A stretch of DNA of 52,329 nt. It comes from Escherichia virus TH53. The position numbers were made by a program, and so were the translations under genes. How positions within the stretch are numbered: the stretch's first letter is position 1; every line of letters begins with the position of its first letter. The DNA lies in sequence record MT446419.1; one strand, written 5' to 3'. Shown here piece after piece: positions 1 to 52,329 of this stretch. The notes beneath the pieces were generated by a model. The model searched no databases. It was not told where the DNA came from and worked only from the letters and a program-made list of their open reading frames with translations.

Positions 1-332
1 TCAAATTGTTTCAATATTAATGAGACTAGAATTCGTAACAAAGCTACGAGACTCGAATTGTGGCGATATTATTTTATTTTTGAGGTGGCGGGGAGGGGAA
101 GCCCAACGTCCTATCGGACTTAAAATACGGTCCCTACCCCAACTTTTTCCTACAGCCTATCGGCTTTCAAACAACACCAAGTTAGGCGCTTCGCTTATGG
201 GTCAAGGTCAAAGTCTCCGTGCTGTTGTAACAATGGCACAGGTTTGTGATATTAGTTGGAAGTGAATTGTGTAATGGCTACGCTATTATAATCCGTTTCA
301 GTTAAATCATACACAATCTTGGAGACTTACAA

Positions 333-2273
333 ATGACTACTATCACCACTCAAACTATCAAATCCGTTGTTCCTGCTATCACTGCTCTGGTATACCGTGC
401 CAAAGAGAAACAGAACTATATGCAGCCTCAGACTTGTGCTATTGCTGCCTTAGCCATCTTCAAGATGATGACGTCTTTCACTCGTGATGACGTTGTTCCT
501 GCCATCGCGATGGTTGAGCTGGCTTCTGCTTCTATTGCTGATGCCAACCGTTATAACAACGATTTGAAAGCAATGCACTATGTTGACCCAGCTATCAACC
601 TCATTGGTCTGGCTAAGCACTTTGGCTTCATCACCATGAACGAAGACAAGTCATTCCAACAAACTGATACATGGGTTGAGCTGGTTACAACTAAAGACAC
701 CGCAGTGCCATTCACTGAGCGTGTTACATCTGAATCTCGTCGCAAGCCTTTCGTTAAAGGTGGCAAAGTTAAGCCATCCAAGACTCTGAAAGCTGCAATC
801 GAATTCCTGCAAGATACTGAGTACCATGTGGAGACTGAGATGGTTCGCATCATCCAGTCCATGATTGAGCAACGTACTTATGGTGGCTTGCAGATGCCAG
901 AAGCAATCCAGACTGAACTCCATGTTTGGAACAATGCTGTAGCAATGATGAATCAGGATAAGCTGTATTCTGACTACTTTGCTGATAACCGTGGTCGTCT
1001 GTATCATGTAGCATGTGCTGGTCCTAACCCACAATCCTCTGACTTTGCTCGTTGCTTGTATTCTCACAATGTTGAGAACATCGTTAAAAAGTTTAACGAA
1101 GATGGTTCTACTACCATTGCATACAACATGTTCATGGCTGAGCTGGAAGATATTTCCGGTGGTGAATGGTGCAGTGCTAAGCGTTTAACTTATGTTGCTC
1201 AGAATCCAGCTGGTTCACTTGCTCGCATGATGAACATGCCTAAAGCTGAACGTCCTTCTAAGCCATTCACTTATGTTCGTCTGGCTCTGGATTGGTTCAA
1301 GTTTGAGACTACAGGTGAGTGTGATTCTCGTGTAGGCTTCGGCTTAGATGCTAAATGTTCTGGTACTCAATATCTGGCATTCATTGCTGGTAACATGGAA
1401 ATGGCTCGTGCAACAGGTCTGGTTGATTCTGAGACTAAAGCATCTGACCCATACCAGTTATCTCTTCGTGAACTGTTGAAGTTATTGGACCGTTCTTCAA
1501 TGAAGCCATCTCCTGAAATTATGGATGAATTCTTGAATCCGAAAGCTGGTCGTAAGTTTATCAAAACTCCATACATGGCTATCCAATATGGTGGTGGTAA
1601 AGCTGCATTGACTGGTTCTTCTGACTTCATTAGCTACATGACAGAAGCGCTCCAGATTCCTATGGAGAAAGCTGAGGCATTTGCTGAACTGTGTGTAGAA
1701 GCAATCCATAACGCATTGGGTGCTAAGATTAACATGTTCATTGAGAAGGCTGCTGATGCTGCATACAACCGTTGTGTTGAACTTGGTAAAGAGTACATCA
1801 CATACCGTCACACTGATGGTCAGGTTGTAATGAAGCCTTGCTTCCCATCTCGTGAAATCTGTGAGGCATTCAGCATTCGTGTTGACTCTCAAACTCGTGT
1901 TATCTTTGGCCAGATTCAGGAGAATAAGCCTTGGACCATTCGTGAATCCAATCCAACTAAAGAAGAATTCAAGCGTACTTTCGTTGTTAACTACATTCAA
2001 GGTATTGACGCATTGGTTGCTCGTACTGTTGCAGTTAAGGCTAAAGAAGCTGGTCTTCGTGGCTTCACTTCAATCCACGATTGTTTCCGTTGCTGCTTAG
2101 CTGATGCTCCACGCATGATGGAAGTTATTCGTGCAGCATATGTTGAAATCTTCGTAACCAACAATCAATTCGAGAATCTGTCTAAGCAACTTGGTGGCAT
2201 TCAGATGTATCATGAGAACATCGTAACCGAAGAGCTTCTGATGAGCGAACACGCTTACTACTTCTGTCAATAA
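333..2273 (+). CDS. single-subunit T7-like DNA-dependent RNA polymerase, short 646-aa form
   Basis: Seen: motif B-like RKFIKTPYMAIQYGGGK (T7 RSVTKRSVMTLAYGS) and motif C-like SIHDCFRC (T7 HDSFGT). Inference: about 240 aa shorter than T7 RNAP, so most of the N-terminal domain is absent. Confidence 0.85.
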   Translation: MTTITTQTIKSVVPAITALVYRAKEKQNYMQPQTCAIAALAIFKMMTSFTRDDVVPAIAMVELASASIADANRYNNDLKAMHYVDPAINLIGLAKHFGFITMNEDKSFQQTDTWVELVTTKDTAVPFTERVTSESRRKPFVKGGKVKPSKTLKAAIEFLQDTEYHVETEMVRIIQSMIEQRTYGGLQMPEAIQTELHVWNNAVAMMNQDKLYSDYFADNRGRLYHVACAGPNPQSSDFARCLYSHNVENIVKKFNEDGSTTIAYNMFMAELEDISGGEWCSAKRLTYVAQNPAGSLARMMNMPKAERPSKPFTYVRLALDWFKFETTGECDSRVGFGLDAKCSGTQYLAFIAGNMEMARATGLVDSETKASDPYQLSLRELLKLLDRSSMKPSPEIMDEFLNPKAGRKFIKTPYMAIQYGGGKAALTGSSDFISYMTEALQIPMEKAEAFAELCVEAIHNALGAKINMFIEKAADAAYNRCVELGKEYITYRHTDGQVVMKPCFPSREICEAFSIRVDSQTRVIFGQIQENKPWTIRESNPTKEEFKRTFVVNYIQGIDALVARTVAVKAKEAGLRGFTSIHDCFRCCLADAPRMMEVIRAAYVEIFVTNNQFENLSKQLGGIQMYHENIVTEELLMSEHAYYFCQ

Positions 2274-2313
2274 TATTAATTGGTCAAGGATGACCACAAA
2301 CTTGGAGACTACA

Positions 2314-2514
2314 ATGAATACTCAACAAATCAATCAAATCGAAAACTGTTTCAATCCTCACCACACTTGTAGCATGACTGATTTATCTCGTCCTACAGTG
2401 GAGGAGACTAAAGACTTCTTAGAATTGTTAGCAGAATATAAACAAGAGTCGCATGTATTATTACATTCATTCTTACACAATTCTGGATACTTTGATACAG
2501 AGATACCATTCTAA
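2314..2514 (+). CDS. hypothetical small protein with C-terminus ...GYFDTEIPF
   Basis: ORF in track from 2290; second in-frame ATG at 2314 has GGAG 7 nt upstream. C-terminal FDTEIPF resembles the E. coli SSB tail DFDDDIPF. Confidence 0.45.
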   Translation: MNTQQINQIENCFNPHHTCSMTDLSRPTVEETKDFLELLAEYKQESHVLLHSFLHNSGYFDTEIPF

Positions 2515-2520
2515 TATTGA

Positions 2521-2546
2521 GCCTGTCTTCGGACGGGCTTTTCTTG
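2521..2546 (+). terminator. intrinsic terminator-like hairpin
   Basis: GCCTGTC-TTCG-GACGGGC stem-loop (one G-U pair) followed by TTTTCTTG, directly after the stop at 2514. Confidence 0.5.
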
Positions 2547-2611
2547 TGTTACCACAATTTAATTCCAATATTCAAGCAATATTGCTGCATGTAATATTGT
2601 TTCAATATTCG

Positions 2612-2630
2612 ACATTAGTTGGATGTGAAG
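2612..2630 (+). promoter_or_regulatory. conserved motif ACATTAGTTGGATGTGAAG, candidate phage-RNAP promoter, copy 1
   Basis: One of seven intergenic copies of a roughly 19-nt motif, all on the + strand. Confidence 0.5.
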
Positions 2631-3451
2631 TAACAGAATACGGAGAAGTATTCCGCATGTCATGTTGAAATCATTCTAGAAACATTTCAGCATGTCAACT
2701 AAACATACAGTGTTGTAATGATGTGGCAATCATTGAACTCCCTGTCTTTGGCCGGACAAAGTTCCAACAACCATGTGTGAAGTAGGATTATCATTCGAAA
2801 CTGTTACTTCAATATAGCATGTTCAATTGCGACAATATTGCCCCATCTCCTATTATAAAGGCCCACCCACAAGCCGGGAGATAACTTTGGTAATATTGGA
2901 ACTTTTGGACATGCTTCTTTCTTTCAATCAGAATTCGAAAGGGGAGAAGAAGTCGGACAAAGCCTCTCGTTTTCACGCAGAAGCCGCCCCGATTTTGAGC
3001 AACAAATATTGTGACAATATTGTCGCAGTATGGCATGTAAATATTGCTACAAATTGGCATGTTGGAATGTGGCAGAATTGTTAGAGGACTAATCACCTCG
3101 AAGATACAATCGTCTACCAATCTGGCATGTTAATTTTGTAACAGTATTTGTGCCAATTTCGCATGTAGTATTTAACCCAATATTCTTGCAACCCGCATGA
3201 ATACTGGCTTCCAGCCAAGCGAAGGCTTTATCATCGCATGTAATATTGTGACAATATTGGGATAAAACCCTTTATTTAATTAGTTTTATTATGCTGTACA
3301 TGGTCGGTTTTCCGTACCTGCTTGCTCCAATCTTAATGTGCCAAATACGTTAAGTATGGGAGTAAACCTGTAATTAATGGTGCATGTTTAATTGTGACAA
3401 AATTCGTCTATTTGGCAGATGAGTTAGTTGCAATTAAGCATGTTCATTTAT

Positions 3452-3470
3452 CATTAGTTGCATGTGAATA
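3452..3470 (+). promoter_or_regulatory. variant motif CATTAGTTGCATGTGAA, copy 2
   Basis: Degenerate copy about 190 nt upstream of the first early gene at 3662. Confidence 0.35.
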
Positions 3471-3661
3471 AGACCAAATCTCTGTAAATTCTGCTGAAAT
3501 TGTGTGACAGATTTTAGAGAGATTATGTCTCCAAGCTAATCATTGTAGTTTTTCGGCACTTGCTGTGTCACATACTCCCTACAGCTTTAAGGTGGATTGA
3601 GGTAAGACAAGACCTCCACAATCGTTCTGTAGGGAGTTTTCTTTTAACTTAGGAGAATAAA

Positions 3662-3880
3662 ATGACTCGTTTTAAAGATTTGGAAGACGGTGCAATCTTC
3701 TTTACGCGTGGTGGAGAACACCTGCAAAAAGTTTTGGAAGATGATGTTAATGTAAATGCAGTATTCGTTGGTGATTCTAACATTGGTGTTTTATTAAATG
3801 ACAATGAAAGAACTTTTACTGAGGAGGAGTTTAAAGAAATCTCAGCCTCTGATTTAGTTCAAGAGCCAATTGAAGCCTAA
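3662..3880 (+). CDS. hypothetical protein (early region)
   Basis: ORF with AGGAG 7 nt upstream of ATG. Confidence 0.55.
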   Translation: MTRFKDLEDGAIFFTRGGEHLQKVLEDDVNVNAVFVGDSNIGVLLNDNERTFTEEEFKEISASDLVQEPIEA

Positions 3881-3922
3881 TGTATTGGGGGGGAGTAAAC
3901 CCTCCAAATTTGGAGAGCAGAA

Positions 3923-4159
3923 ATGAATTACGCGCTGTATCAATACATCAATCGTGACGGTGTTGTTTCACATGCTTTGGTTAATACTGTAACTAAGGCA
4001 GTAATGTTAGCTGACACGGTGATTTATGGAGAAAGAGGGCGTCTGGTTTGGAAACCTGCTGCACACCCTGAATATGTTTGGCTTGCAATTCAAAATGACA
4101 AGCACAACAAAATTGTGGCAATGGCTACTCACCCTCATTTCATTAAAGCACGAGGTTAA
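3923..4159 (+). CDS. hypothetical protein
   Basis: ORF with GGAGAG RBS; tightly packed with neighbours. Confidence 0.55.
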   Translation: MNYALYQYINRDGVVSHALVNTVTKAVMLADTVIYGERGRLVWKPAAHPEYVWLAIQNDKHNKIVAMATHPHFIKARG

Positions 4160-4161
4160 TC

Positions 4162-4350
4162 ATGGACTTCATCGTCTACTTTAAGTTAAATGGTGTAGAG
4201 CAACGTTTGTACTTCAATTCTTTACTTCGTTTGCAACAGTGGGCGGAGAAGTTTGTTGGGTATGACTTTGAATACATCAACGCATGTACACCTGACGAAC
4301 ATGAGGAAATCGTGTTCAGTTCATTAAGCCAAATTCTGGAGGCTAAATGA
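4162..4350 (+). CDS. hypothetical protein
   Basis: ORF starting 3 nt after the upstream stop; GAGG RBS. Confidence 0.5.
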   Translation: MDFIVYFKLNGVEQRLYFNSLLRLQQWAEKFVGYDFEYINACTPDEHEEIVFSSLSQILEAK

Positions 4351-4601
4351 CACAGTTTAAATTGAAGGCTGACTTAATCGAGTTGGCCTCTTATAAAGAA
4401 AAGATTGAGTTCATCCAAGAGCGTTTGGTTGTTAACTACGAAGGTTGGTGGGATATATCAACAGACGAGTTAGCCACTATTGTTAAAGAGAAGTTCGGGA
4501 TTGAGCTAACCAATAAGCAATTTCTGAATGATGTTCTTACAGACAAAATCATTAAAGAAATTACAACCAATTTCATGTCTAGCTTTGGAGAAGGTCAATG
4601 A
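4347..4601 (+). CDS. hypothetical protein
   Basis: ATGA start-stop overlap with the upstream gene; GGAGG RBS. Confidence 0.55.
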   Translation: MTQFKLKADLIELASYKEKIEFIQERLVVNYEGWWDISTDELATIVKEKFGIELTNKQFLNDVLTDKIIKEITTNFMSSFGEGQ

Positions 4602-4746
4602 AGAAGCTCAAATATATGACCAAAACGGTTACATACATGGCTATGTACGGTGCTTCAAAGCGTAGGGCTAAGAAATTGGCAAGAGCTGCAAATCCTCGTA
4701 TGCCAGCACGTAAGGTGGCTAAAATCGTTAATCTAGTCTTTGGGAA

Positions 4747-4932
4747 TTGGAGTATAAAATGAACGACCAGCAATTCAACACATTCATGCAGCAGATTAAT
4801 CATCAAGAACTGATGGATGCCATCAAAGGCAAGAAGCCAGTCGAACGTCAATATCGTAAAATTGATAATTATATGCCAACAATCATTGCGTGTGTTGGAT
4901 TCCTGATTGCTCTTTACTTCCTGGTGAAATAA
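4747..4932 (+). CDS. small membrane protein
   Basis: C-terminal hydrophobic segment PTIIACVGFLIALYFLV; GGAG RBS. Confidence 0.45.
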   Translation: MEYKMNDQQFNTFMQQINHQELMDAIKGKKPVERQYRKIDNYMPTIIACVGFLIALYFLVK

Positions 4933-5027
4933 TGTCAATTGTTAAGAAATTAGCATTCTGCGTTTTAATGTTCCCTCTAGTGCTGCTCGTTGTGGGCAGC
5001 TTCATGTACTTAAACTAAGGTAATTAA

Positions 5028-5336
5028 ATGGCTTCTTTACTCGAATTCTCAAATATTGCAAATGTTGCTAAGAATTCTATTCCGGAAAATTCGGATGTAG
5101 TTGCATACATGCGTGTTGATGTAAGTTTGTTGGCCTTTGTAATGGACCACATCAACCTCGTTGAGGAGCAGTTGTCTCAAGCCAATGAAACAATTGACAC
5201 TCTTCGTGAACTTCGTACAGCAGAGCAAAGTGCTTACGATGAACTGATGGAGCAAAAGAACAAGCTCCAGGAGCAACTGGCAGACGCACTTCAACAAATT
5301 GAAGACATGAAGCCACCAGCAAAACCAACCGAATAA
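5028..5336 (+). CDS. hypothetical coiled-coil protein
   Basis: ORF with AAGG RBS; C-terminal half rich in E/Q/L heptads. Confidence 0.5.
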   Translation: MASLLEFSNIANVAKNSIPENSDVVAYMRVDVSLLAFVMDHINLVEEQLSQANETIDTLRELRTAEQSAYDELMEQKNKLQEQLADALQQIEDMKPPAKPTE

Positions 5337-5354
5337 TCAAACTTAGGAGTTATT

Positions 5355-5615
5355 ATGGCTACTAGAACAGGCATGATGATTGTCCCAAGCCGTAATAACT
5401 CTTTAAGCGGCTTTACACCATATAAAATCTACGAAGTGATTTCTGGCACTGGTGAAGCAAACCTGTCAGAAGTTGCTTTGAAGTTGGGCCGTATGGTCCA
5501 CTCCGAAATCTCCTGTAACGTAGTTGATGATGAAGGTAAAATCCGTTTTGTAACAATGGATTTCTTTCGTGAATTTAACCTCAAATCTGAATTAGGAGTT
5601 CTGTACCATGAATGA
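5355..5615 (+). CDS. hypothetical protein
   Basis: AGGAG RBS 6 nt upstream of ATG. Confidence 0.55.
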   Translation: MATRTGMMIVPSRNNSLSGFTPYKIYEVISGTGEANLSEVALKLGRMVHSEISCNVVDDEGKIRFVTMDFFREFNLKSELGVLYHE

Positions 5616-5790
5616 GGATGATGTTGTTTGCCCAAAGTGTGGCAGCAATAACGTAGACCATGTAACACACGAAGCAGTGGGAATGTATGGTCCCGTAGTT
5701 CTGGACAGTGCATTCTGTGTAGATTGTGGTTTAAACATTTATCGTGGAAAACTTATAGACAATAGTGGGAATATCCCGCCAAAAGGATAA
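5608..5790 (+). CDS. zinc-ribbon protein
   Basis: Two CxxC pairs (CPKCG ... CVDCG). Confidence 0.5.
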   Translation: MNEDDVVCPKCGSNNVDHVTHEAVGMYGPVVLDSAFCVDCGLNIYRGKLIDNSGNIPPKG

Positions 5791-5792
5791 TC

Positions 5793-6020
5793 ATGAAATT
5801 TAAATGTGTTGCTTCAACCAAAGATTATGTTCCAGTTGGCTTCATCGTTGAAGGTGAAGCTATATCACCTTTGGAATTTAAAGTGACCAAATCGGCTGAG
5901 GATGTTTCTCCAGCATTTCGTAAAGGTGCTGTCGTTCCTATGAATGGTGCATTCTGGACATGGCAGCGTGACCATGAAGCAGAATTTGCAGATATTTGTG
6001 AACAAGGTTTATTACAATGA
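5793..6020 (+). CDS. hypothetical protein, paralog A
   Basis: Starts MKFKCVASTKDY; shares the KFKCV-ST N-terminus and a W-x-W pattern with the next ORF. Confidence 0.5.
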   Translation: MKFKCVASTKDYVPVGFIVEGEAISPLEFKVTKSAEDVSPAFRKGAVVPMNGAFWTWQRDHEAEFADICEQGLLQ

Positions 6021-6247
6021 CAAAGTTTAAATGTGTGAAATCGACCTCTTCATCTGAGTATTCTCCGAAGGTTGGAGATATTATTGAGGGAGAGCTTGTA
6101 ACTATTAAAGACGAGGATGGAGTGCAGACTCGCATAAACATCACAGAAGACAGTGACCGCAGAACTTCCTATGGCGCCCCATATTGGTCTGCGGGAGAGA
6201 GCGTTCCCTTGGAAGGTAGTGTCTGGTACTGGGAAGAAATTGAATAA
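6017..6247 (+). CDS. hypothetical protein, paralog B
   Basis: Starts MTKFKCVKSTSS; ATGA overlap with paralog A. Confidence 0.5.
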   Translation: MTKFKCVKSTSSSEYSPKVGDIIEGELVTIKDEDGVQTRINITEDSDRRTSYGAPYWSAGESVPLEGSVWYWEEIE

Positions 6248-6310
6248 TTTCCTCAACCACTTTTGTAATGAGAGTGGTTGCTGAATATTATTAATTAACT
6301 TGGAGAATTT

Positions 6311-6601
6311 ATGAAACAGCGTACTCGTTTACAACGTGACCCAGCCACAGGTCGCTTGTTACCAGCATATTTGAAGGTTGGTGACTTAGTTTACACTCGT
6401 GACTTTGCTTTTGACATTTGCCCAAGCAAAGCGTATGAAGTTCTTGCCACCAGCTTGTCTGGTCCTAAAGTGATATTTGGTGCTCTTGAGCCAATCCAGT
6501 TAACCGGAACTCAGTTTGTCATCAAAGATGAATCTGGTTGCAATCGCATCTTCAATCTTGAAGGTGGTTTATCCAAATGGGAGAAGGTGAAGCGTGGGTA
6601 A
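6311..6601 (+). CDS. hypothetical protein
   Basis: GGAG RBS 7 nt upstream. Confidence 0.5.
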   Translation: MKQRTRLQRDPATGRLLPAYLKVGDLVYTRDFAFDICPSKAYEVLATSLSGPKVIFGALEPIQLTGTQFVIKDESGCNRIFNLEGGLSKWEKVKRG

Positions 6602-6827
6602 GAATTATATCGAAATATTTAAGCAACTGACCATCAATGGGCAGGAGTTCTTACTAAACGATGCAAGGCAAGATATAGAGCTGTCTGATAAATACAGCTC
6701 ATCGTATCAGAGAACTGTTGTAAAATGGACGTTCTCTTACATATCCTACAATCTTCCAGGAGAAACGCTTGTGATTAGTGGTTCTGGAGATTCCGTATTA
6801 TCCGCTTTGGAGAAACTAAAGCAATGA
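6594..6827 (+). CDS. hypothetical protein (GTG start)
   Basis: ORF overlapping the end of the upstream gene; start codon uncertain. Confidence 0.4.
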   Translation: MGKNYIEIFKQLTINGQEFLLNDARQDIELSDKYSSSYQRTVVKWTFSYISYNLPGETLVISGSGDSVLSALEKLKQ

Positions 6828-7111
6828 ACAAGAATTCAGTCTTACGTTATGTTGGTAAAACAAACTACAACTTTACTAACGGTAAGAAATACAAAATCGT
6901 CGCAGGTCGTGGTGACGGGGTTCCTCGCAACAACGGTACACTCGGTGCGTATATTCAATCTCCTTTGGGTTTTGTCGTTAATGATGATAACCGCAATTTA
7001 TGTTATCGTACATTCTCCGATAATTGGGAACTTGTGAAAGATTCTGGTGAGGTCAGTTGGTATAAACCTGAATCGAACATGGACCCAATTCCGATTTCAA
7101 AGGTGATGTAA
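6824..7111 (+). CDS. hypothetical protein
   Basis: ATGA overlap with the upstream gene. Confidence 0.5.
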   Translation: MNKNSVLRYVGKTNYNFTNGKKYKIVAGRGDGVPRNNGTLGAYIQSPLGFVVNDDNRNLCYRTFSDNWELVKDSGEVSWYKPESNMDPIPISKVM

Positions 7112-7311
7112 TGATTGTAGATACACATTTGTATAGCCACAAAAGCTACAGTCCTACTGGAGTTCCTGCTGGATGGACTTTGTGGTTTGTTGAAGTGGAT
7201 GACAACCCATACTGGCACAATGTTGAGTGCAAATTCCTTCCAGTGAAGCCGACCAAAAAGCAAATACGCAAATTGCGTAGAAAGTTTATAAACGATTGCA
7301 AGTCCTGTTAA
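7111..7311 (+). CDS. hypothetical protein
   Basis: AAGGTGA RBS; translationally coupled. Confidence 0.45.
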   Translation: MIVDTHLYSHKSYSPTGVPAGWTLWFVEVDDNPYWHNVECKFLPVKPTKKQIRKLRRKFINDCKSC

Positions 7312-7351
7312 ATTAACAAGGAGCATTCATTGAGTGTTCCTGATTAATCTA

Positions 7352-7370
7352 ACATTAGTTGGATTTGAAG
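7352..7370 (+). promoter_or_regulatory. motif ACATTAGTTGGATTTGAAG, copy 3
   Basis: Ends 74 nt upstream of the ATG at 7444, the same spacing as the copy before 13357. Confidence 0.55.
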
Positions 7371-7443
7371 AGGGACAAAGCTATTCCGTGGTTAGCAATG
7401 TCACTGAAACTTAAACTGTAATTAACTTAAGAGAATCTTAATC

Positions 7444-7818
7444 ATGGCACAATATTCAGATGTAAACACTGGCATCATCGGTCCTAACGGCTTCAAGAAA
7501 GACCCAAAACATCCTGACATTCGTGGACGTATTAACGTTGACGGAATCTGGTATTGGGTATCTGGCTGGAACAAGCAAGCAAATGGTAATGAGTTTACCT
7601 CACTTGCATTAACCATCATGACCCAAGAACAGGTCGATGAAATGATGCGTAAGCGTGAAGAGAAGGCTAAAGCCAAAGCTCAACCTCAAGCTGCCGCTCA
7701 ACAGCAACAGCAACGCCAGCAGCCTTCTGCACAACAGCAAGCACCTGCTCAGCAACAGCAGCAGAGCAACTACAACCCGAACGAGCCGAAAGACTTCGAC
7801 GACGACATTCCGTTCTAA
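7444..7818 (+). CDS. protein with E. coli SSB-type C-terminal tail (DFDDDIPF), possible ssDNA-binding protein or SSB-tail mimic
   Basis: Seen: C-terminus PKDFDDDIPF preceded by a Q/A-rich linker. Established: DFDDDIPF is the E. coli SSB C-terminal tip that recruits SSB-interacting proteins. Inference: the N-terminal 70 aa may be a small OB-like domain. Confidence 0.6.
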   Translation: MAQYSDVNTGIIGPNGFKKDPKHPDIRGRINVDGIWYWVSGWNKQANGNEFTSLALTIMTQEQVDEMMRKREEKAKAKAQPQAAAQQQQQRQQPSAQQQAPAQQQQQSNYNPNEPKDFDDDIPF

Positions 7819-7939
7819 TGGAGATGCCCTATGAAAATTTTATGTTTTATAGGGCTACATAATTGGGAGATTTCTCATACAAACGATTATGTAACCTTTT
7901 GGGTATGCAAGAACTGTTCAACAATGCGTGAGGAATATC

Positions 7940-8629
7940 ATGGCAAATAAATTTGTCGAAATACCTGCCAATTTGGTAAAGCCCGGTGATGTATTGATTT
8001 ACGGCAACAGGGAATACCGGATTGAAAACATACTCCGGTTTAGTAATGCAGTTCAGTTGCAATATTCTGGTGGGTACTACAATTTTGAATTTGGCCGCAT
8101 AGTCAAAGTGCTCGACAGGCCACCAGCTTTGGAAACTCCAACAGCAACATTCAACACCCAGATAACACCAGTATTTCTCCCTTATGGTGAAGCAGTGAAG
8201 CCATTCTCAGATGAAGAGGATGTTAAAGGCGCTGATGTAGAGGTTGGCGATGTTATTTGGTACAAGGGCAATTGGGCAACTGTTACAAACGTCTACAAGC
8301 ATCCAAACTCGCCATACAATAAAGTCAATATTGACCATGATGATGTAAAAGGTCTGCAAGTACGCCTGACATTATCTGGAACTTATTCGAGAAAGGTAAA
8401 AGCAATAATGGAAACATTAAATATTCAAAATGCAATCGAAGCACAACGTATTCTTCTGCAAAAGCTGGAGCAAATGCTCGATTTAACCCAGCTTCCACCA
8501 ACAGAAGATGGCAAGATTGCAATTGGCAACTGTAATATTCGCGTGGACAAGGCAACAGTTGTTAAAGCCGCACGCGATGAAATGAAAGCTGCCGCAAGCA
8601 AATCCGCAGAGCTTATCAAGAAGCTGTAA
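7940..8629 (+). CDS. hypothetical protein
   Basis: ORF in track from 7928; ATG at 7940 has GAGGA upstream. Confidence 0.55.
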   Translation: MANKFVEIPANLVKPGDVLIYGNREYRIENILRFSNAVQLQYSGGYYNFEFGRIVKVLDRPPALETPTATFNTQITPVFLPYGEAVKPFSDEEDVKGADVEVGDVIWYKGNWATVTNVYKHPNSPYNKVNIDHDDVKGLQVRLTLSGTYSRKVKAIMETLNIQNAIEAQRILLQKLEQMLDLTQLPPTEDGKIAIGNCNIRVDKATVVKAARDEMKAAASKSAELIKKL

Positions 8630-8817
8630 TTAACAGAGGTCATTCCACTTCGAGTGGCCTCGATTAATTATTGGAGGATTTATGTGGGATATTTATCTTG
8701 AAGGTGTTGACGAGCCAATTTCAACACTTAATACACAATTTATTATGGTTGGGTGTGCAATTCTTTATAAAGGTAAGTTACACACTGTATCTAAAATAGT
8801 TCAGAGGCATTAATTCC

Positions 8818-9168
8818 GTGAAAACTTTATACATTGCACTAACAATCCTGTTCGGAGTATTCGCATTTAAATCGGAAGCGTCTGTTCGAAACTTCCAGTG
8901 TGGCGGATACAAAATGTCCGTTGAAACAATTACAATGAGCCAGCCACTCATTGCAACAATTTCTTTGCACGAGGGTACTTGGATTGAGATTCCGGACAAT
9001 GGAAATCCTAACCCAATGTCCACAGTGTTCTATAACACACAGAGCAGTAAGCTGGCTTTAGTTGGTGTTGACGCTGAGGAACGTTTAGTGCTACAGATTT
9101 ATCGTGACATTGACTTCTTTCATGCCAAATTCCCACTGTTATCAACATATTGTAAGGAAGTTAAATGA
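8818..9168 (+). CDS. secreted or periplasmic protein with N-terminal signal peptide (GTG start)
   Basis: N-terminus MKTLYIALTILFGVFAFKSEA looks like a Sec signal peptide with an AFK-SEA cleavage region. Confidence 0.45.
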   Translation: MKTLYIALTILFGVFAFKSEASVRNFQCGGYKMSVETITMSQPLIATISLHEGTWIEIPDNGNPNPMSTVFYNTQSSKLALVGVDAEERLVLQIYRDIDFFHAKFPLLSTYCKEVK

Positions 9169-9398
9169 CGTCATCCGAATTTACCATTGATGGAGTACCG
9201 TACTTACTTGAATCCAGTTGCGAATATCGTCACTGGTCAGTAATTCGCGACCGAGTAGTTAAATTCTTGGAGCGAGTGGGGAAAGATGCGGCTATTCTGA
9301 CTACAGCCACAGTAGAAGGAACAACCGAAATCAATCGGGAGCTTGTATCTTTTAAATTAACCATCAACCCAACAGGAAATCCATTCCGTGAAAGTTGA
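9165..9398 (+). CDS. hypothetical protein
   Basis: AAGGAAG RBS; ATGA overlap. Confidence 0.5.
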   Translation: MTSSEFTIDGVPYLLESSCEYRHWSVIRDRVVKFLERVGKDAAILTTATVEGTTEINRELVSFKLTINPTGNPFRES

Positions 9399-9657
9399 AG
9401 AACTAGCTGACCATCTTGAGGCAGCAAAACAAGAGCTTGCAACTCACTCAGAACGTGTTGAAACACTGAAAGGGCAAGGTTCAACAGCCGAAGAAATCCA
9501 GCTATTTACAGATAATATCTGGTTTTCAATGAATCGTGCACAGTTTATTCAGATTCAGGAAGACCGCCTTGCTGAATTGGAAAAGCGTGTTAAAACACTT
9601 GAGAACTTGCTCGTAACATTGCAAGAAACTTTGGACCAGGAGCTGAAAAATGTCTAA
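9388..9657 (+). CDS. hypothetical coiled-coil protein (GTG start)
   Basis: Charged heptad-rich ORF. Confidence 0.4.
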   Translation: MKVEELADHLEAAKQELATHSERVETLKGQGSTAEEIQLFTDNIWFSMNRAQFIQIQEDRLAELEKRVKTLENLLVTLQETLDQELKNV

Positions 9658-10048
9658 TGTTAAGCTGGGCCAACGTTCTCTTGACCGATTAAAGGGCGTA
9701 AACCCTTCATTGGTGGCAGTTTTCAAGCGTGCATGTGAAACAATGCCGTTTGACGTGACTGTTCTTGAAGGATTGCGCACTTATGAGCGTCAACAAGAGC
9801 TTTTAAAGCAGGGTGCAACCAAAGTTTCAGTTAGCCGACACATGTCAGGCAATGCTTTAGACATTGCACCATACCCAATTGACTGGAATGACCTCGAACG
9901 ATTCCAAATTGTAGCTGAACATATGTTCAAAGCCGCAGAAGAGCTTGGAATTGTCATTCGTTGGGGCGGAACATGGGAGCGTTCATTCACTAAGCCAGTG
10001 AAATGGGCTAAATTCCTAGACGCACCACACTTCGAACTTCCAGCATAA
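9650..10048 (+). CDS. peptidase M15 family (VanY / L-alanyl-D-glutamate peptidase-like) muralytic enzyme
   Basis: Seen: SRHMSGNALD (SxHxxGxAxD zinc-binding signature) and DAPHFEL (second His). No signal peptide. Confidence 0.75.
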   Translation: MSNVKLGQRSLDRLKGVNPSLVAVFKRACETMPFDVTVLEGLRTYERQQELLKQGATKVSVSRHMSGNALDIAPYPIDWNDLERFQIVAEHMFKAAEELGIVIRWGGTWERSFTKPVKWAKFLDAPHFELPA

Positions 10049-10068
10049 CTTCATCAATGGAGCATCCG

Positions 10069-10347
10069 ATGAATTACGAAGATATCCCAAGAGAGTTGAA
10101 TGCACTGGAGTCAAGAACCATCCGTGCAGAGAATATTCTCCACCAGCACCTATCAATTAACGTAGATGATGAAAAGAGGATGCGGTACACTATGGAACTT
10201 GACGATGTAGTCTACACTGTCAGTTACAACGAGAAGGCTGCTATCCTCAGTGCACTTATCAAAGGCGGGAATGAGCGAATCAATCAACTTAAGATTCTGG
10301 ACACAGAATTGAGAGGTACTTGGGAGAAACTAAATGCAAAACGATAG
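10069..10347 (+). CDS. hypothetical protein
   Basis: ORF in track from 10057; ATG at 10069 has the better GGAG spacing. Confidence 0.45.
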   Translation: MNYEDIPRELNALESRTIRAENILHQHLSINVDDEKRMRYTMELDDVVYTVSYNEKAAILSALIKGGNERINQLKILDTELRGTWEKLNAKR

Positions 10348-10882
10348 CATTGCTCAAGCAGTAGAACAGCTTAAGTCCTGGCGTAGAGATGAAACCTTAT
10401 TGGTTCGTTTCTACACAGGCGAAACTAATTCTGAATTTGTAGATGCGTGGATTGATGGCCTGTCTTGGCGTCACTATGATTTCAACATGCGAGATTATTT
10501 GCATGAAGAGTACGGCATTGAATACCCAGAAGACGGTACATATGACGTAATTGAATCAAACGAAGAAGATGTTACCGAAGTTTGCTTTGCCAATGGGCTA
10601 TTCAGCATTCGTAAATATGATAAGTTCAATGAGCTGCTTGTTGACACCGATTTGGATGTAATTCTTGCAGCATTCCGCAGTGGTGAGATTGATATTTTCA
10701 CTGTGGATGATTTGAACGACATGTTCATCACACGTTGCGACTCAATTACAGAATATTTGAAGCAAAGTGAGGCACTGGATATTCCAGACCGCCTTGCACC
10801 ATATATTGATTGGGATGCAATCACCAGAGATTATGGAAGTGACTACATTTTCTCTGAGGGAATATTATTCTTAAATGCGTGA
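10334..10882 (+). CDS. highly acidic protein (candidate DNA mimic)
   Basis: Seen: very high D/E content across 182 aa. DNA-mimic function is inference. Confidence 0.5.
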   Translation: MQNDSIAQAVEQLKSWRRDETLLVRFYTGETNSEFVDAWIDGLSWRHYDFNMRDYLHEEYGIEYPEDGTYDVIESNEEDVTEVCFANGLFSIRKYDKFNELLVDTDLDVILAAFRSGEIDIFTVDDLNDMFITRCDSITEYLKQSEALDIPDRLAPYIDWDAITRDYGSDYIFSEGILFLNA

Positions 10883-11114
10883 TTTAAATATTGCTGAACT
10901 TGAGGCTGGATTGATTGTTCACCACCAGCCTAGAAACACTTTCTATCGTATTCTTGGGCCTACAAAGATTAAAACTCACTGCGGAAGTTGGGTGGATGGG
11001 TTTGCTTACCAGGAAGTGAAGAAGTACGGGGACCATACTTTCTTGAGTATTGACTCTTCTACTATCTACACACGACCGAAAGAGCTATTTGACTCAGATT
11101 GGAAAACACTATAG
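10875..11114 (+). CDS. hypothetical protein
   Basis: ORF with weak RBS. Confidence 0.4.
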   Translation: MRDLNIAELEAGLIVHHQPRNTFYRILGPTKIKTHCGSWVDGFAYQEVKKYGDHTFLSIDSSTIYTRPKELFDSDWKTL

Positions 11115-11183
11115 TTCCAGGCGGGTTTCTTCGAAGTGCCAAGCGGGTTTTGTGCTCGCATTGGCCTTCGGCTTTAGTCTGAA

Positions 11184-11200
11184 ACATTAGTGGGATTTGG
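11184..11200 (+). promoter_or_regulatory. motif ACATTAGTGGGATTTGG, copy 4
   Basis: Preceded by TCTGAA as in copies 5 and 6. Confidence 0.45.
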
Positions 11201-11324
11201 TTCTGGCCACTTAGGGAAGAAAGGCATTATACACTTATCGCCAAATGGGTGTCAAGCATTTTCTTCATTTATTTTAATTTATTCTTATTATTCTTTTTGT
11301 TTGGAATATTGGAATAATTCTGAA

Positions 11325-11343
11325 ACATTAGTTGGAATTGAAG
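11325..11343 (+). promoter_or_regulatory. motif ACATTAGTTGGAATTGAAG, copy 5
   Basis: Tandem with copy 4, about 140 nt downstream, separated by an AT-rich stretch. Confidence 0.5.
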
Positions 11344-11979
11344 AAACAACATCAGATAATAACTTTGTAACTCGGTAGACCGTTGCGGCCGCATCGTGTG
11401 AGAATGTTCGACTCATTCTACAAAGTTATTTTCGATGGAATGTTTCCATCATATACATTTATCTTTTAACATAGGCCATAGGGCCGGAATACTTCTTCGC
11501 AGAAAAGCTATTCACTTGTTATAGGCGATGTATTGGGATGAATTGGAACTAAATAAGCAAGCTGTTAGGGCTGAATAATTAGAGGGTCATGCCTCATGCT
11601 TATGTTAGTCATTCGAAAATAGGTTTGTGCCACAAGCTGCTGGTGCTCTGAGGAAGTCGGACAAACAGGGCTTAGAGTGGCATAATCCGCACAAAACCGC
11701 GCCACCAGCTATGCCAAAGCAGGTGGATTGGGTGAATGTATTGGGAAGGGTTGCAAAGCCTCTGTGACACGCCTGAGCCACAAGGCGACGACACTCATGT
11801 GATTAGCGTATCGCACCCTAACGGGAGCAACCCTTCACCAATGCAGTTATCCAGAATTGACACAAACGGTAGGCAGTGGCCCGATTTTCGGCCTTCCTGC
11901 GCTACTCTGTGGCCTGTTTCCTGGGCCAAAAGATGAGAAGAGAAGTCACAAACATCGAATCGAAAATTGGAGAGTTCCT

Positions 11980-12270
11980 ATGATTCGCAAACATTCTATC
12001 CGGGTCATTAAGGCCCGCAATATTCACACAGGAGAGATGGAAGCATTTGCTTTCTTGGGTGGAAGGTTTTATTTATTTGGTTGGGAAGGAAGCAATTCAA
12101 AGTTTGCATTCTTTATGAATATGTATTCGATTAAAGAGTTGTTAAACAATGCGACCTACAACCCATCTTTCATGGAATATTGTTTCGGCAAGCCAGTCGA
12201 ACATCTTCTATCCAAATCCTTCATTTACAGCTGGACAACAGACCAGCCAATGTACGGAGTTCCATTTTGA
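11980..12270 (+). CDS. hypothetical protein
   Basis: ATG with GGAGAG 5 nt upstream; the track ORF extends to 11857 but that start lacks an RBS. Confidence 0.45.
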   Translation: MIRKHSIRVIKARNIHTGEMEAFAFLGGRFYLFGWEGSNSKFAFFMNMYSIKELLNNATYNPSFMEYCFGKPVEHLLSKSFIYSWTTDQPMYGVPF

Positions 12271-12557
12271 ACTTACAAGACAAATCTAAAGAAGAGTTGA
12301 TTGAGATTATCCAGAAAGAGCACGAACTCGCTGGCATCACGATTAACTTTGAACTCCAGGCAATGCAAGCTGTTGCTTTGGGGCATGGTCTAATGGCTAC
12401 ACTCATTCATGCCAAGAATGTGTTAGGCGTTGACAACGAAAAATACCAAATTCTGGAGAAAGCTGCGCAAGAGCGGATTTCGCAGTGCTTGGTGACATTA
12501 GTTGATTTGGGAATCGACGCAGAAACTGCGAACAAACGTATCCTACAAGGCCACTAA
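12267..12557 (+). CDS. hypothetical protein (TTG start; alternative ATG at 12180)
   Basis: GGAG 7 nt upstream of TTG overlapping the upstream stop; start uncertain. Confidence 0.35.
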   Translation: MNLQDKSKEELIEIIQKEHELAGITINFELQAMQAVALGHGLMATLIHAKNVLGVDNEKYQILEKAAQERISQCLVTLVDLGIDAETANKRILQGH

Positions 12558-12558
12558 A

Positions 12559-13233
12559 ATGTCTTATCATGATGATGACAAAGAGATTGCACTATCAACG
12601 TGTAAGCAATGGCTCAATGATAATGATGCCGTCTATCTTGCCAAGGAAGATGTTATCATTATGTGGGTCCATTTTAATCCAGAATCGAAGCGCGGTGAGT
12701 GGCAACGCTACAAGATGAAAGAGGCTTGTCGCATAATTAAAGCCACACGCGCTGGCTTCTCTGCTATGAAGTACATCAAGCCAGAGATGCTAATGCTTGC
12801 TGCACAGGAAGAAGAACGTGCATATAAGCAAGCTGTTAAATCTCGTTCAACTGTTCCTCCAGAGTTCTTTAATTTGGAGCGCGCTGGACACTTCAACAAT
12901 TTAGAAATGTTGACACTGTGCCTGTTGCAAGAATTAGTTGGAAGGGGTCAAAACATTGAAGCTGTTTGTCTTGGAGAACTCATGAAAGAGTTGTTCTCGG
13001 CAAAGGGCTTTGCTGTACCAAATCGAACTTTACGCTGGAAATTGTTGCGAGCAGTCGCGCAAGAAGCTGGTGTAGTTGTTCGTGACAGAACTAACCGACT
13101 TACCGTAACAGGAGTTGGGCGTTTTGTAGCAATCCAGATTGAGGGTTATGACGAATCAATCATCACTGAACTCACTGTCGCTGAGACAAAGGATTTAGTA
13201 AATAAAACACTGGAACGATTCAATAGGTATTGA
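12559..13233 (+). CDS. hypothetical protein
   Basis: First ATG after the upstream stop; no motif recognised. Confidence 0.5.
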   Translation: MSYHDDDKEIALSTCKQWLNDNDAVYLAKEDVIIMWVHFNPESKRGEWQRYKMKEACRIIKATRAGFSAMKYIKPEMLMLAAQEEERAYKQAVKSRSTVPPEFFNLERAGHFNNLEMLTLCLLQELVGRGQNIEAVCLGELMKELFSAKGFAVPNRTLRWKLLRAVAQEAGVVVRDRTNRLTVTGVGRFVAIQIEGYDESIITELTVAETKDLVNKTLERFNRY

Positions 13234-13262
13234 GTCGTTTGACGAATCAGAGCAGTTCTGAA

Positions 13263-13283
13263 ACATTAGTTGGATGTGGAAAG
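13263..13283 (+). promoter_or_regulatory. motif ACATTAGTTGGATGTGGAAAG, copy 6
   Basis: Ends 74 nt upstream of the ATG at 13357. Confidence 0.55.
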
Positions 13284-13356
13284 AGAAAGGCTCTTTAATT
13301 TTATCTAAGTCACGTCACCGTGGCGTGCAAAACTATTCAATATAAGGTATATACAA

Positions 13357-13695
13357 ATGGCTAAGATTGTAACCGTAACTCAGTACGAAGCTAACGATGG
13401 TTCCCTGTTCCTGACCGAAGCAGAGTGTAATGCACACGACTTCAAACTGGAAAACGGTGCTAAAATTGAGAAAGCTGCCGAAGCGTACCTGAACACCGTT
13501 GGTGCTATCGACCGTTCTCGCTCCATGCAGAAGAACACCATCGAGCAGTTCCTGGCATTCTACCTGCCGTGGGTTGAAGCTGGTGAGCCGGAAGTTGAGC
13601 GTACTAAGTTCGATACTCCGAAAGAAGCTAAAGTTGCTGACGCAAGTGTTGCCGAAGCTGCCGAAGCTGCGGTTGAAGAAGCTCCGGTATTCTAA
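13357..13695 (+). CDS. acidic, alanine-rich protein
   Basis: Strong RBS, own promoter-like motif, acidic C-terminal tail ending in F. Confidence 0.6.
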   Translation: MAKIVTVTQYEANDGSLFLTEAECNAHDFKLENGAKIEKAAEAYLNTVGAIDRSRSMQKNTIEQFLAFYLPWVEAGEPEVERTKFDTPKEAKVADASVAEAAEAAVEEAPVF

Positions 13696-14851
13696 GTTGC
13701 CGACGGCAAACTTGAGAGACTAAGCTAAATCGATCTGGCATGCACTGGAAGTTTTCCGGTGCTGCCTTGAACCCATTCTGAAAGGAAGAGTGGGCTTCAA
13801 TGAGCATTCTTGTGATTAGAGTTGGGAGGTAGGCCGATGCCCAATCTCGTGGCCCAGACAAGAGTGTTCATTGAAGTTATTTCAATATGGATGTACAGTG
13901 GAATGAGAAGCTTCTCCGATAAGAGGAGTGAAAGTAGCTGGAGGACATGCCCACAGAACTGACCGAGACCCATTACAGTAGTAGCGATTCACTACCGCGA
14001 AACAGTATTGAAATTGGCAACGGTTCATGCGGAAGGGCATCGGTGAAATCTACGTTCAGTACGCGTGGTGAAATGAAGGAGTAGTGTCCTGAGAATTAAC
14101 CCTGTCTGGTTGAATGCCAGAGTCCATATTGAAGTAGTTTTCTGAGTCTTACGACGGGCCTAAACTGCCTGGAGTTATTGCGACTGTTTTATTCATTTAA
14201 AATAAATGCAAATGATTCTGAAATGCGAGTTGCGGCTTAATTAAATTTAAGTCCTCTCCGTGGTCTTCCAATCCCACGTAACCAAATTTGGCGCATTGTG
14301 GCTTCGAGATGTGATTAATAAATCGGAGCAATAATTAATTTGTATTCTGCGATGCAATGCAGGCTTAAGTCCCTCAGTGCGCGTGGGGATGTGACAGAGT
14401 ACAAACTTAATTATGCAGTTGGATATTTCTAGAGGACGGACGAGCACACTGGAATGTCTTCAATTGGTTTAGTGTGAGAAGCTATGCCAATTTGAAACGT
14501 AACTCCTTGAGGAAGTGCTCCTCTGGATTTCCCTCCACACAGGAATCTCAAGCCTGTGGCAGCGACTTCGAAGCTGCACTGCGTAACCTAATTCACCCTA
14601 AAGTGAGTTGCCCTGAGCATGGAAATAAACTGCTCTAACCGATGGTATCTACAAAGGTAGATTAAATCAGGTTGCCTGTTGGTACTTGGGTTCAACACCT
14701 GCTTGCACTCGCAAAGTAGTGCCTCGTACCTGAGATGAAGTGAGTCGGGACCATCAATCCCACGTTATGTCAAAACACAGTAGGCGACTCACGGATTCTA
14801 CAAGCCTCGCAGTTCGGGAAAACCTGCGTTACCAAAACCCTCCTATTCTTT

Positions 14852-14944
14852 GGACGAGTAGCTCAGAAGGTCTGCTCCAGAGCTTAGTCAGGTAGAGCAA
14901 TCTGTTCGACAGATGTGTCGTTGGTTCGAATCCAACCTCGTCCA
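14852..14944 (+). tRNA. tRNA-like element: canonical acceptor stem and T-arm, non-canonical D/anticodon region
   Basis: Seen: acceptor GGACGAG / CTCGTCC, T-arm GTTGG-TTCGAAT-CCAAC, D-arm halves GCTCAG and GGTAGAGC separated by about 24 extra nt, hairpin TCTGT-TCG-ACAGA. I could not fold a standard anticodon arm; isotype undetermined. Confidence 0.5.
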
Positions 14945-15122
14945 CCCACTTTCAACAATAACATGGAGTCCTCATGGACATTGATGCACTAGACAATTTG
15001 GACTTCGGTGCTGCCGAAGAAGCAATTGAAGAACTCAAAAAGAAGCAGGACGAAGAAGCAATCGTTCCTGGAGAAGGCGATAACGATTGTACAAGTGGTG
15101 CATGCGCCATCTAAGGTGAATC

Positions 15123-15359
15123 ATGCAACAGCTTAAATCAATAGTTCTTGGCGTCCTGACTGCATTTGGTATTCTTATTGCAGTGTTCCTCAAAGGCAAA
15201 AGCTCAGGCAAAGCCGAGGAGCGTCAGGAAGCCACAGAGAAGCAACTAGATTCATTAAAAGAATCTATCGAGATTAAATCGCATGTTCAGAAAGAAGTGT
15301 CTAGCAGTTCTGATAGCAATGTCGATAGTGAGTTGCTCTCAAAGTGGGTTCGTAAGTGA
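15123..15359 (+). CDS. i-spanin-like protein (Rz-like)
   Basis: N-terminal TM segment IVLGVLTAFGILIAVFL followed by a charged coiled-coil region; the next gene is embedded in another frame. Confidence 0.55.
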   Translation: MQQLKSIVLGVLTAFGILIAVFLKGKSSGKAEERQEATEKQLDSLKESIEIKSHVQKEVSSSSDSNVDSELLSKWVRK

Positions 15360-15492
15360 TTATTGCTTAATTGCACAACCAATCTATTTGGATGTTGCAG
15401 AAGTGAAAATCTTATCGCGCGAAACCAAAACACAGATTTTAGTCCACAATGAAACGTGGGCACAAAAGTGTTCGAAACTTACCCGACAGTGA
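15283..15492 (+). CDS. o-spanin-like lipoprotein (Rz1-like)
   Basis: Signal peptide with lipobox IVSC (MFRKKCLAVLIAMSIVSC); starts inside the i-spanin ORF in the +1 frame and runs past its stop. Confidence 0.55.
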   Translation: MFRKKCLAVLIAMSIVSCSQSGFVSDYCLIAQPIYLDVAEVKILSRETKTQILVHNETWAQKCSKLTRQ

Positions 15493-16396
15493 GTTGAACA
15501 TGGCCTAGCTAGTTGGTGGTGTAAAAGACTGACCAAGGTGACGACAGCCAAACAAATGCTCGCCATCGCATGAACAACATTTGGCAGTCCGGTACGGGAC
15601 TTTAAATACACGTACATTATAGTCGAGGGGGTGCGCGACTTTAAATAACGAGACTCTAGCCACTTGTGGTATAGCAGGTGTAATTCCTGCAATTGCTCTG
15701 GGCATAACAATTGAAATTGCTGCCTCGTATTGAACGCGAGAAAGTTCAGGTAGTCACTTCCTAGAACAGTGGCCGGGAACAGACCTAGACAAAAGTGCTT
15801 GAGAACGTTAGCTCTGTCTTGCCAGCATTAATGGCACGTTGGCCGCGTAAAGGCCACAGCGTCTGACCAACGTATCGGTCGCCAAATTCAATGGATTCGT
15901 AGAGTTAATTAAACCTGCACGATGGGATAGGGATGTAGCATCCGAGGCCGACTGTGTAATTGTGAACTTATCGTTCGCCGAATCCGCCAATTTACCTCAA
16001 CAGTTATGCCTCTGTTCAAAAGGCTCAAGAGAGCGTCTGGCATACCGTAGCGATACGGCTTAGTTGCGCTGATTGTGTTGTGCAGAAAGAAAGTTCAGGC
16101 TTTCGTTTGGGTTACTCCTCATCCCGAAGTTAGCTGGATTCAAAATCCAGACTATGTTCCTATACACATGAAATATGCAAGTCGAGGGTTCTTAATGTTC
16201 AAACATGATGCGAGCATTAAGCGGGTTTATACTTTTCCCCGATGGTCCCCATAAACAAGGCTGATTCACTTGGGCGGTTCGAATCAAATTTAATAAGTGT
16301 CTTGGCCGCAGTGGAAACATCATTTAAGCCAATGTATTGTAATGTTCGTAATAGTCCACGTCAGGACACTTACTTAAATTTTAACCGGAGAGAAAC

Positions 16397-16627
16397 ATGA
16401 AAACTGCTGAAATTGCCGAAGAGATTTATAAGGCCGTAATAGCCAGTCAAATTACCAGTGAAGTCCTGCACATGGATATTGAAGAAGTTCGCAATGCCTT
16501 TGGCGGTTTTGCAATCTTGTCAATAGAAGCTGCGGAAGCACTGACAAACACGTACAATCAACGCGAATATGAAAAGCGTTCTGTACTAAATGCGTCGCTA
16601 AAAGAAATTCAGGCGTCATTAAAATAA
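16397..16627 (+). CDS. hypothetical protein
   Basis: RBS context AACCGGAGAG, repeated before the next gene. Confidence 0.5.
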   Translation: MKTAEIAEEIYKAVIASQITSEVLHMDIEEVRNAFGGFAILSIEAAEALTNTYNQREYEKRSVLNASLKEIQASLK

Positions 16628-16683
16628 TACCATTATCATGGTGCGGAGCTAATTTATCTCCCACCATATGAACCGGAGAGCAA

Positions 16684-17334
16684 ATGATTACTGCAACACT
16701 CGTTGACCACATGGGCAGCGACCTCACAACTGTTAATGCTGCACGAGCCTCTTATGGTGCAGAGTCCCACGAGATGACATTGCGCGACGAGAAGCTGATT
16801 GAATTTCTCGCAAAGCATAAGCACAATACACCTTTTGCCCACGCGTATGTAACACTACGTTGTACAGCACCAATCTTTATTGCGCGGCAGCTTGGCAAAC
16901 ATCAAGTTGGTTTTCGCTGGAATGAAGTTAGCCGTCGTTACAAAGATGGCGAAGCAATCGAAATTGAATGCTTTGTACCTGATGTGGTGTTTGGTCGTCC
17001 TGAAAAGTTGATGACTCAGACTGCACAACCATTGCCACAGGATTTTGCTGACGATATTCACTATCGCATGGAAATCCACAACAAGGCTTGCATTGCAGAG
17101 TATGAAACACTAATTGGTTTGGGGATTGCTCCAGAACAAGCTCGAATGGTGTTGCCACAATCTATGATGACTACATGGATTTGGACTGGTTCTCTGCTGG
17201 GCTGGGCCAATATGTACAAGCAACGCTCTACAGAGCACGCCCAATATGAGGCACGTTTGTTTGCAGAAGAAGTTAATAAAATTATGTCAGAGTTGTTTCC
17301 TGTTTGCTGGGAGGCACTCATTAAACAGGAATAA
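16684..17334 (+). CDS. ThyX-like protein (flavin-dependent thymidylate synthase family) with divergent signature
   Basis: Seen: KHQVGFRWNEVSRRY where ThyX has RHR-x7/8-S-xRY; ThyX-like N-terminal VNAARASYG and C-terminal TTWIWTGSL...HAQYEARLFAEEV. Confidence 0.6.
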   Translation: MITATLVDHMGSDLTTVNAARASYGAESHEMTLRDEKLIEFLAKHKHNTPFAHAYVTLRCTAPIFIARQLGKHQVGFRWNEVSRRYKDGEAIEIECFVPDVVFGRPEKLMTQTAQPLPQDFADDIHYRMEIHNKACIAEYETLIGLGIAPEQARMVLPQSMMTTWIWTGSLLGWANMYKQRSTEHAQYEARLFAEEVNKIMSELFPVCWEALIKQE

Positions 17335-19101
17335 ATGATGAACGTTAAGCAATGTGTTGCCAAGATTAAACACGATGTACCAGACTGTAAATCCACATCT
17401 GGCAAGTCCTTACAGGTTTGGTTGAATGTCGATGAAGCTGGTAATAAGAATTTCTCTGGTTACTGCTTTGCGTGTGGCGTTCTAGTACCAAATCCTTATG
17501 GCAATAATCCGGAGAACATTCCAGAGATTAAAGTCAAGACTCCAGAAGAAATTCAGGAAGAAGTTGACGAAATCACTGCTTGTCCTCCGTTTGATTTAAC
17601 CCATCGCAGCATCGAGCCAGAATTCTGGAAGGCTGCTGGTGTTCGACTCCTGTATTCAGAGTATGATGGTAAGACTCCAAATGCTCTGGCACATGGCTAC
17701 ACCAAAAATGGTAAACTTGTTCGTTGGAAGATTAAACTTCTGAACAAGAAAGTTATGTGGTCGGTAGGTGACACCCAGGGCAACGACCCTTACAACTGGA
17801 TGGCTGCAAAAGCAATTGGCGGTAAGACACTGTTCATCACAGAAGGTGAAGAAGACTGCATCGCATTGCGTCAAATCCTCAAAACTATGAACCGTGGTGG
17901 TGCATATGAAGATTTGGATTTTGCTGTAATTAGTTTGAGTGATGGAAGTGATTCCGTACACAAATGTTTGTCACCAGTTGCAGAAGAAATTAAGCAACGT
18001 TGGGAGCAGGTTGTTATTGTATTTGATGATGATGAACCTGGACGTAAAGCTGCAAAAGAAGCGTGCCGATTGTTGCCTGGTGCAATGATTGCAACACTTC
18101 CAGCTAACGATGCCAACGATTGTTTGAAGCGTGGCTTGCTCAAAGCTACTCAATCAGCTGTTGTGTTCCGTGCTGCTCGTCCTCTGCCTACAGCACTTGT
18201 CAACAAAGAACTTCTTATGGAAGAGCTTGATGATGAGGTTGAACAGGGTGTGGATTATCCTTGGCCCAAGTTAACCGACTTAATGTTTGGTCAGCGTCGA
18301 GCCGAAGTTATTACAATCGGTGGTGCAGAAGGTGGTGGTAAAACTACCTTGTCCCGTCAGATTGTGCATCACAACATTACCAAGCACGATTGGGGAGTGT
18401 TTACTGCATACATGGAGGAAACTCCTACAGAAACACTGCGCCGAATGGCTGGCCTTAACGACAACTTGCCATATTGGGAACCTGCGTTTACTCGTGAAGA
18501 CCCTCGATATGATGAAGCTAAGTTCCGTCAAACTGCTGCGAAGATGCTTCGTAACATGGAGATTTGGGACCGCAAGCAAGCTGGAGAAGACCCTTATGAA
18601 ACCTGGGATGGGTTGAAGACGATTCTTCGTCAGATTGGACCAGACATTGATATGTTTGTCCTCGATAACTTAACCTACTTATCAGAAGGGATTTCTGCGT
18701 CAGAGAAGAACGACTTTCTGGGCAAGCTGTATGCAGACATTACAAAGTTAGCAGACCAGTACCAGTTCCACGTTAATATTCTGTCGCACCTTAACCCTGT
18801 TGCGAAAGGTCAGCGACCTCATGAAGATGGTGGACGTATCAAGAAGTCAGACTTTACTGGCTCTCGTGCTGCTGCTAAATATTCTCATGGCATGTTTGGC
18901 TTTGAACGTAATAGTCAGGCAGTTGACCCAAACTGTTCTATCATTCGTTCCATTAAGGCTCGTAAGAGTGGTAAAACAGAAGGCTTCAAGACGTATTATG
19001 ACACCGAATCTGGTCGAATTATTCAACGTTCTTGGGATGACTCGCTGTTCGAAACCAAAGAGATTGTTCAACTTACTAAGAAGAACGGTCCACACCAATA
19101 A
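17335..19101 (+). CDS. bifunctional DNA primase / DnaB-like helicase (T7 gp4-like)
   Basis: Seen: N-terminal Cys zinc finger, TOPRIM-like ITEGEEDCIAL and VIVFDDDEPGRKA, Walker A ITIGGAEGGGKTT, Walker B-like DMFVLDNLTY. Confidence 0.9.
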   Translation: MMNVKQCVAKIKHDVPDCKSTSGKSLQVWLNVDEAGNKNFSGYCFACGVLVPNPYGNNPENIPEIKVKTPEEIQEEVDEITACPPFDLTHRSIEPEFWKAAGVRLLYSEYDGKTPNALAHGYTKNGKLVRWKIKLLNKKVMWSVGDTQGNDPYNWMAAKAIGGKTLFITEGEEDCIALRQILKTMNRGGAYEDLDFAVISLSDGSDSVHKCLSPVAEEIKQRWEQVVIVFDDDEPGRKAAKEACRLLPGAMIATLPANDANDCLKRGLLKATQSAVVFRAARPLPTALVNKELLMEELDDEVEQGVDYPWPKLTDLMFGQRRAEVITIGGAEGGGKTTLSRQIVHHNITKHDWGVFTAYMEETPTETLRRMAGLNDNLPYWEPAFTREDPRYDEAKFRQTAAKMLRNMEIWDRKQAGEDPYETWDGLKTILRQIGPDIDMFVLDNLTYLSEGISASEKNDFLGKLYADITKLADQYQFHVNILSHLNPVAKGQRPHEDGGRIKKSDFTGSRAAAKYSHGMFGFERNSQAVDPNCSIIRSIKARKSGKTEGFKTYYDTESGRIIQRSWDDSLFETKEIVQLTKKNGPHQ

Positions 19102-19187
19102 CAGAGCTGCTACGCTGCATGGTTCGCCCACCAGCGTGGCCCTCACCAATCCATTGGAGCCATACTGTGTTGTATCCTTGGGAAAAT

Positions 19188-21101
19188 ATGTATGCCAGTG
19201 ACATTGAAACAACTGGCCTGTTGGAGCAAATGCGCAAGCAAGCTGCCCCACGTCTTCACAACATCGGATATATTGATGTTCTGACTCGTGAAGAAACTGT
19301 AATAGAGTGGACCGACAGAAAGTCTATCCAGGCATTTCTAGATACAGGCCCAACATTAATCATGCACAACGGCGCAACCTTTGACTTTGAAGCACTGAGG
19401 TTCCTGGGCTACGACGTTTCAAAATGTACACTAATTGATACTTTGTTTATCAGTTGGTATCTGCAACCTCGTCGTGTTAAGCACGGCTTAGAAGGTTACG
19501 GCGAAGAGTTTGGTGTGCCAAAACCAGTCATTGAAGATTGGGAAAATCAAACTCAAGAAGAGTACAACCATCGTGTGATGGAAGACTGCAAGATTCAGTT
19601 GAAGCTGTGGGAACAGCAATACATTCAACTCTTGAAGATTTATAAATCTCCTAGCGAAGTTAAGCGCTTCGTTGAATACCTGATGACAAAAGCTCGTCAA
19701 CAAGTTATTCAACAACGTACTCGCTGGAAGCTAAACATTGAGAAGGCATTGGCATTTAAGGCCAAGCTGGAACCAATGATTAAAGAGAAGACGGACGCGT
19801 TGGAAGCATCAATGCCACGTGTTCCGGAATATGTTATCAAGACCCGTCCAGCTAAATGCCACAAAATGAACGGGCAACTGTCTGCCACTGGAATTAAGTG
19901 GAAGGCTATTTGTGATGCAAATGGTTTGGATTGGAAAGACCCAGACCTGGCTATCAAAGTTCTTAAAGGTTATAAGAAGCCTAATGCTGGTTCACATGTT
20001 CAAATTAAGGATTGGTTGTTCAGCCTGGGTTGGGAACCGGAAACCTTTAAGTTTGACCGTAACAAGGAAACAGGTGAAACTCGCCAGATTCCGCAAATCA
20101 CTGTGAAGGATGAAGATGGCAATCCTGAAATATGTCCGAGCTTGCATAAGCTGGCGGAAAGAAACCCCGACTCTGGTATTCAACATCTTATTGGGATGGG
20201 CGTGTATAAACACCGTCTGTCTGTTGTTAATGGCTTCCTTCGCGACGTCGATGAAGATGGGTTCCTTACTGCACGATGTGGTGGCCTTACCAATACTTTA
20301 CGCCTTAAACATCGCGAACTTGTTAACCTCCCTTCTATTCGCGTATTTGGCGGTGAAGAACTGCGTTCAATGTTGGAAGCGTGGCGTGAAGACTACGAAC
20401 AGTTAGGCTCTGACTTATGTTCTCTGGAAGACCGTTGTAAGCACCACTTCCAATGGATGTATGACCCTGAATACGTTAAGAAGCAGTTGGCACCAGACTA
20501 CGATGCTCACCTTGCAATCGGCGTAATTGGTGGATTTATTACCGAACAGGAATCTCAGGACCACAAGGACGGAATTAAGAAGTGTAAACAACGTCCAATG
20601 TTTAAGACCACAAACTATGCTTGTCAGTATGGTGCTGGTATACCGACTGTAGCCCGTTCTGCTGGTTGCGACCAGAATACTGCTGCACGACTGCATAAAG
20701 CATATTGGGACTTGAACTGGTCAATCAAAGAGATTGCTGCAAACACTAAAGTTATCACAGTTGATGGTCAGATGTGGCAACAGAATCCAGTAAACAAATT
20801 CTGGTATTCGTTGCGTACAGAGAAAGACAGATTCTCCACATTGTGCCAGGGTACTGGTGCATATGTGTTTGATATCTGGTGTAACAACATCATTGCAATT
20901 TGTAATGAACGTTGGGGCTGTGACCCGCTTCTGTCTGGACAATTCCATGATGAATTGATTCTCCAGGTTAAGAAAGGCTTCCGAGATTTGTGGACGGACT
21001 TACTTAATGAAGCAATGGACCGAACCAACAAAGAACTTAAACTCAATCGTGATTGTGCATGTGATGTACAATTTGGCGATAACTACGCAGAGATTCACTA
21101 A
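19188..21101 (+). CDS. family A DNA polymerase with 3'-5' exonuclease domain (T7 gp5-like)
   Basis: Seen: Exo I MYASDIETTGL, Exo II HNGATFDFEAL, motif B KTTNYACQYGAG, motif C QFHDELIL. Start set at the ATG 19188; the track ORF opens at 19119. Confidence 0.9.
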   Translation: MYASDIETTGLLEQMRKQAAPRLHNIGYIDVLTREETVIEWTDRKSIQAFLDTGPTLIMHNGATFDFEALRFLGYDVSKCTLIDTLFISWYLQPRRVKHGLEGYGEEFGVPKPVIEDWENQTQEEYNHRVMEDCKIQLKLWEQQYIQLLKIYKSPSEVKRFVEYLMTKARQQVIQQRTRWKLNIEKALAFKAKLEPMIKEKTDALEASMPRVPEYVIKTRPAKCHKMNGQLSATGIKWKAICDANGLDWKDPDLAIKVLKGYKKPNAGSHVQIKDWLFSLGWEPETFKFDRNKETGETRQIPQITVKDEDGNPEICPSLHKLAERNPDSGIQHLIGMGVYKHRLSVVNGFLRDVDEDGFLTARCGGLTNTLRLKHRELVNLPSIRVFGGEELRSMLEAWREDYEQLGSDLCSLEDRCKHHFQWMYDPEYVKKQLAPDYDAHLAIGVIGGFITEQESQDHKDGIKKCKQRPMFKTTNYACQYGAGIPTVARSAGCDQNTAARLHKAYWDLNWSIKEIAANTKVITVDGQMWQQNPVNKFWYSLRTEKDRFSTLCQGTGAYVFDIWCNNIIAICNERWGCDPLLSGQFHDELILQVKKGFRDLWTDLLNEAMDRTNKELKLNRDCACDVQFGDNYAEIH

Positions 21102-21373
21102 TGAAAACTGTATATTCTATTTTCGATATGCAGGAATTGGAGCATCACATGTTTGCTACTGATTCCGAAGTTCTTGCAAAGGATGCCGTAATGGCGTTTC
21201 TTGAAAAGATTAAGGGCAACGTATTCGCTTCGTCCGACCCACAGTCTCAAGCACTTAATGACGAGACATTTAAAAGTCTCCAAACTTTAATTTCGGCAAC
21301 GTCTTCATTTGAAGAGCTGTCCGAAGCATTAGTTGAATATGACTTCCGACTTGCTATGTTGCAGGTCGACTAA
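21101..21373 (+). CDS. hypothetical protein
   Basis: ORF overlapping the DNA polymerase stop. Confidence 0.5.
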   Translation: MKTVYSIFDMQELEHHMFATDSEVLAKDAVMAFLEKIKGNVFASSDPQSQALNDETFKSLQTLISATSSFEELSEALVEYDFRLAMLQVD

Positions 21374-21403
21374 CTCTTAAACTGAAATTTAAAGGTACTC
21401 AAA

Positions 21404-22270
21404 ATGGCATTTGCTGCTCCTACACTGGCCTCGAACAAGACTCCTTCTGCTGCACCATTACTGGAAGCGGGTGGTTATCCTGCTCGTGTTTGCCGTATTA
21501 TCGACCTGGGCTTACAGCCTGGTTCTGCTAAATATCCTACTCCGTCCCTGAAACTTCTGGTGACTTTCGAACTGCTCGACGAATACATGAAAGAAGTTGA
21601 CAGTGAAGGTAAAATGGTCATGGTTCAAGACCCAGACGAAGATGACGGCATCATGATGGCGAAGAATCTTGAAGACAAGCCGCGTTGGTTTGACTTTGAG
21701 TTTACCTATAATGCTGACGGCTTCATGGGTGAGAACTCCCACATCTACAAATTCGCTAAGGCGATTGATGCACTGGAAGTTAAACCTAATCTGGAACAAG
21801 GCATTCAGGGCCATCCTGCCAAGAACCTGCCAGATTGGTTGGGCGAACCTCTGATTGTTGGCATTGTTCAGTATACCAAGCAGTCCGGTAAGAATGCTGG
21901 CCAGGTTGCAAACAAAGTTGCTACCTTCTCTCCGATGAAATCTAAGGAGAAGAAAGAAGCTAAAGCTCTGGTTAACCCGACTGTCTTCTTTGACATGTCC
22001 GAGCCGGACTTAGAAGTATTCAACAAACTGCCAGGTGGCGAATCTCCGTATGCAATCAAGAACCGTATTACTTCCGGTGTTGATTTCTACAAGACCAAGC
22101 TGTCTGCACTGTTAGGCGGTAAACCTGCCGATGAAGGCGCTGTACCGAATCAGGCTTCTGATGAAGAAGTTGATGCAGCTATGAAAGCTGAACTGGAAGC
22201 ACAGGCTGCTGCAAAAGCACAGCGTGAAGCGGAAGGTGGTGCTGCTGGCGGTACGGGTATGCCGTTCTAA
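21404..22270 (+). CDS. hypothetical protein, possible T7 gp2.5-like ssDNA-binding protein
   Basis: Gly/Ala-rich acidic C-terminal linker ending in MPF; sits after the DNA polymerase and before a strong terminator. SSB assignment is inference. Confidence 0.35.
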   Translation: MAFAAPTLASNKTPSAAPLLEAGGYPARVCRIIDLGLQPGSAKYPTPSLKLLVTFELLDEYMKEVDSEGKMVMVQDPDEDDGIMMAKNLEDKPRWFDFEFTYNADGFMGENSHIYKFAKAIDALEVKPNLEQGIQGHPAKNLPDWLGEPLIVGIVQYTKQSGKNAGQVANKVATFSPMKSKEKKEAKALVNPTVFFDMSEPDLEVFNKLPGGESPYAIKNRITSGVDFYKTKLSALLGGKPADEGAVPNQASDEEVDAAMKAELEAQAAAKAQREAEGGAAGGTGMPF

Positions 22271-22280
22271 TTATAAATAT

Positions 22281-22305
22281 GGCTCCTTCGGGAGCCTTTA
22301 ATTTT
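22281..22305 (+). terminator. intrinsic terminator
   Basis: GGCTCC-TTCG-GGAGCC hairpin followed by TTTAATTTT. Confidence 0.65.
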
Positions 22306-22318
22306 GGAGCTTACCAAA

Positions 22319-23341
22319 GTGAGTAAGAAACGGGTTTTGTTGCTGGTTGACGGCGACATGGTTGCATTCAGCCACTGTGCTGCTGAGGAATACGGCAAAG
22401 ATTCAGAAGATATTAACTTTGCTAAGATTCAAATGTCAATGGATTCCAAGATGGAATTCCTTGCGAAACGTGTAGGCGCTACAGAAGTAGTTACCTGCAT
22501 TTCACCATCCAAAACATTCCGTAACGTTCTTGCCGAGAATTACAAAGGCAATCGTGATGATGTTTGGCGACCAGAAAACTTGAAGAATGCGAAAGCACAT
22601 CTTATGGTTGCCTGGAATGGCGTATGGATGAAAGGTCTGGAAGCAGATGACCTCCTTGCCGTATTCGCACGTCATGAATACGAAATGACAATGGGTAAAC
22701 GTAATGAGATTAAGAGCCTCAAGCGCATTGGTCCTTGCACATATGATGAAGTCTGGATTGCGTCGCTGGACAAAGACTTGCGACAAATCGGGCAGAATGG
22801 TGGTGCTGGTCCAGTAATTAAACATTACCAATGGGAACGAGAAACCCAAGGTATTGGTGAGAAGGTTGTAACTCCGAAGGATTACGGCGAACTCAAATTA
22901 ATCATCAAGGACAATGGCAAATCGAAGAAGAAAGAAGTTAAAGGCAATGGCCCTAAATTCTTCTTGCATCAATTGCTTATTGGCGACTCAACAGATAACG
23001 TTATGGGTTGCGGAGTTCTTGAAGAAAGAATCTACAAAACTGGTGCCAAAGCCGGAGAAACTTATTTCCGTCGTGATGGCATTGGTGCAGTTGCTTCATT
23101 CGAAATGCTGGATGGCACAACATCTTATGCAGAAGGTTTGAAGAAAGTTATTGGTGCATATATTGTGCGCTTCGGAGATGGTTGGGAACAGGAGCTGCTC
23201 AAAGTGGGCCGTCTTGTTTACATGCACCATCAAATTGAAAAGGGTAATTGTGTTCGCTTGTGGCATTACAAGAACATTAACGAATACTTTGACCTTAAAG
23301 AGAATCGTATCCTCACTCAAGAAGAGTACCTCCAGAAATAA
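22319..23341 (+). CDS. 5'-3' exonuclease / flap endonuclease (T4 RNase H, T7 gp6 family)
   Basis: Seen: LLLVDGDMVAFS, GLEADDLLAV, LLIGDSTDNVMG. Start uncertain (GTG 22319 or TTG 22304). Confidence 0.75.
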   Translation: MSKKRVLLLVDGDMVAFSHCAAEEYGKDSEDINFAKIQMSMDSKMEFLAKRVGATEVVTCISPSKTFRNVLAENYKGNRDDVWRPENLKNAKAHLMVAWNGVWMKGLEADDLLAVFARHEYEMTMGKRNEIKSLKRIGPCTYDEVWIASLDKDLRQIGQNGGAGPVIKHYQWERETQGIGEKVVTPKDYGELKLIIKDNGKSKKKEVKGNGPKFFLHQLLIGDSTDNVMGCGVLEERIYKTGAKAGETYFRRDGIGAVASFEMLDGTTSYAEGLKKVIGAYIVRFGDGWEQELLKVGRLVYMHHQIEKGNCVRLWHYKNINEYFDLKENRILTQEEYLQK

Positions 23342-23352
23342 TTGGAGTTGGA

Positions 23353-23877
23353 ATGGCTTACGGTTATTGTGGAACGGAAGCCAAGTTTGTATCTTGGCTC
23401 CAATCTGCTATTCGAAGTGTTTGGTCTAAACACCCAAGCAAACTCGCGCTGATACAATCTCGACGCATTGCATTGAAGGTCGGTGACTCAAAGAAACCAA
23501 TCTTCCACATTCAATGCTACCATTGCAAGAAGTTGTATAAGCTCAAAGAGATTGAAGTAAACCACAAAGTTCAGGTTGGTGGCCTCCTTAAATTGGAAGA
23601 CCTGCACCGCTTTGTGGACAACCTTCTACTGGTTCAGCCAGAAGATTTGGAATTGCTGTGTAAAGATTGTCACGGCATTATTACATACATGGAACGATAT
23701 GGTGTATCACGTCGTGATGCAGTCATTGAGAAGAAGTGTATTGCATTTGCCAAATTAACTGACGAAGAGCAAATTGCCAAGTGCAATCTTGCTAAAATAG
23801 AGCCAGTTCCTAAAACCAAAATCGGACGCAAGAATGCTGTTCGAGAATACCTGAGAAAGAATCTTAATGTCTATTAA
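23353..23877 (+). CDS. HNH / endonuclease VII-like nuclease
   Basis: Seen: CYHCKK ... VNHKV ... CKDCHG, two Cys pairs with an HNH-like His/Asn. Confidence 0.5.
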   Translation: MAYGYCGTEAKFVSWLQSAIRSVWSKHPSKLALIQSRRIALKVGDSKKPIFHIQCYHCKKLYKLKEIEVNHKVQVGGLLKLEDLHRFVDNLLLVQPEDLELLCKDCHGIITYMERYGVSRRDAVIEKKCIAFAKLTDEEQIAKCNLAKIEPVPKTKIGRKNAVREYLRKNLNVY

Positions 23878-24622
23878 GCTCCTCGCTGATGGTACAAGAT
23901 ATACAAAGGCTCACGCACATGACTGGGAAGACCCAAACTGTCTTATTCGTGGTCGATGCGAACTGTACATCAAAATTGACGGCATACGAGCGATTCGTAA
24001 TGCTTCTGGTGAGGTATGGAGCCGCAACTCTAAACCTCTCCCTCACTGCGACCATCTCAAATTTAAAGATGCAGAAATCTTTCGCGGTTCCTGGAACGAG
24101 ACTTCATCTATCCTTGGGCGTATCGACCCTCCGACCGTACCGTTATCGCAAGAAAACGTTTACGAGTTGAGCGATGGTGCTGTTGACCCACGCCTGTACA
24201 TCGGCTGGTGCAAAGACCCAAGCAATGAAAACCTTAAGGCATTGATGGATAAATATCTGGCGCTTGGTCATGAAGGTATCATTGTCCGTGATGCAAAAGG
24301 TAAATGGTGGAAGATTGTACCATATAAATATGCCGATGTGAAGATTACTGGTATGAAAGAAGGTACTGGTGCTCTTAAAGGTATGTGTGGTTCTATCTCC
24401 TCGAACTACGGAAGTGCTGGCTCAATGGTGAAAGATTGTCTGGCAGACCACGGTATTCCAGAATCTAACACATTGATTCGTAAGTGGTTGTGGGAACATC
24501 GCCACGAGCTAATTGGTTCGATTATGCAAGTTCGGTATCGTGAGAAGACAGAAGCTGGTAAGTTCCGGTTCCCGTCACTCGTTCGTTTACGTGCAGACAA
24601 AAGTGAGGAAAGTTTTGATTAA
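23867..24622 (+). CDS. ATP-dependent DNA ligase (small phage type)
   Basis: Seen: motif I YIKIDGIRA (KxDG), GHEGIIVRD, WWKIVPYKYADVKI, FRFPSLVRLRADK. Confidence 0.8.
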   Translation: MSIKLLADGTRYTKAHAHDWEDPNCLIRGRCELYIKIDGIRAIRNASGEVWSRNSKPLPHCDHLKFKDAEIFRGSWNETSSILGRIDPPTVPLSQENVYELSDGAVDPRLYIGWCKDPSNENLKALMDKYLALGHEGIIVRDAKGKWWKIVPYKYADVKITGMKEGTGALKGMCGSISSNYGSAGSMVKDCLADHGIPESNTLIRKWLWEHRHELIGSIMQVRYREKTEAGKFRFPSLVRLRADKSEESFD

Positions 24623-25241
24623 GCGACTAGCTGTTATTCTCAATGGACCTCCTGGCTGCGGTAAAGACACCATCGCAAATAAGATTGTTGCTGCCGATGA
24701 ACCATACTTTCTAGGTAAGCGCAAGTTCATTAAACACCAGTTTAAGGATGCACTGTATGAGCATACTGCCAAACACTTTCAAGTTGATGTGGACAAGTTT
24801 ATTCACTACGCTTCGGACCGTGACCTCAAAGACTCTATCTCCCTTGCAGGTCTTGGTGGCAGAACACCTCGTCAGGCTCTTATTCACGTTAGCGAAGACG
24901 TGTATAAACCTCGCCACGGACAAGACTACTTCGGTAAGGTTGAAGCTGCTCGTGTTAAAGAACTCGCGGGGCGTATGGGTGGCATTATTAATGTCATTTA
25001 TCCCGATGGCGGTTTTGGTGATGAAGTCGTTGCCATTGAGTCTGCTTATGATTTTGTCCTCATTGTGCGTTTGCATCGTGATGGTTTTGATTTCACGGGC
25101 GATTCTCGCAGATACATCAACCTCCCAGACACACCTACCCGCGTAACAGTGGACGAACATTTAGTTGATGGTAAAGTGGGGGAATCTGTATTCAAAGTGT
25201 TCAACTGGATTGAACGCGTAACTTATCAAGTAGAGAAATAA
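24615..25241 (+). CDS. P-loop deoxynucleoside monophosphate kinase (T4 gp1-like), TTG start
   Basis: Seen: Walker A NGPPGCGKDT and KDAL, resembling T4 gp1 SGVKRSGKDT / KDAL. GAGGA 5 nt upstream of TTG; start uncertain. Confidence 0.55.
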   Translation: MIKRLAVILNGPPGCGKDTIANKIVAADEPYFLGKRKFIKHQFKDALYEHTAKHFQVDVDKFIHYASDRDLKDSISLAGLGGRTPRQALIHVSEDVYKPRHGQDYFGKVEAARVKELAGRMGGIINVIYPDGGFGDEVVAIESAYDFVLIVRLHRDGFDFTGDSRRYINLPDTPTRVTVDEHLVDGKVGESVFKVFNWIERVTYQVEK

Positions 25242-25243
25242 TC

Positions 25244-25789
25244 ATGTCTTGTATGACCCAAGTTGTTGCAGTTAAACGAGTGCATCCTAATGCGAAATTA
25301 CCTGTGTACGCTACTGCTGGCGCTGCTGCTGCTGACGTTTGCACTATCTCCGATAGCACTGTTGTTATCAATCCCGGCTGCTCTGCTGTTTTCGATACTG
25401 GCCTCCAATTCGAGATTCCAGTTGGATACGAACTCAAAGTACATAGCCGTTCTGGTCATGGCTTTAAGTCTGGCATTCGCCTGGCAAACTGCACAGGAAT
25501 TCTGGACTCCGATTATCGTGGCAATCTTATGGTTAAGTTGCACAACGACTCGGACACAGCCTTTGTGGTTCAGCCAGGTGAACGTATTTGTCAGGTGCAA
25601 GTTAGTAAAGCTACTCAACACCATTTCGTTGAAGTATCTGAACTAGGCCAGACTGCTCGTGGTGAAGGTGGGTTTGGTTCTACTGGTCGTACAGAGATTC
25701 CGACTGTAGGTGCGTATGACCATTCCTTGGTTGTTGTAAATAATGATGCACTTGGAAGCCACCACCACGTTGTACCGTCTAGTAAGTAA
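25244..25789 (+). CDS. dut: dUTP pyrophosphatase (dUTPase)
   Basis: Seen: all five trimeric dUTPase motifs (ATAGAAAADV, SRSGHG, GILDSDYRG, GERICQ, RGEGGFGSTGR). Confidence 0.9.
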   Translation: MSCMTQVVAVKRVHPNAKLPVYATAGAAAADVCTISDSTVVINPGCSAVFDTGLQFEIPVGYELKVHSRSGHGFKSGIRLANCTGILDSDYRGNLMVKLHNDSDTAFVVQPGERICQVQVSKATQHHFVEVSELGQTARGEGGFGSTGRTEIPTVGAYDHSLVVVNNDALGSHHHVVPSSK

Positions 25790-25808
25790 CTGACATAATG
25801 GAGTATCC

Positions 25809-26183
25809 ATGTCTACTTTAACTCGAATCACTGCATCAACCCTTAAGATGGGGAGTGAGTTTAAATCATTCCTCCGCTACATGTTCGACGACCCAGAAGA
25901 GATTGGTAACGAGTATGCCAAGCATAGCTCGTGCCGCGTCCAACTTATGGCCACAATCGACGAATCTGTGGCCTTAGAACTTATCGAAAGCTTCAACCTA
26001 AGCCTGTCCAAAGAAGACTTAATTGGCAATTGGATGATAGAATCATTATCTGATTACAATTGGGGCATTGAATGGGACTTGGTCGACGAAGTTGTCAAAG
26101 TTCATAAAGTAACTGAAACTATAACTGTAACTAAATGGAAACCAATCCAAAATGAAACTGTCCTCACCTGTTGTAGTAAATAA
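25809..26183 (+). CDS. hypothetical protein
   Basis: GGAG RBS; position upstream of terminase. Confidence 0.5.
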   Translation: MSTLTRITASTLKMGSEFKSFLRYMFDDPEEIGNEYAKHSSCRVQLMATIDESVALELIESFNLSLSKEDLIGNWMIESLSDYNWGIEWDLVDEVVKVHKVTETITVTKWKPIQNETVLTCCSK

Positions 26184-26481
26184 CCGCAAAGTTAAATTTG
26201 CATACCTCAAGTCTAATGTCACCTCTACTGGTGGCGGGACTTACCTCACCCGTGCACTTGCAGTTCGCAACGAAACAGGTGCGGATGTTATCGTTTTCAT
26301 GCTTCCTCATGGTGAAAACACAATCAAGAACGTCGAACGTATCAAGCGTGGGCGCGAAGATTTAATGTCGGCTGTTAAGCCGCTGATACTGCCATTTAAG
26401 ATTGTGGTGGTTGTTGGTTCTACCCAAGCATATCTTGAAGATTTCTATAAAGATATGGCCTGGAGCGATATTAAATATTAA
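26152..26481 (+). CDS. hypothetical protein
   Basis: ORF overlapping the upstream gene end; weak RBS. Confidence 0.4.
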   Translation: MKLSSPVVVNNRKVKFAYLKSNVTSTGGGTYLTRALAVRNETGADVIVFMLPHGENTIKNVERIKRGREDLMSAVKPLILPFKIVVVVGSTQAYLEDFYKDMAWSDIKY

Positions 26482-26536
26482 GCGACACGCGTAATTAGGG
26501 AGGCTATCTGGCCTCCTATCTTATTCGGAGTCGCTT

Positions 26537-26722
26537 ATGCGCACAATACAATGTCCTAACTGCCATTATGAAATTGCAGAAGATGATTTCATAACGCAAC
26601 AATGTCCTATCTGTGATTCATATATGCCACTAAACCGCCTGTATTTAAAGGCCGATTCTGGTTTAGGCAGCATCATTCGCATCAATCCTGTGCAAACCCA
26701 GCCATTAGTGGATTGTGATTAA
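26537..26722 (+). CDS. zinc-ribbon protein
   Basis: CPNCHY ... CPICDS; GGAG RBS. Confidence 0.5.
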   Translation: MRTIQCPNCHYEIAEDDFITQQCPICDSYMPLNRLYLKADSGLGSIIRINPVQTQPLVDCD

Positions 26723-28760
26723 AAACAAAGAGAACGAATCAATGTCAAAGACTGATGACCTCGGACCGGAGTTTAATGATACAGTAGCCTCGTATCTCGC
26801 CAAACACTACGGTGACGTATTAAAAGTCTCAAGAGAAAGATTCTGTATTCTATCTTTGCCATTGCTCCGTCGATATATTTCAGAAAACACTGCAATAGTT
26901 GACAGCTATGAAGAACAAATTCAAGCAGAGTTAGAAGGCCAGGGTCTTGAAAACGATGCTGTACTGCGTTCCGTTTTCAGAGCACAACTTGAGCGTCTTC
27001 GCTCTGGCGACAAGAAAGACTCGACTGCCTATGCAGATGAGTTGAAGAAAGGTATTCAAGCAGGTGTTACTGACCGTGTTGCAGGTTCCACATTGGAGGA
27101 GCCAAACTCGGAACATGATAACACCGAGGAACTTGTAGACAAGATTCTGCATGACCCACATAACGTGGACCCAACTGTAATCCCTGCCAAGGTTGCAGAA
27201 CGTGTTCGCAAAATCTTGATGAAAAGTTTCGAAGCCTTTGGTAAATGGCAGTTCCACATTCAAATGGGATTTCCATTTCAAGCACAAGACTTTCACGATG
27301 TAATATTCAGTGTTGGTCAGAAGGTTGTTGACGGTGAGATTGACCGCTTAATAGTGACCATTCCACCACGACACTCTAAGACCCAGCTTATGAGTATTGC
27401 ATTGCCCTTGTATTCATTTTGCCACAATGAATCAAGCCATAACATTATTACCTCGTATGCAGAAGACGTTGTTCTTGAATCGAGTGGCTACATCCGTGCT
27501 GTAATGATGGACCCACTGTTCCAACGCATATTCCCGAAGGTGAGAATCGACCCTAACAAACGTTCTCTTGAACGCTGGGGTACAACCAAAGCTGGAGTTA
27601 TGCACGCAGTACCTACTGGTGGTAAGCTAACTGGTAAAGGTGCTGGACTTCTTGTTGCAAAATACTCCGGTTGTTTCGTGGTGGATGACGTTATCAAACC
27701 GAAAGATGCCTACTCTGACACAGTTCGAGCAGAAATCAACGACCGATTTGATAACACCTTTATGTCACGTCTTGCCAACGATGGTTGCATAACTGATTCG
27801 TACGGAAACCAAATTAAGTGTGCCCGTACACCAATGGTTATCATTATGCAGCGAGTTCACGACCAGGATTTAGTTGGTTACATACTCCGTGGTGGCTCTT
27901 CTGACAAATACCATTATCTCAATATCCCAGCGATTATTGAGAAAGGTGTTGGGAGTGCTGAATGGTATGATAAGCTAATCAAGAAGCAGAACTATACTCA
28001 TGCTATTCCCATTCTGTATAATTTGAACAGGAAGGAAGAGAAGTCTGCATTATGGCCTTCACGTAAGAGTTTAGAATCTCTGGAGGCAATGAAAGAGTCT
28101 AACCCATACACATACAATTCACAGTATGCTGGCGACCCATCTGCACAAGGCCACGGCCTTATCAAAGAAGATTGGTGGCAAGAGTATGAGCCAGACGTTT
28201 TCGACAGAAGTCGCATAGTCAGAAGTTTTATTACAGCGGATACAGCATCAACTGCCAAGTCTTATTCTGATTATTCGGTCCTTAAGCATTGGGGCGTGAC
28301 TAAAGAGCGTGATGTTTATTGTTTAGATATTATGCTCGGTAAGTTTGAAACTCCAGAACTCAAGACTGCTATTATCGACTTCTGGAACAAATGCAACAAG
28401 TTGGACTTGAAATGTGTAGGTTGTATTCCTCGTGCACTGTACATGGAAGACAAGTCTGCCGGACAATTCTTGAACCAACAATTTATCAGAGATGGGAGTG
28501 TCCGAGTTTTACCATTGCCTCGTGATGGGATTAATGGTAATGACAAGGTAACTCGATTCCTTAACGCAATCCCATATTTCTCGCAAAAGAGAATATTCTT
28601 CCCTGCTGGTCATGAACACATTGACCACGTTAGACGTGAAATACTTGGATTCACTTCTTTGGGTAGTGGTACTGGACACGACGATTGCGTCGATAACGTT
28701 TCAGATATGGTTGCAATCGAATTCTCAGGCCCAAGTGCCAACTACTCCGCATGGATGTAA
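26715..28760 (+). CDS. terminase large subunit
   Basis: Size and position before portal; Walker B-like CFVVDDV; C-terminal nuclease-like ITADTASTAKSYSDYSV. Alternative ATG start at 26742. Confidence 0.75.
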   Translation: MIKNKENESMSKTDDLGPEFNDTVASYLAKHYGDVLKVSRERFCILSLPLLRRYISENTAIVDSYEEQIQAELEGQGLENDAVLRSVFRAQLERLRSGDKKDSTAYADELKKGIQAGVTDRVAGSTLEEPNSEHDNTEELVDKILHDPHNVDPTVIPAKVAERVRKILMKSFEAFGKWQFHIQMGFPFQAQDFHDVIFSVGQKVVDGEIDRLIVTIPPRHSKTQLMSIALPLYSFCHNESSHNIITSYAEDVVLESSGYIRAVMMDPLFQRIFPKVRIDPNKRSLERWGTTKAGVMHAVPTGGKLTGKGAGLLVAKYSGCFVVDDVIKPKDAYSDTVRAEINDRFDNTFMSRLANDGCITDSYGNQIKCARTPMVIIMQRVHDQDLVGYILRGGSSDKYHYLNIPAIIEKGVGSAEWYDKLIKKQNYTHAIPILYNLNRKEEKSALWPSRKSLESLEAMKESNPYTYNSQYAGDPSAQGHGLIKEDWWQEYEPDVFDRSRIVRSFITADTASTAKSYSDYSVLKHWGVTKERDVYCLDIMLGKFETPELKTAIIDFWNKCNKLDLKCVGCIPRALYMEDKSAGQFLNQQFIRDGSVRVLPLPRDGINGNDKVTRFLNAIPYFSQKRIFFPAGHEHIDHVRREILGFTSLGSGTGHDDCVDNVSDMVAIEFSGPSANYSAWM

Positions 28761-28975
28761 ATATGGCGGTTATCACTCGTTTAGATGCCCGCTCACGCAA
28801 GAACAACTCCTTCCAGATTCAAGATTTGGAAGGAAACATTTTATGTGTGATTGAGGCAGTTTCTACCACAGAGAGCGACTGTGTTAAGTTAAAGCACGAG
28901 TCAAATCTGCGACTCCACACCTCCGACAACATTCAAATTGTTAAAGGTAATGGAACTATTCTAAGGAAGAAATAA
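28751..28975 (+). CDS. hypothetical protein
   Basis: Small ORF between terminase and portal. Confidence 0.4.
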   Translation: MDVNMAVITRLDARSRKNNSFQIQDLEGNILCVIEAVSTTESDCVKLKHESNLRLHTSDNIQIVKGNGTILRKK

Positions 28976-30291
28976 TGACTTCCAAGAAGAAAAACAATCT
29001 TTCTGTTAAAGTTGCAGATGGGTTAGAAAACCTTGTAACGGGGTTGGGCGGTCAGGCAGATAAGTCCACTTTTAACCAGTGGACTTTCTCAAACAAGAAC
29101 GCGAACTATCGCGAACTTATGAACCGCTTCCGTGAGGACTGGGTTGCACAGAAAGTGTGTACCGTCATTCCTCAAGATATGACGCGTAAGTGGCGGCATA
29201 TTGATACAGAAGAGGGACGCAAAGCGGATAAGAAACTTCGTATTCGTAAGCTGTTCCGTGAGGCGTATCAATGGGCCAGATTGTATGGGACTTCGTTTGT
29301 TCTGCTCGACCTAAAAGGTACGGGCAAACTCGATACACCATTGCGACTGGATAACTTGAAGACTGGATGTATTAAATCCATGAGAGTTATTGACCGCTCA
29401 CGCTTATTTGCCGCAGGGACTATGGTTCTGGACCCTTTGAGTCCTCACTATGGTTTGCCAGAGTATTATACTTTGGCTGGGTATTCCGGCTATATCCACT
29501 ACACTCGCTTTCTTCGGTTCGAGGGTACTGAACTGCCGCTGTTCGAATTCCAACGAAACATGTGGTATTCTGATTCGGTACTTATTCCACTGCTGAAAAC
29601 GATTGACCAATTCTACACAACTGCTGCTGCTGCTGCCAGCCTTGCCCAAGAAGCCACCATTGATGTGGTAACTGTTGAAGGCTTACAATCTCTGCTTACA
29701 TCACCGGAAGGTGAAGCTGCTGTGATGAAGCGCTTCAAGCTCATGAAGCTGGCAAAGAGTATTTATAACGTCTTAATTCTCGACAACACTGAGAAGTATG
29801 ACACCAAGTCAATTGCACTATCTGGTGTGAAAGATTTGATTTGGGAATACTTAAAGATAGTTGCTGCCGCAGTTGGTATTCCGGCTACACGTTTCCTTTC
29901 TGCATCTCCAGACGGTATGAATGCTACGGGCGAATCTGACCTCGTAAACTATATCGACTTGTTGACTGGCTTGCAGACTTCTGTGTTCGACCCTCGTTTA
30001 GATGTGGTAGACAAGATTGTCCAGGCGCACTTTGGCATCGAAGAATATGACTACGAATGGTTAGATATCTTCCCTGAATCCAATGTTGAGAAAGCGAAGC
30101 GAGCTAAAGATTTGGCATTCGCTGTTGACCTGCTGGTTAACAACGGCACCATAACCACTGAAGTTGCAAACGAAGTCATGTTCCATTCGGGCGTGTTCGG
30201 AACTTGTGGCCTTGGAAAGCCAAATCCTAATCCTCCTAACATCCAAAAGGGTAACGCAAGTGAAGCAAAACCAAAACCTGGTTCAGCTTAA
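28975..30291 (+). CDS. portal protein (putative)
   Basis: Inference from size and position after terminase; AAGGAAG RBS. Confidence 0.55.
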   Translation: MTSKKKNNLSVKVADGLENLVTGLGGQADKSTFNQWTFSNKNANYRELMNRFREDWVAQKVCTVIPQDMTRKWRHIDTEEGRKADKKLRIRKLFREAYQWARLYGTSFVLLDLKGTGKLDTPLRLDNLKTGCIKSMRVIDRSRLFAAGTMVLDPLSPHYGLPEYYTLAGYSGYIHYTRFLRFEGTELPLFEFQRNMWYSDSVLIPLLKTIDQFYTTAAAAASLAQEATIDVVTVEGLQSLLTSPEGEAAVMKRFKLMKLAKSIYNVLILDNTEKYDTKSIALSGVKDLIWEYLKIVAAAVGIPATRFLSASPDGMNATGESDLVNYIDLLTGLQTSVFDPRLDVVDKIVQAHFGIEEYDYEWLDIFPESNVEKAKRAKDLAFAVDLLVNNGTITTEVANEVMFHSGVFGTCGLGKPNPNPPNIQKGNASEAKPKPGSA

Positions 30292-31324
30292 CGACGAAGA
30301 TACCGTGAATGAAGTAGTTTTGTTGAACGACAAGGCTACTTTAACGACCCGTCGTTTACGTGACTCTGGCGAAATGATTGCAGAATGCACCATCGCTCGT
30401 ACTGGCATTATGCTATACAAAGCGAAAGAACTTGGTGAAATTGCAAAACATCTGGACCCAGAATCTATTTGCCGTGTTCGCACCAAGCCGGAAGTATTAT
30501 TTGACGAAGCAACCATCGAAGGCTGTCGTTCAATTCCGGTAACTATCGGCCATCCGAAAAATGATGTTAACATTAAGAACAACAAAGAACTCCAGAAAGG
30601 GTTCATCGAAGGGCGTCCAGTTGCAGACGGCTCTTTCTTGGCTGCATCAATCGTTTTGAATGACGAGCAAGCTATTCGATTAGTTGATTCTGGTGTTGAC
30701 CAAATCTCCTTGGGCCATAATGCTGAACTGGCTGTATCAGAAGATGATGAAGCCGACTTCGATAAAGTTCGCATTATCCCTAACCATGCTGCAATTGTTG
30801 TTCGTGGTCGTGCTCAGACTACTCGCATTGGTGACTCTGGTGAAGAGATTGCCATTGTTGATAAGGCAACCTTTGACGTTGTTGAAGCAGAGCGTGATGC
30901 AGCGCTTGACAAGATTAGTGCCCTTGAACAGAAACTTGCTGATGCAGAAACTGCACGACTATCCGATGAAGCTATTCAGGCTGAGGTAGACAAACGTGTA
31001 GTTGCTCGTACAGCACTGCTTGTTGATGTGGCCCGTCTTGGCGACGAGTTCTCCAACCTAGATTTCTCCGGCAAGACCGATGCAGAAATTAAGTTGGCTG
31101 TAGTTAATAAATTGCATGACAAGGATTTCAGCGATAAGAGCGAAGACTATATCTCCGCCCGTTTCGATGCGGCTCTTGAAGATTGCGATTCCATTACTTT
31201 GGGAGATGCCCTGAATCAGTCTATGCAATTCGCTGCTAAGAAAGATTCAGAAGCTCGTAAACCTAAAGTTTCTATTTCCGAAGAAGCTAACAAACGTCGT
31301 TTAGAACGCTTCAACTCTTTATAA
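30260..31324 (+). CDS. head scaffolding / prohead protease-like protein (putative)
   Basis: Between portal and capsid genes; C-terminal coiled coil (EQKLADAETARLSDEAIQAEVDKR). GTG start inferred; track ORF opens at 30164. Confidence 0.4.
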   Translation: MKQNQNLVQLNDEDTVNEVVLLNDKATLTTRRLRDSGEMIAECTIARTGIMLYKAKELGEIAKHLDPESICRVRTKPEVLFDEATIEGCRSIPVTIGHPKNDVNIKNNKELQKGFIEGRPVADGSFLAASIVLNDEQAIRLVDSGVDQISLGHNAELAVSEDDEADFDKVRIIPNHAAIVVRGRAQTTRIGDSGEEIAIVDKATFDVVEAERDAALDKISALEQKLADAETARLSDEAIQAEVDKRVVARTALLVDVARLGDEFSNLDFSGKTDAEIKLAVVNKLHDKDFSDKSEDYISARFDAALEDCDSITLGDALNQSMQFAAKKDSEARKPKVSISEEANKRRLERFNSL

Positions 31325-31333
31325 GGTAAGACA

Positions 31334-31807
31334 ATGCCAAAGCAAGATTGGTCTATTAATACTGGTGAAGCATATGCAGGTGAACAATACGGCCTGGCTA
31401 CCACCAACTCCCAGCGCCTGACTTACGTTGCCGAAGAAGAAATGGCAAACTTTGGTCTGGCTGTTGTTCAAGGCACGGCATCCAATCAGGTTAAGCCTGG
31501 TATTGAATCCGACGGCACTGTTCTGGGCATTACTATGCGCCAGATTAACATCGAATCTGCCACTCGTCCTGGCGACGGCACTGTTGCAATTAAAGTTGGC
31601 TGGCCTCTGGGTGTTATGCTGTCTGGCCCAATCATGGTCAAACTGAAAACCGCAATCACCGACAAGAACATTGGCGTATCCACTAAAGGTGAATTTGGTG
31701 GCGTTGGTGCTGGGTACACTAAGGCAACCAACCTGACTGCCCTGCGTTATCCGGCTTCCGCTGGTGATGTTGTTCCGGTCATGATTAACGTAGTCCCAAA
31801 GCCGTAA
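31334..31807 (+). CDS. head-associated structural protein (candidate decoration protein), short form
   Basis: Strong RBS directly upstream of the major capsid gene; ends 5 nt after a CCCAAAG slippery site. Confidence 0.55.
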   Translation: MPKQDWSINTGEAYAGEQYGLATTNSQRLTYVAEEEMANFGLAVVQGTASNQVKPGIESDGTVLGITMRQINIESATRPGDGTVAIKVGWPLGVMLSGPIMVKLKTAITDKNIGVSTKGEFGGVGAGYTKATNLTALRYPASAGDVVPVMINVVPKP

Positions 31808-32100
31808 CGCCACCTCCAGCTCCTACAGTATCTGCTGTAGCAGGAGTTGTAACTGCTGACGCATCTGTATCTGATGCTACTGTAACTGTGGACAAGCTGT
31901 TTAAGTTTGAGAACTCTACAGCAACAGACTATAACTTCGCTGTTACACCTCCCGTGACTGGTGTTTCCGTGGCGGCAAACGGCACTGTGACTGTCCTGAA
32001 TGAGACAACCACAGATACTTCTGCGACAATCAAGGCAACAAATAAAACAGCATCTGGCGTAACTGCAACCAAAGAAATTACCATTACGCCGAAGGCTTAA
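31334..32100 (+). CDS. predicted -1 frameshift fusion adding a Pro/Thr linker and Ig-like domain
   Basis: Seen: slippery heptamer C-CCA-AAG at 31795-31801; -1 frame open from 31789 to 32100 encoding TPPPAPTVS... and a beta-rich T/V/A segment. Confidence 0.45.
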
Positions 32101-32122
32101 GTTGCACTGGCGCAATTAATAG

Positions 32123-33163
32123 TTGCGCCTCACCAAACAATATGGATTAAATTACATGCCTAAGATGATTAAACTGGCGGACGGTTCTGAATTCGAACTG
32201 AACGACGCTATCACCCGTATTCAGGATTCTGGCACTGTTGTCCTGAATGACGACGATGCAGTATTCTTTCAACGCCAGCTTGAGTTCATTGAAGCTCAAA
32301 CTTATGACACTCTGTATCCAGAACTGGAAGCTCGTGCTGCTTTCGGTGTGGACACCACTGGTGGCGCTGGCGTAAACACTCTGACCTACCGTTCTTACAA
32401 CCATGTCGGTAAAGCCCAGGTAATTAACGCCCGTGCAACCGACCTGCCGAAGTCCAGCATTTCTGGTAAAGAATACAGCATCCCTGTTAAATCAGTTGGT
32501 ACTGCATTCGACTACGATATTGACGAAGTAGCGTCTGCTGCTGTTACTGGCCTACCGCTGGAAACCCGTAAAGCAAATGCTGCTATTCGTGGTTACGAAC
32601 AGTATGTTAACTCCGCTGCATGGTACGGCGATAAAGCTAACGGCTTTGTTGGCTTCTTCGAAAACCCAGACATTACCAAAGCAACTGTTGCTGCTGGTGC
32701 TGGTGGTTCTACCAAGTGGGCTGAGAAGACTCCGACCGAAGTTATTGCCGACCTGACCACTGCTGTGTCTGCAATGTATGCCTCTACTCTGAAAATCATG
32801 CGCCCGGATGAAATCTGGATGCCTGTTGAGCATGAGCAGTACATCTTCAACACTGCACGTTCTGAGCAGTCTGACAAGACGATTGGTCAGTTCTTCATTG
32901 ACAACAACCAGTTCATCAACTCCCGCGATAAAATCAAGGGTCTGAACGCAATCAAAGGTCACGGCGACGCTGGTTCTGATTGCTTCGTTGTTGTTTGCCG
33001 CAATGCAATGGGCAACCGCACTTTCCGTCTGCGTGAACCTCTGCCGCTGACCTGGCAACCGGTACAGCTTCATGGCCTGGTTTATGAAGTTTCTGGCCGT
33101 GGTCGTTTCGCTGGCTTCCAGGCGATGTATCCGGCAGCAATCTCCATCAACTCCGGCATCTGA
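32123..33163 (+). CDS. major capsid protein (putative)
   Basis: 346 aa, in capsid position after scaffold-like gene. Start uncertain (TTG 32123, ATG 32156 or 32165). Confidence 0.65.
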   Translation: MRLTKQYGLNYMPKMIKLADGSEFELNDAITRIQDSGTVVLNDDDAVFFQRQLEFIEAQTYDTLYPELEARAAFGVDTTGGAGVNTLTYRSYNHVGKAQVINARATDLPKSSISGKEYSIPVKSVGTAFDYDIDEVASAAVTGLPLETRKANAAIRGYEQYVNSAAWYGDKANGFVGFFENPDITKATVAAGAGGSTKWAEKTPTEVIADLTTAVSAMYASTLKIMRPDEIWMPVEHEQYIFNTARSEQSDKTIGQFFIDNNQFINSRDKIKGLNAIKGHGDAGSDCFVVVCRNAMGNRTFRLREPLPLTWQPVQLHGLVYEVSGRGRFAGFQAMYPAAISINSGI

Positions 33164-33209
33164 TAAATAGGGCGGGACTGTTCTCGCCCATAACTTAAGA
33201 GAAATAGTA

Positions 33210-33650
33210 ATGCAGATTAAGAACAACGAATCACGCAACCTTCAATTCTTCTTCTATAAGAAGGGAAAGTCTGGCAAATCTGAGCTGGACTTTGTTCACA
33301 TTCCTGGTGGCGCAACTGTAGAAATCGACGATGAAATCTACAAATCTCTTACGGCATCTCTGACGGAAGTTGAAGAACTGCGCGAAGAAGTGGTTCCGCT
33401 TGATGACGAGAATATCGGTGCTTCTGTTAAGACCGGTAAAGAAGCTCTTGTCATTAAAGAGTATTACAGCACCGGCAAAACTCGCAAAGTCAACCTGGTT
33501 AAAGAAGCAATCAAAGCTGGCTCTCTTACCATTGTTGAACGTGTAAAAGTTGGTATGCCTGACATTGATGCTATTCTGACTAAGAATGGTATTGATATTA
33601 AGGGTATGCCGGAAGACGTTAAACTGGCACTCTACGATAAGTTGGCGTAA
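33210..33650 (+). CDS. hypothetical structural protein
   Basis: Position between capsid and tail modules. Confidence 0.5.
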   Translation: MQIKNNESRNLQFFFYKKGKSGKSELDFVHIPGGATVEIDDEIYKSLTASLTEVEELREEVVPLDDENIGASVKTGKEALVIKEYYSTGKTRKVNLVKEAIKAGSLTIVERVKVGMPDIDAILTKNGIDIKGMPEDVKLALYDKLA

Positions 33651-34040
33651 ATGATAACACTGACCGATTTGGTTAAACGTTATCCGGCAATGGCTGACAT
33701 GACCCCTGAGCGTTTTGATATTTTAGTTGAAGATGCAAAACTTATCATGGGGACAATCGAATCGCGTTGGTGTGGGTTTTATAACCCAGCTATGGCATCA
33801 CTTATTGCGCATTGGTCTGCAACAATTGACGACCTAATGCCTGGTGATGCCGCAATGCCAGCTATGCCTGTTAGTCGTACCGATGTGGACGATGTTCAGG
33901 TAGAGTTTAGCGACCGAATCATTTCAACAATTCCTTATGTTGAAGCTGATTTCATGTCTACTGTGTACGGTCAACGTTACTTGCAATGGCGGCGAATGGC
34001 ATTTGCTGGGCCGAGGGTTAGCCCTGGGTCGCAGTTTTGA
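33651..34040 (+). CDS. head-tail connector / completion protein (putative)
   Basis: Position; translationally coupled. Confidence 0.4.
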   Translation: MITLTDLVKRYPAMADMTPERFDILVEDAKLIMGTIESRWCGFYNPAMASLIAHWSATIDDLMPGDAAMPAMPVSRTDVDDVQVEFSDRIISTIPYVEADFMSTVYGQRYLQWRRMAFAGPRVSPGSQF

Positions 34041-34399
34041 TTAACCAGCGTCGAGCATTTAACCGCTACACAACCACTCGTATGTATCTTGAGGTATATC
34101 AAGAAGGTTACTACGATGACAAAAATAATTGGGTTGGTGATTCATATGCTCCAAAGAAACCCATCCGATGTACTCCCATACCTTATGGTGACAGGGATTC
34201 TGGCGTAAGCGGTCAATCGCTTAAGGCTACAGAAGTCGGAGAGCGCCAACCTGCATTCATGCAAGTACATTCCCGAACTGAAATGCCGATGAAGTCTATC
34301 CTTACTATCTACGGCCTTCGTTATAAAGTTATTTCTGTTTCTGACTACGCAGCTGCTGGGTTCTTTGAAGTCATTGCTGCTAAGGAGTTAGAGAAATGA
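34037..34399 (+). CDS. head-tail joining protein (putative)
   Basis: Position; ATGA overlap. Confidence 0.4.
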   Translation: MINQRRAFNRYTTTRMYLEVYQEGYYDDKNNWVGDSYAPKKPIRCTPIPYGDRDSGVSGQSLKATEVGERQPAFMQVHSRTEMPMKSILTIYGLRYKVISVSDYAAAGFFEVIAAKELEK

Positions 34400-34908
34400 T
34401 TTACGATGAAGATATTCAGGCGATGAAGGATATTGTGGACGTCTGCGTTGGCGTCCCACGCTTCTCCTATGAGATGCAAGTAAACGCACCTCGACCATCT
34501 GAAAACTATGCCGCAATAAAGTGCGTGTCGTCAGTTAACCCAGGCTTTGACGAAACTCGAATCGAAGTCCGAAATGGCGAGGAAGTATTTGTTACGAGAG
34601 GGATTCGAATCTTAACCTTCTATATTCTCTTCTCACGTCGTGGGAGTGAGTATGTTAAGTTTGACAACTCCTTCTTCCGTCCAGATGTTCAGGCTATGCT
34701 TAAGAGCAAAGGCTTTGCAACACTTGACAAAAATCCACTGAATCTTGCCTCGTTAACTCTTGAGACAAATTGGGAATTCCGAGAAGGAATCCAAATTAAA
34801 TTCAATGTTCTTCGTGAAGACGTAATGAATATTGGAACAATGTCTGACGCCAGTGTTGGCGGCAAATTCTACGATGGTGGTGAACCCATCTTAATTAAGG
34901 GAATCTAA
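34396..34908 (+). CDS. tail completion protein (putative)
   Basis: Position directly upstream of the sheath gene. Confidence 0.4.
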   Translation: MIYDEDIQAMKDIVDVCVGVPRFSYEMQVNAPRPSENYAAIKCVSSVNPGFDETRIEVRNGEEVFVTRGIRILTFYILFSRRGSEYVKFDNSFFRPDVQAMLKSKGFATLDKNPLNLASLTLETNWEFREGIQIKFNVLREDVMNIGTMSDASVGGKFYDGGEPILIKGI

Positions 34909-36357
34909 ATGGCAATTCCAATTTCCGATATCATCCAGGTCAACATTGCGGTATCTCCTAACGCTGTTGCCGTGGAAGGTTTTGGTCCGCTCTTGTTCTT
35001 GAGCAAGCAGTTTGTTCCAGCACCAGGCGAACGTGTTCCTGTTCGTCAGTATTCCAGCATGGCTGCTGTTTCTGCCGATTTCCCATCTGGTGAAATCTAC
35101 CAGGCTGCTTTGGCATGGTACTCTCAGAAACCGACTCCGAAGTATTTCCTTGTGGGTGCTATCACTCATGAAGATGTTACTCCGGCAACTCCAGGCACTG
35201 TTACTGCATCTGCTGCCGCAACCCTGGAAACTATCACTGCGCTGACTAATGGTGTGTTGTCTATTAACGTTGATGGCGTAGACCGTTCTACGGCTCCAAT
35301 CAACTTCTCTTCGGCCTCTAACTTTGATGCCGCTGCCTCTATGGCAAACGCTGCATTTGTTGCTGCTGGCATTCCCGTAACCATGTCCAACAAGACTGGC
35401 ACCTTTAAGGTCGTTGCCAAGTCCGAAGGCTCTAACTCCATTATTGGCGATGTTTACGGCTCTGCTGCTCCAGCATTTAAACTTGATGCAGATTCAAGTC
35501 CGGTGTATGTGCATGGTACTGATGAAGTGTCTGTAGGCACAGACCTGAATGCAATCCTGAACTCAACGTTCAACTTCTTCTTCGTTGCAATCGACCGCAA
35601 ATATCGTGGCAGTGCTGCCGGTAATGTTCAGATGACTGTTGCTAAGTGGGCAGAAGCAAATGAGAAGGTGTTTGGCTGGGCTGACAGTGATAAACAGATT
35701 CTGGTTGCTGGTGCTGAATCTAGCTTCAAGCGAGCTAAAGAGCAGAACCTGCAGCGTACCCTGCTGGTATATGATGCCTCTGACAATGGTGACGAGTATC
35801 CGGAGATTTCTATCCTGGGCCGTGCATCTACTGTCAACTTCAACGTTGCAAACTCTTCACTCGTTCTGGCATTTAAACAAGGTCCGGCTATCAAGACTGC
35901 TGACCTGTCCCCGAACCAGCTCGCTGCACTTGAGCGTGTAAATGGTAACGCATTCATCAACGTTGGTGGGAACACTATGTTCTACAACGGCAAGATGGCT
36001 GACGGCACTTGGTTCGATACCGTTCAGGGTGTATCTTGGCTGACCTCTAAAGTTCGTGCCAACGTGTTCAACCTGTTCTACACTTCTACGACCAAGATTC
36101 CTTGGACCGATACTGGTGTGGCTCTGGTAAACCAACAGGTTACTCTGGCTCTTGAACTGGCTGTGACCAATGGTCTGATTGCTCCAGGTTACGACAATGA
36201 AGGCAACTTCTATCCGGATGGCTACAAAGTCTTGTCTACCGACTTGGCTCTGATGCAATCTCAGAAAGGTGCTCGTATCTGGGAAGGTACTTCCTTCATT
36301 GCGATTGGTTCTGGTGCACTGCAAGGTGCAGTTATCTCCGGCAACTTCGTTCAGTAA
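34909..36357 (+). CDS. tail sheath protein (putative)
   Basis: Inference from order: 482-aa protein followed by a 151-aa tube-sized protein, a frameshifted chaperone and the tape measure. Confidence 0.6.
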   Translation: MAIPISDIIQVNIAVSPNAVAVEGFGPLLFLSKQFVPAPGERVPVRQYSSMAAVSADFPSGEIYQAALAWYSQKPTPKYFLVGAITHEDVTPATPGTVTASAAATLETITALTNGVLSINVDGVDRSTAPINFSSASNFDAAASMANAAFVAAGIPVTMSNKTGTFKVVAKSEGSNSIIGDVYGSAAPAFKLDADSSPVYVHGTDEVSVGTDLNAILNSTFNFFFVAIDRKYRGSAAGNVQMTVAKWAEANEKVFGWADSDKQILVAGAESSFKRAKEQNLQRTLLVYDASDNGDEYPEISILGRASTVNFNVANSSLVLAFKQGPAIKTADLSPNQLAALERVNGNAFINVGGNTMFYNGKMADGTWFDTVQGVSWLTSKVRANVFNLFYTSTTKIPWTDTGVALVNQQVTLALELAVTNGLIAPGYDNEGNFYPDGYKVLSTDLALMQSQKGARIWEGTSFIAIGSGALQGAVISGNFVQ

Positions 36358-36367
36358 GGTGCGATAA

Positions 36368-36823
36368 GTGAAACAATATTCTTTCTATAATACCGACCTC
36401 ATTATCGACGGTGCTCGTGTAGATGGTTTTACTTCTGGTAACTCCATCATCACTGCTCGTCGTAACGCACCTCAACATCTGCCTGTTATTGACGCGTATG
36501 GTAAGTTGGCTGTAGCTACTACGGCGGACTTATCCGGTACTATTACTTTCCCGCTTCTGCAAACCGCAGACTGGAACGAAATCCTGTACAGCCGTGCTCA
36601 GTTAACTCAGGCAACTGGCCTGTCTGGTAACAAATCTCTGTGGCAACCGCTCCAGATTCAGATTGTTGACAAGATGGGTGATGTGCTGGTCAATGGTGTA
36701 AACGGCGCTATCTTGCAGCAACCTGCAATTCAGCGTGGTGTGTCCTTCACGTCTAACGTGTGGTCTATCTTTGTAGAGCGCCTCCAGATTAAGACTGGCT
36801 CTTATCCGGAAATTGGCGTTTAA
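36368..36823 (+). CDS. tail tube protein (putative, GTG start)
   Basis: Size and position between sheath and chaperone. Confidence 0.55.
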   Translation: MKQYSFYNTDLIIDGARVDGFTSGNSIITARRNAPQHLPVIDAYGKLAVATTADLSGTITFPLLQTADWNEILYSRAQLTQATGLSGNKSLWQPLQIQIVDKMGDVLVNGVNGAILQQPAIQRGVSFTSNVWSIFVERLQIKTGSYPEIGV

Positions 36824-36834
36824 TTGGAGTAAGT

Positions 36835-37293
36835 ATGGCTTGTGAATTGCTTCAACGTGAATTCACAAACTCCAAAGGCGAAACAGTGTTAGTCGTTGTT
36901 CGACAATTGTCGGCTTCGGCTGCACTGTCTCTTCACGCGGAGTTGGTAAGCAAGTTAGGCTCACGAGTATTTCCATTCATCGAAGGTAAATATAACTTCG
37001 CTGATATTATATACTTGATGCAGCAAGTAGAGCATACCGTATTCACAGAATTGTTTAAGCGTGTTATCAGCATGCACTCGTCCATAGACGGACAAGAAAT
37101 CAAACCTGCATTATATGATATGCAGTTCAATGGCGAATTGATGTTGTCTTGCCATGTCTTTGCTTTCGTGCTCGAAGCAAACTTCCTTGATTTTTTCAAG
37201 CAAGGGCTCGAAATCAACGAACAGAGACGATTGGAGGCGGAGGAAGCATCCAAGCTGGCAGAGCAGAAGAATTCGAGTCCGGAGACAGTTTAG
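36835..37293 (+). CDS. tail assembly chaperone, short form
   Basis: Position before the tape measure; TTTTTTC slippery site inside the gene. Confidence 0.6.
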   Translation: MACELLQREFTNSKGETVLVVVRQLSASAALSLHAELVSKLGSRVFPFIEGKYNFADIIYLMQQVEHTVFTELFKRVISMHSSIDGQEIKPALYDMQFNGELMLSCHVFAFVLEANFLDFFKQGLEINEQRRLEAEEASKLAEQKNSSPETV

Positions 37294-37469
37294 TATCCCT
37301 GTTCCCCGACATAAAATATTTTCTGCATCGTCCTATAATCGAAGACAGTTCTCTCTGCAAGTTACGTGAATTGCAAGATGGAACCTATTCGATTATGGAC
37401 TTATTGCTATTCCACGACATTCTCGATTTGCGTAAGAAACTCGAACCAGTAGATGAAGACAATGGCTAA
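36835..37469 (+). CDS. tail assembly chaperone, predicted -1 frameshift long form
   Basis: Seen: slippery heptamer T-TTT-TTC at 37191-37197; the -1 frame opens exactly there and runs to 37469. Confidence 0.5.
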
Positions 37470-40400
37470 TCAAAAAGATTTAATGAAGTTGAGTGTTAAT
37501 GAGTTAATTGCATTAGGCTCTCAAAGCGGTCTGACTTTCCATGCTGGTATGAAGAAGTCGCACATGGTTCAACAACTTAGTGCGAGCGCTGCTTCGGGAT
37601 GGCTGGATACAAATGCAGAATTAATGGGTGGGTCGTTTGAAGATGATAGTTTAATTACTGAATCTCTGGGCGACTCTTCCATGATTTCAGACGCTGCCCA
37701 CATTGCACAAGTGCTCTCAAGTGCTGGCTACACAGAAGCATTTCATGCAGCAATGAATGGTCCATCACACCATGTAGAAGCTGTTCACGCATACATGGAA
37801 AGGCTTGGTGTCAACACAGACGATGTGTGGATGCACATGCCGAAGCCAAATCCGAACCTACCGCAGGGTAGCTTCAACATGCTTAATGCCTATATGCGAG
37901 ATACTTTGCAAGGGCATCAAGATATTATGCCAGAAATCCCAGGCCATTATGCTGGCGATATTATGGCTGAATACTCCACCAACCGTGGAAACATTGCTGA
38001 CTCATACAACTACATGGCCCACATGTATGTTGACCGTGAACAATACAGCAATCATGAACAATACGCAAGAGACATTAGTCGAGTTGCCAAACGTCTGGAA
38101 CAAGAGTTACCCGCAGCCTTTAAGGAAGTTGGGTATACCTCGGCCTCTAATGTAGGAAATAAATCGGCTCCACATATTTCTTACATGGATGCACTTCCTC
38201 AGATTGGTTCTCCTTCAATTGTTTCTGGCATTGCACATCCTCGTGCACCTCTTAACGCATCTGGACTCCCACTTGGTTCTTATGGTTCTGGCATAAATCC
38301 AGAATACTCTCTCACTGCATCATTAACTGGTGGCACTGGTTGGAGCGAACCAAGCAAGGCTTTGTATTCTTCCATTAGCGAAGCTGTTAAATCTGCTGCC
38401 AAAGTTTATTCCGGCTCCAAAGGGATGATGAATACTCGTCACGAAGTATCTGACCGTGACATGATTATGGATAGTGCAACTCGCTATACAGATTTGGAAG
38501 AAGCCAGAAGCGGGTACGAAAACCTTCGTTCTGAACTTGCAGATGAACCAGCTTATTCTGCATCGAGTGTTCGAGCTATTCTCGAAAACACTTATGACAA
38601 AATGGATGCCGAACCTGTTCGCATTCCAAAGATGAAGGGAGCTTCACAGCGAGTCGAAAAAGATTCGCAATCAACATCTACAGATTTTACAGCACAACTT
38701 GGAGAGGCCACCAATTGGAACTCTGCAAGAATGCGTCGTGAGGAAATTGCGATTGCAAATATGGATAGTGCTGGATTCCGTGATGTATCTGACTATGGTA
38801 CAGGACGTTCCGAGTCTCCCGTCAGATTCCATGACTTAGAACAGGGTAGCCAAGAGTGGCTAGACTTCCGTAAAAATTATGACATAACTGGCTCAACTGT
38901 TGGAACCTTCTTAGGAAACAACCCGTATACCCGACCTTGGGCGGGAATGATTGACAAGATTGGTTTATCTCGTAGCAAAGAGCACAGCGATTTCACTAAG
39001 AAGATGTTCGCTGATGGTCACAGGACGGAAGAAGAAGCACGCGCTCGTGTTGGTAAGGAATTTGGATTCGATATCAAACAAACTGGCGCTATAACAAATG
39101 ACAACTATCCCGCCTTCATGTATTCTCCTGATGGTCTTATTGGTGATGATGCCATTTGGGAGCACAAGAATCCGCAAAGGGCTGGTAAGTTTGCTGACCT
39201 TCTTAAAGGCGACCATCCAGATTACATGGACCAAATTCAATTTGGTATGCACGTTTCTGGCCGTTCTCGTGCTTTGTTCTCACAAACCATCAACGACGAA
39301 ACACGTTCACAATGGATTGAGAAGGACGAAGGATGGTACGAGAGAAACCGAAATCGTCTTGATTCTGTGCTTGGCCGTCTTGATGCTGGGCGAGAGTTTG
39401 TTAGAAACAATGCTGGGCTAGGCCGAGAAGAACTGATTGCTGGTGCAAGAAGTGCAATGACTGGTGATGGTATCTGGAAGGATATTCGTCAAAGGTCAAC
39501 TCGCGGCTACTCTGCCGTTGCTGGAACTCCAGAAGACCCATTTATTGGTTCACGTTCTTCATACAATCCAAAGGCATCTTATTCAGACTACCAGCCAAAC
39601 TTTGTAATGCACGAGCAAAACTTTCCAGCAACCACAGGAAATGGTGATACTGGAAATGACTCGATGGCATTGTCTGTTAAGAAAGGTATCCTTGCTGCCC
39701 AGGAAGAAAACAGGCAGAAGGGTATCGGTGCAGATGCAGACTTTAATGGCAAAGCCGACTCAATGGGCTGGGACCGTGAAAGATTTGATGCTGCCAATGG
39801 CGGTGGATATTCTGGCGGTGGCGGTGGTCGTGGCGGTAACTTCACAAGTGGTGGCAACTACTATGATGACTACGGTCGCATGGGTGGTTCACTAGCTGCT
39901 GGTATTGCTGGTGGCAGCATTGGTTCAGCAACCAACGGAGTTATGCAAGCATTGATGGCAACTCCTGCTGGACGTATGGCAGCTGTAGGCATTGGTGCTA
40001 TTCAGATTGGCAATGAAGCTGCTGAATACATGAATGACTTTATCGGCAACTCGCTTGATGCTGGTGTTATGAATCCTAATGAATATTCTTCCATGTCGCA
40101 AGGCTTGGAGATGTTAGGACTCAACTCACAACAAGCGGCACGTCTGAATCAAACCACACATAGTGCCTACAACACTATGCTTAACGGCGACCCCAGCGCC
40201 GCTGTGAACATCGTTCGCGGCAGTAGGGGATTGCTCACCATAGGTGATATTCGTGCGACAGGCGGCGACCCTGTGGCCCTGGCTCGCATCATGCAGGAAA
40301 GGGGCAAGGAGCGTGGCTGGAGTCAGGCCCGTATCGCAGGTGCTGCCGAAATGGCTGGCCTGAATGGGATGGCGAGAGCCTACGACCGCACGGAATACAG

Positions 40401-41178
40401 CCATGAGCAAGCTGGTTCGGTGGTAGAAGCGGGTAGAAACTCTGACTTTGCCGAAGGTATGGTTCAGTCAGAAATGTTGCAGGGGAGCCGCGCACGCGTG
40501 CTGCCTAGCTACAACGTGCCACAAAGTGTCCTATCTAATGGCGCCCCAATCTTCGAAGCCGGAAGTGCTGCACTTGATGGTGCTCGTACTGGATTCAATC
40601 AGGCCCGTGAGTTTGCTGGAAGTGTTTACGACTTTATCGCTCAGGAAGAATCCGGTGGTCGTGAATACAATAAAGATGGTTCTCGTGTAACAAGTCGCAC
40701 TGGTGCTCGTGGAATAATGCAAATTCTTCCTTCGACTGCCCGTGACCCAGGATTTGGAATCAAGCCATCTGATGGAACTCCAGAAGATGATGCACGAGTT
40801 GGTCGCGAATACTATGACGCAATGTACAAGCGTTATGGCGACCACGAAAAGGCAATGGCTGCTTACACCGATGGCCCTGGCACTGTAGATGAAGCCATTA
40901 AAGATAAAGGATTAGGTTGGCTTACTGCTGTTCCTAAACAGGCACAGAATCGCGTCAAAGCATTCCGTGAATGGTCCAAGTCTTCTCAATCTTTGGAAGA
41001 GGGTGCTACAGGGTTTACTCGCAATGGAATGTCTTATGGTCAAACCCAAACTGTTGTCAATGTTAAGATTGATGCCAAGGTCAACAACCAGGTTGCTTCT
41101 GCTACAGTTGCAGTTCCTGGGGGCCAGACTGTAACTCAACAAATGAACATGAACAACGGTGCACAACAAAGACGTTGA
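37453..41178 (+). CDS. tail tape measure protein with lytic transglycosylase (SLT) domain
   Basis: Seen: 1241 aa after the chaperone; SLT-like block EESGGREYNKDGSRVTSRTGARGIMQILPSTA near nt 40630-40760; Gly-rich segment near nt 39780-39940. Confidence 0.7.
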   Translation: MKTMANQKDLMKLSVNELIALGSQSGLTFHAGMKKSHMVQQLSASAASGWLDTNAELMGGSFEDDSLITESLGDSSMISDAAHIAQVLSSAGYTEAFHAAMNGPSHHVEAVHAYMERLGVNTDDVWMHMPKPNPNLPQGSFNMLNAYMRDTLQGHQDIMPEIPGHYAGDIMAEYSTNRGNIADSYNYMAHMYVDREQYSNHEQYARDISRVAKRLEQELPAAFKEVGYTSASNVGNKSAPHISYMDALPQIGSPSIVSGIAHPRAPLNASGLPLGSYGSGINPEYSLTASLTGGTGWSEPSKALYSSISEAVKSAAKVYSGSKGMMNTRHEVSDRDMIMDSATRYTDLEEARSGYENLRSELADEPAYSASSVRAILENTYDKMDAEPVRIPKMKGASQRVEKDSQSTSTDFTAQLGEATNWNSARMRREEIAIANMDSAGFRDVSDYGTGRSESPVRFHDLEQGSQEWLDFRKNYDITGSTVGTFLGNNPYTRPWAGMIDKIGLSRSKEHSDFTKKMFADGHRTEEEARARVGKEFGFDIKQTGAITNDNYPAFMYSPDGLIGDDAIWEHKNPQRAGKFADLLKGDHPDYMDQIQFGMHVSGRSRALFSQTINDETRSQWIEKDEGWYERNRNRLDSVLGRLDAGREFVRNNAGLGREELIAGARSAMTGDGIWKDIRQRSTRGYSAVAGTPEDPFIGSRSSYNPKASYSDYQPNFVMHEQNFPATTGNGDTGNDSMALSVKKGILAAQEENRQKGIGADADFNGKADSMGWDRERFDAANGGGYSGGGGGRGGNFTSGGNYYDDYGRMGGSLAAGIAGGSIGSATNGVMQALMATPAGRMAAVGIGAIQIGNEAAEYMNDFIGNSLDAGVMNPNEYSSMSQGLEMLGLNSQQAARLNQTTHSAYNTMLNGDPSAAVNIVRGSRGLLTIGDIRATGGDPVALARIMQERGKERGWSQARIAGAAEMAGLNGMARAYDRTEYSHEQAGSVVEAGRNSDFAEGMVQSEMLQGSRARVLPSYNVPQSVLSNGAPIFEAGSAALDGARTGFNQAREFAGSVYDFIAQEESGGREYNKDGSRVTSRTGARGIMQILPSTARDPGFGIKPSDGTPEDDARVGREYYDAMYKRYGDHEKAMAAYTDGPGTVDEAIKDKGLGWLTAVPKQAQNRVKAFREWSKSSQSLEEGATGFTRNGMSYGQTQTVVNVKIDAKVNNQVASATVAVPGGQTVTQQMNMNNGAQQRR

Positions 41179-41184
41179 CGAGTT

Positions 41185-41198
41185 GGGGAGAAATCCCC
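41185..41198 (+). terminator. hairpin after the tape measure gene
   Basis: GGGG-AGAAAT-CCCC; weak, followed directly by a promoter-like motif. Confidence 0.3.
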
Positions 41199-41209
41199 AG
41201 CTTACTTTA

Positions 41210-41225
41210 ACATTAGTTGAATATG
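41210..41225 (+). promoter_or_regulatory. motif ACATTAGTTGAATATG, copy 7
   Basis: 26 nt upstream of the gene at 41251. Confidence 0.45.
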
Positions 41226-41250
41226 TATTAATTTCAATAGGTATATTGCA

Positions 41251-42363
41251 ATGCCGTGGCTACGCAGAGTTGAAGTAATAGTTTCACGTAAAGAAGACCC
41301 AAGCATTCGGACGGTATTTAAATCACATCGTATTGATTTTGAAGTCCGTTCTACTGTTGGGTGGCCCGCCGATACAGCAAACATAACTCTGTTTAACTTG
41401 TCGCTAGAAGAAGTTAAGTTCCTCCAAGACAAGTCCTACGGAGATATGTATATTGAAATTCGTGCAGGGTATGCAGAAGATGAACGTTCCGATTCTGGTG
41501 GCGGAACTTCTAGTGGTGGTGTTAAGAAGTTTGGTCAAAAGGCTGAACAGAGCGACCGCGTAACAGTGTCCACCTCACTGCCAACCATCTTCTCTGGCAT
41601 TATCACAAACGCAGTTGGCTACAGAAAGCCTCCCGAACATGTAACACAATTGTTCTGTATTTCTAAGGCATATGGTGCATCAACTGATTTCAAACAGCTT
41701 ACTGCAATCAAGCCTGGAACCAAGCTAATTGATGCAATGCGCTCAATGTGTTCTGACTACGGATTCAATACCATCTCTACATTTGGCGTTGAAGATTCAG
41801 TCCTTGAAACAGTAATGCCTCGTGGGCGTGTGTTTCACGACACATTCTTGAATGAATTTCGTAACATGCTTGGCGAATATAATTTGCTATACACTGTTAC
41901 AACTGGTGAAGTTCAAATCTTCCCAGATACCTTTGGTGATAAAGATGCAGTAAACAGAATGTCCAAAGACAGAGAGCCAGTCCAGCTGGATGAAGACTCT
42001 GTTATTGGCAACCCTGTTGCTGGAATCTGCACCTACACTTTAAATACATTCCTAAACCCATCTTTCCAACCAGGTATGATTCTTGATGTATCTCCTTTGC
42101 TCGGTAAGGAGAAGTTGCTTGCTAACGGTGTAACTTCTGTCAATGGTGAGGGCATTGTTCTTAACACTGACCAGTCTGTATTCCGTTGGGCTGTGGAAGA
42201 CAAATACTTCATCATGGAAGTTGTGCATAAAGGTTCAACTCACACAACCACTTATCAAACATCAATCACTGCAATCTTAGGTGGCAATACAATGATGGGT
42301 GGTAAGGAAGCTGCGTGGCAAGAAATGTATGCTAACAGTGGAATGGCAATGGAGTCATTTTAA
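41251..42363 (+). CDS. tail / baseplate hub protein (putative)
   Basis: Position after the tape measure. Confidence 0.45.
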   Translation: MPWLRRVEVIVSRKEDPSIRTVFKSHRIDFEVRSTVGWPADTANITLFNLSLEEVKFLQDKSYGDMYIEIRAGYAEDERSDSGGGTSSGGVKKFGQKAEQSDRVTVSTSLPTIFSGIITNAVGYRKPPEHVTQLFCISKAYGASTDFKQLTAIKPGTKLIDAMRSMCSDYGFNTISTFGVEDSVLETVMPRGRVFHDTFLNEFRNMLGEYNLLYTVTTGEVQIFPDTFGDKDAVNRMSKDREPVQLDEDSVIGNPVAGICTYTLNTFLNPSFQPGMILDVSPLLGKEKLLANGVTSVNGEGIVLNTDQSVFRWAVEDKYFIMEVVHKGSTHTTTYQTSITAILGGNTMMGGKEAAWQEMYANSGMAMESF

Positions 42364-43250
42364 TGTCTATCTTTGATACCGACCTCATTGGTGGTGTGTC
42401 CAAAGGCTTGAAGAATTTTAGCTACGGTCATCATCCATCTATTGTTATGTGGTCCAATGGACCTGCATCGCAGAAGGAAGAAGAGTCTGGACTGTTTGGG
42501 GGATTTGCGAAATCGCTCGAGAGCTTGCCTGTTGTTGGTGAAGCTGCCACCGAAAGTTTTAACTCTTTTAAATTTGATGCAATGGTTAGCGAAGAACATG
42601 CATCCGAAACAACTGTAACCAAGTTCCCTGTTAGTTCTGGGTTCCTGGTTAGCGACCATGTTATTAATCAGAACAGGGTACTTAAGTTAACCGCTGTTGC
42701 TGTCAACATGCAGAACTCCTCCATGTGGACTGCATCTGTACAAGGTTTGTCTGTTGCTTCTGGTGCAATCTTCAATAGCCCGATTATACCAATTCTTGGT
42801 GGCATTGCTGGTGGCGTTGCTTCTGCATTTGAAACAAGCAACCGAATCCAGTCTACCTACGATTTGTTTAACAGCTTCCGTGTTACGGGGCAGAAGTTAT
42901 ACATCTCCACCATTCTGGGACCTTATTTGAATTGCGTAGTAACCTCAATCAAAACCAAACATGATAAAATGTCTTCTGCAATGTTGGCAGTTGAAATTAT
43001 GTTTGAGGAATTGCAGACAGTTGATGAAGATGCTCTTGCCAGCGAAGCTCGTAAAGCAATGGAATCAATGTCTGACTACTCTGAATTTGCAAAGGTTGCT
43101 CAGAGTTTGGGTATGGGTGTTCTTGGAGGTGTTCCACTTCCAGGACTCGGTGCTCTTGGCACTCCTCCAACCAAACAGTTATCCAACTTGAAAGGTAAGT
43201 TGAGTAAACTTGCTTCTCCGCTTTCTTCTATCAAGGGACGTATCCTATGA
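42363..43250 (+). CDS. baseplate protein (putative)
   Basis: Position; ATGA coupling. Confidence 0.4.
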   Translation: MSIFDTDLIGGVSKGLKNFSYGHHPSIVMWSNGPASQKEEESGLFGGFAKSLESLPVVGEAATESFNSFKFDAMVSEEHASETTVTKFPVSSGFLVSDHVINQNRVLKLTAVAVNMQNSSMWTASVQGLSVASGAIFNSPIIPILGGIAGGVASAFETSNRIQSTYDLFNSFRVTGQKLYISTILGPYLNCVVTSIKTKHDKMSSAMLAVEIMFEELQTVDEDALASEARKAMESMSDYSEFAKVAQSLGMGVLGGVPLPGLGALGTPPTKQLSNLKGKLSKLASPLSSIKGRIL

Positions 43251-43609
43251 CTGAGCAGGAACATCAAGCTCTAAAACAGATTGCTGAACTTCTGCCTACC
43301 GGATATGTGAAGAGTGTTCCTTACAATATAAGTAAGGATGTTTCGTTTGAATTTAATGGTGTGACAGTTAAAATGTCTGCACTATATTTAAACGAATACT
43401 TAAACTGCTACATGTTTGACCTTGCTTGGGGAGCAACGGATAAGATATTCGGCATCCCAATTCGATGCGGAATTAATATCCTTAAGCAGTACAAAACTCC
43501 ACTACCAAACATGTATGCAGCCAACACAGTATTCCCTGGTGAAGAAGTAACAAGCTACAGACAACTCTACCTGTTCATTATTGACGAGAGTGTACTTGAA
43601 CGTGGCTAG
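43247..43609 (+). CDS. small baseplate protein (putative)
   Basis: Position. Confidence 0.4.
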   Translation: MTEQEHQALKQIAELLPTGYVKSVPYNISKDVSFEFNGVTVKMSALYLNEYLNCYMFDLAWGATDKIFGIPIRCGINILKQYKTPLPNMYAANTVFPGEEVTSYRQLYLFIIDESVLERG

Positions 43610-44396
43610 TCATAACAATAACCAAAATGCTCCTGACATTAACACAAGTTATCCAGGACACATCTACAACTTCGATGACAAAACACAAACGTGTGAAGTC
43701 CAGCTTGCAATCGAAAACCTGTTTGTGGGTTATGCCGAAGCCTATACCTTGCAGCCTAAACAAAGGTTGCAGGGTGTTCCTGTACAGTTTATTCAGGGTG
43801 GTGGCTGGAGTTTAACCCACCCTGTTCCCGATGGTACACCATGCTATGTTCATTTCTCACAACGAGGAATAGACCATTGGTTGTCACAGAACAAAGACAG
43901 CGCTGGCTTAATAAATGGGCGTCCTGCCCCTGAGTTTAGCCAATTGTTTTCACACAACGCTGCTGTATGCACTATCGGGACTCAACCTTTGACCAAAGTT
44001 ATTCCAGGATTTAATGGTGGAGTAGCAGAGCTGCGCAATGCAGACAGAAGCCAAAGACTGACACTGCACGGCGACGGTCTAATTGAAATCATTACTGGCG
44101 CTGCGAAGATTCAAATCACAAAAGATTCGGAGATTCTCGTTGAAGTTACGTCGCAAGCTACAGTTAAAGCGCCGCAGATTACATTGGATGGCGACACGAC
44201 CGTTACAAAATCCTTGACAGTGATGGGCGGCATGGCTGTATCTGGCACTAAAGATGGCTCTACTGCAACGTTCACTGGCAACTTTAAGATGGATGGTAAC
44301 ATGGTTCAAACTGGTTCCCTCACTCTTAATGGTATTAAGGTTGATGGTCACACTCACACTAACCCAGAAGGCGGCGATGTTGGGCCGATGAAATAA
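43581..44396 (+). CDS. baseplate spike protein (gpV-like)
   Basis: Position before gp25-like and J-like genes; C-terminal beta-rich Gly/Thr repeats and DGHTHTNPEGG. Start uncertain (TTG 43581 or GTG 43602). Confidence 0.5.
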   Translation: MTRVYLNVASHNNNQNAPDINTSYPGHIYNFDDKTQTCEVQLAIENLFVGYAEAYTLQPKQRLQGVPVQFIQGGGWSLTHPVPDGTPCYVHFSQRGIDHWLSQNKDSAGLINGRPAPEFSQLFSHNAAVCTIGTQPLTKVIPGFNGGVAELRNADRSQRLTLHGDGLIEIITGAAKIQITKDSEILVEVTSQATVKAPQITLDGDTTVTKSLTVMGGMAVSGTKDGSTATFTGNFKMDGNMVQTGSLTLNGIKVDGHTHTNPEGGDVGPMK

Positions 44397-44767
44397 TGGC
44401 TGGAAATTTAGCTCTTGATTCAAACCACGACATTATTATTGGGCGTGGAACAACCCGTATTTCAGGTGCTGCTCAAGTTGCTCAATTGGTTAAGTGCAGA
44501 TTGCTGACAATATTCGGCGAATGGAAGCTCGACAATTCGTTGGGCTTACCGTGGTTCGAGGCAATATTTACCAAGCAAGTTCGCCCTTCGGATATTGAGG
44601 CTGCAATAGCCAACATCATTCGAGGGACTGCTGGTGTTCAGCAACTGCTTTCCATAGATATTGATGCAGACTACCGAGACAGAAGACTTGGAATCTCCTT
44701 CACTGCATTGTCTGATTATGGCAACATTACGGAATTCTTAACATGGCAACAATCCAATACGGCGTAA
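44396..44767 (+). CDS. baseplate wedge protein, gp25/GpW-like
   Basis: 123 aa, directly upstream of the J-like gene; family assignment from recalled pattern. Confidence 0.6.
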   Translation: MAGNLALDSNHDIIIGRGTTRISGAAQVAQLVKCRLLTIFGEWKLDNSLGLPWFEAIFTKQVRPSDIEAAIANIIRGTAGVQQLLSIDIDADYRDRRLGISFTALSDYGNITEFLTWQQSNTA

Positions 44768-45900
44768 CAGAGAATGGCTTTGTTCGCAAGCCTGTGGCCG
44801 ACGTTGTAGCTAACCTAAATAACAAATTTATTGCCGCATTTGGTTCCAACTTTGACATAAGTCCAGAATCTCCTGATGGGCAATATATCGGAATCATGGC
44901 CGACGAAATAGCCTCGTGCTGGGAACAGGCCGAACAAGTGTTTAACGCCTTCCGTCCTGGTGCTGTATCTGGTATTGGGTTGGATAATATTTGCGAATTA
45001 ACAAACACTGTTCGGTATGTTGACAAGCCTTCACAGGCGACTGTCTTGTGCAGTGGTGATTCAGGAACTGTTGTACCTGCTGGCTCTGTTGTAACTGACG
45101 GAACCATGCGCTTCACTCTTGATACAGACGTAACACTTCCAGGTGACGTAACTGTTATCGCAGAAGAAGCTGGTGAGTATTATATTGCACCAAACTCTAT
45201 CAACAAAATCGTAACTCCTGTTGCTGGTTGGACTTCTGTCAACAACGAAACAGCTGGAGAAACTGGTATTAACTATGAACCAGACCCACAGCTCCGTGCA
45301 CGTCGAGAAAGGACCACGGCAGTCAGTAGTACAGCCACAGTCGAAGCAATCTATGCCTCACTCGCTGACCTTGATATTGATTACATTCGTGTTCGTGATA
45401 ATGATACCGGCGCTCCTATTGGCAGTCAGCCTTCGGGCACTGTATTTGTTGTAGTTGATGGCGGCACTAGCAATGATATTGCACGTCGAATCTACAATGC
45501 CAAGACTGGCGGTGTTCCTACACATGGCAATATCACAATCACTGTTACAGACTCGAAAGGCTATCCGCACGATATTCATTTCAGCCGACCAACTTACACA
45601 GACATTTATGTCAAAGGTACGTTCCGTCGCCGTGCAAATGCCAACTTGAGTTCTAACGATGCTATTCGTCAGTTAACCGAAGCAACTGTTAACTACCTCA
45701 ACTCCCTGCAACCAGGTCAGAGTGTGGTATGGTCTAACATGTTTGCTCCAATCATGGCTGCAACACAGTCGCTTGAAATTGATTCATTATTTATTGGTAT
45801 TGCTCCAAATCCATCTGGAACAGCAACCATTGATTTGGATATTGATAAGCGTGCTCGTGGCGTTGCTGCAAACATAACTTACACAGATGTGACAGTATAA
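44743..45900 (+). CDS. baseplate J-like protein
   Basis: 385 aa after the gp25-like gene, conserved order. Confidence 0.6.
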   Translation: MATIQYGVTENGFVRKPVADVVANLNNKFIAAFGSNFDISPESPDGQYIGIMADEIASCWEQAEQVFNAFRPGAVSGIGLDNICELTNTVRYVDKPSQATVLCSGDSGTVVPAGSVVTDGTMRFTLDTDVTLPGDVTVIAEEAGEYYIAPNSINKIVTPVAGWTSVNNETAGETGINYEPDPQLRARRERTTAVSSTATVEAIYASLADLDIDYIRVRDNDTGAPIGSQPSGTVFVVVDGGTSNDIARRIYNAKTGGVPTHGNITITVTDSKGYPHDIHFSRPTYTDIYVKGTFRRRANANLSSNDAIRQLTEATVNYLNSLQPGQSVVWSNMFAPIMAATQSLEIDSLFIGIAPNPSGTATIDLDIDKRARGVAANITYTDVTV

Positions 45901-45901
45901 T

Positions 45902-46543
45902 ATGGCTGGTAAACATGGCTTAGACATGCTGCTTTCGCAGTATGCACTTTCACCAAACTTACGCAAATATATCTCCATCTTCTTGGAAGAATTTGCAGAA
46001 GTTAAGAAGGCCATGGCTGACTCAATCAAGTACAGATACTTAGCAGACTCATTCGGCATCATGGTTGATGACCTTGCATATCTTGTAGGGGCTTCTCGCG
46101 TAATACATGGTGCCGCAGCACTTGGGTACTTTGGCTTTTATGCCAACCCAGGTGCATTCTCTGCTGGTGATGACAATAACCCAAATGTTGGTGGTATTCT
46201 GAAATCAGATTACGACAGAGACTCTGGGGACTTTGTTCGAACAGATGAACAGTTGAAGGCTGCAATACGTGCCCGAATCATTAAGATAACTGGCAACTGT
46301 ACCATCGAACAAATCATCATGTATATTGAGTTGGTTGTGGGAAGGGAGCTGAAACTTCAAATCATAGAAGGATTTCAGACAATGGATTATGTTGTTCATG
46401 AAATGCTGTCTGTGCCTGAGAAAGTTCTTATGGCGCACATGCTTCCAAACTTTAAACCTGTTGGTGTTAAGATTACCCTCAGAGATGCTGGAGGCAATAT
46501 CGCCTTGGTCTATGGTTCCAAAGATTATCCTCCGGAGAAATAA
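45902..46543 (+). CDS. baseplate / tail protein gpI-like (putative)
   Basis: Position between J-like and fibre genes. Confidence 0.45.
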   Translation: MAGKHGLDMLLSQYALSPNLRKYISIFLEEFAEVKKAMADSIKYRYLADSFGIMVDDLAYLVGASRVIHGAAALGYFGFYANPGAFSAGDDNNPNVGGILKSDYDRDSGDFVRTDEQLKAAIRARIIKITGNCTIEQIIMYIELVVGRELKLQIIEGFQTMDYVVHEMLSVPEKVLMAHMLPNFKPVGVKITLRDAGGNIALVYGSKDYPPEK

Positions 46544-47688
46544 TGACCCAACGTCTTAAGTTTAATTTTCCCTGGGCGCAAGATGGTGAAGTTAAAGACC
46601 CAGACTTGGACACCTCTGCACCAAGTTTTATCGAAAACAGGTATGCCGACGTAGGTTGGGAAGTTGAGAAGCCACCTAACGAGTGGCAAAACTTCTTGTC
46701 ACAGATTAGTGACTTGAAGATTATCTCGCTCTTGTTTAGTGGTATCGCCGAGTTTGATTCCAGTGTGACCTACCAGGTTGGTGCAGTGTCTTCCCTTAAG
46801 GGCGTTATTCGTGTCAACACTCCCACAGGTTGGGAGGAGGTACTTAATCTTAAGAAGGTTGATTACCTTAATGACATTAGCAACTTGAAGTCCATCTATG
46901 ATGGGCACTTGGCTGCAACCAACCCACACAAGGATACTGTAGACACTATAGTAAACAAGACTTACAGCAAGTCTGCCATTGATGATGCCTTTGGGAGTAA
47001 AACAGACCCAAGAACTGTTGTGTATCATAAGCTGCAAACTGGCCGTGTTCACCAAGAAACCCCTCAACAGCTTGGTACACTTCCAACATCTGGTGGTAAG
47101 TTCTCTGGCCCTGTGTCACTCATAGGTGGGATGAAGTTTGGAACAAACATCTCAATCCGAATGAACCCAGGAAATGGGAGAATTGAGATGCGTACTGGCA
47201 ACAGGATTCTATCCATTGATGCACTCGGCAATGTTCTGTGGAGCATAGTTGGTGGTGAAGAATATCCAGTAATGACTGAACTGAATTATTCAGAATTTCA
47301 GATTCGCTGGGGAAACAGGTTCGCACTTCCTACGCCATATTTGCAAATGGACTTTTCTAGGAGCATTAACGATGGTTCATCTGTTCGTGACTGGACAATC
47401 ACAACCACAGGAACACCAATGTTTCACCCTAGCGGTGGGTTGAAGATAGATGACAACAATGTCACGTTTTCCGAGTTTGATATTACCATTCCAACAACCA
47501 TAGTTGCACTCACCAGAAACTCTGCTGGCGTACTTGGGAGAGGCAACTCAGATGCCCCGTCTGGAGGGTATACGAGCCTAAACACTCTGCTTAAAAACTT
47601 GGGTGTATCAGGTGCTGCATACATCGTCAGTATAACCTGTTACCCAACACTTACCGCATATCAGAAATCAATGTTAGTGAGGCCATAA
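46543..47688 (+). CDS. tail fibre protein
   Basis: Contains an NPHKDT element of the phage tail fibre repeat. Confidence 0.55.
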   Translation: MTQRLKFNFPWAQDGEVKDPDLDTSAPSFIENRYADVGWEVEKPPNEWQNFLSQISDLKIISLLFSGIAEFDSSVTYQVGAVSSLKGVIRVNTPTGWEEVLNLKKVDYLNDISNLKSIYDGHLAATNPHKDTVDTIVNKTYSKSAIDDAFGSKTDPRTVVYHKLQTGRVHQETPQQLGTLPTSGGKFSGPVSLIGGMKFGTNISIRMNPGNGRIEMRTGNRILSIDALGNVLWSIVGGEEYPVMTELNYSEFQIRWGNRFALPTPYLQMDFSRSINDGSSVRDWTITTTGTPMFHPSGGLKIDDNNVTFSEFDITIPTTIVALTRNSAGVLGRGNSDAPSGGYTSLNTLLKNLGVSGAAYIVSITCYPTLTAYQKSMLVRP

Positions 47689-49073
47689 TGGCAATTCGTC
47701 CTAAACTGAACCGAGTCTGGACTTCAAACAACTCAGTCGCAAGACGTGACCCAGGTGATGAAAAATATCTCAAGGGTTGGGTTGCAGAGATTCCGACCTA
47801 TCAGGTTCTTAACTACCTACAATACAAGATTGACACCACAATGCTTGCACAAGCAGAGCGTGGAATCTTTGAGTGGGGCAGTGATGTAAGTTATGGCGTT
47901 GGTAGTTTGGCTTGGGACGAAACAGACAAAACCATTTATGTTTGTACTGTCGCCAGTCCTAGCAAAACACTGCGCCCAAGTGCAAACTCCGCACAGTGGA
48001 GTCCAAGCTCCATCCAGGTTTCTCGTGCAAACTACGACTCAATTGTTGCAGCAATCAATGCACACATTGCAGACGTAACCTCAAACCCGCACAAAGTAAC
48101 TGCTGCACAAATTGGGGCATATGACAAATCTGAACTCGATTCAATTGTTGCCAACTATCGTGCAATGGTTCAAGCGCACGTAACGGACTACAACAACCCG
48201 CACAAACTTACTGCGGTCCAGGTTGGTGCTGTTCCTGCAACTGGTGGTGAATACACTGGTGAAGTAACCTTCACGACTGTGTACCTGAATGATTCCAAGA
48301 CTGCCCAGATTGTTAACGACGGTGGATTGTATCTTCGTAACGGGAGTTATTATCTTGGCATCAATGGTTCCACAGGCAATGCAGAAACTGGTACTGCTTC
48401 AAGCAAGTCTACTATTGTCACAGAACTAAACTTCCCAAATGTGAAGGCAGCACAAGAACCTGGATATGCTCACCTGGAACCAACATTCCAGATGAACTTG
48501 ATAAACTCACTTAACATAGTGAGGGGTTCTGGAACAGTGTCTTCTACGGAAGGTATGAATATTCAATACGACCAAGCTAATGGTGGTGTGTTCCTGTTTG
48601 ACCAGGGCGGCATTGGGCATTCAGTATCTGGTAGTGACGAACTTGTAGTTGCTGGTGAAAACGTACCATTTACAATCGCATTTGATTACTATCCAAACAA
48701 CCCAATAGGCTCAGGATATTGGCAATTTGTTTTGGGATTACTTGGGCATAAGGTACTGTTCAAACTAAACAACACTGTGAACTTGGAGATTAGAAGCTCT
48801 AATGGCTCCAATGTGCAGAAGTGTATCAATTCCTATGTTGCAGTGCCCTATGCTTGGAGTAGGGTTGTTGCAACACATGATGGAACTACATATCGTCTAT
48901 ATGTAAATGGTGTACAGATTGCCGAAGAGGTTGGTGGATTTGCAACGAGAGACACCCCAGCCGACCGCAAGTTCTATATGGGCTTTGCAGCAAATGTTCA
49001 AAAGGCTGTTCGGTTCCGCGGATTTAGGCTGTGGCCTTATGCACTATCTGCTAAACAAGTTTCAACTCTATAG
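47688..49073 (+). CDS. tail fibre protein with NPHK repeats and C-terminal lectin-like domain
   Basis: Seen: NPHKVTAAQIGA and NPHKLTAVQVGA repeats; C-terminal YRLYVNGVQ ... FRLWPYALSAKQ resembles a concanavalin/LamG-type fold. Confidence 0.6.
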   Translation: MAIRPKLNRVWTSNNSVARRDPGDEKYLKGWVAEIPTYQVLNYLQYKIDTTMLAQAERGIFEWGSDVSYGVGSLAWDETDKTIYVCTVASPSKTLRPSANSAQWSPSSIQVSRANYDSIVAAINAHIADVTSNPHKVTAAQIGAYDKSELDSIVANYRAMVQAHVTDYNNPHKLTAVQVGAVPATGGEYTGEVTFTTVYLNDSKTAQIVNDGGLYLRNGSYYLGINGSTGNAETGTASSKSTIVTELNFPNVKAAQEPGYAHLEPTFQMNLINSLNIVRGSGTVSSTEGMNIQYDQANGGVFLFDQGGIGHSVSGSDELVVAGENVPFTIAFDYYPNNPIGSGYWQFVLGLLGHKVLFKLNNTVNLEIRSSNGSNVQKCINSYVAVPYAWSRVVATHDGTTYRLYVNGVQIAEEVGGFATRDTPADRKFYMGFAANVQKAVRFRGFRLWPYALSAKQVSTL

Positions 49074-49081
49074 GATTCAAA

Positions 49082-50131
49082 ATGGCTAAAGGTTACTCTT
49101 TAGATGCGCTGGTTAACGAGCACTACATGAAGTCTCGTACCAACCTGGATAATACAAACTTAGGCACTCTCACAGGAATGGGCAGTGTTGGGGTATATTA
49201 CCAATCAGCCAACGCCTATGCTACCCTCGCAAATGACTACCCTGGTGGCGCTCAGGCGGGAACTCTTGAGGTTCTTCCAACAAATGCCAGCACTGTAGGC
49301 CGTGTTACACAACGGTACACGAACTGGCAAAACCAACGCATGTGGGTGCGGGGACAAAGCAGGAATACGCCTGCTGAATTGGGTTTTGGTCCGTGGGTAG
49401 AGCTTATAAATGCAAACAACATTTATAATGCAATCTATCCGATTGGTATTGTATTGCAGTTTGACAACGCCACCAACCCAAACAATGCCTTCACCGGAAC
49501 TGTGTGGGAGCAAATCACTGATGGTCGTGCTGCTCGTGCTGCGACTGGCCCCACTGCGGGAACTTCTGATGGTCAGATTGGTTCAGTAGCTGGCAGTGAC
49601 TCTGTATCTATCACTGTAGACAATTTACCAAGGCACACACATGACCTGCGTGAGCATACCCACTCCATTGGTGCCCATACCCACACGATGGCCCACACTC
49701 ACACCATCAACCACGACCACGGGGCAGTGAACACCAGCACCGCTGGTTGGCACGACCACTCGCTGAGTGGCACAGCTAACGCTGCTGGTGAACACTCTCA
49801 CCCAATATCTCAGGGTGATAACGCCAACGTACCGAATGGTAGGGTTGCTTCCTCAAACTCTCGTGAGACGCACGTAGGTTGGACAAACGGTGCTGGCAAC
49901 CATACTCACAGCATTAGCGGTACAGCCAATGGTACTGGCAACCACACACACACAGTGGACTTGCCTAACTTCACAGGTACAAGTGGTGGCTCTAGTGCTG
50001 CAAACACTGGTGGGACATCCTTGACTACAGGTGAACCAAGCAACAACACCTCTAATGTTACGGGCGGTGACAAAAACCTCGATGTAAGAAACTCTTCACA
50101 CTACTATGCCTTCTGGAAACGGGTGGCTTAA
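49082..50131 (+). CDS. tail fibre / receptor-binding protein with His-rich HxH repeats
   Basis: Seen: HTHDLREHTHSIGAHTHTMAHTHTINHDHG, GEHSHP, GNHTHSISG, GNHTHTV. Confidence 0.6.
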   Translation: MAKGYSLDALVNEHYMKSRTNLDNTNLGTLTGMGSVGVYYQSANAYATLANDYPGGAQAGTLEVLPTNASTVGRVTQRYTNWQNQRMWVRGQSRNTPAELGFGPWVELINANNIYNAIYPIGIVLQFDNATNPNNAFTGTVWEQITDGRAARAATGPTAGTSDGQIGSVAGSDSVSITVDNLPRHTHDLREHTHSIGAHTHTMAHTHTINHDHGAVNTSTAGWHDHSLSGTANAAGEHSHPISQGDNANVPNGRVASSNSRETHVGWTNGAGNHTHSISGTANGTGNHTHTVDLPNFTGTSGGSSAANTGGTSLTTGEPSNNTSNVTGGDKNLDVRNSSHYYAFWKRVA

Positions 50132-50138
50132 GGAACTC

Positions 50139-50480
50139 ATGGAACGTTTATCTATTCAAATGTTTGTGGACCTCATGCACCAATATGGTGTTTGGCATGG
50201 GCTGCTGGCTGGTCTGACAGCTTTAATCCGTGGGGCATACGAAAGTGAAGGTTTAAGCAAAGCGTTGCTGGATGCAGCGCTATGCAGCTTGATTGGCTTG
50301 TTTGCCTTTCATGTTGCTGGCACGTTTGAAACTTTCACCACTAACGTCACAATGCAGTTAGTTCTGGCTATCGTGATTGGTGTCATTGGTGCAAACCTCA
50401 TTATCACAACTGTCAGGGAAAGTTTCTCTGGCGCAATCAAACAACTTAACCCTTTGACGTGGTTCAAGAAGGCACGATGA
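50139..50480 (+). CDS. holin (putative)
   Basis: Three predicted TM segments; directly upstream of the endolysin. ATG 50139 chosen over track start 50106. Confidence 0.5.
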   Translation: MERLSIQMFVDLMHQYGVWHGLLAGLTALIRGAYESEGLSKALLDAALCSLIGLFAFHVAGTFETFTTNVTMQLVLAIVIGVIGANLIITTVRESFSGAIKQLNPLTWFKKAR

Positions 50481-50497
50481 AATGATAAGGAACTCGA

Positions 50498-51052
50498 ATG
50501 CTATCATTCAAAGTCCTTGCACTTCTAACAGCTTTAGTTCACATCAACGCCCCAGCTTCGGTTGGGGCAGTGAATTCTGCTATTACAGATTTTGCAAGTC
50601 ATTCTTATTTAAATGGAAGTCTGAAACTATCTTCTTCACAACGCAAAGAGCTAGAATGCTACGCTAAAGTTATCTGGTATGAAGCTCGCGGAGAAGACAA
50701 ACATGGAAAGATTCTGGTAGCTAATGTCGTCCGCAATAGAACAGAGTTCGGGAAGCCATTCGCTAACACCGTTTGTGATGTTGTCTATCAACGCAATCAA
50801 TTTGCATGGACACGAGAAGCAAAGAAGAAGAATGCTCAATGGAAGCATGTAGCAAAGATTAATTATGCCACAGAACAACAACAAGTTCTGGACACCATTA
50901 ATGTTGCAATCTCTTTTGTATTATTTAATCAACCCTCTGTCACCAAAGCAACCCACTTTTGTACAGCATCGGAGAAGTGCAACTTCAAGAATGTAAAAGG
51001 TTTGGGACGTTATGGTGGCCATAAATTCTATGAGTATCTAGGAAATCTGTAA
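50498..51052 (+). CDS. SleB/CwlJ-family cell wall hydrolase with N-terminal signal sequence (endolysin)
   Basis: Seen: [29 protein letters not shown]...[15 protein letters not shown]; hydrophobic N-terminus [20 protein letters not shown]. Confidence 0.75.
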
Positions 51053-52152
51053 TGGCTTACACTACCTTTTCACAAACCAAGAATAACCAACTACTAGAGC
51101 CAATGTTCTTTGGTCAGAACGTTAACGTTGCTCGATATGACCAACAGAAGTACAGCATCTTCGAGAAGTTAATCGAGAAGCAGTTGTCTTTCTTTTGGCG
51201 ACCTGAGGAGGTTGATGTTAGCCAGGACCGAATTGACTATGCTGGCCTTCCTGAGTGTGAGAAACACATTTTCACCAGCAATTTAAGATACCAAATCCTG
51301 CTTGATTCCATTCAGGGACGCGGACCAACTACAGTTTTGCTGCCAATTGTGAGCATTCCTGAGCTGGAAACTTGGATTGAAACTTGGTCATTCTCAGAAA
51401 CAATTCACTCTCGTTCTTACACGCATATTATTCGTAATATCGTGACAGACCCAAGTGTTATTTTCGATGAAATTGTGGAGAATGAGCATATTAAAATGCG
51501 TGCAATTGGCATCTCCCAATATTATGACGAGTTGCAGCACCTAACTTCCATGTGGCATCTGCATGAAGATAAAGTTTCTCTTCGTGAGCTTAAGAAGAAG
51601 CTATATTTATGCCTCATGTCTATCAATGCGCTGGAAGCAATCCGCTTTTATGTCAGCTTTGCTTGCTCATTTGCCTTCGCTGAACGCAAGTTAATGGAAG
51701 GAAATGCCAAGATTATTCGCTTAATTGCTCGCGATGAAGCACTCCATTTGACCGGAACTCAGCACATGCTGAACCTCCTTGCAAGTGGTATTGATGACCC
51801 AGAAATGGCTGAAATTGCTAAAGAATGCCGCCAAGAATGCCAAGAAATGTTCGAAAATGTGGCCCAACAAGAGAAAGATTGGGCTGATTATTTGTTCAAA
51901 GATGGCTCAATGATTGGCTTAAACAAGCAAATTCTGTGCGGATATGTGGAATATATCACGAATATCCGTATGCAAGCAGTTGGATTGGATGCTCCATTCA
52001 AAGGTGCTACTAACCCGATTCCTTGGATTAACGCATGGTTGAATTCGGATGCTGTACAGGTTGCTCCACAGGAAACAGAGATTAGTTCGTACCTTGTCGG
52101 GCAGATTGATTCCGAAGTGGACACCAATGCTTTGGGCGGATTTGAGCTTTAA
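51052..52152 (+). CDS. nrdB: ribonucleotide reductase class Ia beta subunit
   Basis: Seen: N-terminus [22 protein letters not shown] matches E. coli NrdB as I recall it; radical/iron site [29 protein letters not shown]. Confidence 0.92.
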
Positions 52153-52241
52153 CGATTATATGTGAGAAGAGATTCGATGCGTTAGCGTCGTTTCTCTTTG
52201 AGCTAGAATAAAACAAGTAAATTAAATATTTATTTATTCCC

Positions 52242-52258
52242 AATATTGCTACAATATT
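52242..52258. repeat. terminal copy of the AATATTG-N3-CAATATT palindrome
   Basis: Perfect palindrome AATATTG-CTA-CAATATT, same family as the 2587-3475 array. Confidence 0.6.
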
Positions 52259-52329
52259 AAGAGTAATATTAGGAATGCGTAAAGTTAAAACCAAATGGTA
52301 CATGGTCGGTCAGCTGTATCTCGCCGAAA

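What the first reader, a model, noticed from the sequence alone, without database searches (positions are those of the whole stretch)
333..2273. Unusually short single-subunit RNA polymerase
At 646 aa it keeps the palm and fingers motifs but is about 240 aa shorter than T7 RNAP, a size close to the two-piece N4 RNAP II combined. Such minimal enzymes need accessory factors or unusual templates, which links to the hairpin-like palindromes and SSB-tail proteins nearby.
Basis: partly seen in the sequence, partly recalled or inferred. Interest (0 to 1): 0.5.

Follow-up and report, generated by a model that had tools for sequence, protein, structure and literature searches.

The report
Compact T7-type phage RNA polymerase
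This is the already-annotated single-subunit RNA polymerase of phiEcoM-GJ1-like (Chaseviridae) coliphages: an intact but very compact T7-family enzyme that has never been tested biochemically and most likely reads its own 16-18-bp duplex promoters.

Summary
ORF 333..2273 (+) encodes a 646-aa T7-family single-subunit RNAP with every catalytic motif. It is 237 aa shorter than T7 RNAP and 27 aa shorter than N4 RNAPII (269+404 aa).

It is not new. The window is a whole Carltongylesvirus (Chaseviridae) genome, and the protein is 99.8% identical to the annotated RNAP of phage EcoM1. A length of about 630-650 aa is fixed across the clade.

Most of the missing length is in three regions:
- The N-terminal domain is 161 aa against 325 in T7.
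- The thumb is 47 aa against 86.
- The fingers are 147 aa against 185.

The intercalating-hairpin region and a specificity-loop hairpin are kept. The predicted N-terminal core has a winged-helix fold.

The idea that the enzyme needs cofactors or unusual templates is not supported, but it is not excluded:
- A strand-specific intergenic motif, CATTAGTTGGATGTGAA, occurs 8 times against 0.78 expected, and relatives keep it.
- The motif sites do not form hairpins.
- No N4 gp1 or gp2 homologue is present.
- The neighbouring small ORF with an SSB-like tail is not conserved.

My best reading is an autonomous T7-like promoter-specific transcriptase. An N4-RNAPII-like dependence on a factor is the real rival. 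Only biochemistry can decide between them.

The parts
333..2273 (+). Coding sequence of the 646-aa single-subunit RNA polymerase (stop codon included)
   Evidence: ORF list; Pfam PF00940 E 6e-18; PHROG 414 E 4.5e-98; 99.8% identical to the annotated RNAP of phage EcoM1; AF2 model pLDDT 91.4; best fold matches are T7 and mitochondrial RNAPs.
333..815 (+). Compact N-terminal domain, aa 1-161, against 325 aa in T7. Helices 6-25, 32-46, 57-73 and 87-97; a beta-hairpin at 100-110; helix 112-118; the conserved basic loop RRKPFVKGGKVKPSK; helix 150-161.
630..662 (+). Beta-hairpin at aa 100-110. It is the counterpart of the T7 intercalating hairpin (T7 230-245) and also the 'wing' of the winged-helix-like core.
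   Evidence: DSSP strands at 100-102 and 107-110. hhalign maps q86-121 to T7 212-257 with mean confidence about 6 of 9.
816..956 (+). Shortened thumb, aa 162-208: 47 aa against 86 in T7
   Evidence: Domain budget from the hhalign alignment. The junction q150-175 to T7 314-339 aligns with confidence 8.7.
957..2270 (+). Palm and fingers catalytic core, aa 209-646, with all catalytic residues and the C-terminal ...YYFCQ (F644 aligns with T7 F882)
1839..1958 (+). Specificity-loop region, aa 503-542: beta-hairpins, 40 aa against 32 in T7, net charge 0
   Evidence: Strands at 506-510, 513-516, 522-525 and 534-537. The region aligns to T7 739-770 at low confidence, 3.6. It is conserved among phages that share the CATTAGTTG motif and differs in VPs20, which has a different motif.
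251..266 (+). Phage-promoter-like motif ATTAGTTGGAAGTGAA, 67 nt upstream of the RNAP start; a possible autoregulatory promoter
   Evidence: Motif search. A motif copy lies at the same position before the RNAP gene in Faunus, PP101 and Y2. Distance to the ORF.
2614..2629 (+). Phage-promoter-like motif, an exact consensus copy, just after the terminator that ends the RNAP-ORF2 unit
   Evidence: It corresponds to 'putative phage promoter 1' in the phiEcoM-GJ1 record.
3453..3468 (+). Phage-promoter-like motif ahead of the early small-ORF cluster that starts at 3662
   Evidence: phiEcoM-GJ1 'putative phage promoter 2'.
7354..7369 (+). Phage-promoter-like motif, 75 nt upstream of the SSB gene
   Evidence: phiEcoM-GJ1 'putative phage promoter 3'.
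11327..11342 (+). Phage-promoter-like motif (2 mismatches). A weaker copy with 4 mismatches lies at 11186-11201.
13265..13280 (+). Phage-promoter-like motif, 77 nt upstream of ORF 13357
21328..21343 (+). Phage-promoter-like motif (3 mismatches, core intact), 61 nt upstream of ORF 21404
41212..41227 (+). Phage-promoter-like motif (3 mismatches, core intact), 24 nt upstream of ORF 41251
2519..2540 (+). Intrinsic-terminator-like hairpin with a T run, closing the RNAP-ORF2 unit
   Evidence: Consensus scan: 9-bp stem, 5 GC pairs. A rho-independent terminator is annotated directly after the RNAP gene in SA91KD; correspondence to this hairpin was not checked.
2290..2514 (+). ORF2, 74 aa, ending ...YFDTEIPF (an SSB-C-terminus-like tail). 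It is not conserved next to the RNAP.
   Evidence: Translations of ORF2 and its counterparts. It is present in 4HA13 and replaced by an unrelated ORF in phiEcoM-GJ1 and Faunus.

Best explanation
The ORF is the complete, functional single-subunit RNA polymerase of a Carltongylesvirus (Chaseviridae, phiEcoM-GJ1-like) coliphage. It belongs to the T7 family but is a compact version. The palm and fingers core is nearly full size and carries all catalytic residues. The N-terminal domain is cut to half, the thumb is cut to about half, and one fingers insertion is missing.

The N-terminal domain keeps a helical and winged-helix-like core. The wing of that core corresponds to the T7 intercalating hairpin. 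The enzyme also keeps a specificity-loop hairpin.

I infer the following mechanism. The gene lies at the genome's left end and is first transcribed by host RNAP. The enzyme then recognises a duplex promoter of about 16-18 bp (consensus aACATTAGTTGGAtGTGAa) placed before the early, replication and structural gene blocks, and before its own gene. It then transcribes the rightward, single-strand-coded genome as T7 RNAP does, without an obligatory cofactor.

Only 85 residues precede the helix-hairpin unit, against 211 in T7, so the enzyme cannot hold all the T7 modules that refold at promoter escape. It therefore probably goes from initiation to elongation without the large T7-type N-terminal rearrangement. 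The sequence and structural identity are shown here. Promoter use, autonomy and the lack of refolding are inferred.
For: Identity:
- Pfam PF00940 above its cut-off and PHROG 414 at E 4.5e-98.
- 99.8% identity to the annotated EcoM1 RNAP, 99.5% to ST32 and 92% to phiEcoM-GJ1. The window matches these genomes at 89-95% nucleotide identity.
- Invariant catalytic residues.
- A confident AF2 model, pLDDT 91.4.

Compact but intact:
- Length is conserved in 105 of 119 clusters.
- Profile-profile alignment to T7-like RNAPs gives E 1e-44 and spans q2-645 to T7 67-883.
- The hairpin region aligns with confidence about 6 and the NTD-thumb junction with 8.7.

Promoter:
- The motif occurs 8 times at 3 or fewer mismatches, all on the + strand and before ORFs, against 0.78 expected; 0 of 100 shuffles reach 8.
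- It is the top de novo intergenic k-mer.
- Faunus, PP101 and Y2 show the same motif and the same strand bias. A Hafnia prophage whose RNAP is 52% identical also keeps the core.
- Vibrio phage VPs20 (RNAP 36% identical) has a different repeated motif, CTCGCCCACTAG, and a different specificity loop.
- The motif sites have no common hairpin.

Cofactors:
- No N4 gp1 or gp2 homologue is present.
- ORF2 is not conserved.

Literature:
- The phiEcoM-GJ1 and SA91KD records annotate these sites as putative phage promoters.
- The PP101 paper hypothesised eight such promoters (PMC6989608).
Against: - No biochemical or transcript-mapping data exist for any Chaseviridae RNAP in the searched literature. The ICTV profile says the promoters 'have not yet been identified' (PMC12842549).
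- The size plan, a truncated NTD plus a truncated thumb, is that of N4 RNAPII. That enzyme binds only single-stranded DNA and needs gp2 (PMC4496689).
- No counterpart of the T7 AT-rich recognition loop could be aligned, and the first 85 residues align to T7 only at low confidence.
- The specificity-loop region has net charge 0 against +2 in T7.
- A short thumb may limit processivity, yet promoter-like sites lie up to about 14-20 kb apart in the late region.
- Cofactors need not resemble the N4 ones, so failing to find homologues is weak evidence.
- The winged-helix assignment rests on a predicted structure.
Confidence: 0.6

Rival explanations
1. The enzyme is a factor-dependent minimal RNAP of the N4-RNAPII type. 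With its reduced N-terminal domain and thumb it cannot bind or melt duplex promoters alone. It needs a phage or host protein (for example an ssDNA-binding protein) to open or present the promoter, and the conserved motif is read partly or wholly by that factor.
Against: The enzyme is a single polypeptide, not a heterodimer. It is closer to T7 than to N4: hhalign gives E 2.8e-14 against 1.6e-8, and nothing for gp15. No gp1 or gp2 homologue is present. The conserved motif is 16-18 nt long with a 9-nt invariant core. That is unlike the minimal AT-rich -7..+2 promoter of N4 RNAPII (PMC4496689). The motif changes together with the specificity loop between the subfamilies. The adjacent IPF-tailed ORF is not conserved.
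Confidence: 0.28
2. The enzyme is an N4-virion-RNAP-like polymerase that reads hairpin (extruded cruciform) promoters with help from SSB.
Against: The strand-specific repeated motif sites do not fold into a shared hairpin: z-scores run from -2.5 to +1.3 with different structures. The palindromes are confined to one non-coding region and are not placed before gene blocks. They look like dimeric-protein operators or origin repeats. N4 vRNAP is a weaker fold match than T7, mtRNAP or N4 RNAPII. A DFDDDIPF tail on an SSB is the usual handle for replication and repair partners (established knowledge of E. coli SSB).
Confidence: 0.04
3. The enzyme is a truncated, decaying or mis-annotated gene: a wrong start, or a split gene whose N-terminal part is encoded elsewhere.
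For: One cluster representative is 704 aa (P0001). Database records disagree on the start: SA91KD annotates 749..2602.
Against: An in-frame stop lies 12 codons upstream and a good Shine-Dalgarno sequence is present. The length is conserved in 105 of 119 clusters down to 35% identity. The N-terminal 160 residues are conserved and fold confidently. No other ORF resembles a T7-type N-terminal region. The 58 extra N-terminal residues of P0001 are unrelated sequence joined directly to MTTISTQ....
Confidence: 0.02

Closest known systems
RNA polymerase of phiEcoM-GJ1-like phages (Chaseviridae; PHROG 414), e.g. EcoM1, ST32, phiEcoM-GJ1 gp01
   Same: It is the same protein: 99.8%, 99.5% and 92% identity, the same first-gene position, the same length (646-648 aa) and the same putative promoters.
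   Different: Nothing of substance differs. The literature calls it a 'large' T7-like or podovirus-like RNAP and does not discuss its compactness (PMC12842549, PMC13340011).
Bacteriophage T7 RNA polymerase (883 aa; Autographiviridae)
   Same: The right-hand fold, all catalytic motifs, the DxxGR motif, the C-terminal aromatic tail, an intercalating-hairpin counterpart and a specificity-loop hairpin are shared. The genome logic is also shared: a one-strand genome with a promoter-like motif of about 17 nt before gene blocks.
   Different: It is 237 aa shorter: NTD -164, thumb -39, fingers -38, foot -9, specificity loop +8. T7 residues 1-66 have no counterpart and no AT-rich recognition loop can be aligned. 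There is too little sequence to hold both the C-helix and subdomain H modules that refold in T7. H784 is replaced by an invariant Gln. A phage-type promoter sits upstream of the RNAP gene itself. Sequence identity is only about 16%.
Bacteriophage N4 RNAPII (gp15 269 aa + gp16 404 aa; PDB 6dt7)
   Different: This enzyme is one polypeptide, not two. It has no detectable sequence relation to gp15 and no gp1 or gp2 cofactor homologues. Its candidate promoters are long and specific rather than minimal and AT-rich. N4 RNAPII has been shown to need ssDNA and gp2. Nothing has been shown for this enzyme.
Mitochondrial RNA polymerases (yeast Rpo41, human POLRMT)
   Different: They are far larger, with N-terminal extensions, and they depend on initiation factors (Mtf1, TFB2M/TFAM). 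This comes from established knowledge and the PDB entry titles.

Membership tests
T7-like single-subunit RNA polymerases (Pfam PF00940) | Significant match to the family profile | tested here: met
   PF00940 scores 65.3 bits against a cut-off of 22, E 6e-18. Profile-profile alignment to T7-like RNAPs gives E 1e-44.
T7-like single-subunit RNA polymerases (Pfam PF00940) | Catalytic motifs: A (Asp), B (Arg/Lys/Tyr), C (His-Asp) and DxxGR | tested here: met
   D339, R407/K411/Y419, H582-D583 and D218..R222 are all invariant in 54 sequences and align to T7 D537, R627/K631/Y639, H811-D812 and D421..R425.
T7-like single-subunit RNA polymerases (Pfam PF00940) | Right-hand Pol I-type fold closest to phage and mitochondrial RNAPs | tested here: met
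T7-like single-subunit RNA polymerases (Pfam PF00940) | Specificity loop (a beta-hairpin inserted in the fingers) | tested here: met
   Beta-strands span 506-537 at the position of T7 739-770. Residue-level alignment confidence is low. DNA reading is not tested.
T7-like single-subunit RNA polymerases (Pfam PF00940) | Intercalating beta-hairpin in the N-terminal domain | tested here: met
   A hairpin at aa 100-110 aligns to T7 227-246 with confidence about 6. It is 11 aa against 16.
T7 RNAP proper (autonomous Autographiviridae-type enzyme) | AT-rich recognition loop (T7 93-101) | tested here: inconclusive
   Only 2 of 9 loop residues align. The query has a 6-residue linker (aa 26-31) between the two helices. 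The alignment here has low confidence.
T7 RNAP proper (autonomous Autographiviridae-type enzyme) | Full N-terminal domain of about 325 aa with the refolding modules (C-helix 28-71, subdomain H 153-205) | tested here: not met
   The NTD is 161 aa. Only 85 residues precede the helix-hairpin unit, against 211 in T7.
T7 RNAP proper (autonomous Autographiviridae-type enzyme) | Cofactor-independent specific transcription from a duplex promoter of about 17-23 bp | not testable with these tools
   The evidence is indirect only: a conserved strand-specific intergenic motif.
N4 RNAPII-type minimal RNAP | Heterodimer of two gene products (gp15/gp16) | tested here: not met
   A single uninterrupted ORF.
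N4 RNAPII-type minimal RNAP | Truncated N-terminal domain and thumb | tested here: met
   NTD 161 aa and thumb 47 aa. DxxGR lies at 218 against 236 in gp15. The description of N4 RNAPII is from PMC4496689.
N4 RNAPII-type minimal RNAP | Presence of the gp2 (and gp1) cofactors | tested here: not met
   phmmer of N4 gp1 and gp2 against the six-frame window gives nothing below E 0.4. Non-homologous cofactors cannot be excluded.
N4 RNAPII-type minimal RNAP | Activity only on single-stranded or pre-melted templates | not testable with these tools
   This needs in vitro transcription.
N4 virion RNAP (hairpin-promoter enzyme) | Promoters are short DNA hairpins | tested here: not met
   The eight motif sites, folded as ssDNA, give z-scores of -2.5 to +1.3 and share no structure.
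Chaseviridae RNAP (PHROG 414) | Close identity to annotated members, and first-gene position in a 52-56-kb one-strand myovirus genome | tested here: met
   99.8% to 66% identity to Cleopatravirinae RNAPs. Genome synteny and layout agree.

The most novel reading that the evidence does not exclude
This clade (604-650 aa) holds the smallest single-chain T7-family RNA polymerases, smaller than N4 RNAPII, which a review calls one of the smallest. Their N-terminal domain would be reduced to a winged-helix-type promoter-binding core without the T7 refolding modules. If the enzyme still recognises its 16-18-bp duplex promoter alone, it would combine T7-like autonomy with N4-RNAPII-like promoter escape that needs no refolding. 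That would define the minimal autonomous single-subunit RNAP.
Probability: 0.35. Interest if true: 0.55.

Novelty: already known. Interest (0 to 1): 0.3.

Why it matters
The gene has been known since the 2008 phiEcoM-GJ1 paper and helped define the family Chaseviridae, so finding it here is ordinary. What no paper in the searched library appears to state is how small the enzyme is and where the missing residues lie. It has half the T7 N-terminal domain, half the thumb and a winged-helix-like core, and its size plan matches the factor-dependent N4 RNAPII. Yet its genome carries candidate promoters of T7-type length. If it is autonomous, it sets a lower bound on what a promoter-specific single-subunit RNAP needs. 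It would also be a compact orthogonal polymerase for in vitro transcription and synthetic biology. If it needs a factor, it extends the N4 RNAPII paradigm to a single-chain enzyme in an unrelated phage family. Either result is a modest advance that one biochemical experiment could deliver.

Tried and rejected
- Single-sequence search of the PDB gave only weak T7 matches (E 3e-3). Profile-profile alignment was needed.
- A search for a second ORF supplying a T7-type N-terminal region, or for N4 gp1, gp2 or gp15, found none.
- The hairpin-promoter idea was rejected.
- ORF2 (IPF tail) was rejected as an obligate partner because it is not conserved.
- De novo k-mer search on whole genomes was swamped by coding repeats. 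Restricting it to intergenic DNA recovered the motif.
- No strong sigma-70 consensus lies upstream of the RNAP gene at the scan's threshold. The -35 hexamer annotated in phiEcoM-GJ1 (TTGACG) reads GCTACG here. How the gene is first transcribed therefore stays open.
- Rfam and tRNA scans of the window found nothing.
- The Jamalludeen 2008 and Molodtsov & Murakami 2018 papers are not held. Their content is cited only through other papers or from memory.
- Literature searches for a biochemical or transcriptomic study of a Chaseviridae RNAP found none.
- No tool gave residue-level structural superposition, so the mapping of the first 85 residues onto T7 remains tentative.
Full report
**Observation.** The ORF at 333..2273 (+) is real: ATG start, 646 codons. 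A GGAGA Shine-Dalgarno sequence lies 8 nt upstream and an in-frame stop lies 12 codons upstream. It matches Pfam RNA_pol PF00940 at 65.3 bits against a cut-off of 22, E 6e-18. It matches PHROG 414 'RNA polymerase' at E 4.5e-98, with residues 16-645 covering profile positions 154-816 of 816. T7 RNAP is 883 aa, so this protein is 237 aa shorter. N4 gp15 and gp16 are 269 and 404 aa, 673 in all.

**What the window is.** The first 8 kb match about 50 phage records. Identity is 95.5% to Escherichia phage EcoM1, 94% to ST32 and 89% to phiEcoM-GJ1 and Mangalitsa, all Carltongylesvirus, Chaseviridae. All long ORFs lie on the + strand in the order RNAP, small early genes, SSB, replication, packaging, head, tail, lysis. 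Relatives have the same layout.

The protein is 99.8% identical to the annotated RNAP of EcoM1, 99.5% to ST32 and 92% to phiEcoM-GJ1 gp01. The ST32 paper lists ORF1 as a 646-aa RNA polymerase (PMC6266442). The gene is therefore already known. It appears in the title of the 2008 phiEcoM-GJ1 paper ('a podovirus-like RNA polymerase'), cited in PMC12842549. It is also one of the two markers used to define the family (PMC9699118).

**Is the shortness real?** Yes, and it is a property of the clade.
- Of 119 homologue clusters at 90% identity, 105 are 600-670 aa with a median of 643, down to 35% identity.
- An exhaustive HMMER scan found 712 representatives at E of 1e-3 or better. Many are 600-730 aa. 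The 780-900-aa T7-like enzymes appear only at E of about 1e-10 and weaker.
- No other ORF in any frame of the window resembles the N-terminal 411 residues of T7-like RNAPs, so the gene is not split.
- One 704-aa cluster representative carries 58 unrelated residues joined to MTTISTQ... and looks like a gene-call fusion.

**Where the residues are missing.** A family alignment of 54 sequences was compared with a profile of T7 plus 30 T7-like representatives. This gave E 1e-44 over q2-645 and T7 67-883.

| Region | This enzyme (aa) | T7 (aa) |
|---|---|---|
| N-terminal domain | 161 | 325 |
| Thumb | 47 | 86 |
| Palm and palm insertion | about equal | about equal |
| Fingers | 147 | 185 |
| Specificity-loop region | 40 | 32 |
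| 'Foot' | 33 | 42 |

- The catalytic residues map one to one: D218/R220/R222, D339, R407, K411, Y419 and H582-D583. F644 aligns to T7 F882. T7 H784 is an invariant Gln here.
- Alignment confidence is high for the core and for the NTD-thumb junction (q150-175 to T7 314-339, 8.7 of 9).
- It is moderate for the helix-hairpin-helix unit (q86-121 to T7 212-257, about 6).
- It is low for the first 85 residues.
- The firm statement is therefore arithmetic. Only 85 residues precede the helix-hairpin unit, against 211 in T7. T7 fits its N-terminus, C-helix subdomain, first half of the promoter-binding domain with the AT-rich loop, and subdomain H into those 211 residues (domain limits from the T7 structural literature, from memory). 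The compact enzyme cannot hold all of these.

**Structure.**
- The AF2 model is confident, with pLDDT 91.4 and pTM 0.85.
- Foldseek ranks T7 RNAP first at E 3e-19, followed by mitochondrial RNAPs.
- The secondary-structure order is helix 32-46, strand 55-56, helix 57-73, helix 87-97, strand 100-102, strand 107-110. That is the canonical winged-helix order.
- The 'wing' is the segment that aligns to the T7 intercalating hairpin.
- A conserved basic loop (RRKPFVKGGKVKPSK, net +6 over aa 126-150) follows.
- This part rests on predicted structures, and no residue-level superposition was available.

**Promoters.** The phiEcoM-GJ1 and SA91KD records annotate 'putative phage promoters'.
- The consensus ATTAGTTGGATGTGAA occurs 8 times in the window at 3 or fewer mismatches, all on the + strand. 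The expectation is 0.78, and no shuffle of 100 reached 8.
- All eight sites lie before ORFs: the RNAP gene itself, the early cluster, SSB, and ORFs at 13357, 21404 and 41251. Distances to the next ORF are mostly 24-200 nt, and three of the sites fall inside short ORFs of 62-90 aa.
- The aligned sites share an invariant ATTAGTTG, usually preceded by AAC.
- The motif is the top k-mer in a de novo search of intergenic DNA.
- Erwinia phages Faunus and Y2 and Pectobacterium phage PP101 (RNAPs 71-77% identical) show the same motif with the same strand bias.
- A Hafnia alvei prophage with a 52%-identical RNAP keeps the CATTAGTTG core seven times.
- Vibrio phage VPs20 (RNAP 36% identical) instead has a different repeated + strand motif, (GGGCTCG)-N4-5-CTCGCCCACTAG, at seven sites. 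Its specificity-loop sequence also differs. The loop is nearly identical among the phages that share CATTAGTTG.
- This coarse co-variation is what a polymerase that reads its promoter through the loop would produce.
- The PP101 paper had already hypothesised eight such promoters (PMC6989608). The ICTV profile says the promoters are not yet identified. No transcript mapping was found.

**Cofactors and unusual templates.**
- Folded as single strands, the eight motif sites show no common hairpin; z-scores run from -2.5 to +1.3. They are not N4-virion-RNAP-type promoters.
A GCATGT..AATATTGTGACAATATT element occurs 4-6 times. All copies sit in one non-coding stretch, about 2550-3450, and none sits before a gene block.
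- Two proteins end in ...IPF. The SSB (7444-7818) ends DFDDDIPF and ORF2 (2290-2514) ends YFDTEIPF.
- ORF2 is conserved in 4HA13 but replaced by an unrelated ORF in phiEcoM-GJ1 and Faunus, so it is not an obligate partner of the polymerase.
- N4 gp1 and gp2 have no homologue here.
- These negatives do not exclude a non-homologous cofactor among the many small early ORFs.

**The case for the rival.** The rival should be taken seriously. [quoted passage not shown] It binds only single-stranded DNA and needs gp2 (PMC4496689). Its N-terminal domain and acidic specificity loop have been proposed to serve cofactor recruitment rather than DNA reading (as reported in PMC7145618). The present enzyme has the same size plan: DxxGR at 218 against 236, and a C-terminal part of 429 aa against 438. 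It is slightly smaller still, and some relatives are only 604-631 aa. The evidence against the rival is as follows:
- It is a single chain.
- It is closer to T7 than to N4, with hhalign E 2.8e-14 against 1.6e-8 and nothing for gp15.
- Its candidate promoters are long and specific, not minimal and AT-rich.

**Verdict.** The finding describes a real gene correctly, but the gene is already annotated. Its identity as the Chaseviridae single-subunit RNAP is essentially certain. I give 0.6 to the autonomous T7-like mechanism at the CATTAGTTGGATGTGAA promoters, probably without T7-type N-terminal refolding. I give 0.28 to a factor-dependent N4-RNAPII-like mechanism. The hairpin-promoter and artefact readings get very little. 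What this analysis adds is the domain-level account of the compaction, the winged-helix-like N-terminal core, and the genome-wide and cross-genus support for the promoter motif. Interest is modest. One in vitro transcription experiment would settle the question.

Noticed in passing
window 2550-3450: About 1 kb after the RNAP-ORF2 terminator has no convincing ORF. It is packed with a repeated element, GCATGT followed by the 17-nt palindrome AATATTGTGACAATATT or near-copies, 4-6 copies in all. It lies between two phage-promoter-like sites (2614 and 3453). It looks like a set of operators for a dimeric DNA-binding protein, or origin repeats. No Rfam family matches it.
   Followed up: partly
window 2290-2514: ORF2 (74 aa) ends ...YFDTEIPF, resembling the C-terminal tip of bacterial SSB. 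It is conserved in phage 4HA13 (gp03) but replaced by an unrelated 54-55-aa ORF in phiEcoM-GJ1 and Faunus. It may be a decoy for host SSB-binding proteins.
   Followed up: partly
window 7444-7818: The 124-aa phage SSB has a long Q/A-rich linker and ends DFDDDIPF. From memory, that is the same tip as E. coli SSB, which suggests it recruits host SSB-partner proteins.
   Followed up: no
L008 (phage 4HA13) 1-3120; by homology window about 1-3100: In 4HA13 the RNAP gene lies inside the 3,120-bp direct terminal repeat predicted by PhageTerm (PMC9699118). Virion DNA would then carry two copies of the polymerase gene and of the palindrome-rich region. The window does not repeat its start at its end, so this could not be checked here.
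   Followed up: partly
L010 (Hafnia alvei chromosome, 4.8 Mb) and L013 (Pseudomonas brenneri chromosome, 6.3 Mb): Compact RNAPs of this clade (52% and 38% identical) sit in bacterial chromosomes next to integrase genes, lysis genes, tail and baseplate genes and ArdA. The layout suggests integrated prophage relatives of a family described as strictly lytic.
   Followed up: partly
L009 (Vibrio phage VPs20) 2318, 2352, 2473, 3555, 5107, 8238, 20997: A candidate promoter for the Nefertitivirinae-type RNAP: (GGGCTCG)-N4-5-CTCGCCCACTAG, seven + strand copies with at most 1 mismatch in the core. The VPs20 RNAP is annotated only as 'hypothetical protein' and as 718 aa.
   Followed up: partly
window 43-72 against L001 (phiEcoM-GJ1) 364-393: The sigma-70 promoter annotated upstream of the RNAP gene in phiEcoM-GJ1 (TTGACG-N17-TATTAT) has its -35 hexamer changed to GCTACG in this window. 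The consensus scan finds no good sigma-70 site on the + strand before the RNAP gene. How the polymerase gene is first expressed is unclear.
   Followed up: partly
window 251-266 and equivalents in L005, L006, L007: A phage-type promoter motif sits directly upstream of the RNAP gene in this phage and in Faunus, PP101 and Y2. That implies positive autoregulation. From memory, T7 has no such promoter upstream of gene 1.
   Followed up: partly
database records: Start-site annotation of this gene is inconsistent. SA91KD annotates 749..2602 (617 aa) although the match to the 646-aa form begins at 665. The PYps records lack an RNAP annotation. One cluster representative (P0001) is a 704-aa fusion with unrelated upstream sequence.
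   Followed up: no
window 26704-26719 and 11186-11201: Two weaker copies of the promoter motif (4 mismatches). One lies just before the terminase ORF, and a similar copy sits before the Faunus terminase. They may be weak or late promoters.
   Followed up: no

Follow-up and report, generated by a model that had tools for sequence, protein, structure and literature searches.

The DNA analysed here (the window) is a 52,329-nucleotide stretch of Escherichia virus TH53 (MT446419.1), a Carltongylesvirus of the phiEcoM-GJ1 type (Chaseviridae). Chaseviridae are myoviruses that combine a T7-like RNA polymerase (RNAP) with terminal repeats, which the ICTV profile puts at ~3 kb (PMC12842549). The RNAP of the window is 646 aa long, matches PF00940 and has its nearest relatives outside the family among the Xp10/T7-like podovirus RNAPs. 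The replisome is also T7-like, with a Toprim + DnaB fusion and a family A polymerase. Between the terminator of the RNAP operon and the first early gene lies a block of ~1 kb without a conserved ORF (2515–3660; 2.2% of the window length). The initial annotation had placed this block after the RNAP gene. It is indeed downstream, but a 74-aa ORF (2290–2514) intervenes. Only two ORFs of at least 60 aa occur in the block, 2809–3120 on the − strand and 2827–3084 on the + strand. Both use a TTG start and neither has a counterpart by position, strand or length in the seven relatives compared, so that the stretch is ORF-free in the useful sense, as first described. No tRNAs were found in the window. 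Rfam returned no family at E ≤ 1 for positions 1–4200 except one chance miRNA match, and nothing at gathering score for the whole window. Pfam and PHROG searches assigned no function to ten early ORFs; the most conserved early protein (ORF 5355–5615) matched only a generic SH3-like model.

The block is filled by a dense array of short repeats. It contains three perfect copies of AATATTG-N3-CAATATT, at least eight degenerate palindromes, and GCATG[TA] boxes with a marked strand bias (13 forward, 1 reverse; p = 0.002). The pattern AATATTGNNNCAATATT was scanned at ≤2 mismatches and compared with 100 shuffles. Ten matches were obtained in the window versus 0.51 expected, and 0/100 shuffles reached ten. 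The hairpin-capable array first noticed by eye of a model is thus real, and was understated: 12 of the 21 + strand copies of GCATGT fall in 2587–3465 (binomial p = 3e-15), and the block holds 12 of 48 copies of AATATT (p = 4e-10) and 15 of 159 copies of AATATTG at ≤1 mismatch (p = 3e-6). Perfect palindromes start at 2593, 3005, 3242 and 52242. The last of these and the copy at 2–18, which carries two mismatches, confirm the further copies reported at both window ends. The statement that palindromes are mostly preceded by GCATGT is accurate for 2593, 3242 and the degenerate copies 2823, 3040, 3064, 3132 and 3388, but not for 2567, 3005, 52242 and 2–18. The palindrome/GCATGT unit is confined to 2567–3475 and the junction, and is absent from the rest of the genome. 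The array carries no annotation in the sequence records or literature searched. No chasevirus transcript-end, transcript or footprint data were found in the literature searched.

Table 1. Elements of the post-RNAP block and of the terminal repeat edges (positions in the window; a slash within a sequence marks the repeat edge).
Element	Position	Strand	Remarks
Three tandem palindromic units (2–18, 28–45, 54–70)	2–70	+	Alternate with AAYGAGACT (19–27, 46–53), period ~26 nt
Outer (left) DTR edge signal	71–120	+	T-run 71–81, purine 82–101 (GAGGTGGCGGGGAGGGGAAG), CCTATCG/GAC
M1 promoter-like TATTAGTTGGAAGTGAA	250–266	+	Upstream of RNAP gene
Intrinsic-terminator-like hairpin + T-run	2519–2540	+	Ends RNAP/ORF2 unit, opens block
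Four AATATT hexamers, spacing 11/15/11 nt	2567–2609	+	Palindrome 2567–2583 (6/7 pairs); GCATGT 2587 + perfect palindrome 2593–2609
M1 promoter-like CATTAGTTGGATGTGAA	2613–2629	+	3 nt past palindrome; 'putative phage promoter 1' in GJ1 record
Two GCATGT boxes (2655, 2690) around inverted repeat 2658–2697	2655–2695	+	
GCATGT + degenerate palindrome TCAATTGCGACAATATT	2817–2839	+	
Sole inverted unit, GCATGTCCAAAAGTTCCAATATT on − strand	2892–2914	−	Faces unit 2817 across invariant element 2848–2879
Inner (right) DTR edge signal	2915–2961	+	T-rich 2915–2926, purine 2941–2952 (GGGGAGAAGAAG), GTC/GGAC; annotated ends 2949–2959
Phased (C)AATATTG-like boxes every 11–13 nt	3005–3085	+	Perfect 3005–3021, overlapping 3016–3032, GCATGT units 3033, 3057
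GCATGT units 3125, 3161; GCATGA 3195	3125–3200	+	
Main module	3236–3318	+	GCATGT + perfect palindrome 3236–3258, conserved GGGA, AT/T-rich ~40 nt, box G ACATGGTCGGTTTTCCGTACC 3298–3318
GCATGT + degenerate unit TTAATTGTGACAAAATT	3382–3404	+	
GCATGT 3438, then M1 promoter-like motif CATTAGTTGCATGTGAA 3452–3468	3438–3468	+	~200 nt before first early ORF
Second module	52207–52320	+	AT-rich, perfect palindrome 52242–52258, 44-nt spacer, box G ACATGGTCGGTCAGCTGTATC 52300–52320

The block occupies the same position in eight genomes from ~6 genera of Cleopatravirinae. A motif search across related genomes, suggested earlier as a check, found the array conserved and syntenic in seven relatives (phiEcoM-GJ1, 4HA13, PP101, Y2, Faunus, phiA050 and Myduc), and blastn recovers the non-coding block in other genera at 68–76% identity. 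Cross-genus comparison identifies TTGTGACA as the invariant core of the units. As a description of the repeated unit, GCATGT-N5/6-TGTGACA-AWATT is more apt than a strict palindrome. The spacing of the units is irregular except in 3005–3085 and 2–70. The existence of arrays beyond the chaseviruses was rejected on the basis of an IMG/VR scan, which returned arrays in chasevirus contigs only and isolated single copies elsewhere. Likenesses to the half-sites of the lac operator and of CRP (TGTGA) and to the Tus/Ter cores were considered and dropped for want of the symmetric partner or of the spacing.

The initial annotation likened the palindromes to the hairpin promoters of phage N4. Early promoters of the N4 virion RNAP are hairpins with a 5–7 bp stem and a 3-nt loop. 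The four perfect copies share this geometry (7+3+7) near a genome end, two of the four (3005 and 3242, loop TGA) have a central loop purine, and the surrounding DNA is AT-rich and easily melted. Folding as single-stranded DNA (ssDNA) is, however, limited to these four, at −2.9 to −3.1 kcal/mol; the degenerate units 2823, 3132 and 3388 are conserved, yet reach only 0 to −0.6 kcal/mol. Arm changes across genera are mainly disruptive. One-sided changes break pairing in 74 cases and leave a wobble in 21, and two-sided changes are compensatory in 12 cases versus 11 that are not, so that compensation is not in excess. The best copy, that of the main module, retains only one of its arms in Y2, PP101 and Myduc, with TTGTGACA kept. 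Arm–arm pairing is not the conserved feature, and selection for hairpins was rejected on both the folding energies and the arm changes. The stems, moreover, are nearly pure A/T, and the polymerase is a small T7/Xp10-like enzyme encoded behind its own promoter region. There is no virion RNAP of N4 size, because no ORF in the genome exceeds 1241 aa. An N4-type system would be expected to fold at every copy, to keep its stem pairing and to include a giant gp50-type RNAP, and none of the three was found. That the units are N4-type hairpins with a 7-bp stem and 3-nt loop, read by the phage RNAP on a single-stranded template, is extremely improbable.

A better promoter candidate than the palindromes is a separate motif, M1 (CATTAGTTGGAWKTGAA), which has eight dispersed intergenic copies, all on the + strand. 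T7-type promoters are conserved asymmetric motifs of ~20 bp, scattered upstream of gene clusters and oriented along transcription; M1 has these properties, whereas the palindrome/GCATGT unit does not. The M1 copy at 3452–3468 is listed as 'putative phage promoter 2' in the GJ1 record. Five copies lie outside the junction region (7353, 11326, 13264, 21327 and 41211), with no palindrome adjoining. The GCATGT units were rejected as degenerate M1 sites: all are negative with the M1 weight matrix, on which true sites score 26.6–33. A sigma-70 promoter scan of positions 1–4200 gave 10 sites versus 11.3 expected, and hence no enrichment. According to the ICTV profile, the promoters of Chaseviridae have not been identified (PMC12842549).

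The edges of the direct terminal repeat (DTR) were transferred to the TH53 window from the ends annotated or sequenced in six relatives. The repeat measures ~2.84 kb, and its inner edge, at 2954/2955, falls in the middle of the array. This position of the array on the inner DTR edge is new here. The annotated edges of Myduc (3202), PM1 and Y2 map to 2954/2955, those of Mangalitsa (3234) and 4HA13 (3120) to 2949 and ~2959, respectively, and the first base of the Faunus record to 2951. The outer edge maps to ~116/117, within annotated ends that span 114–120 (Y2, PM1, Mangalitsa, 4HA13 and Myduc); for Mangalitsa and 4HA13, the starts defined by PhageTerm fall on position 120. In the records of Y2 and PM1 the repeat is present twice, once per end (2608 and 2665 bp, respectively), with no mismatch between the copies. 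Terminal repeats have been demonstrated experimentally for PYps23T (PMC8762354). The authors of that study give a different repeat of 2339 bp (PMC8762354), the limits of which fall in two M1 motifs.

Arrays are found around either edge of the repeat, and the order of elements is the same at both: palindrome, T-run, purine run and TC/GGAC. Units lie 35–55 bp from the inner edge on both sides, and the units at 2–70 lie 45–115 bp upstream of the outer edge, where GCATGT boxes are missing. Repeated boxes flanking an end-forming site are expected of terminase recognition regions (pac/cos), and this is the arrangement found. Three to four units of the 2–70 type occur in flopper, GJ1, PYps23T and Mangalitsa. 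PM1 has such palindromes with ACGGCTC spacers instead, and the region upstream of the outer edge in Y2 contains GATTCG repeats without AATATT palindromes. The second module, ~200 bp upstream of the outer edge, is kept in GJ1, flopper, PYps23T, Mangalitsa, 4HA13, Faunus and phiA050. Perfect palindromes adjoin two of the three most AT-rich 40-mers of the window, 52207–52246 ranking second and 3253–3292 third. Box G, which includes TGGTC in its conserved sequence, comes 42–44 nt after the palindrome in both modules.

The fallback proposed in the initial annotation, that the palindromes serve as operators of a dimeric regulator or as a packaging or replication site, fits an array that spans the inner DTR edge and has copies flanking the outer one. 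Our best reading, a tentative one that stops somewhat short of probable, is that the units are boxes in the concatemer-junction region on which a protein docks as duplex DNA, and that they serve to form the ends and to start replication. In its favour are the position of the arrays at both edges, the shared order of elements, the conservation across genera, the confinement to this region and the finding that arm pairing is not conserved. A DNA-binding protein with sequence specificity, probably a dimer, would recognize the palindromes, each of them a pair of CAATATTG-type half boxes that lie one turn of the helix from each other around the TTGTGACA core. With the oriented GCATGT boxes added, the palindromes would constitute the cis-acting control region of the junction. 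The phased boxes (~11 nt in 3005–3085; ~26 nt in 2–70) could load several dimers on one helix face, and the loaded complex may position a terminase or nuclease for two specific cuts and duplication of the repeat. The two modules of the form perfect palindrome, AT-rich DNA and ACATGGTCGG (3236–3318; 52207–52320) are putative unwinding or replication starts for the T7-type replisome. Such a role would parallel the promoter-plus-AT-rich origins of T7, and two of the features expected of a T7-type origin, an AT-rich stretch directly downstream and a T7-type replisome, are present; the element upstream of that stretch would be a putative phage promoter. Repeated sites beside an AT-rich region, as in iteron-type origins, are found too, but without a recognized cognate initiator gene, the neighbouring ORFs having no function assigned, and without a set of DnaA boxes: the latter form no cluster and show no enrichment, with one 9-mer at ≤1 mismatch in the block (3463, − strand). 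The cumulative GC skew is lowest at ~3 kb, which is weak evidence because negative 1-kb windows also occur elsewhere. Most units (3005–3404) are placed beyond the inner edge, in unique DNA to its right. They count against a pure termination-cut signal, because such a signal would need none there. Further points against the junction reading are the lack of GCATGT boxes at the outer edge, the GATTCG repeats of Y2 and the different repeat given for PYps23T. The Pfam and PHROG searches of the ten early ORFs yielded no candidate for the binding protein.

Several known systems resemble this arrangement. The T7 concatemer junction consists of a terminal repeat flanked by short-repeat arrays (SRL/SRR), with the promoter-plus-AT-rich origins phiOL and phiOR on either side; the primary origin, phi1.1A/B and an AT-rich region, directly follows gene 1. 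Shared with T7 are the direct terminal repeat, the short-repeat arrays beside both edges, an AT-rich module beyond either edge, non-coding control DNA that follows directly on the RNAP gene, the type of replisome and the orientation of all elements along transcription. The repeat here, however, is 2.84 kb long and includes the RNAP gene, whereas that of T7 is 160 bp and non-coding, and the units here are dyad-symmetric and distinct from the candidate promoter M1. The lambda cosB R sites and the hexamer clusters of P1 pac are terminase recognition arrays that flank the cut. Like these, the array offers short repeated boxes within ~50–400 bp of a sequence-specific cut, on both sides at the inner edge. 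It differs in having two cut sites 2.8 kb apart with a shared signal and many more boxes, spread over ~900 bp; terminase binding is putative, and no small subunit was recognized. Lambda ori has dyad-symmetric iterons beside an AT-rich region, and phi29 p6 forms nucleoprotein complexes at the genome ends. Helically phased, partly dyad-symmetric boxes by AT-rich DNA near genome ends are common to these and the array, but no initiator or p6-like gene was recognized and the spacing outside 3005–3085 and 2–70 is irregular. A further difference from T7 is that the chasevirus is a myovirus whose terminase is described as T1-like (PMC8762354).

Other functions have to be weighed against that of junction boxes. 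The palindromes could be operators at which an early phage or host dimer switches the two M1 promoters of the block and read-through from the RNAP operon, and thereby times the early genes. Dyads of 17 bp with arms of 7 bp, as seen here, are typical of operators. The palindrome at 2593–2609 ends 3 nt before M1 2613, the unit at 3382–3404 is 48 nt before M1 3452, and the location, past the terminator of the RNAP operon and ahead of the first early gene, is suitable. Control of this kind is nevertheless rather unlikely, given that the five M1 copies outside the junction lack an adjoining palindrome, most units are distant from an M1 motif, the copies gather at the two DTR edges, the upstream flank of the outer edge among them, and the early ORFs that were scanned revealed no HTH or RHH protein. 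It is distinctly unlikely that the units are a second class of duplex phage-RNAP promoters, like phiOL/phiOR and phi1.1A/B of T7. The same judgement applies to the layout this would imply, with GCATGT and the 17-mer at −23 to −1 and a start at GGGA, and, no more favourably, to transcripts that prime replication in the adjoining AT-rich DNA and cross the repeat edges. The T7 promoter reads TAATA-CGACTCAC-TATA-GGGA, and the main copy, AATAT-TGTGACA-ATATT-GGGA, resembles it in its succession of AT-rich part, core, AT-rich part and GGGA. The GGGA is kept in 6/8 genomes, the units are strongly oriented, the two modules flank the repeat as do phiOR and phiOL, and a T7-like replisome is accompanied by no annotated initiator. 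On the other side, units are missing elsewhere in the genome, where M1 is the dispersed motif, and are negative on the M1 weight matrix. No start base is conserved after the other units (C, G, A, G, G, T, C, G), dyad symmetry is unusual in single-subunit RNAP promoters, and one RNAP would require two unrelated specificities.

Transcription could also act by fixing the ends themselves. The T7-like RNAP would start transcription from the palindrome modules beside the junction, and the G-rich purine tracts 5′ of both edges (82–101; 2941–2952) would trap an R-loop primer, much as the T7-like mitochondrial RNAP has its R-loop primer trapped at CSBII. DNA synthesis from both points would then duplicate the 2.8-kb repeat and define both termini. 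That genome ends are set by such transcription-primed replication, and not by terminase sequence recognition, is highly improbable. A quite improbable proposal is that the block works at the RNA level: M1 2613 would give rise to a structured leader or non-coding RNA of some length, and the repeats would have their function in this transcript (processing, stability or protein titration). M1 2613 is directed into the block, a stem–loop at 2735–2764 has three pairs changed on both sides and is 100% paired in six sequences, the hairpin at 3219–3237 has four different stems around a conserved loop, and a 64-nt hairpin with a U-run lies at 3574–3646. The palindromes, however, show no pairing selection, Rfam gave no family, the same palindromes precede the outer DTR edge in another transcription context, and covarying hairpins are equally expected of ssDNA intermediates at an origin. 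In T5, the injection stop signal (iss) occupies an extensive untranslated stretch of the long terminal repeat in which repeats and palindromes abound (Davison, bioRxiv 10.1101/866236). A similar checkpoint, halting entry until the RNAP of the leading 2.8-kb segment is made, is very improbable for the block. The two regions agree in being conserved among relatives, in their composition and in their place at the inner limit of a long repeat with a first-expressed gene, and the terminator at 2519–2540 and M1 2613 would suit such a stop. Ordered DnaA boxes are absent from the block, two-thirds of the array lies beyond the repeat, and the block spans the repeat edge whereas the T5 iss lies within its repeat. 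Chaseviridae are not known to transfer their DNA in two steps, and the copies at the outer edge are left unexplained.

The making of exact kilobase-long phage terminal repeats is poorly understood. Regarded as junction boxes, the array on the inner DTR edge and the matching outer signal supply candidate end-forming (pac-like) signals and replication starts, while M1 is a concrete candidate for the phage promoter. With a compact conserved signal at both edges, the question becomes directly testable in an E. coli phage. Chaseviruses are of use in biocontrol, and knowledge of true termini and cis elements would therefore help genome engineering and correct assembly.

The pattern extends across the family, which speaks for the junction reading: the Aeromonas phage ZPAH14, which belongs to another subfamily, has a 3373-bp repeat that also ends within the post-RNAP block. 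Exact k-mer counts revealed no dispersed promoter in ZPAH14, and a dispersed array motif in that subfamily was rejected, GTATGAGAC being confined to the block and found nowhere else in its genome. Five + strand copies of GTATGAGAC flank the ZPAH14 repeat, and the purine tract 5′ of its edge is GAGTGGGGTGGGGGAGGG.

The dense palindrome array described by the initial annotation is real. At two mismatches or fewer, AATATTG-N3-CAATATT occurs ten times against 0.51 expected. Twelve of the 21 plus-strand copies of GCATGT fall within 2.2% of the window (p = 3e-15). In the non-coding block that follows the RNA polymerase (RNAP) gene, GCATG[TA] boxes number 13 forward vs 1 reverse, and AATATT is enriched 12-fold. 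This block (2515–3660) had been called ORF-free, and in a comparison of eight genomes none of its ORFs keeps position, strand or length; it has no Rfam match. The window is the complete genome of a phiEcoM-GJ1-like myovirus (Chaseviridae, Cleopatravirinae, Carltongylesvirus), and ST32, EcoM1 and SA91KD share 93–96% identity with its first 6 kb. The repeats are kept in relatives: blastn detects the block in other genera (4HA13, PP101/PM1, Faunus and phiA050; 68–76% identity), and the eight-genome alignment holds 9–14 syntenic GCATG[TA] boxes per genome. In IMG/VR, arrays of the perfect 17-mer are found only in chasevirus contigs. Searches of database annotations and literature found neither the array nor the shared edge signal described.

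Cis-acting repeat arrays at phage termini and origins are a known kind, to which this array belongs. What is new is the arrangement: the array sits across the inner edge of a direct terminal repeat (DTR) of kilobase length that carries the RNAP gene, and this placement relative to the DTR edges is the main new fact. The edges were transferred from the ends of relatives. PhageTerm-annotated repeats are listed in the table; the Y2 (2608 bp) and PM1 (2665 bp) records carry the repeat at both ends with no mismatch, and the first base of the Faunus record falls at the inner edge. The inner edge falls mid-array, with units 2567–2914 inside the repeat and units 3005–3404 outside. Palindromes also stand directly upstream of the outer edge: three tandem units (2–18, 28–45 and 54–70) interleaved with AAYGAGACT at a period of ~26 nt. 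Three to four tandem units occupy this place in flopper, GJ1, PYps23T and Mangalitsa, and PM1 has identical palindromes with another spacer. Both edges share one order of elements: palindromic unit, T-rich run, purine run (GGGGAGGGGAAG or GGGGAGAAGAAG) and TC^GGAC. In Aeromonas phage ZPAH14, outside the subfamily, a 3373-bp repeat terminates within the post-RNAP non-coding block. A purine run precedes this end, and five plus-strand copies of GTATGAGAC flank it, confined to that spot in the genome. The ZPAH14 purine tract is GAGTGGGGTGGGGGAGGG, directly before record position 54057.

Coordinates of array, promoter-like and repeat-edge features (window positions unless a phage is named; ^ marks the cut)
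Feature	Sequence	Position	Remark
M1 motif	TCTGAAACATTAGTTGGAWKTGAAG	250, 2613, 3452, 7353, 11326, 13264, 21327, 41211	+ strand; weight matrix
Perfect palindrome copies	AATATTG-N3-CAATATT	2593, 3005, 3242, 52242	
GCATGT without palindrome		2655, 2690, 3195, 3438, 3460	
Palindrome without GCATGT		2567, 3005, 52242, three units at 2–70	
Outer DTR edge	CCTATCG^GAC TTAAAATAC	~116/117 (range 114–120)	transferred from relatives
Inner DTR edge	GAAGTC^GGACAAAG	~2954/2955 (range 2949–2959)	transferred from relatives
G-rich purine tracts		82–101, 2941–2952	immediately 5' of both DTR edges
Direct terminal repeats		Mangalitsa 1–3234; 4HA13 1–3120; Myduc 1–3202	PhageTerm-annotated
Hairpin stems across genera	GCGA/TCGC, GACAGT/ACTGTC, CCTGT/ACAGG, GCAGG/CCTGC, GTAT/ATAC	3219–3237	

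The authors of PYps23T reported a discordant 2339-bp terminal repeat (PMC8762354). In the record (positions 1 and 2339), its limits lie inside two copies of the promoter-like motif M1, ATTAGTTGGA^CGTGAATT and ATTAGTTGGA^TGTGAAGT, and do not agree with the edges in six other relatives. Either biology or a PCR/recombination effect may account for this. In Myduc, the stretch immediately upstream of the inner DTR edge is directly duplicated (~218 bp; 2765–3202). The duplication spans the purine run as well as the GCATGT unit and CCTATTATAAAG..., and its second copy stops precisely where the repeat is annotated to end. The 13-mer GAAGTCGGACAAA, which spans the inner cut, has exactly two copies, 2949–2961 and 11653–11665. 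The latter is conserved in SA91KD and lies within a second ORF-poor, GC-rich region (~11350–11980) that comes after the genome's most AT-rich 40-mer (11258–11297) and the M1 copy at 11326. A further origin or a structured RNA may lie here.

The unit is bipartite and oriented: GCATGT, then 5–6 nt, TGTGACA and AWATT. Both parts are also found singly (table). What stays invariant from genus to genus is TTGTGACA. At 3242, the best copy, the left arm is lost in Y2 and the right arm in both PP101 and Myduc. When ten sites are pooled over eight genomes, departures from consensus on one side comprise 74 pair-breaking and 21 wobble changes, close to our estimate for unselected change; two-sided changes divide into 12 compensatory and 11 not. 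As ssDNA, perfect copies reach only about -3 kcal/mol on folding, and conserved degenerate copies 0 to -0.6 kcal/mol. These arm-change counts, the lost arms and the weak folding mean that conservation acts on the sequence of the unit; the hairpin is not conserved.

The initial annotation favoured hairpin promoters of the kind read by phage N4 virion RNAP. This reading now ranks lowest. The polymerase and its candidate promoter do not resemble the N4 system: the RNAP is Xp10/T7-like, no ORF exceeds 1241 aa, and M1 is a different, dispersed motif. The 646-aa RNAP shares 99.8% identity with the EcoM1 enzyme and matches a single family, PF00940 (6e-18), with a bare match to T7 RNAP structures (E = 0.003). 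Its closest relatives outside the family are Xp10/T7-like podovirus enzymes (20–24% identity). The ICTV credits Chaseviridae with long terminal repeats of ~3 kb and a T7-like RNAP, and says of the promoters of this RNAP that they 'have not yet been identified' (PMC12842549). M1 is the best candidate for this promoter. Its eight copies are all intergenic and score 26.6–33 bits vs at most 15 bits for all else. Several stand immediately 3' of terminators in the SA91KD annotation, purine-rich sequence follows M1, and the GJ1 and SA91KD records call it a 'putative phage promoter'. M1 inside the block is conserved across genera. GCATGT units score negatively with the M1 matrix and were rejected as M1-type promoters.

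Placed at the repeat edges, conserved, oriented and confined to this region, with no selection on the hairpin, the palindromes may be duplex protein-binding boxes of a concatemer-junction control region, the reading preferred here. We infer this binding, and packaging and replication roles for the array, in keeping with the operator, packaging or replication site first offered as a fallback. The boxes would flag both repeat edges as places where ends are formed and the repeat is duplicated, and two AT-rich modules would serve as unwinding or replication start points. Perfect palindromes 3242 and 52242 each adjoin one of the genome's three most AT-rich 40-mers, and box G, ACATGGTCGGT, follows each after 42–44 nt. 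The former module is ~290 bp into the unique region past the inner edge and the latter ~200 bp before the outer edge; they lie on opposite outer sides of the repeat and therefore bracket it in a concatemer. The phage encodes a T7-like replisome, including a Toprim-DnaB fusion and a family A polymerase. In T7, promoter-plus-AT-rich origins (phiOL and phiOR) flank the terminal repeat, and the primary origin lies immediately after the RNAP gene. The layout here is similar in the modules either side of the repeat and the block after the RNAP gene. In a rival reading, the units would be a second class of promoters like phiOL/phiOR. The palindromes may instead be an early transcription operator set. 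Several points weaken the junction reading: the inner edge has most of the units on its right, GCATGT is missing from the outer edge, and the edges are those of relatives. A search for a protein binding the palindromes, including Pfam/PHROGs on early ORFs, likewise found none. The array might also act at the RNA level, or as an entry stop like the T5 iss (bioRxiv 10.1101/866236), against which stands the lack of a DnaA-box cluster in the block. Under the junction reading, the array and edge signals provide testable signals for the making of long exact terminal repeats.

The main copy, 3242, has a conserved GGGA directly after it and, before it, a hairpin (3219–3237) with conserved loop rGCwTWATC and a stem that varies in four ways by genus. 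A G.T pair in 4HA13 is consistent with plus-strand folding. A stem-loop at 2735–2764 (GAACT-ccc-TGTC...GACA-a-AGTTC) has an inner helix of TGTC/GACA, TGAG/CTCA or TCAG/CTGA by genus; in a small set of 6 sequences, pairing is 100%, with both sides altered at 3 pairs. The element TCCTATTATAAAGGCCCACCCACAAGCCGGGA (2848–2879) is near-invariant in eight genomes, with one apparent compensatory change in Myduc (GGC...GCC to GCC...GGC). The block of the distant Vibrio phage VPs20 holds two copies of CCTATTAT (~2733–2760 and ~3014–3040), each followed by a GGTCG-NNN-CGACC hairpin. Directly ahead of the first early gene's ribosome-binding site, a 64-nt hairpin and then a U-run occupy 3574–3646; the folding energy of the 126-nt region is -38.5 kcal/mol (z = -3.6). 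This hairpin, which could be a terminator, an attenuator or an RNase III-type processing site, is conserved in part in GJ1 and 4HA13; in PP101, Y2 and Faunus it is far shorter.

Follow-up and report, generated by a model that had tools for sequence, protein, structure and literature searches.

A widely annotated phage "SSB" in Escherichia virus TH53 joins the E. coli SSB tip to a predicted non-OB, PC4-like domain

Gene organisation of the phage and of the locus

We analysed a 52,329-nucleotide stretch of DNA from Escherichia virus TH53 (MT446419.1; the whole stretch is referred to below as the window), in which a gene for a 124-aa protein lies among the small genes downstream of the RNA polymerase operon (Table 1). 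The window is a phiEcoM-GJ1-like myophage of the Chaseviridae, genus Carltongylesvirus. By megablast, the region and the first 25 kb matched 45-79 phage records, and the top relatives, the Escherichia phages EcoM1, ST32, Bp7, SA91KD and phiEcoM-GJ1, shared 90-95% identity. All genes lie on one strand and run from the RNA polymerase gene through small early and middle genes and a T7-like replication module to the structural genes. The RNA polymerase of the window is short, that of T7 being 883 aa in length. Rfam and tRNA scans identified no Rfam families and no tRNAs in the window, and no terminal redundancy was found within it. One record that is ~87% identical to this coliphage region is named 'Staphylococcus phage Pel53' (PP952070.1; recorded host S. 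hyicus), which suggests that the host label of Pel53 is doubtful.

The window contains ten sites with the phage-promoter consensus against 0.38 expected, and the 124-aa gene is the first gene 3' of one of them. The phiEcoM-GJ1 counterpart of this site is 'putative phage promoter 3', which precedes gp15, while SA91KD has an annotated terminator-promoter pair upstream of its SSB gene at the matching position. Two further ORFs share the transcription unit of the 124-aa gene, the first of which, a 39-aa Cys-rich ORF, is without a PHROG or Pfam match, and a terminator-like hairpin follows the second. Farther along, ~0.7-1 kb of the window (11342-12500, +) lies 3' of two tandem phage-promoter-like sites (11184 and 11325) and is unannotated in SA91KD. 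Within this stretch, the ORF at 11857-12270 (+) terminates in ...YGVPF, which we discounted as a tail-bearing protein, the stretch being unannotated in relatives and the ORF without a family match.

Table 1 Features of the window and of the related contigs discussed in the text (positions are those of the window unless prefixed by a contig)
Feature	Position	Strand	Remark
Single-subunit RNA polymerase gene, T7-like	333-2273	+	First gene; 646 aa
66-aa early protein, C-terminus ...HNSGYFDTEIPF then stop (YFDTEIPF)	2314-2514	+	Last gene of the RNA-polymerase operon
Terminator-like hairpin and T-run, agcctgtcttcggacgggct then tttctt	2520-2545	+	Read from the sequence; 3' of the 66-aa gene
Phage RNA-polymerase promoter-like site, ACATTAGTTGGATTTGA	7352-7368	+	Consensus, 0 mismatches; 5' of the 124-aa gene
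124-aa protein	7444-7818	+	Translation ends in DFDDDIPF
Residues 1-79, beta-beta-beta-beta-alpha domain, presumed ssDNA-binding module	7444-7680	+	AF2 model
Residues 80-116, Q/A/P-rich disordered linker, QPQAAAQQQQQRQQPSAQQQAPAQQQQQSNYNPNEPK	7681-7791	+	Composition and pLDDT
Residues 117-124, acidic tip (DFDDDIPF), and stop codon	7792-7818	+	Identity to the E. coli SSB C-terminus
39-aa Cys-rich ORF, transcription unit of the 124-aa gene	7831-7950	+	gp16 in GJ1, gp20 in SA91KD
233-aa ORF, transcription unit of the 124-aa gene	7928-8629	+	phrog_20048
Terminator-like hairpin	8636-8661		3' of the 233-aa ORF
Primase-helicase	17335-19101	+	Replication module
Family-A polymerase (PolA)	19119-21101	+	Replication module
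Phage-promoter-like site	21326-21342		Consensus search; before the 288-aa gene
288-aa protein, NGO0469 family, ends ...GGAAGGTGMPF	21404-22270	+	Between the PolA and 5'-3' exonuclease genes
5'-3' exonuclease	22304-23341	+	Replication module
HNH endonuclease	L004:3290-3900		E. coli Chaseviridae contig
HNH endonuclease	L007:5001-5863		Vibrio phage phiVC8 (isolated phage)
Homologue of the 66-aa protein	L011:938-1153		
Homologue of the 66-aa protein	L012:976-1191		

The C-terminal tip is identical to that of E. coli SSB

A sequence-only reading of this DNA had pointed out that the 124-aa protein ends in DFDDDIPF, the C-terminus of E. coli SSB, preceded by a Q/A-rich linker, and both observations hold. 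Translation gives a C-terminus of ...NYNPNEPKDFDDDIPF followed by the stop codon (a C-terminal stretch also given as NEPKDFDDDIPF, with the tip peptide PNEPKDFDDDIPF), the last eight residues of which are identical to those of E. coli SSB in a PDB alignment (1eqq_A, residues 131-178 of 178; ...SNEPPMDFDDDIPF), and residues 80-116 are rich in Q, A and P by composition. The protein thus has the disordered linker and acidic IPF tip of an E. coli-type SSB. AlphaFold2 (AF2) gives the linker pLDDT values of 57-67 with the deep alignment and <50 with the shallow one, and both the length and the sequence of the linker differ among relatives. In the tip, which follows the pattern FD[DES][DES]IPF, residues F118, D119, I122, P123 and F124 are invariant across 21 aligned relatives.

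An IPF end is found in 2 of the 481 ORFs of at least 35 aa in all six frames of the window, those of the 124-aa and 66-aa proteins only, so that neither tail is explained by chance. DNA similarity to E. coli genomes extends over only ~33 tip-coding nucleotides at 88% identity with a non-significant E-value, hence a recent capture of the tail from host ssb could be ruled out. Phage SSBs that copy the tail of the host SSB are well known, and the tail alone is therefore ordinary.

The N-terminal domain is predicted to adopt a non-OB fold

The 124-aa protein is the counterpart of phiEcoM-GJ1 gp15 and bears the GenBank label "single strand DNA binding protein". It matches PHROG 7364 and PHROG 18154 (E = 5.2e-42 and 2.9e-18), whose name, 'single strand DNA binding protein', is an annotation and not a tested function. 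No Pfam SSB match was obtained. NCBIfam SSB models scored 23-26 bits where cutoffs of 54-260 apply (TIGR00621: 23.3 bits, cutoff 53.95), and only residues 40-124 of the protein were matched, to the C-terminal ends of the models. The only PDB matches of the protein by phmmer lay in the linker and tail of E. coli-type SSBs, and PDB sequence searches with the protein and with its profile gave only the SSB tail and chance matches such as Shiga toxin B. Since SSB models match the linker and tail and not the N-terminus, the public "SSB" label derives from the linker and tail only. Nor did phmmer, run at maximum sensitivity for gp2.5, find a homologue of the E. coli SSB OB domain or of T7 gp2.5 in any ORF of the window.

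Structure prediction of the N-terminal domain, which the sequence-only reading had suggested as a check, returned a beta-beta-beta-beta-alpha arrangement in place of an OB fold, a topology of the PC4-like class. The deep AF2 run used a 122-sequence alignment and a shallower run gave an agreeing model. Residues 1-79 are modelled at pLDDT 91-98, with strands at 10-14, 26-32, 35-46 and 49-58 and a helix at 61-79, the remainder being disordered. The model thus contains four antiparallel strands followed by a helix, the layout of PC4-like, Whirly and Pur-alpha proteins. With no model match and with four strands plus a helix in the AF2 model, a canonical OB-fold SSB identity was ruled out. The predicted topology is solid, and on this model the domain would be a PC4-like beta-beta-beta-beta-alpha module that is distantly related to DUF736 and weakly resembles the PC4, Whirly and Pur-alpha ssDNA binders.

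In hhalign comparisons with the C-terminal domain of human PC4 (the sequence used being identical to 1pcf_A), the broad family profile gave P = 1.5e-4 and a probability of 52% and the narrow one was not significant; no Pfam PC4 match was found. Residues D25, G28, Y37 and W38 align onto PC4 D76, G79, Y88 and W89, and S53 and L54 onto S and L. W89 of PC4 is reported to stack on DNA (PMC4350104). Of 122 family sequences, 46 have Y or F at position 26, and K or R predominates at positions 27 and 29. This pattern mirrors F77-K78-G79-K80 of human PC4. Taken as a whole, homology of the N-terminal domain to PC4 is suggestive.

DUF736 (PF05284) was the sole Pfam family repeatedly matched by relatives (8 of 46, best E = 7.1e-5), the 124-aa protein of the window itself giving no DUF736 match. 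A Foldseek search of viral models returned mainly uncharacterised phage proteins together with one Vibrio-phage "SSB" and one DUF736 protein. No functional description of DUF736 was found in a full-text literature search, and tblastn against a plasmid collection gave no match to the family.

A large phage family with a conserved three-part layout

The 38 close clusters found all come from Chaseviridae-like contigs and are strongly conserved over residues 1-79, with W36, Y37, W38, W42 and F51 invariant among close Chaseviridae relatives. Among 1.84 billion cluster representatives, a profile built from residues 1-75 retrieved 2259 with E <= 1e-3, of which 138 reached E <= 1e-10, counts that include some artefacts as judged from P0043 (1158 aa, 21 stretches), the second-best profile match, which proved to be a translated tandem DNA repeat (...GYWYSSW...) and was rejected as a false positive. 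Most family representatives are 70-200 aa in length. A P[FWY] end occurs in 100 of the best 149 and takes the form of acidic residues plus xP[FWY] in 93, the tip variants including DIPF (46), DLPF (9), EIPF (8) and DVPF (5); DDDLPF is reported as the tip of Gram-positive SSBs. The layout of a conserved aromatic/basic domain, a disordered linker and an acidic xPF tip recurs across a very large phage family. In several relatives the domain is repeated in tandem, twice or three times in one chain, e.g. phiVC8 p31, P0065, P0072 and P0082 (two copies), as would be expected for a module that pairs. We found no characterisation of this PC4-like, DUF736-related, SSB-tipped family in the literature searched, and it is absent from a 2016 survey of viral SSBs.

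In all five other phages inspected, which are unrelated, a family member lies within a replication or recombination module, a placement expected for the SSB of such a module. These comprise Klebsiella K21lambda1 (helicase, DNA pol I, the family gene, PurZ; tail MDFDDDIPF), Acinetobacter SH-Ab 15497 (helicase, DNA pol I, the family gene and, in the PurZ position, adenylosuccinate synthetase; tail DLDDDLPF), Burkholderia Bm1 (helicase and, farther on, the family gene, a tRNA, DNA polymerase and PurZ; tail FDNFDDDIPF), Vibrio phiVC8 (helicase and, farther on, the family gene, an endonuclease, DNA pol I, primase and PurZ; tail MDFDDDIPF plus an extension) and phage C75C1 (Erf, the family gene and, farther on, DnaB; tail KEEAPF). 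The family gene adjoins DNA polymerase I in three of the four PurZ-cluster phages and is one endonuclease gene away from it in phiVC8. PurZ is known from phages with 2-aminoadenine genomes, and the clusters with PurZ or an adenylosuccinate synthetase in its position (L005 of K21lambda1, L007 of phiVC8, L013 and L014) are 2-aminoadenine-type replication clusters.

In an E. coli Chaseviridae contig (L004) and in phiVC8 the stop codon of the family gene is absent and an HNH endonuclease gene stands directly 3' of the final Phe codon, the equivalent of this insertion point in the window being 7813-7830. Loss of the stop adds 15 residues in L004 (APIGLQEGRRYLHCI) and 14 in phiVC8 (MDTYHRQSKLGHCV). 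These endonuclease genes, which reside in unrelated phages, encode homologous proteins (42% identity over 60 aa, E = 4e-12). A homing insertion is the likely origin of the missing stop codons, and the conserved DNA that encodes the tail has the look of a homing site. Extension past the IPF or LPF tip is also seen in about 7 of the best 149 representatives. Docking of SSB tips generally needs a free C-terminal Phe, and masked tips in some relatives indicate that the tip is not indispensable everywhere.

Two further proteins with xPF ends

The 66-aa early protein was confirmed by translation to end in FDTEIPF, as had been read from the sequence. Its ORF has GGAG 7 nt 5' of the ATG, the corresponding database clusters are also 66 aa in length, and SA91KD has an annotated terminator at the place equivalent to the hairpin that follows the gene. 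GJ1 and EcoM1 lack the gene and carry an unrelated one where it would stand. Other Chaseviridae encode relatives, as do N4-like Gamaleyavirus phages in their far-left early region (e.g. St11Ph5 gp1.2), making this an accessory early gene common to two unrelated coliphage families. The terminal PF is invariant in all six aligned sequences; FDTEIPF is restricted to a Chaseviridae subgroup, other relatives ending in EEEHNGCPF, LEAKTGCPF or LESETGCPF. Since only PF is kept and most relatives end in GCPF, the SSB-like tail is a local variant, and the label of an SSB-tail mimic is weaker than had been implied. Its resemblance to the SSB tip is partial. A conserved free PF and early expression would fit a small docking protein for host takeover.

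With the NCBIfam model NF046043 (replication initiation protein, NGO0469 family), the 288-aa protein encoded within the replication module reached 59.6 bits, under the 75-bit cutoff, and two of its relatives scored 115 bits against this model. Its relatives have an aromatic end in 23 of the 23 rows displayed (45 aligned), mostly after an acidic stretch, with one extra residue after W in one displayed relative. Their tails include DDDIPF, EDNPY and EEIEW, GAP52 gp072 ends in DVPFDDDIPF, and in the Chaseviridae members of the family the tail has decayed to MPF, QPF or VPF. Comparison by hhalign or BLASTP gave no similarity of the 288-aa protein to T7 gp2.5, N4 gp45 or the HK620 SSB, the HK620 and N4 SSBs had no match to the NGO0469 model, a DUF669 match was obtained for only one relative (E = 0.0046) and the 288-aa profile had no matches in the PDB. 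An identity as a gp2.5-, N4- or DUF669-type SSB thus found no support from hhalign, BLASTP or the models. Nor was a link found between the 288-aa protein and the ~260-aa proteins whose genes precede the SSB-like gene in phiVC8 and Bm1. It is a rival candidate and may be the replicative SSB, with an auxiliary role for the 124-aa protein in that event.

A proposed role for the 124-aa protein and its alternatives

We favour, at a little better than even chances, the reading that the 124-aa protein is a non-OB phage ssDNA-binding protein which uses a host-type SSB tip to recruit its partners. From architecture, conservation, predicted fold and neighbourhood in other phages we infer its ssDNA binding, oligomeric state and tip partners as follows. 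The domain of residues 1-79 would probably form a dimer, with ssDNA running over an aromatic/basic sheet surface made up of Y37, W38, W42, F51, K18, R27, R29 and K44, and the ~37-residue disordered Q/A/P-rich linker would present the host-identical acidic tip. Its gene being the first after its own phage-RNAP promoter, we propose that the protein is abundantly expressed. It would coat ssDNA arising from phage replication and recombination, and its tip may recruit proteins with SSB-tail pockets, the candidates being host ExoI, RecQ, PriA and chi and/or the phage primase-helicase, PolA and exonuclease. The lack of a detectable canonical SSB or gp2.5 homologue elsewhere among the window ORFs supports the SSB reading. 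A PC4-like protein of T5 has been proposed as its replicative SSB. The C-terminal NDYPPF tail (last six residues) of the HK620 DUF669 SSB is needed for it to work with and load Sak4 (PMC5928155), and the DUF669 and N4 SSBs are recognised by their acidic tails (PMC4889955).

The sequence-only reading had set a phage SSB beside a decoy that titrates or redirects host partners. As a decoy, the protein would display many copies of the host tip and so draw the host repair, restart and exonuclease proteins that interact with SSB off host DNA or off phage DNA, any DNA binding being secondary. We judge the decoy improbable. Strong conservation of the N-terminal domain, whose invariant aromatic and basic residues resemble those of ssDNA binders, argues against it, as does the placement of the family next to polymerase or Erf genes elsewhere, including in a lambda-named and possibly temperate phage. 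The exact eight-residue match to host SSB would suit a decoy, yet D-to-S and D-to-E changes occur in the tips of close relatives, which a precise mimic might not tolerate, and masked-tip variants exist. Other points do favour it, namely that the gene lies among small early and middle genes outside the replication module, that the phage brings a replisome of its own along with a further candidate SSB, and that another small early protein ends in ...EIPF too. An SSB is preferred on account of the family layout and the replication-module context, but not as a homologue of the E. coli-type SSB, the domain being non-OB in prediction and matched by no SSB model. That the public annotation is correct in the literal sense, and that this is an ordinary divergent E. 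coli-type OB-fold SSB, appears scarcely credible; the GenBank and PHROG labels and the weak NCBIfam SSB matches that speak for it are contradicted by the four-strand-plus-helix model and by the absence of any SSB model on the N-terminus.

A cofactor of DNA melting resembling PC4 or N4 gp2/Drc, which would engage both strands of a duplex opened at promoters or at the replication origin and aid the phage's single-subunit RNA polymerase or origin firing, with no general coating of ssDNA, is unlikely but would be in keeping with the PC4-like class of the modelled fold and with the short T7-like RNA polymerase of 646 aa that the phage encodes. PC4-fold proteins bind juxtaposed unwound strands, and Drc, the RNAPII recruiter of N4-like phages, has a sheet that superposes on PC4-fold sheets (PMC7145618).

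Returning to the ssDNA-binding protein with a host-type tip, the tail observation was right and the phage-SSB reading broadly so, the latter having been implied already by annotation. What is new is that a widely annotated "SSB" lacks an OB fold and belongs to a very large PC4-like, DUF736-related, SSB-tipped family that was not found in the literature searched. A possible though rather doubtful reading is that of a very large, unrecognised class of non-OB, PC4-like, DUF736-related ssDNA binders, plugged into the host SSB network by host-type tips and serving as the SSB of many phage replication modules, including DNA polymerase I/PurZ clusters. In the present phage up to three xPF proteins (124, 66 and 288 aa) would then compete for docking pockets, with the 66-aa protein as a tip-only decoy in host takeover.

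Comparison with known systems

If confirmed, this role would supply a function for thousands of "hypothetical" phage proteins and possibly for DUF736, a second independent solution to the SSB problem beside the T5 PC4-like case, and a minimal module of ~80 residues plus tip in which to study the recruitment of partners by tails. SSBs are recurrent triggers of anti-phage defence, so an overlooked class of them would also be relevant to that field.

Like E. coli SSB (PF00436, TIGR00621), the 124-aa protein consists of a DNA-binding domain (here a presumed one), a disordered linker with abundant Q, P and A or G, and an identical DFDDDIPF tip; unlike it, the domain is a beta-beta-beta-beta-alpha module of ~79 residues as against an OB barrel of ~115 residues, and the two domains are unrelated. 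Similarity to the T5 PC4-like protein (PDB 4bg7) and to the human PC4 C-terminal domain is marginal, the present family being closer to DUF736 (PF05284), whose Pfam model is matched by relatives and of which a phage member appears in the Foldseek list. The HK620 SSB (DUF669) and N4 SSB group offers a parallel as non-canonical phage SSBs known by their acidic/aromatic C-terminal tails, but belongs to a different domain family, and no similarity of its members to the 124-aa or the 288-aa protein was found. T7 gp2.5 is a phage SSB with an acidic tail whose terminal Phe docks on phage replication proteins. The 124-aa protein shares with it an SSB-type tail in a phage with a T7-like replisome of primase-helicase and PolA, and differs from this OB-fold protein of 232 aa in that its tip is of the host type (IPF) and not of the gp2.5 type.

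Follow-up and report, generated by a model that had tools for sequence, protein, structure and literature searches.

A secreted protein of Escherichia virus TH53 with a predicted MliC/PliC-type beta-barrel: a possible inhibitor of a peptidoglycan-cleaving enzyme

The window analysed here is the whole 52,329-nucleotide sequence of Escherichia virus TH53 (MT446419.1), in which all genes are on the + strand. The gene of interest lies at 8818..9168 (+) and encodes a secreted protein of 116 amino acids, for which we use the working label PP. It has a GTG start at the codon where its relatives have ATG, and the TGA stop overlaps the ATG of the next gene; reading the sequence upstream one finds AGAGG, which is Shine-Dalgarno-like, at 8803..8807 (+), 10 nt 5' of the GTG. 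The open reading frame is a real gene, and PP is the homologue of phiEcoM-GJ1 gp18, ST32_0021 and SA91KD_23. The surrounding DNA is 87-93% identical to that of phiEcoM-GJ1-like phages of Escherichia and Yersinia, such as flopper, ST32, Bp7 and SA91KD, which belong to the family Chaseviridae, subfamily Cleopatravirinae, genus Carltongylesvirus. PP is in phrog_35432, and this and the other PHROGs matches for PP and its small neighbours are all to families without an assigned function, while Pfam, NCBIfam and PADLOC gave no match for any of these proteins. No description of PP was found in literature searches on Chaseviridae lysis, signal peptides, superinfection exclusion and phage-encoded MliC/PliC proteins. 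The "LRP" of Pantoea phage PA1 was considered as a counterpart and rejected, as the LRP paper deals with a different neighbour of the lysin.

The PP gene is situated between the gene for SSB (7444..7818) and an ArdA-like antirestriction gene (10334..10882), within a block of genes for DNA metabolism and host takeover. There is a match to the phiEcoM-GJ1-type promoter for the phage RNA polymerase at 7350..7369 (+), 5' of the SSB gene, and this is the probable start of the transcription unit that includes PP; the position of PP in the SSB-ArdA unit behind this promoter match suggests early or middle expression. A GC-rich hairpin at 8636..8661 (+), between a 233-aa gene and PP, has a counterpart in SA91KD that is annotated as a terminator, but its U-tail is weak and read-through is therefore likely. 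Downstream of PP there are two small genes, for a 77-aa protein (9165..9398, +) and an 89-aa coiled-coil protein (9388..9657, +), and then, as the third gene 3' of PP, a gene at 9650..10048 (+) for an M15_4 L-Ala-D-Glu peptidase that has no signal peptide. The lysis genes are dispersed in this phage, and this linked lysin gene is in the same block as PP; lysozyme gene 3.5 of T7 is likewise placed among the class II genes.

The first 21 residues of PP (MKTLYIALTILFGVFAFKSEA, 8818..8880, +) form a predicted type I signal peptide. The N-terminus reads MK-TLYIALTILFGVFAF-KSEA up to the predicted cleavage site and SV after it, giving a short charged n-region, a hydrophobic core of 15 residues and small residues at -3 and -1, with cleavage placed after SEA, before S, by rule-based inspection. 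Of the 18 full-length cluster representatives of the family, 17 keep a hydrophobic N-terminus with an AXA-like site, so the signal is not a chance feature; the single exception (P0009) looks 5'-truncated. There is no lipobox in PP or in any other family member. The original prediction that the protein is secreted is thus well supported, and PP is very probably periplasmic. It was also claimed that no other early gene has a clear Sec signal, and for soluble proteins secreted by way of signal peptidase I in the early and middle region this holds in a scan for export signals of all non-nested + strand ORFs, in which only three other convincing export signals were found in the window. These include the membrane anchor of an i-spanin (15123..15359, +) and the lipoprotein signal of an o-spanin (15283..15492, +), the two genes overlapping to form a pair at 15123..15492.

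PP itself was considered as a spanin and rejected, as it has neither the lipobox of an outer-membrane lipoprotein nor a C-terminal hydrophobic segment such as anchors a u-spanin, and the spanin pair is elsewhere. Identity as a lipoprotein or antiholin was likewise rejected: PP lacks both a lipobox and a membrane anchor, and the holin of the phage, which is lambda-S-like, is at 50106..50480 (+). PP is not the sole envelope-targeted product of the window, as the spanins and a SleB-like hydrolase discussed below also have this destination. There are in addition, at 4747..5018, two candidates for small membrane proteins, of which one has a hydrophobic segment at its C-terminus and the other is a hydrophobic mini-ORF.

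A word-indexed protein search for homologues of PP gave 2 clusters, and with HMMER, run exhaustively against 1.84 billion representatives, the family grew to about 19 clusters, after removal of one spurious match (P0007) that is a translated repeat array. Where the context can be read, the family members are in Chaseviridae genomes, in Chaseviridae-like contigs of about 53 kb or in short fragments, and the Cleopatravirinae phages examined that carry PP infect Escherichia, Yersinia, Erwinia, Pectobacterium, Pantoea and Aeromonas. The mature domain of PP comprises residues 22-116 (95 aa; 8881..9165, +), and across the family its length is 91-113 aa, mostly 92-96, with a mature pI that ranges from 4.9 to 9.2. 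Throughout the family there is a cysteine about 7-20 residues past the cleavage site and a second one 2-13 (usually 2-5) residues from the C-terminus. G53 and C112 (codon 9151..9153, +) are invariant, and C28, W55, E57, P59 and A80 are nearly so (at least 90%), C28 (codon 8899..8901, +) being kept in every member that covers the position. The most conserved motif is G53-x-W55-x-E57-h-P59 (GxWxEhP; 8974..8994, +).

AlphaFold2 run on the family alignment gave a model (pLDDT 86.4, pTM 0.73) with a low-confidence signal helix at residues 4-15 and after it eight beta-strands and a single short helix, so that the mature domain is predicted to be an eight-stranded antiparallel beta-barrel. C28 and C112 are in strands 1 and 8 of the model, from which we infer a beta1-beta8 disulfide. 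The GxWxEhP motif is on strand beta4, where W55 and E57 should face outward because both alternate with hydrophobic core positions. It is followed by loop 4 between beta4 and beta5 (residues 60-68; 8995..9021, +), which is variable in length, rich in D, E, N, S and G, and has a lower pLDDT. In a Foldseek search with the model the top matches were three PliC chains, with a probability of 0.99 but E-values of only 0.03-0.05. In a viral structure library the significant matches include the homologues in Mangalitsa and 4HA13 and two more entries, none with an informative annotation. On the strength of the model a PliC-like fold is likely, and PP probably has a barrel of the PliC/ACP type.

The MliC/PliC proteins (Pfam PF09864, COG3895) are periplasmic or membrane-bound inhibitors of C-type lysozyme, examples being Brucella PliC (4mir), Salmonella PliC (3oe3) and E. 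coli MliC/YdhA (2f09). They are defined by a signal sequence or lipobox, an eight-stranded barrel, a beta1-beta8 disulfide, which is common to MliC, PliC, ACP and PhiA, and two motifs, SxSGAxY on loop 4, with which the active site of the lysozyme is plugged, and YxxxTKG on strand 6 (PMC2267010, PMC5507604, PMC8334348). Loop 4 is the inhibitory loop and is inserted in the active site of the lysozyme (PMC5507604). PP is like PliC in having a type I signal, a mature domain of about 95 aa and a predicted eight-stranded antiparallel barrel; its cysteine positions in beta1 and beta8 match those of the MliC/PliC disulfide, the bond itself being a prediction for PP, and its loop 4 has the same topological position as the inhibitory loop. 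However neither SxSGAxY/SGxxY nor YxxxTKG is present in any of the 20 PP family sequences, which have instead GxWxEhP on strand 4, ahead of loop 4. None of the 20 matches PF09864 or any other Pfam family at E<=10, the family profile has no match among PDB sequences at E<=10, and hhalign of the family against an MliC alignment, itself shallow (Neff 1.6), gave a probability of 0.9%, which is not significant. The pI range also differs from that of PliC, which is uniformly acidic, and PP is encoded by a virulent phage whereas MliC and PliC are encoded by bacteria. With the motifs absent and no sequence or profile match, PP should not be filed as a member of the family of MliC and PliC, and the lack of similarity, the missing motifs and the variable pI all count against its being an inhibitor.

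PP resembles in this respect ACP of Neisseria (6gq4) and PhiA of Brucella (7dpy), which share the fold and disulfide without the family motifs, and it has no sequence relationship to either. ACP inhibits lysozyme with this fold and without the motifs (PMC5507604). PhiA, a tetramer that is also the third match to PP, has a genetic link to the autolysin SagA, yet gave no inhibition of SagA in vitro (PMC8334348), and this failure to inhibit the proposed target is a further point against reading PP as an inhibitor. PP might instead have an unrelated role, as a small ligand-binding barrel of lipocalin or avidin type or as a structural protein of the periplasm. We consider this very improbable, as all positions that face the core are hydrophobic, with the conserved polar residues apparently on the outside, and as it is specifically the PliC/ACP group that shares the signal peptide, the size of about 95 aa and the cysteine pair in beta1 and beta8.

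What we propose for PP is inhibition of a peptidoglycan-cleaving enzyme. PP would be exported by Sec and, with its 21-residue signal peptide removed, would be a soluble periplasmic protein, the 95-residue mature part folding to a small eight-stranded beta-barrel in which a C28-C112 disulfide would hold strands 1 and 8 together. Bacterial protein inhibitors of peptidoglycan hydrolases, those of the MliC/PliC/ACP/PhiA group, are built in this way, and PP could bind and block a periplasmic peptidoglycan-cleaving enzyme by means of the outward W55/E57 face and the adjacent acidic loop 4. One candidate for the target is in the virion: a tape-measure-like protein of 1241 aa (37453..41178, +) carries an SLT lytic transglycosylase domain at residues 1060-1152 (40630..40908, +), and PP might neutralise this enzyme as it arrives with further incoming virions. 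The infected cell would then exclude superinfecting phage and resist lysis from without, as it does when Spackle acts on gp5 lysozyme. Protection of the wall of the infected cell would be the most likely purpose because PP appears to be expressed with the early and middle genes.

The closest functional analogy for the role proposed is T4 Spackle (gp61.3), a small disulfide-containing protein, made early and exported to the periplasm with cleavage of its signal, that blocks the gp5 tail lysozyme of superinfecting phage (PMC7677548, PMC7650644). PP shares with Spackle the signal peptide and the conserved cysteine pair, and from its position it would also share early expression. However Spackle is an alpha-helical bundle that acts allosterically, whereas PP is predicted to be all-beta, and the candidate virion enzyme is an SLT domain on a tape-measure-like protein and not a lysozyme of gp5 type. 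No homology of PP to Spackle was found among PDB sequences at E<=10, which should include the solved Spackle structures (PMC7677548). The original prediction had put forward superinfection exclusion or receptor masking as the likely role, and the predicted MliC/PliC-like fold would give the exclusion idea a concrete mechanism. As a whole the original interpretation is supported in part.

The PP gene exists as three alleles within the genus, 36-47% identical to one another. Allele A, the allele of the window, is present in 34 records with 98-100% identity to the window protein; allele B is in PO103-1, TH37, Ecp_YSF, BSBP01, 2KOFFS and PYps23T, and allele B' in Mangalitsa and FXie-2024a. For allele A the window gene was compared with those of six relatives, giving pS of 0.26-0.30, pN of 0.004-0.007 and pN/pS of 0.01-0.02. 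This is the lowest pN/pS in the neighbourhood, where SSB has 0.01-0.12, the M15 peptidase 0.04-0.21 and most hypothetical neighbours 0.15-0.40. The synonymous divergence is equal to that of the neighbouring genes, so the conservation of allele A is due to selection, and a recent sweep is rejected. In sliding-window comparisons the divergence between alleles starts shortly 5' of the start codon, and in the B' phages it stops at the PP stop codon, with flanking DNA 88-100% identical on both sides. In FXie the replaced segment takes in a small upstream ORF as well, and in PO103-1 the genes 3' of PP stay divergent too. From these borders we conclude that PP is essentially a swappable single-gene cassette.

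We looked for phage genes that vary together with the PP alleles in a scan of 8 genomes, with PYps23T (allele B) as reference and its 81 ORFs compared with those of two other B carriers, five A carriers of the same clade and the window, the right-end genes being added. Only the PP gene itself separates the A from the B carriers, with 95% identity among the B carriers and 42% between B and A; in these 8 genomes there is no such separation by the genes for the tape measure, baseplate, fibres, M15 peptidase, holin, SleB-like enzyme or ribonucleotide reductase. By per-record identities, PP alleles are combined with M15 alleles in every possible way, and likewise with SleB-like alleles. B and B' are found only with particular classes of SLT domain, but as A occurs with all SLT classes this looks like phylogeny and not coupling. 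There is therefore no co-adapted phage partner, and the target of PP should be a conserved site or a host component. The absence of co-variation between the three alleles and any hydrolase or virion gene of the phage counts against the inhibitor reading, and for virion genes also against a self-specific exclusion factor. The virion SLT domain has a rather low probability of being the target.

A host component is the basis of another explanation, in which PP binds a conserved component in the periplasm or outer membrane of the host, either a lytic transglycosylase or another autolysin, with stabilisation of the wall during infection, or the phage receptor, which is thereby masked. Allele A is almost the same in phages that differ by 20-40% in their own proteins, and it is shared by phages of E. 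coli and of Yersinia; together with the very low pN/pS this fits a constant external partner, and the genome-wide scan that found no co-segregating phage gene is in its favour. There is also a precedent, as MliC and Ivy are weak inhibitors of the E. coli enzymes MltA and MltB (PMC10139938). However three alleles that differ as much as these do on the same hosts are hard to square with a single constant target. As regards masking, the receptor-masking proteins Llp of T5 and Cor of phi80/T1 are lipoproteins, with a lipoprotein signal and anchoring in the outer membrane, and masking of this type is less likely for PP with no lipobox in its family. We regard a host-directed role as on the whole unlikely, though it is the strongest of the alternatives to an inhibitor with a Spackle-like purpose.

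The linkage to a lysin gene has also to be considered. In every relative with readable context the PP gene is followed, in order, by a gene of about 80 aa, a coiled-coil gene of about 100 aa and a gene for a small peptidoglycan hydrolase, and in the longer contigs the ArdA-like gene comes next after the hydrolase. The family of the hydrolase is not constant, being M15_4 in the window and in two relatives (L010 and L012) and CHAP in two more (L009 and L013). The M15_4 peptidase is a second candidate target or partner, and PP could be its accessory, a "safety catch" or immunity-like partner that mops up cytoplasmic peptidase leaked across the membrane before holin triggering or tunes the enzyme once released. 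That all relatives examined retain the order of PP, spacers and lysin, also where another lysin family has taken over, favours such a role. Against a self-specific exclusion factor, this constant linkage to a gene for a small peptidoglycan peptidase points equally to a lysis-related role. However adjacency is weak evidence because gene order is conserved throughout the phage family. Moreover PP remains one homologous family although the lysins linked to it belong to different catalytic families, and this speaks against a fit to one specific active site, and PP alleles assort independently of M15 alleles. In type VI secretion there are immunity proteins that might be compared (BtaiB, 9jdd, and the PliG-type Tsi3), but the PP-linked lysin has no export signal and, unlike those immunity proteins, PP does not co-vary with the alleles or the family of the lysin.

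Two more distant phages bear on the same question. Proteus phage Myduc has no detectable PP homologue, and has directly 5' of an M15_3 peptidase gene an ORF of 112 aa with a signal peptide and an N-terminal and a C-terminal cysteine, in a position relative to SSB that differs from that of PP. Such an arrangement at another genome position speaks for an accessory of the lysin, although homology of this ORF to PP is not detectable. Phage pAh6-C, the single Nefertitivirinae genome examined, has neither PP nor the M15 peptidase, which would again fit a partnership, but the co-absence is not specific to the peptidase because the SLT domain, ArdA and both spacer genes are absent as well. Taken together these data leave an accessory of the linked lysin as an improbable explanation, a little below the host-directed one.

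The remaining candidate target, and a less likely one, is the SleB-like hydrolase (Hydrolase_2) encoded at 50498..51052 (+), at the far right end and directly after the holin gene. It has an N-terminal signal or SAR sequence of its own, which would put it in the envelope before lysis, and PP could act as a brake on it and so set the timing of lysis. It is the only phage peptidoglycan hydrolase predicted to be periplasmic before holin triggering, and it belongs to the Hydrolase_2/spore-cortex-lytic enzyme family, in which SleB is reported to be a lytic transglycosylase, a class that comes nearest to the targets of PliC-type inhibitors. However tethering to the membrane normally keeps SAR endolysins inactive, the PP and SleB-like genes are 41 kb apart, and their alleles occur in all combinations. 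The presence of the SleB-like enzyme in pAh6-C without PP counts weakly against it as the target. Such a brake is thus the least probable of the roles considered, and highly improbable.

Inhibition of some peptidoglycan hydrolase has in our judgement close to an even chance of being correct. The conserved signal, the cysteine pair, the AlphaFold2 model, the ranking of PliC chains in Foldseek, the conserved motif that leads to loop 4, the low pN/pS and the precedent of ACP are all in its favour, and for the Spackle-like purpose there are the virion SLT domain of the phage and the Spackle precedent itself. As a whole the best explanation is a periplasmic PliC-like inhibitor that gives protection of the Spackle kind, and we put it forward tentatively, at somewhat less than an even chance. 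The wider proposition, that a virulent phage family owns a peptidoglycan-hydrolase inhibitor of MliC/PliC fold, a beta-barrel counterpart of Spackle, either derived from the lysozyme inhibitors of bacteria or convergent with them and present as three cassette alleles that are deeply diverged and each frozen, is possible but rather less probable.

To our knowledge Spackle, which is alpha-helical, is the only phage-encoded inhibitor of a peptidoglycan hydrolase with a worked-out mechanism. If our interpretation is correct there would be a second and structurally unrelated class, built on the fold of bacterial lysozyme inhibitors, and it would follow that phages repeatedly evolve periplasmic factors for protection of the wall. 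It would also explain a conserved "hypothetical protein" of the Cleopatravirinae phages examined, and provide a compact scaffold for inhibitors of lytic transglycosylases or peptidases. Several Cleopatravirinae phages are under development for biocontrol, and if PP excludes related phages this could affect the design of phage cocktails. The allele pattern merits explanation in its own right, with amino-acid change near zero within an allele, only 36-47% identity between alleles and no co-varying partner; the three alleles could be discrete inhibitor specificities, directed at the enzymes with which competing phages enter, at the lysin of the phage itself or at host autolysins.

In the phages related to the window, a conserved position downstream of the secreted protein gene (8818..9168 in the window) encodes a small lysin that has been swapped across relatives, and can be M15_4, CHAP or M15_3. 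The window has an M15_4 lysin, two metagenomic relatives have a CHAP lysin (L009, 6915..7394, and L013, 1380..1865), and Proteus phage Myduc (L022) has an M15_3 lysin at 3190..3555. Relatives with the secreted protein family keep that gene upstream of the lysin despite the change of lysin, and in Myduc a similar-looking gene stands in its place. This gene, Myduc_018 (2843..3181), is a 112-aa ORF immediately 5' of the M15_3 peptidase gene, and its product has a signal peptide (…ACHPVLA/SS), a QYFCQNG motif and a C-terminal cysteine. Homology of Myduc_018 to the secreted protein family was looked for and none was detectable. Myduc_018 may have arisen independently as an analogue, or may be one that has diverged very far.

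The HMMER search for the family also gave P0007, a protein of 1181 aa with six matched stretches, which we rejected as a member. It is an artefact of the protein collection: a translated repeat array with the recurring unit VALHAGAWIET, probably from a CRISPR array that was called as a gene, and GxWIE is the only motif by which it matched.

The secreted protein has three alleles with 36-47% mutual identity, each highly conserved internally (window gene compared with those in the records L002, L007 and L008), and the break points of allele exchange are at or near the gene ends. No partner that co-varies with the alleles was found anywhere in the genome. The M15 peptidase of phage Mangalitsa is identical to that of the window, yet the secreted protein there is the B' allele (44% identity); the Mangalitsa record aligns with the window at shifted coordinates, and the two are different phages. 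The closest relative of the window in this region is flopper (92%). The copy of the secreted protein in Staphylococcus phage Pel53 (PP952070.1) is 99% identical; this record has about 88% DNA identity to the E. coli Chaseviridae compared here, though labelled as a Staphylococcus hyicus phage, and the host label looks doubtful.

L010 (JGI 3300014912 Ga0121502_100026) is a Chaseviridae-like contig of 53.1 kb, with regions of interest at 330..1283 and 7242..7780. In it the module of secreted protein gene, two further genes, M15 peptidase and ArdA genes adjoins ParA/ParG partition genes and a PhD/ParE toxin-antitoxin pair, and their presence beside the module suggests that L010 is a plasmid-like (phage-plasmid) member related to Chaseviridae. 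The family is otherwise regarded as strictly virulent. PYps23T (L021, 8680..9057) and TH37 (L014) have an inserted homing-endonuclease gene that separates the M15 peptidase gene from the ArdA gene; this insertion is absent from the window and most other relatives compared.

The lysis functions of the window are dispersed. The cytoplasmic M15 peptidase is in the middle region (9650..10048), and at the right end a lambda-S-like holin is followed directly by a SleB-like hydrolase with a signal/SAR sequence (50106..51052). The spanins (15123..15492) are 35 kb from the holin. With the SLT domain in a tape-measure-like protein (37453..41178) there are three peptidoglycan hydrolases, and the phage keeps two soluble lysins. 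Two small membrane-protein candidates are in the early region (4747..5018). The first, in phrog_30513, a family with no assigned function, is about 58 aa long and has a hydrophobic segment at its C-terminal end; the second is encoded by an ORF that overlaps it, has about 28-42 aa and is nearly all hydrophobic. In the 1241-aa tape-measure-like protein the SLT domain is C-terminal, and there is an additional YqaJ-like recombinase/exonuclease domain at aa 468-604 (Pfam E 2e-13), which is unusual for a tail protein.

What the first reader, a model, noticed from the sequence alone, without database searches (positions are those of the whole stretch)
10334..10882. Strongly acidic early proteins as candidate DNA mimics or anti-restriction factors
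The 182-aa protein is extremely D/E-rich, and the 112-aa protein at 13357-13695 is acidic, Ala-rich and has its own promoter-like motif and strong RBS. Both sit in the early region where Ocr/ArdA-type inhibitors are usually encoded.
Basis: inference. Interest (0 to 1): 0.45.

Follow-up and report, generated by a model that had tools for sequence, protein, structure and literature searches.

The report
Phage ArdA-like anti-restriction gene, already annotated
The very acidic 182-residue protein is a divergent member of the known ArdA family of DNA-mimicking proteins that block bacterial type I restriction enzymes, and relatives of this phage already carry that label, whereas the second acidic protein (112 residues) shows no sign of being a DNA mimic.

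Summary
The window is a coliphage genome of the family Chaseviridae (genus Carltongylesvirus; relatives include ST32 and phiEcoM-GJ1).

**ORF 10334-10882 (182 aa).** The ORF is real and is the most acidic ORF on the coding strand: 22.5% D+E, net charge -27, pI 4.05. It is a divergent ArdA homologue.
- It falls below Pfam's ArdA threshold (18 bits against 27).
- A profile of the phage family matches canonical ArdA proteins at 99.3% probability (E 3e-20).
- The residues of the ArdA dimer core (Y-I-D, L, D) and the VF-type motif are conserved.
- The negative charge is kept in homologues with only 20-35% identity.
- Orthologues have been annotated "antirestriction protein" since 2008, and I found no experimental test of them.

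**ORF 13357-13695 (112 aa).** It is acidic and Ala-rich as described. It has no family, fold or sequence link to any DNA mimic. Most of its acidity lies in a hypervariable disordered tail that ends in a near-invariant Phe. It has the strongest codon bias in the window, above the major head protein, and sits in its own promoter-hairpin unit. It is highly conserved across the family. Its function is unknown.

The parts
10334..10882 (+). ArdA-like anti-restriction gene (182 aa, pI 4.05, net charge -27). The predicted three-domain layout has an extra N-terminal helix (aa 2-13), domain 1 at about aa 14-76, domain 2 at about aa 77-117 and domain 3 at about aa 118-182.
10769..10813 (+). Codons 146-160 (EALDIPDRLAPYIDW). 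They are the counterpart of the ArdA 'anti-restriction motif', which forms the dimer interface (Tn916 ArdA residues 126-140).
   Evidence: mapping: L134->L154, Y137->Y157, I138->I158, D139->D159, V130->I150, E129->D149. D159 is invariant and L154, Y157 and I158 are at least 90% conserved in alignment A1. The motif is defined in PMC2731889.
10862..10870 (+). Codons 177-179 (I-L-F). They are the counterpart of the essential ArdA VF motif in the last beta-strand of domain 3.
   Evidence: F179 and G176 are invariant in A1. They align to the G-x-V-F-R consensus of canonical ArdA.
10057..10347 (+). Upstream ORF (96 aa) whose end overlaps the ArdA-like start by 14 nt. It diverges as fast as the ArdA-like gene and its function is unknown.
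   Evidence: 35% identity to the Faunus orthologue. No family hit.
10875..11114 (+). Downstream ORF (79 aa) that overlaps the ArdA-like stop codon by 8 nt. It is the last gene of the unit.
   Evidence: phrog_2652, unknown function.
7352..7367 (+). Nearest upstream copy of the promoter-like motif, about 3 kb before the ArdA-like gene. No room for a promoter exists between the hairpin at 8636-8661 and the first ribosome-binding site of the 8682-11114 gene string.
13357..13695 (+). 112-aa gene. It has a beta-hairpin plus two long helices (aa 21-48 and 52-74). A disordered Ala/Glu-rich tail follows (23 aa after the FDTPK motif; pLDDT below 50 for aa 91-112) and ends in Phe.
   Evidence: Strongest codon bias in the window (Fop 0.817, ENC 31.2).
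13263..13278 (+). Promoter-like motif ACATTAGTTGGATGTG, 79 nt upstream of the 112-aa gene's ATG.
   Evidence: The equivalent site is annotated as a phiEcoM-GJ1-type promoter in phage SA91KD.
13690..13766 (+). Two hairpins directly after the 112-aa gene (13690-13718 and 13737-13766). They are candidate terminators or processing sites.
   Evidence: MFE -49.8 kcal/mol for 13690-13830, z -3.4. A terminator is annotated at the equivalent place in SA91KD.

Best explanation
ORF 10334-10882 encodes a divergent ArdA-family protein. By analogy with Tn916 ArdA, it would fold into three small domains arranged in a row and dimerise through the conserved L-x-x-Y-I-D segment of domain 3. It would then present rows of Asp/Glu carboxylates that imitate the phosphate backbone of bent B-DNA. 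This dimer would occupy the DNA-binding groove of the host's type I restriction-modification enzymes (the HsdS/HsdM core with HsdR), so the incoming unmodified phage genome, which carries many type I target sites, is neither cut nor methylated. What is shown here: homology, predicted fold, conserved motifs, conserved charge, synteny across Chaseviridae, and fast divergence. What is inferred: dimerisation, a DNA-like charge geometry, type I enzymes as the target, and the timing of expression. The second gene (13357-13695) is not part of this mechanism. It encodes an abundant, highly conserved small protein with a helical core and a disordered acidic tail ending in Phe. That tail most likely serves as a docking element for a partner protein. 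The partner is unknown.
For: - **Composition:** 22.5% D+E, net charge -27, pI 4.05.
- **Family label:** PHROG 14321 'anti-restriction protein', E 1.7e-50.
- **Bridge to ArdA:** a profile built only from Chaseviridae sequences found 73 representatives among 1.84 billion. Of 59 aligned sequences (the window protein, four close relatives and 54 of those representatives), 50 match Pfam ArdA PF07275, best E 1.9e-31.
- **Intermediate sequences:** P0049, P0140, P0141, P0143 and P0144 (30-42% identical to the query) pass the Pfam threshold on their own.
- **Profile against profile:** the phage family against 22 canonical ArdA proteins gives 99.3%, E 3.2e-20 and 146 columns, covering query 32-183 and template 15-166.
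- **Solved structure by sequence:** the extended profile hits ArdA 2W82 at E 7e-7 over residues 17-171.
- **Key residues:** Tn916 Y137, I138, D139, D146, L134 and V130 map to Y157, I158, D159, D166, L154 and I150. Four of the seven acidic residues that span the interface are kept. Residue roles are from PMC2731889.
- **Charge conservation:** net charge -15 to -33 and pI 4.05-4.58 in 25 homologues down to about 20% identity.
- **Synteny and divergence:** the gene is syntenic in Erwinia phage Faunus and another contig of about 54 kb. It is 35% identical to Faunus, while neighbouring genes are 52-82% identical, as expected for a gene that interacts with the host.
- **Exposure to restriction:** the genome carries type I sites: EcoR124I 16, EcoBI 10, EcoAI 6, EcoKI 2.
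Against: - The protein fails Pfam's own ArdA gathering score (18.0 against 27 bits).
- It gives no NCBIfam hit.
- phmmer against PDB sequences and Foldseek against PDB did not find ArdA.
- Domain 1 and the N-terminal helix are specific to this family, and three of the seven interface acidic residues are replaced (R134, S137, S145).
- The canonical set A4 was chosen from weak hits of the phage profile, so the profile-profile test is not fully independent.
- Dimer formation and the geometry of the surface charges were not modelled.
- The gene lies about 10 kb from the window start and about 3 kb from the nearest promoter-like motif, in one unit with SSB and endolysin. It is therefore not placed like T7 ocr, the first gene to enter the cell.
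- No experiment on any orthologue was found.
- A phage ArdA-like protein with a different target (EndoV) is on record (PMC13091555).
Confidence: 0.7

Rival explanations
1. The 182-aa protein has the ArdA fold and acts as a DNA mimic, but its main target is another DNA-binding host factor, not a type I restriction enzyme. Candidates are BREX PglX, a repair nuclease, RecBCD or a nucleoid protein.
For: DNA mimics vary in target. Ocr also blocks BREX (PMC7261183). The ArdA-like gp119 of a Campylobacter phage inhibits endonuclease V (PMC13091555). ArdA proteins can alter host gene expression (PMC13300388). Domain 1 of this family is unlike canonical ArdA, and three interface acidic residues are changed.
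Against: Domain 3 overlaps the type I target sequence in the ArdA/M.EcoKI model, and it is the best conserved part here. Canonical ArdA proteins inhibited type I systems but not BREX or EcoPI. The phage has no reported modified bases that would need a repair inhibitor (PMC12842549).
Confidence: 0.2
2. The 112-aa protein (13357-13695) is also a DNA mimic or anti-restriction factor.
For: It has pI 4.49 and net charge -10, a monocistronic unit with its own promoter-like motif and very strong codon bias. That would suit a stoichiometric inhibitor needed in large amounts, as T7 Ocr is (own knowledge). Acidic disordered tails can compete with DNA for binding surfaces, as in T7 gp2.5 (PMC10359462).
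Against: It matches no family, PDB sequence or specific fold. The folded part carries only about -5 net charge. The remaining negative charge is in a tail of 23-36 aa with no conserved sequence except the terminal Phe. It is 77% identical between coliphage and Erwinia phage, whereas the ArdA-like gene is 35% identical, which is atypical for counter-defence genes.
Confidence: 0.07
3. The 112-aa protein is an abundant core protein of phage DNA metabolism or host takeover. Its acidic tail with a C-terminal Phe docks onto a partner in the manner of the tails of E. coli SSB or of T7 gp2.5 and gp4. The partner could be the phage polymerase or helicase. Alternatively the tail could act as a decoy for host proteins that bind SSB.
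For: The tail is disordered. It is variable in sequence but constant in composition (net -3 to -9, about 29% Ala), and 84 of 88 homologues end in Phe. The phage has a T7-like replication set and an SSB ending in DFDDDIPF. The gene shows high conservation and the strongest codon bias in the window. The T7 gp2.5 tail mediates replisome contacts (PMC10359462).
Against: The tip is P-[VLM]-F, not the I-P-F of SSB. The N-terminal domain is a helical hairpin, not an OB fold. No homology to any replication protein was found. The argument rests on analogy only.
Confidence: 0.2
4. The acidity of the 182-aa protein is incidental, and the protein has no role in counter-defence.
For: Small acidic proteins are common in this window. 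The 'antirestriction' label has only been copied between records since 2008, and orthologues are also named 'tail fiber protein' and 'replication inhibitor protein'.
Against: ArdA homology, fold and motifs are all present. The charge is conserved through 65-80% sequence divergence.
Confidence: 0.05

Closest known systems
ArdA (Pfam PF07275); structure of Tn916 Orf18 ArdA, PDB 2W82
   Different: Below Pfam's gathering score. It has an extra N-terminal helix and a family-specific, Trp-rich domain 1 (W16, W39, W45). Three of seven interface acidic residues are replaced. It is encoded by a virulent myovirus, not a conjugative plasmid or transposon, and lies mid-way through a long gene string, not in a leading region.
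Ocr (gp0.3) of phage T7
   Same: A phage-encoded, very acidic protein expected to act as a dimeric DNA mimic against type I enzymes. The host phage likewise has a single-subunit RNA polymerase.
gp119 of Campylobacter phage NCTC 12673 (ArdA-like EndoV inhibitor)
   Same: A lytic-phage protein with ArdA-like domains 2-3 and a very low pI (PMC13091555).
   Different: gp119 aligns only to the C-terminal ~100 residues of ArdA, and it serves a phage whose DNA contains deoxyinosine. No base modification is reported for Chaseviridae.
sArdN / sArdC small ArdA proteins
   Same: They show that single ArdA domains and divergent ArdA relatives retain anti-type I activity (PMC12548430).
   Different: They are about one third of ArdA's length, whereas the protein here is full length with all three domains.
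Acidic C-terminal tails of E. coli SSB and T7 gp2.5 (comparison for the 112-aa protein only)
   Same: A disordered acidic tail that ends in Phe. The phage's own SSB ends in DFDDDIPF.
   Different: The 112-aa protein has no OB fold. Its tip is P-[VLM]-F. No binding data exist.

Membership tests
ArdA (PF07275) | Scores above Pfam's gathering threshold for PF07275 | tested here: not met
   18.0 bits against a cut-off of 27, E 0.0046, residues 49-171. Orthologues P0049, P0140, P0141, P0143 and P0144 do pass, at 31.5-37.3 bits.
ArdA (PF07275) | Homology to canonical ArdA over all three domains | tested here: met
   hhalign of A1 against A4: 99.3%, E 3.2e-20, 146 columns. 21 of 22 A4 members match PF07275 at E <= 1e-5. 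The A2 profile hits 2w82 at E 7e-7 over residues 17-171.
ArdA (PF07275) | Elongated fold of three small domains in a row, as in PDB 2W82 | tested here: met
ArdA (PF07275) | 'Anti-restriction motif' at the dimer interface (Tn916 residues 126-140, with essential Y137 and I138) | tested here: met
   Y157-I158-D159, L154, I150 and D166 align to Y137-I138-D139, L134, V130 and D146. D159 is invariant and the others are at least 90% conserved in the family.
ArdA (PF07275) | Essential VF motif in the last beta-strand of domain 3 | tested here: met
   Window I177-L178-F179. F179 and G176 are invariant, and they align to the G-x-V-F consensus.
ArdA (PF07275) | Strongly negative protein (pI about 4) with acidic residues conserved across the dimer interface | tested here: met
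   Net charge -27, pI 4.05. Four of seven interface acidic positions are kept. Charge is conserved in 25 homologues.
ArdA (PF07275) | Surface carboxylates arranged helically so as to superimpose on B-DNA phosphates | not testable with these tools
ArdA (PF07275) | Homodimer in solution | not tested
ArdA (PF07275) | Relieves type I restriction in vivo and binds the type I methyltransferase core | not testable with these tools
   This needs an experiment. No published test of any Chaseviridae orthologue was found.
Ocr (T7 gp0.3) | Sequence or fold similarity to Ocr | tested here: not met
Folded DNA-mimic proteins in general (for the 112-aa protein) | A folded domain with a dense, ordered acidic surface | tested here: not met
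   The folded part (aa 1-89) has net charge of about -5. About half of the net negative charge lies in a tail of 23 aa, most of which (aa 91-112) has pLDDT below 50.
SSB-type C-terminal tail (for the 112-aa protein) | Disordered acidic linker ending in the D-D-D-I-P-F type tip | tested here: inconclusive
   An acidic disordered tail and a terminal Phe are present in 84 of 88 homologues, but the tip is P-[VLM]-F. The phage SSB itself has DFDDDIPF.

The most novel reading that the evidence does not exclude
The 112-aa protein is a previously unrecognised, very abundant core factor of Chaseviridae. Its hypervariable acidic tail with an invariant C-terminal Phe would work as a docking or decoy element. 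It could either tie the phage's T7-like replisome together or soak up host proteins that normally bind the SSB tail. It would then be a new kind of small takeover protein, not an Ocr/ArdA-type mimic.
Probability: 0.15. Interest if true: 0.55.

Novelty: already known. Interest (0 to 1): 0.27.

Why it matters
It confirms on independent grounds (profile, fold, motifs, charge conservation) that the "antirestriction protein" label is justified. That label has been copied through Carltongylesvirus and other Chaseviridae records since phiEcoM-GJ1, and the competing labels "tail fiber protein" and "replication inhibitor protein" are wrong. These phages are being proposed for therapy and biocontrol, so a working ArdA would help explain their broad host range across E. 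coli strains with different type I systems. It would also be an easy target for a plating test. The 112-aa gene is the more open question. A phage-family-wide small protein with stronger codon bias than the major head protein and no known function deserves an experiment.

Tried and rejected
**Searches that did not find ArdA for the 182-aa protein**
- Single-sequence phmmer against PDB sequences gave only chance-level hits to archaeal primase PriL.
- The profile of close relatives (A1) against PDB gave ArdA only at E 0.015, tied with PriL.
- NCBIfam gave no hit for either protein.

**Searches on the 112-aa protein**
- The profile against PDB sequences gave no hit.
- Pfam on 25 members gave only noise.

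**Context and literature**
- The sigma-70 promoter scan of 1-17000 gave 33 sites against 35 expected, so it is uninformative.
- I looked for a promoter between the hairpin at 8636-8661 and the next gene, but the 20-nt gap leaves no room.
- There are no terminal repeats inside the window, so the physical genome ends, and therefore the order of DNA entry, could not be fixed.
- The phiEcoM-GJ1 genome paper (PMC2223254) and the Y2 paper (PMC3165370) are not held.
- No paper links Carltongylesvirus to EcoKI or to any anti-defence assay.
- I considered that the window might be phage Mangalitsa, which has the same length of 52,329 bp. Identity there is only 91%. The best match is EcoM1 at 95.5%.

Full report
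**What the window is**

Nucleotide searches place the window in the coliphage genus Carltongylesvirus (family Chaseviridae). Over 1-25000 it is 95.5% identical to phage EcoM1 and 94-95% identical to ST32, Bp7 and SA91KD. The region 9000-14000 also has weaker matches in Yersinia, Erwinia and Pectobacterium phages. These are virulent myoviruses with a T7-like single-subunit RNA polymerase and unidirectional transcription (PMC12842549; PMC6989608). In the window the polymerase gene is at 333-2273 (phrog_414). A block of small ORFs follows, and the annotated relatives have primase/helicase and DNA polymerase genes next, here ORFs 17335-21101. Both genes of the finding lie in the small-ORF block.

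**Checking the observation**

- *The 182-aa ORF.* ORF 10334-10882 encodes 182 aa with 24 Asp, 17 Glu, 4 Lys and 10 Arg. That gives 22.5% acidic residues, net charge -27 and pI 4.05. This is the lowest pI among 78 ATG-started + strand ORFs of at least 70 aa.
- *The 112-aa ORF.* ORF 13357-13695 encodes 112 aa with 18.8% D+E, 17.9% Ala, net charge -10 and pI 4.49. It is acidic, but four other small ORFs in the window have pI 4.1-4.6.
- *The promoter-like motif.* ACATTAGTKGRAWNTG occurs 11 times, always on the + strand, where 1.08 copies are expected and no shuffle out of 100 reached 11. One copy sits at 13263-13278, 79 nt before the ATG. The equivalent site is annotated as a "phiEcoM-GJ1-type promoter" in SA91KD. 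The ICTV profile, however, states that the promoters of this family have not been identified.
- *The ribosome-binding site.* It is TAAGGT, 9 nt upstream of the ATG.
- *Verdict.* The sequence-level observations hold. "Early region" is a statement about position only.

**The 182-aa protein is a divergent ArdA**

*Direct tests are weak.*
- Pfam ArdA scores 18 bits, below the cut-off of 27.
- NCBIfam gives nothing.
- phmmer against PDB sequences gives nothing relevant.
- PHROG 14321, labelled "anti-restriction protein", matches end to end at E 1.7e-50. Orthologues are annotated "antirestriction protein" in ST32, phiEcoM-GJ1, SA91KD, EcoM1, Bp7, Mangalitsa and others.

*I tested whether that label is deserved.*
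- A profile of 16 Chaseviridae sequences (A1) was searched against 1.84 billion representatives and gave 73 hits.
- I aligned 59 sequences: the window protein, four close relatives and 54 of those representatives (A2). Fifty of them match PF07275 on their own, best E 1.9e-31.
- The bridging sequences at 30-42% identity (P0049, P0140, P0141, P0143, P0144) pass Pfam's threshold.
- The phage-only profile A1, compared with 22 canonical ArdA proteins (21 of which match PF07275 at E <= 1e-5), gave 99.3% probability, E 3.2e-20 and 146 aligned columns. These cover query 32-183 and template 15-166, which is all three ArdA domains.
- The extended profile hits the solved Tn916 ArdA (2W82) at E 7e-7 over residues 17-171.

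*The predicted structure agrees.*
- The AlphaFold model has pLDDT 83.9 and pTM 0.72.
- Its secondary structure reads as an extra N-terminal helix, then three strands with helices, then a helical middle, then a strand-and-helix C-terminal domain.
- ArdA is a row of three loosely packed domains (PMC2731889). Aligning 134 residues therefore implies the same linear arrangement.
- Foldseek missed the match.

*Residues that matter in ArdA are present.* PMC2731889 places the "anti-restriction motif" (Tn916 residues 126-140) at the dimer interface. In that account L127, L134 and Y137 give the bulk of the contacts, Y137 and I138 are essential, and Y137 bonds to D139 and D146. An essential VF motif lies in the last strand.
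- In the hhalign alignment these map to L154, Y157, I158, D159 and D166. V130 maps to I150.
- Within the phage family D159 is invariant and the others are at least 90% conserved.
- The C-terminus G176-I-L-F179 aligns with the canonical G-x-V-F, and G176 and F179 are invariant.
- Of the seven acidic residues that carry the charge pattern across the interface, four are kept (D136, E140, E146, D149). Three are not (R134, S137, S145).

*The charge is under selection.* In 25 homologues, down to about 20% identity, net charge stays between -15 and -33 and pI between 4.05 and 4.58.

**Context and evolution of the ArdA-like gene**

- The gene sits in a tight string of overlapping ORFs, 8682-11114. It overlaps its upstream neighbour by 14 nt and its downstream neighbour by 8 nt.
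- The string starts 20 nt after a terminator-like hairpin at 8636-8661. The nearest promoter-like motif is at 7352, before the SSB gene.
- The gene is therefore probably co-transcribed with the SSB gene and the endolysin gene (9650-10048, Peptidase_M15_4). That position resembles T7's middle class more than that of ocr.
- The same order (endolysin, small ORF, ArdA-like, small ORF, a non-coding gap of about 1 kb..., a gene of 223-225 aa, then the 112-aa homologue) is found in Erwinia phage Faunus and in another contig of about 54 kb.
- Against Faunus, the ArdA-like protein and its upstream neighbour are about 35% identical. The endolysin is 75% identical, the 224-aa protein 82%, the 112-aa protein 77% and the SSB 54%.
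- Fast divergence with conserved charge and motifs is what one expects of a protein that tracks variable host enzymes.
- The genome carries ordinary numbers of most type I sites: EcoR124I 16, EcoBI 10, EcoAI 6. It has only 2 EcoKI sites where 8.2 +/- 2.5 are expected.

**Mechanism proposed for the ArdA-like protein**

- *Shown here:* family membership at the profile and fold level, the motifs, and the charge.
- *Inferred:* the dimer, the geometry of the charges, the target and the timing.
- *On the BREX test:* canonical ArdA proteins blocked type I systems but not BREX or EcoPI, unlike Ocr (PMC10149784).
- *On other targets:* an ArdA-like protein of a Campylobacter phage inhibits endonuclease V (PMC13091555), and domain 1 here is family-specific. 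A different or additional target therefore cannot be excluded.
- *On published tests:* I found no experimental work on any orthologue. One recent paper says that little is known about defences acting on Chaseviridae.

**The 112-aa protein is not a recognisable DNA mimic**

- *Homology.* It matches only phrog_17419 (unknown function). It has no Pfam, NCBIfam or PDB sequence hit, even with a 25-member profile. Its 88 homologues, where contigs are long enough to tell, lie mostly on contigs of 49-55 kb.
- *Tail.* Across homologues residues 1-89 are well conserved, with net charge about -5. The tail is 23-36 aa long and has no conserved sequence. Its composition is constant (about 29% Ala, net -3 to -9), and 84 of 88 sequences end in Phe, usually as P-[VLM]-F.
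- *Analogy.* That design recalls the acidic tails of E. coli SSB and of T7 gp2.5, which recruit partner proteins (PMC10359462). The phage's own SSB-like protein (7444-7818) ends in DFDDDIPF.
- *Expression signals.* The gene has the strongest codon bias in the window. Fop is 0.817, using my own list of E. coli optimal codons, and ENC is 31.2. The major head protein has 0.784 and 36.1, the tail sheath 0.70 and 38.7, and the ArdA-like gene 0.474 and 45.5. All Leu codons are CTG, all Pro CCG and all Gly GGT.
- *Transcription unit.* With its own promoter-like motif and two downstream hairpins (z -3.4), it looks like a monocistronic, very highly expressed unit.
- *Reading.* Together with its high conservation, this points to an abundant core factor whose tail docks on a partner. 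Which partner is unknown. The DNA-mimic reading rests on composition alone.

**Verdict**

What this work adds is an independent justification of that label. It also shows that the alternative labels in GenBank are unfounded: "tail fiber protein" in MLP1 and "replication inhibitor protein" in Pel53. That gene is nevertheless the more interesting unknown.

Noticed in passing
window 13357-13695: The 112-aa gene has the strongest codon bias of any ORF in the window (ENC 31.2, Fop 0.817), above the major head protein. It is 77% identical to its Erwinia phage orthologue. Its hypervariable acidic tail ends in a near-invariant Phe. Its function is unknown.
   Followed up: partly
window 249, 2612, 3451, 7352, 11184, 11325, 12495, 13263, 21326, 26702, 41210 (+ strand): The 16-nt motif ACATTAGTKGRAWNTG occurs 11 times, all on the coding strand and mostly in intergenic gaps, where 1.08 copies are expected. 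It is probably the promoter of the phage RNA polymerase, which the ICTV profile says has not been identified. One copy lies upstream of the polymerase gene itself.
   Followed up: partly
window 11115-11980: A stretch of about 860 bp has no conserved ORF. It begins with two tandem copies of the motif flanking an AT-rich run (11255-11310). Short patches are 85-92% identical to Erwinia phage Faunus, although the neighbouring ArdA-like gene shows no nucleotide similarity. The layout recalls the T7 primary replication origin with its two tandem promoters (own knowledge). It could be an origin or a non-coding RNA. Rfam finds nothing there.
   Followed up: partly
window 7444-7818: The 124-aa SSB-like protein has a Gln-rich linker and ends in DFDDDIPF. 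From memory, this is the same tip as the host E. coli SSB tail, which suggests it engages the host's SSB-binding proteins.
   Followed up: no
whole window: EcoKI sites (AACNNNNNNGTGC) are depleted: 2 observed against 8.2 +/- 2.5 expected. Other type I sites occur at about the expected numbers, and EcoR124I sites are somewhat over-represented (16 against 10).
   Followed up: partly
window 3662-3880, 5028-5336, 6017-6247: These are further small acidic ORFs of unknown function, closer to the polymerase gene. The 72-aa one has 23.6% D+E and pI 4.14, so it is proportionally more acidic than the ArdA-like protein.
   Followed up: no
window 14881-14936: A tRNA-like match lies just below Rfam's threshold (27.9 against 29 bits), and ARAGORN calls no tRNA. 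One relative (phage flopper) is reported to have one tRNA.
   Followed up: no
L004 (PP952070.1 27770-28327) and protein P0009: Orthologues of the ArdA-like gene carry inconsistent names: 'replication inhibitor protein' in Pel53 and 'tail fiber protein' in MLP1. Pel53 is recorded as a Staphylococcus hyicus phage, yet it is 89% identical over this region to this coliphage. The recorded host looks doubtful.
   Followed up: partly
window 10057-10347: The 96-aa ORF that overlaps the ArdA-like start diverges just as fast (35% identity to Faunus) and has no family hit. It could be a second host-interaction gene in the same cassette.
   Followed up: no
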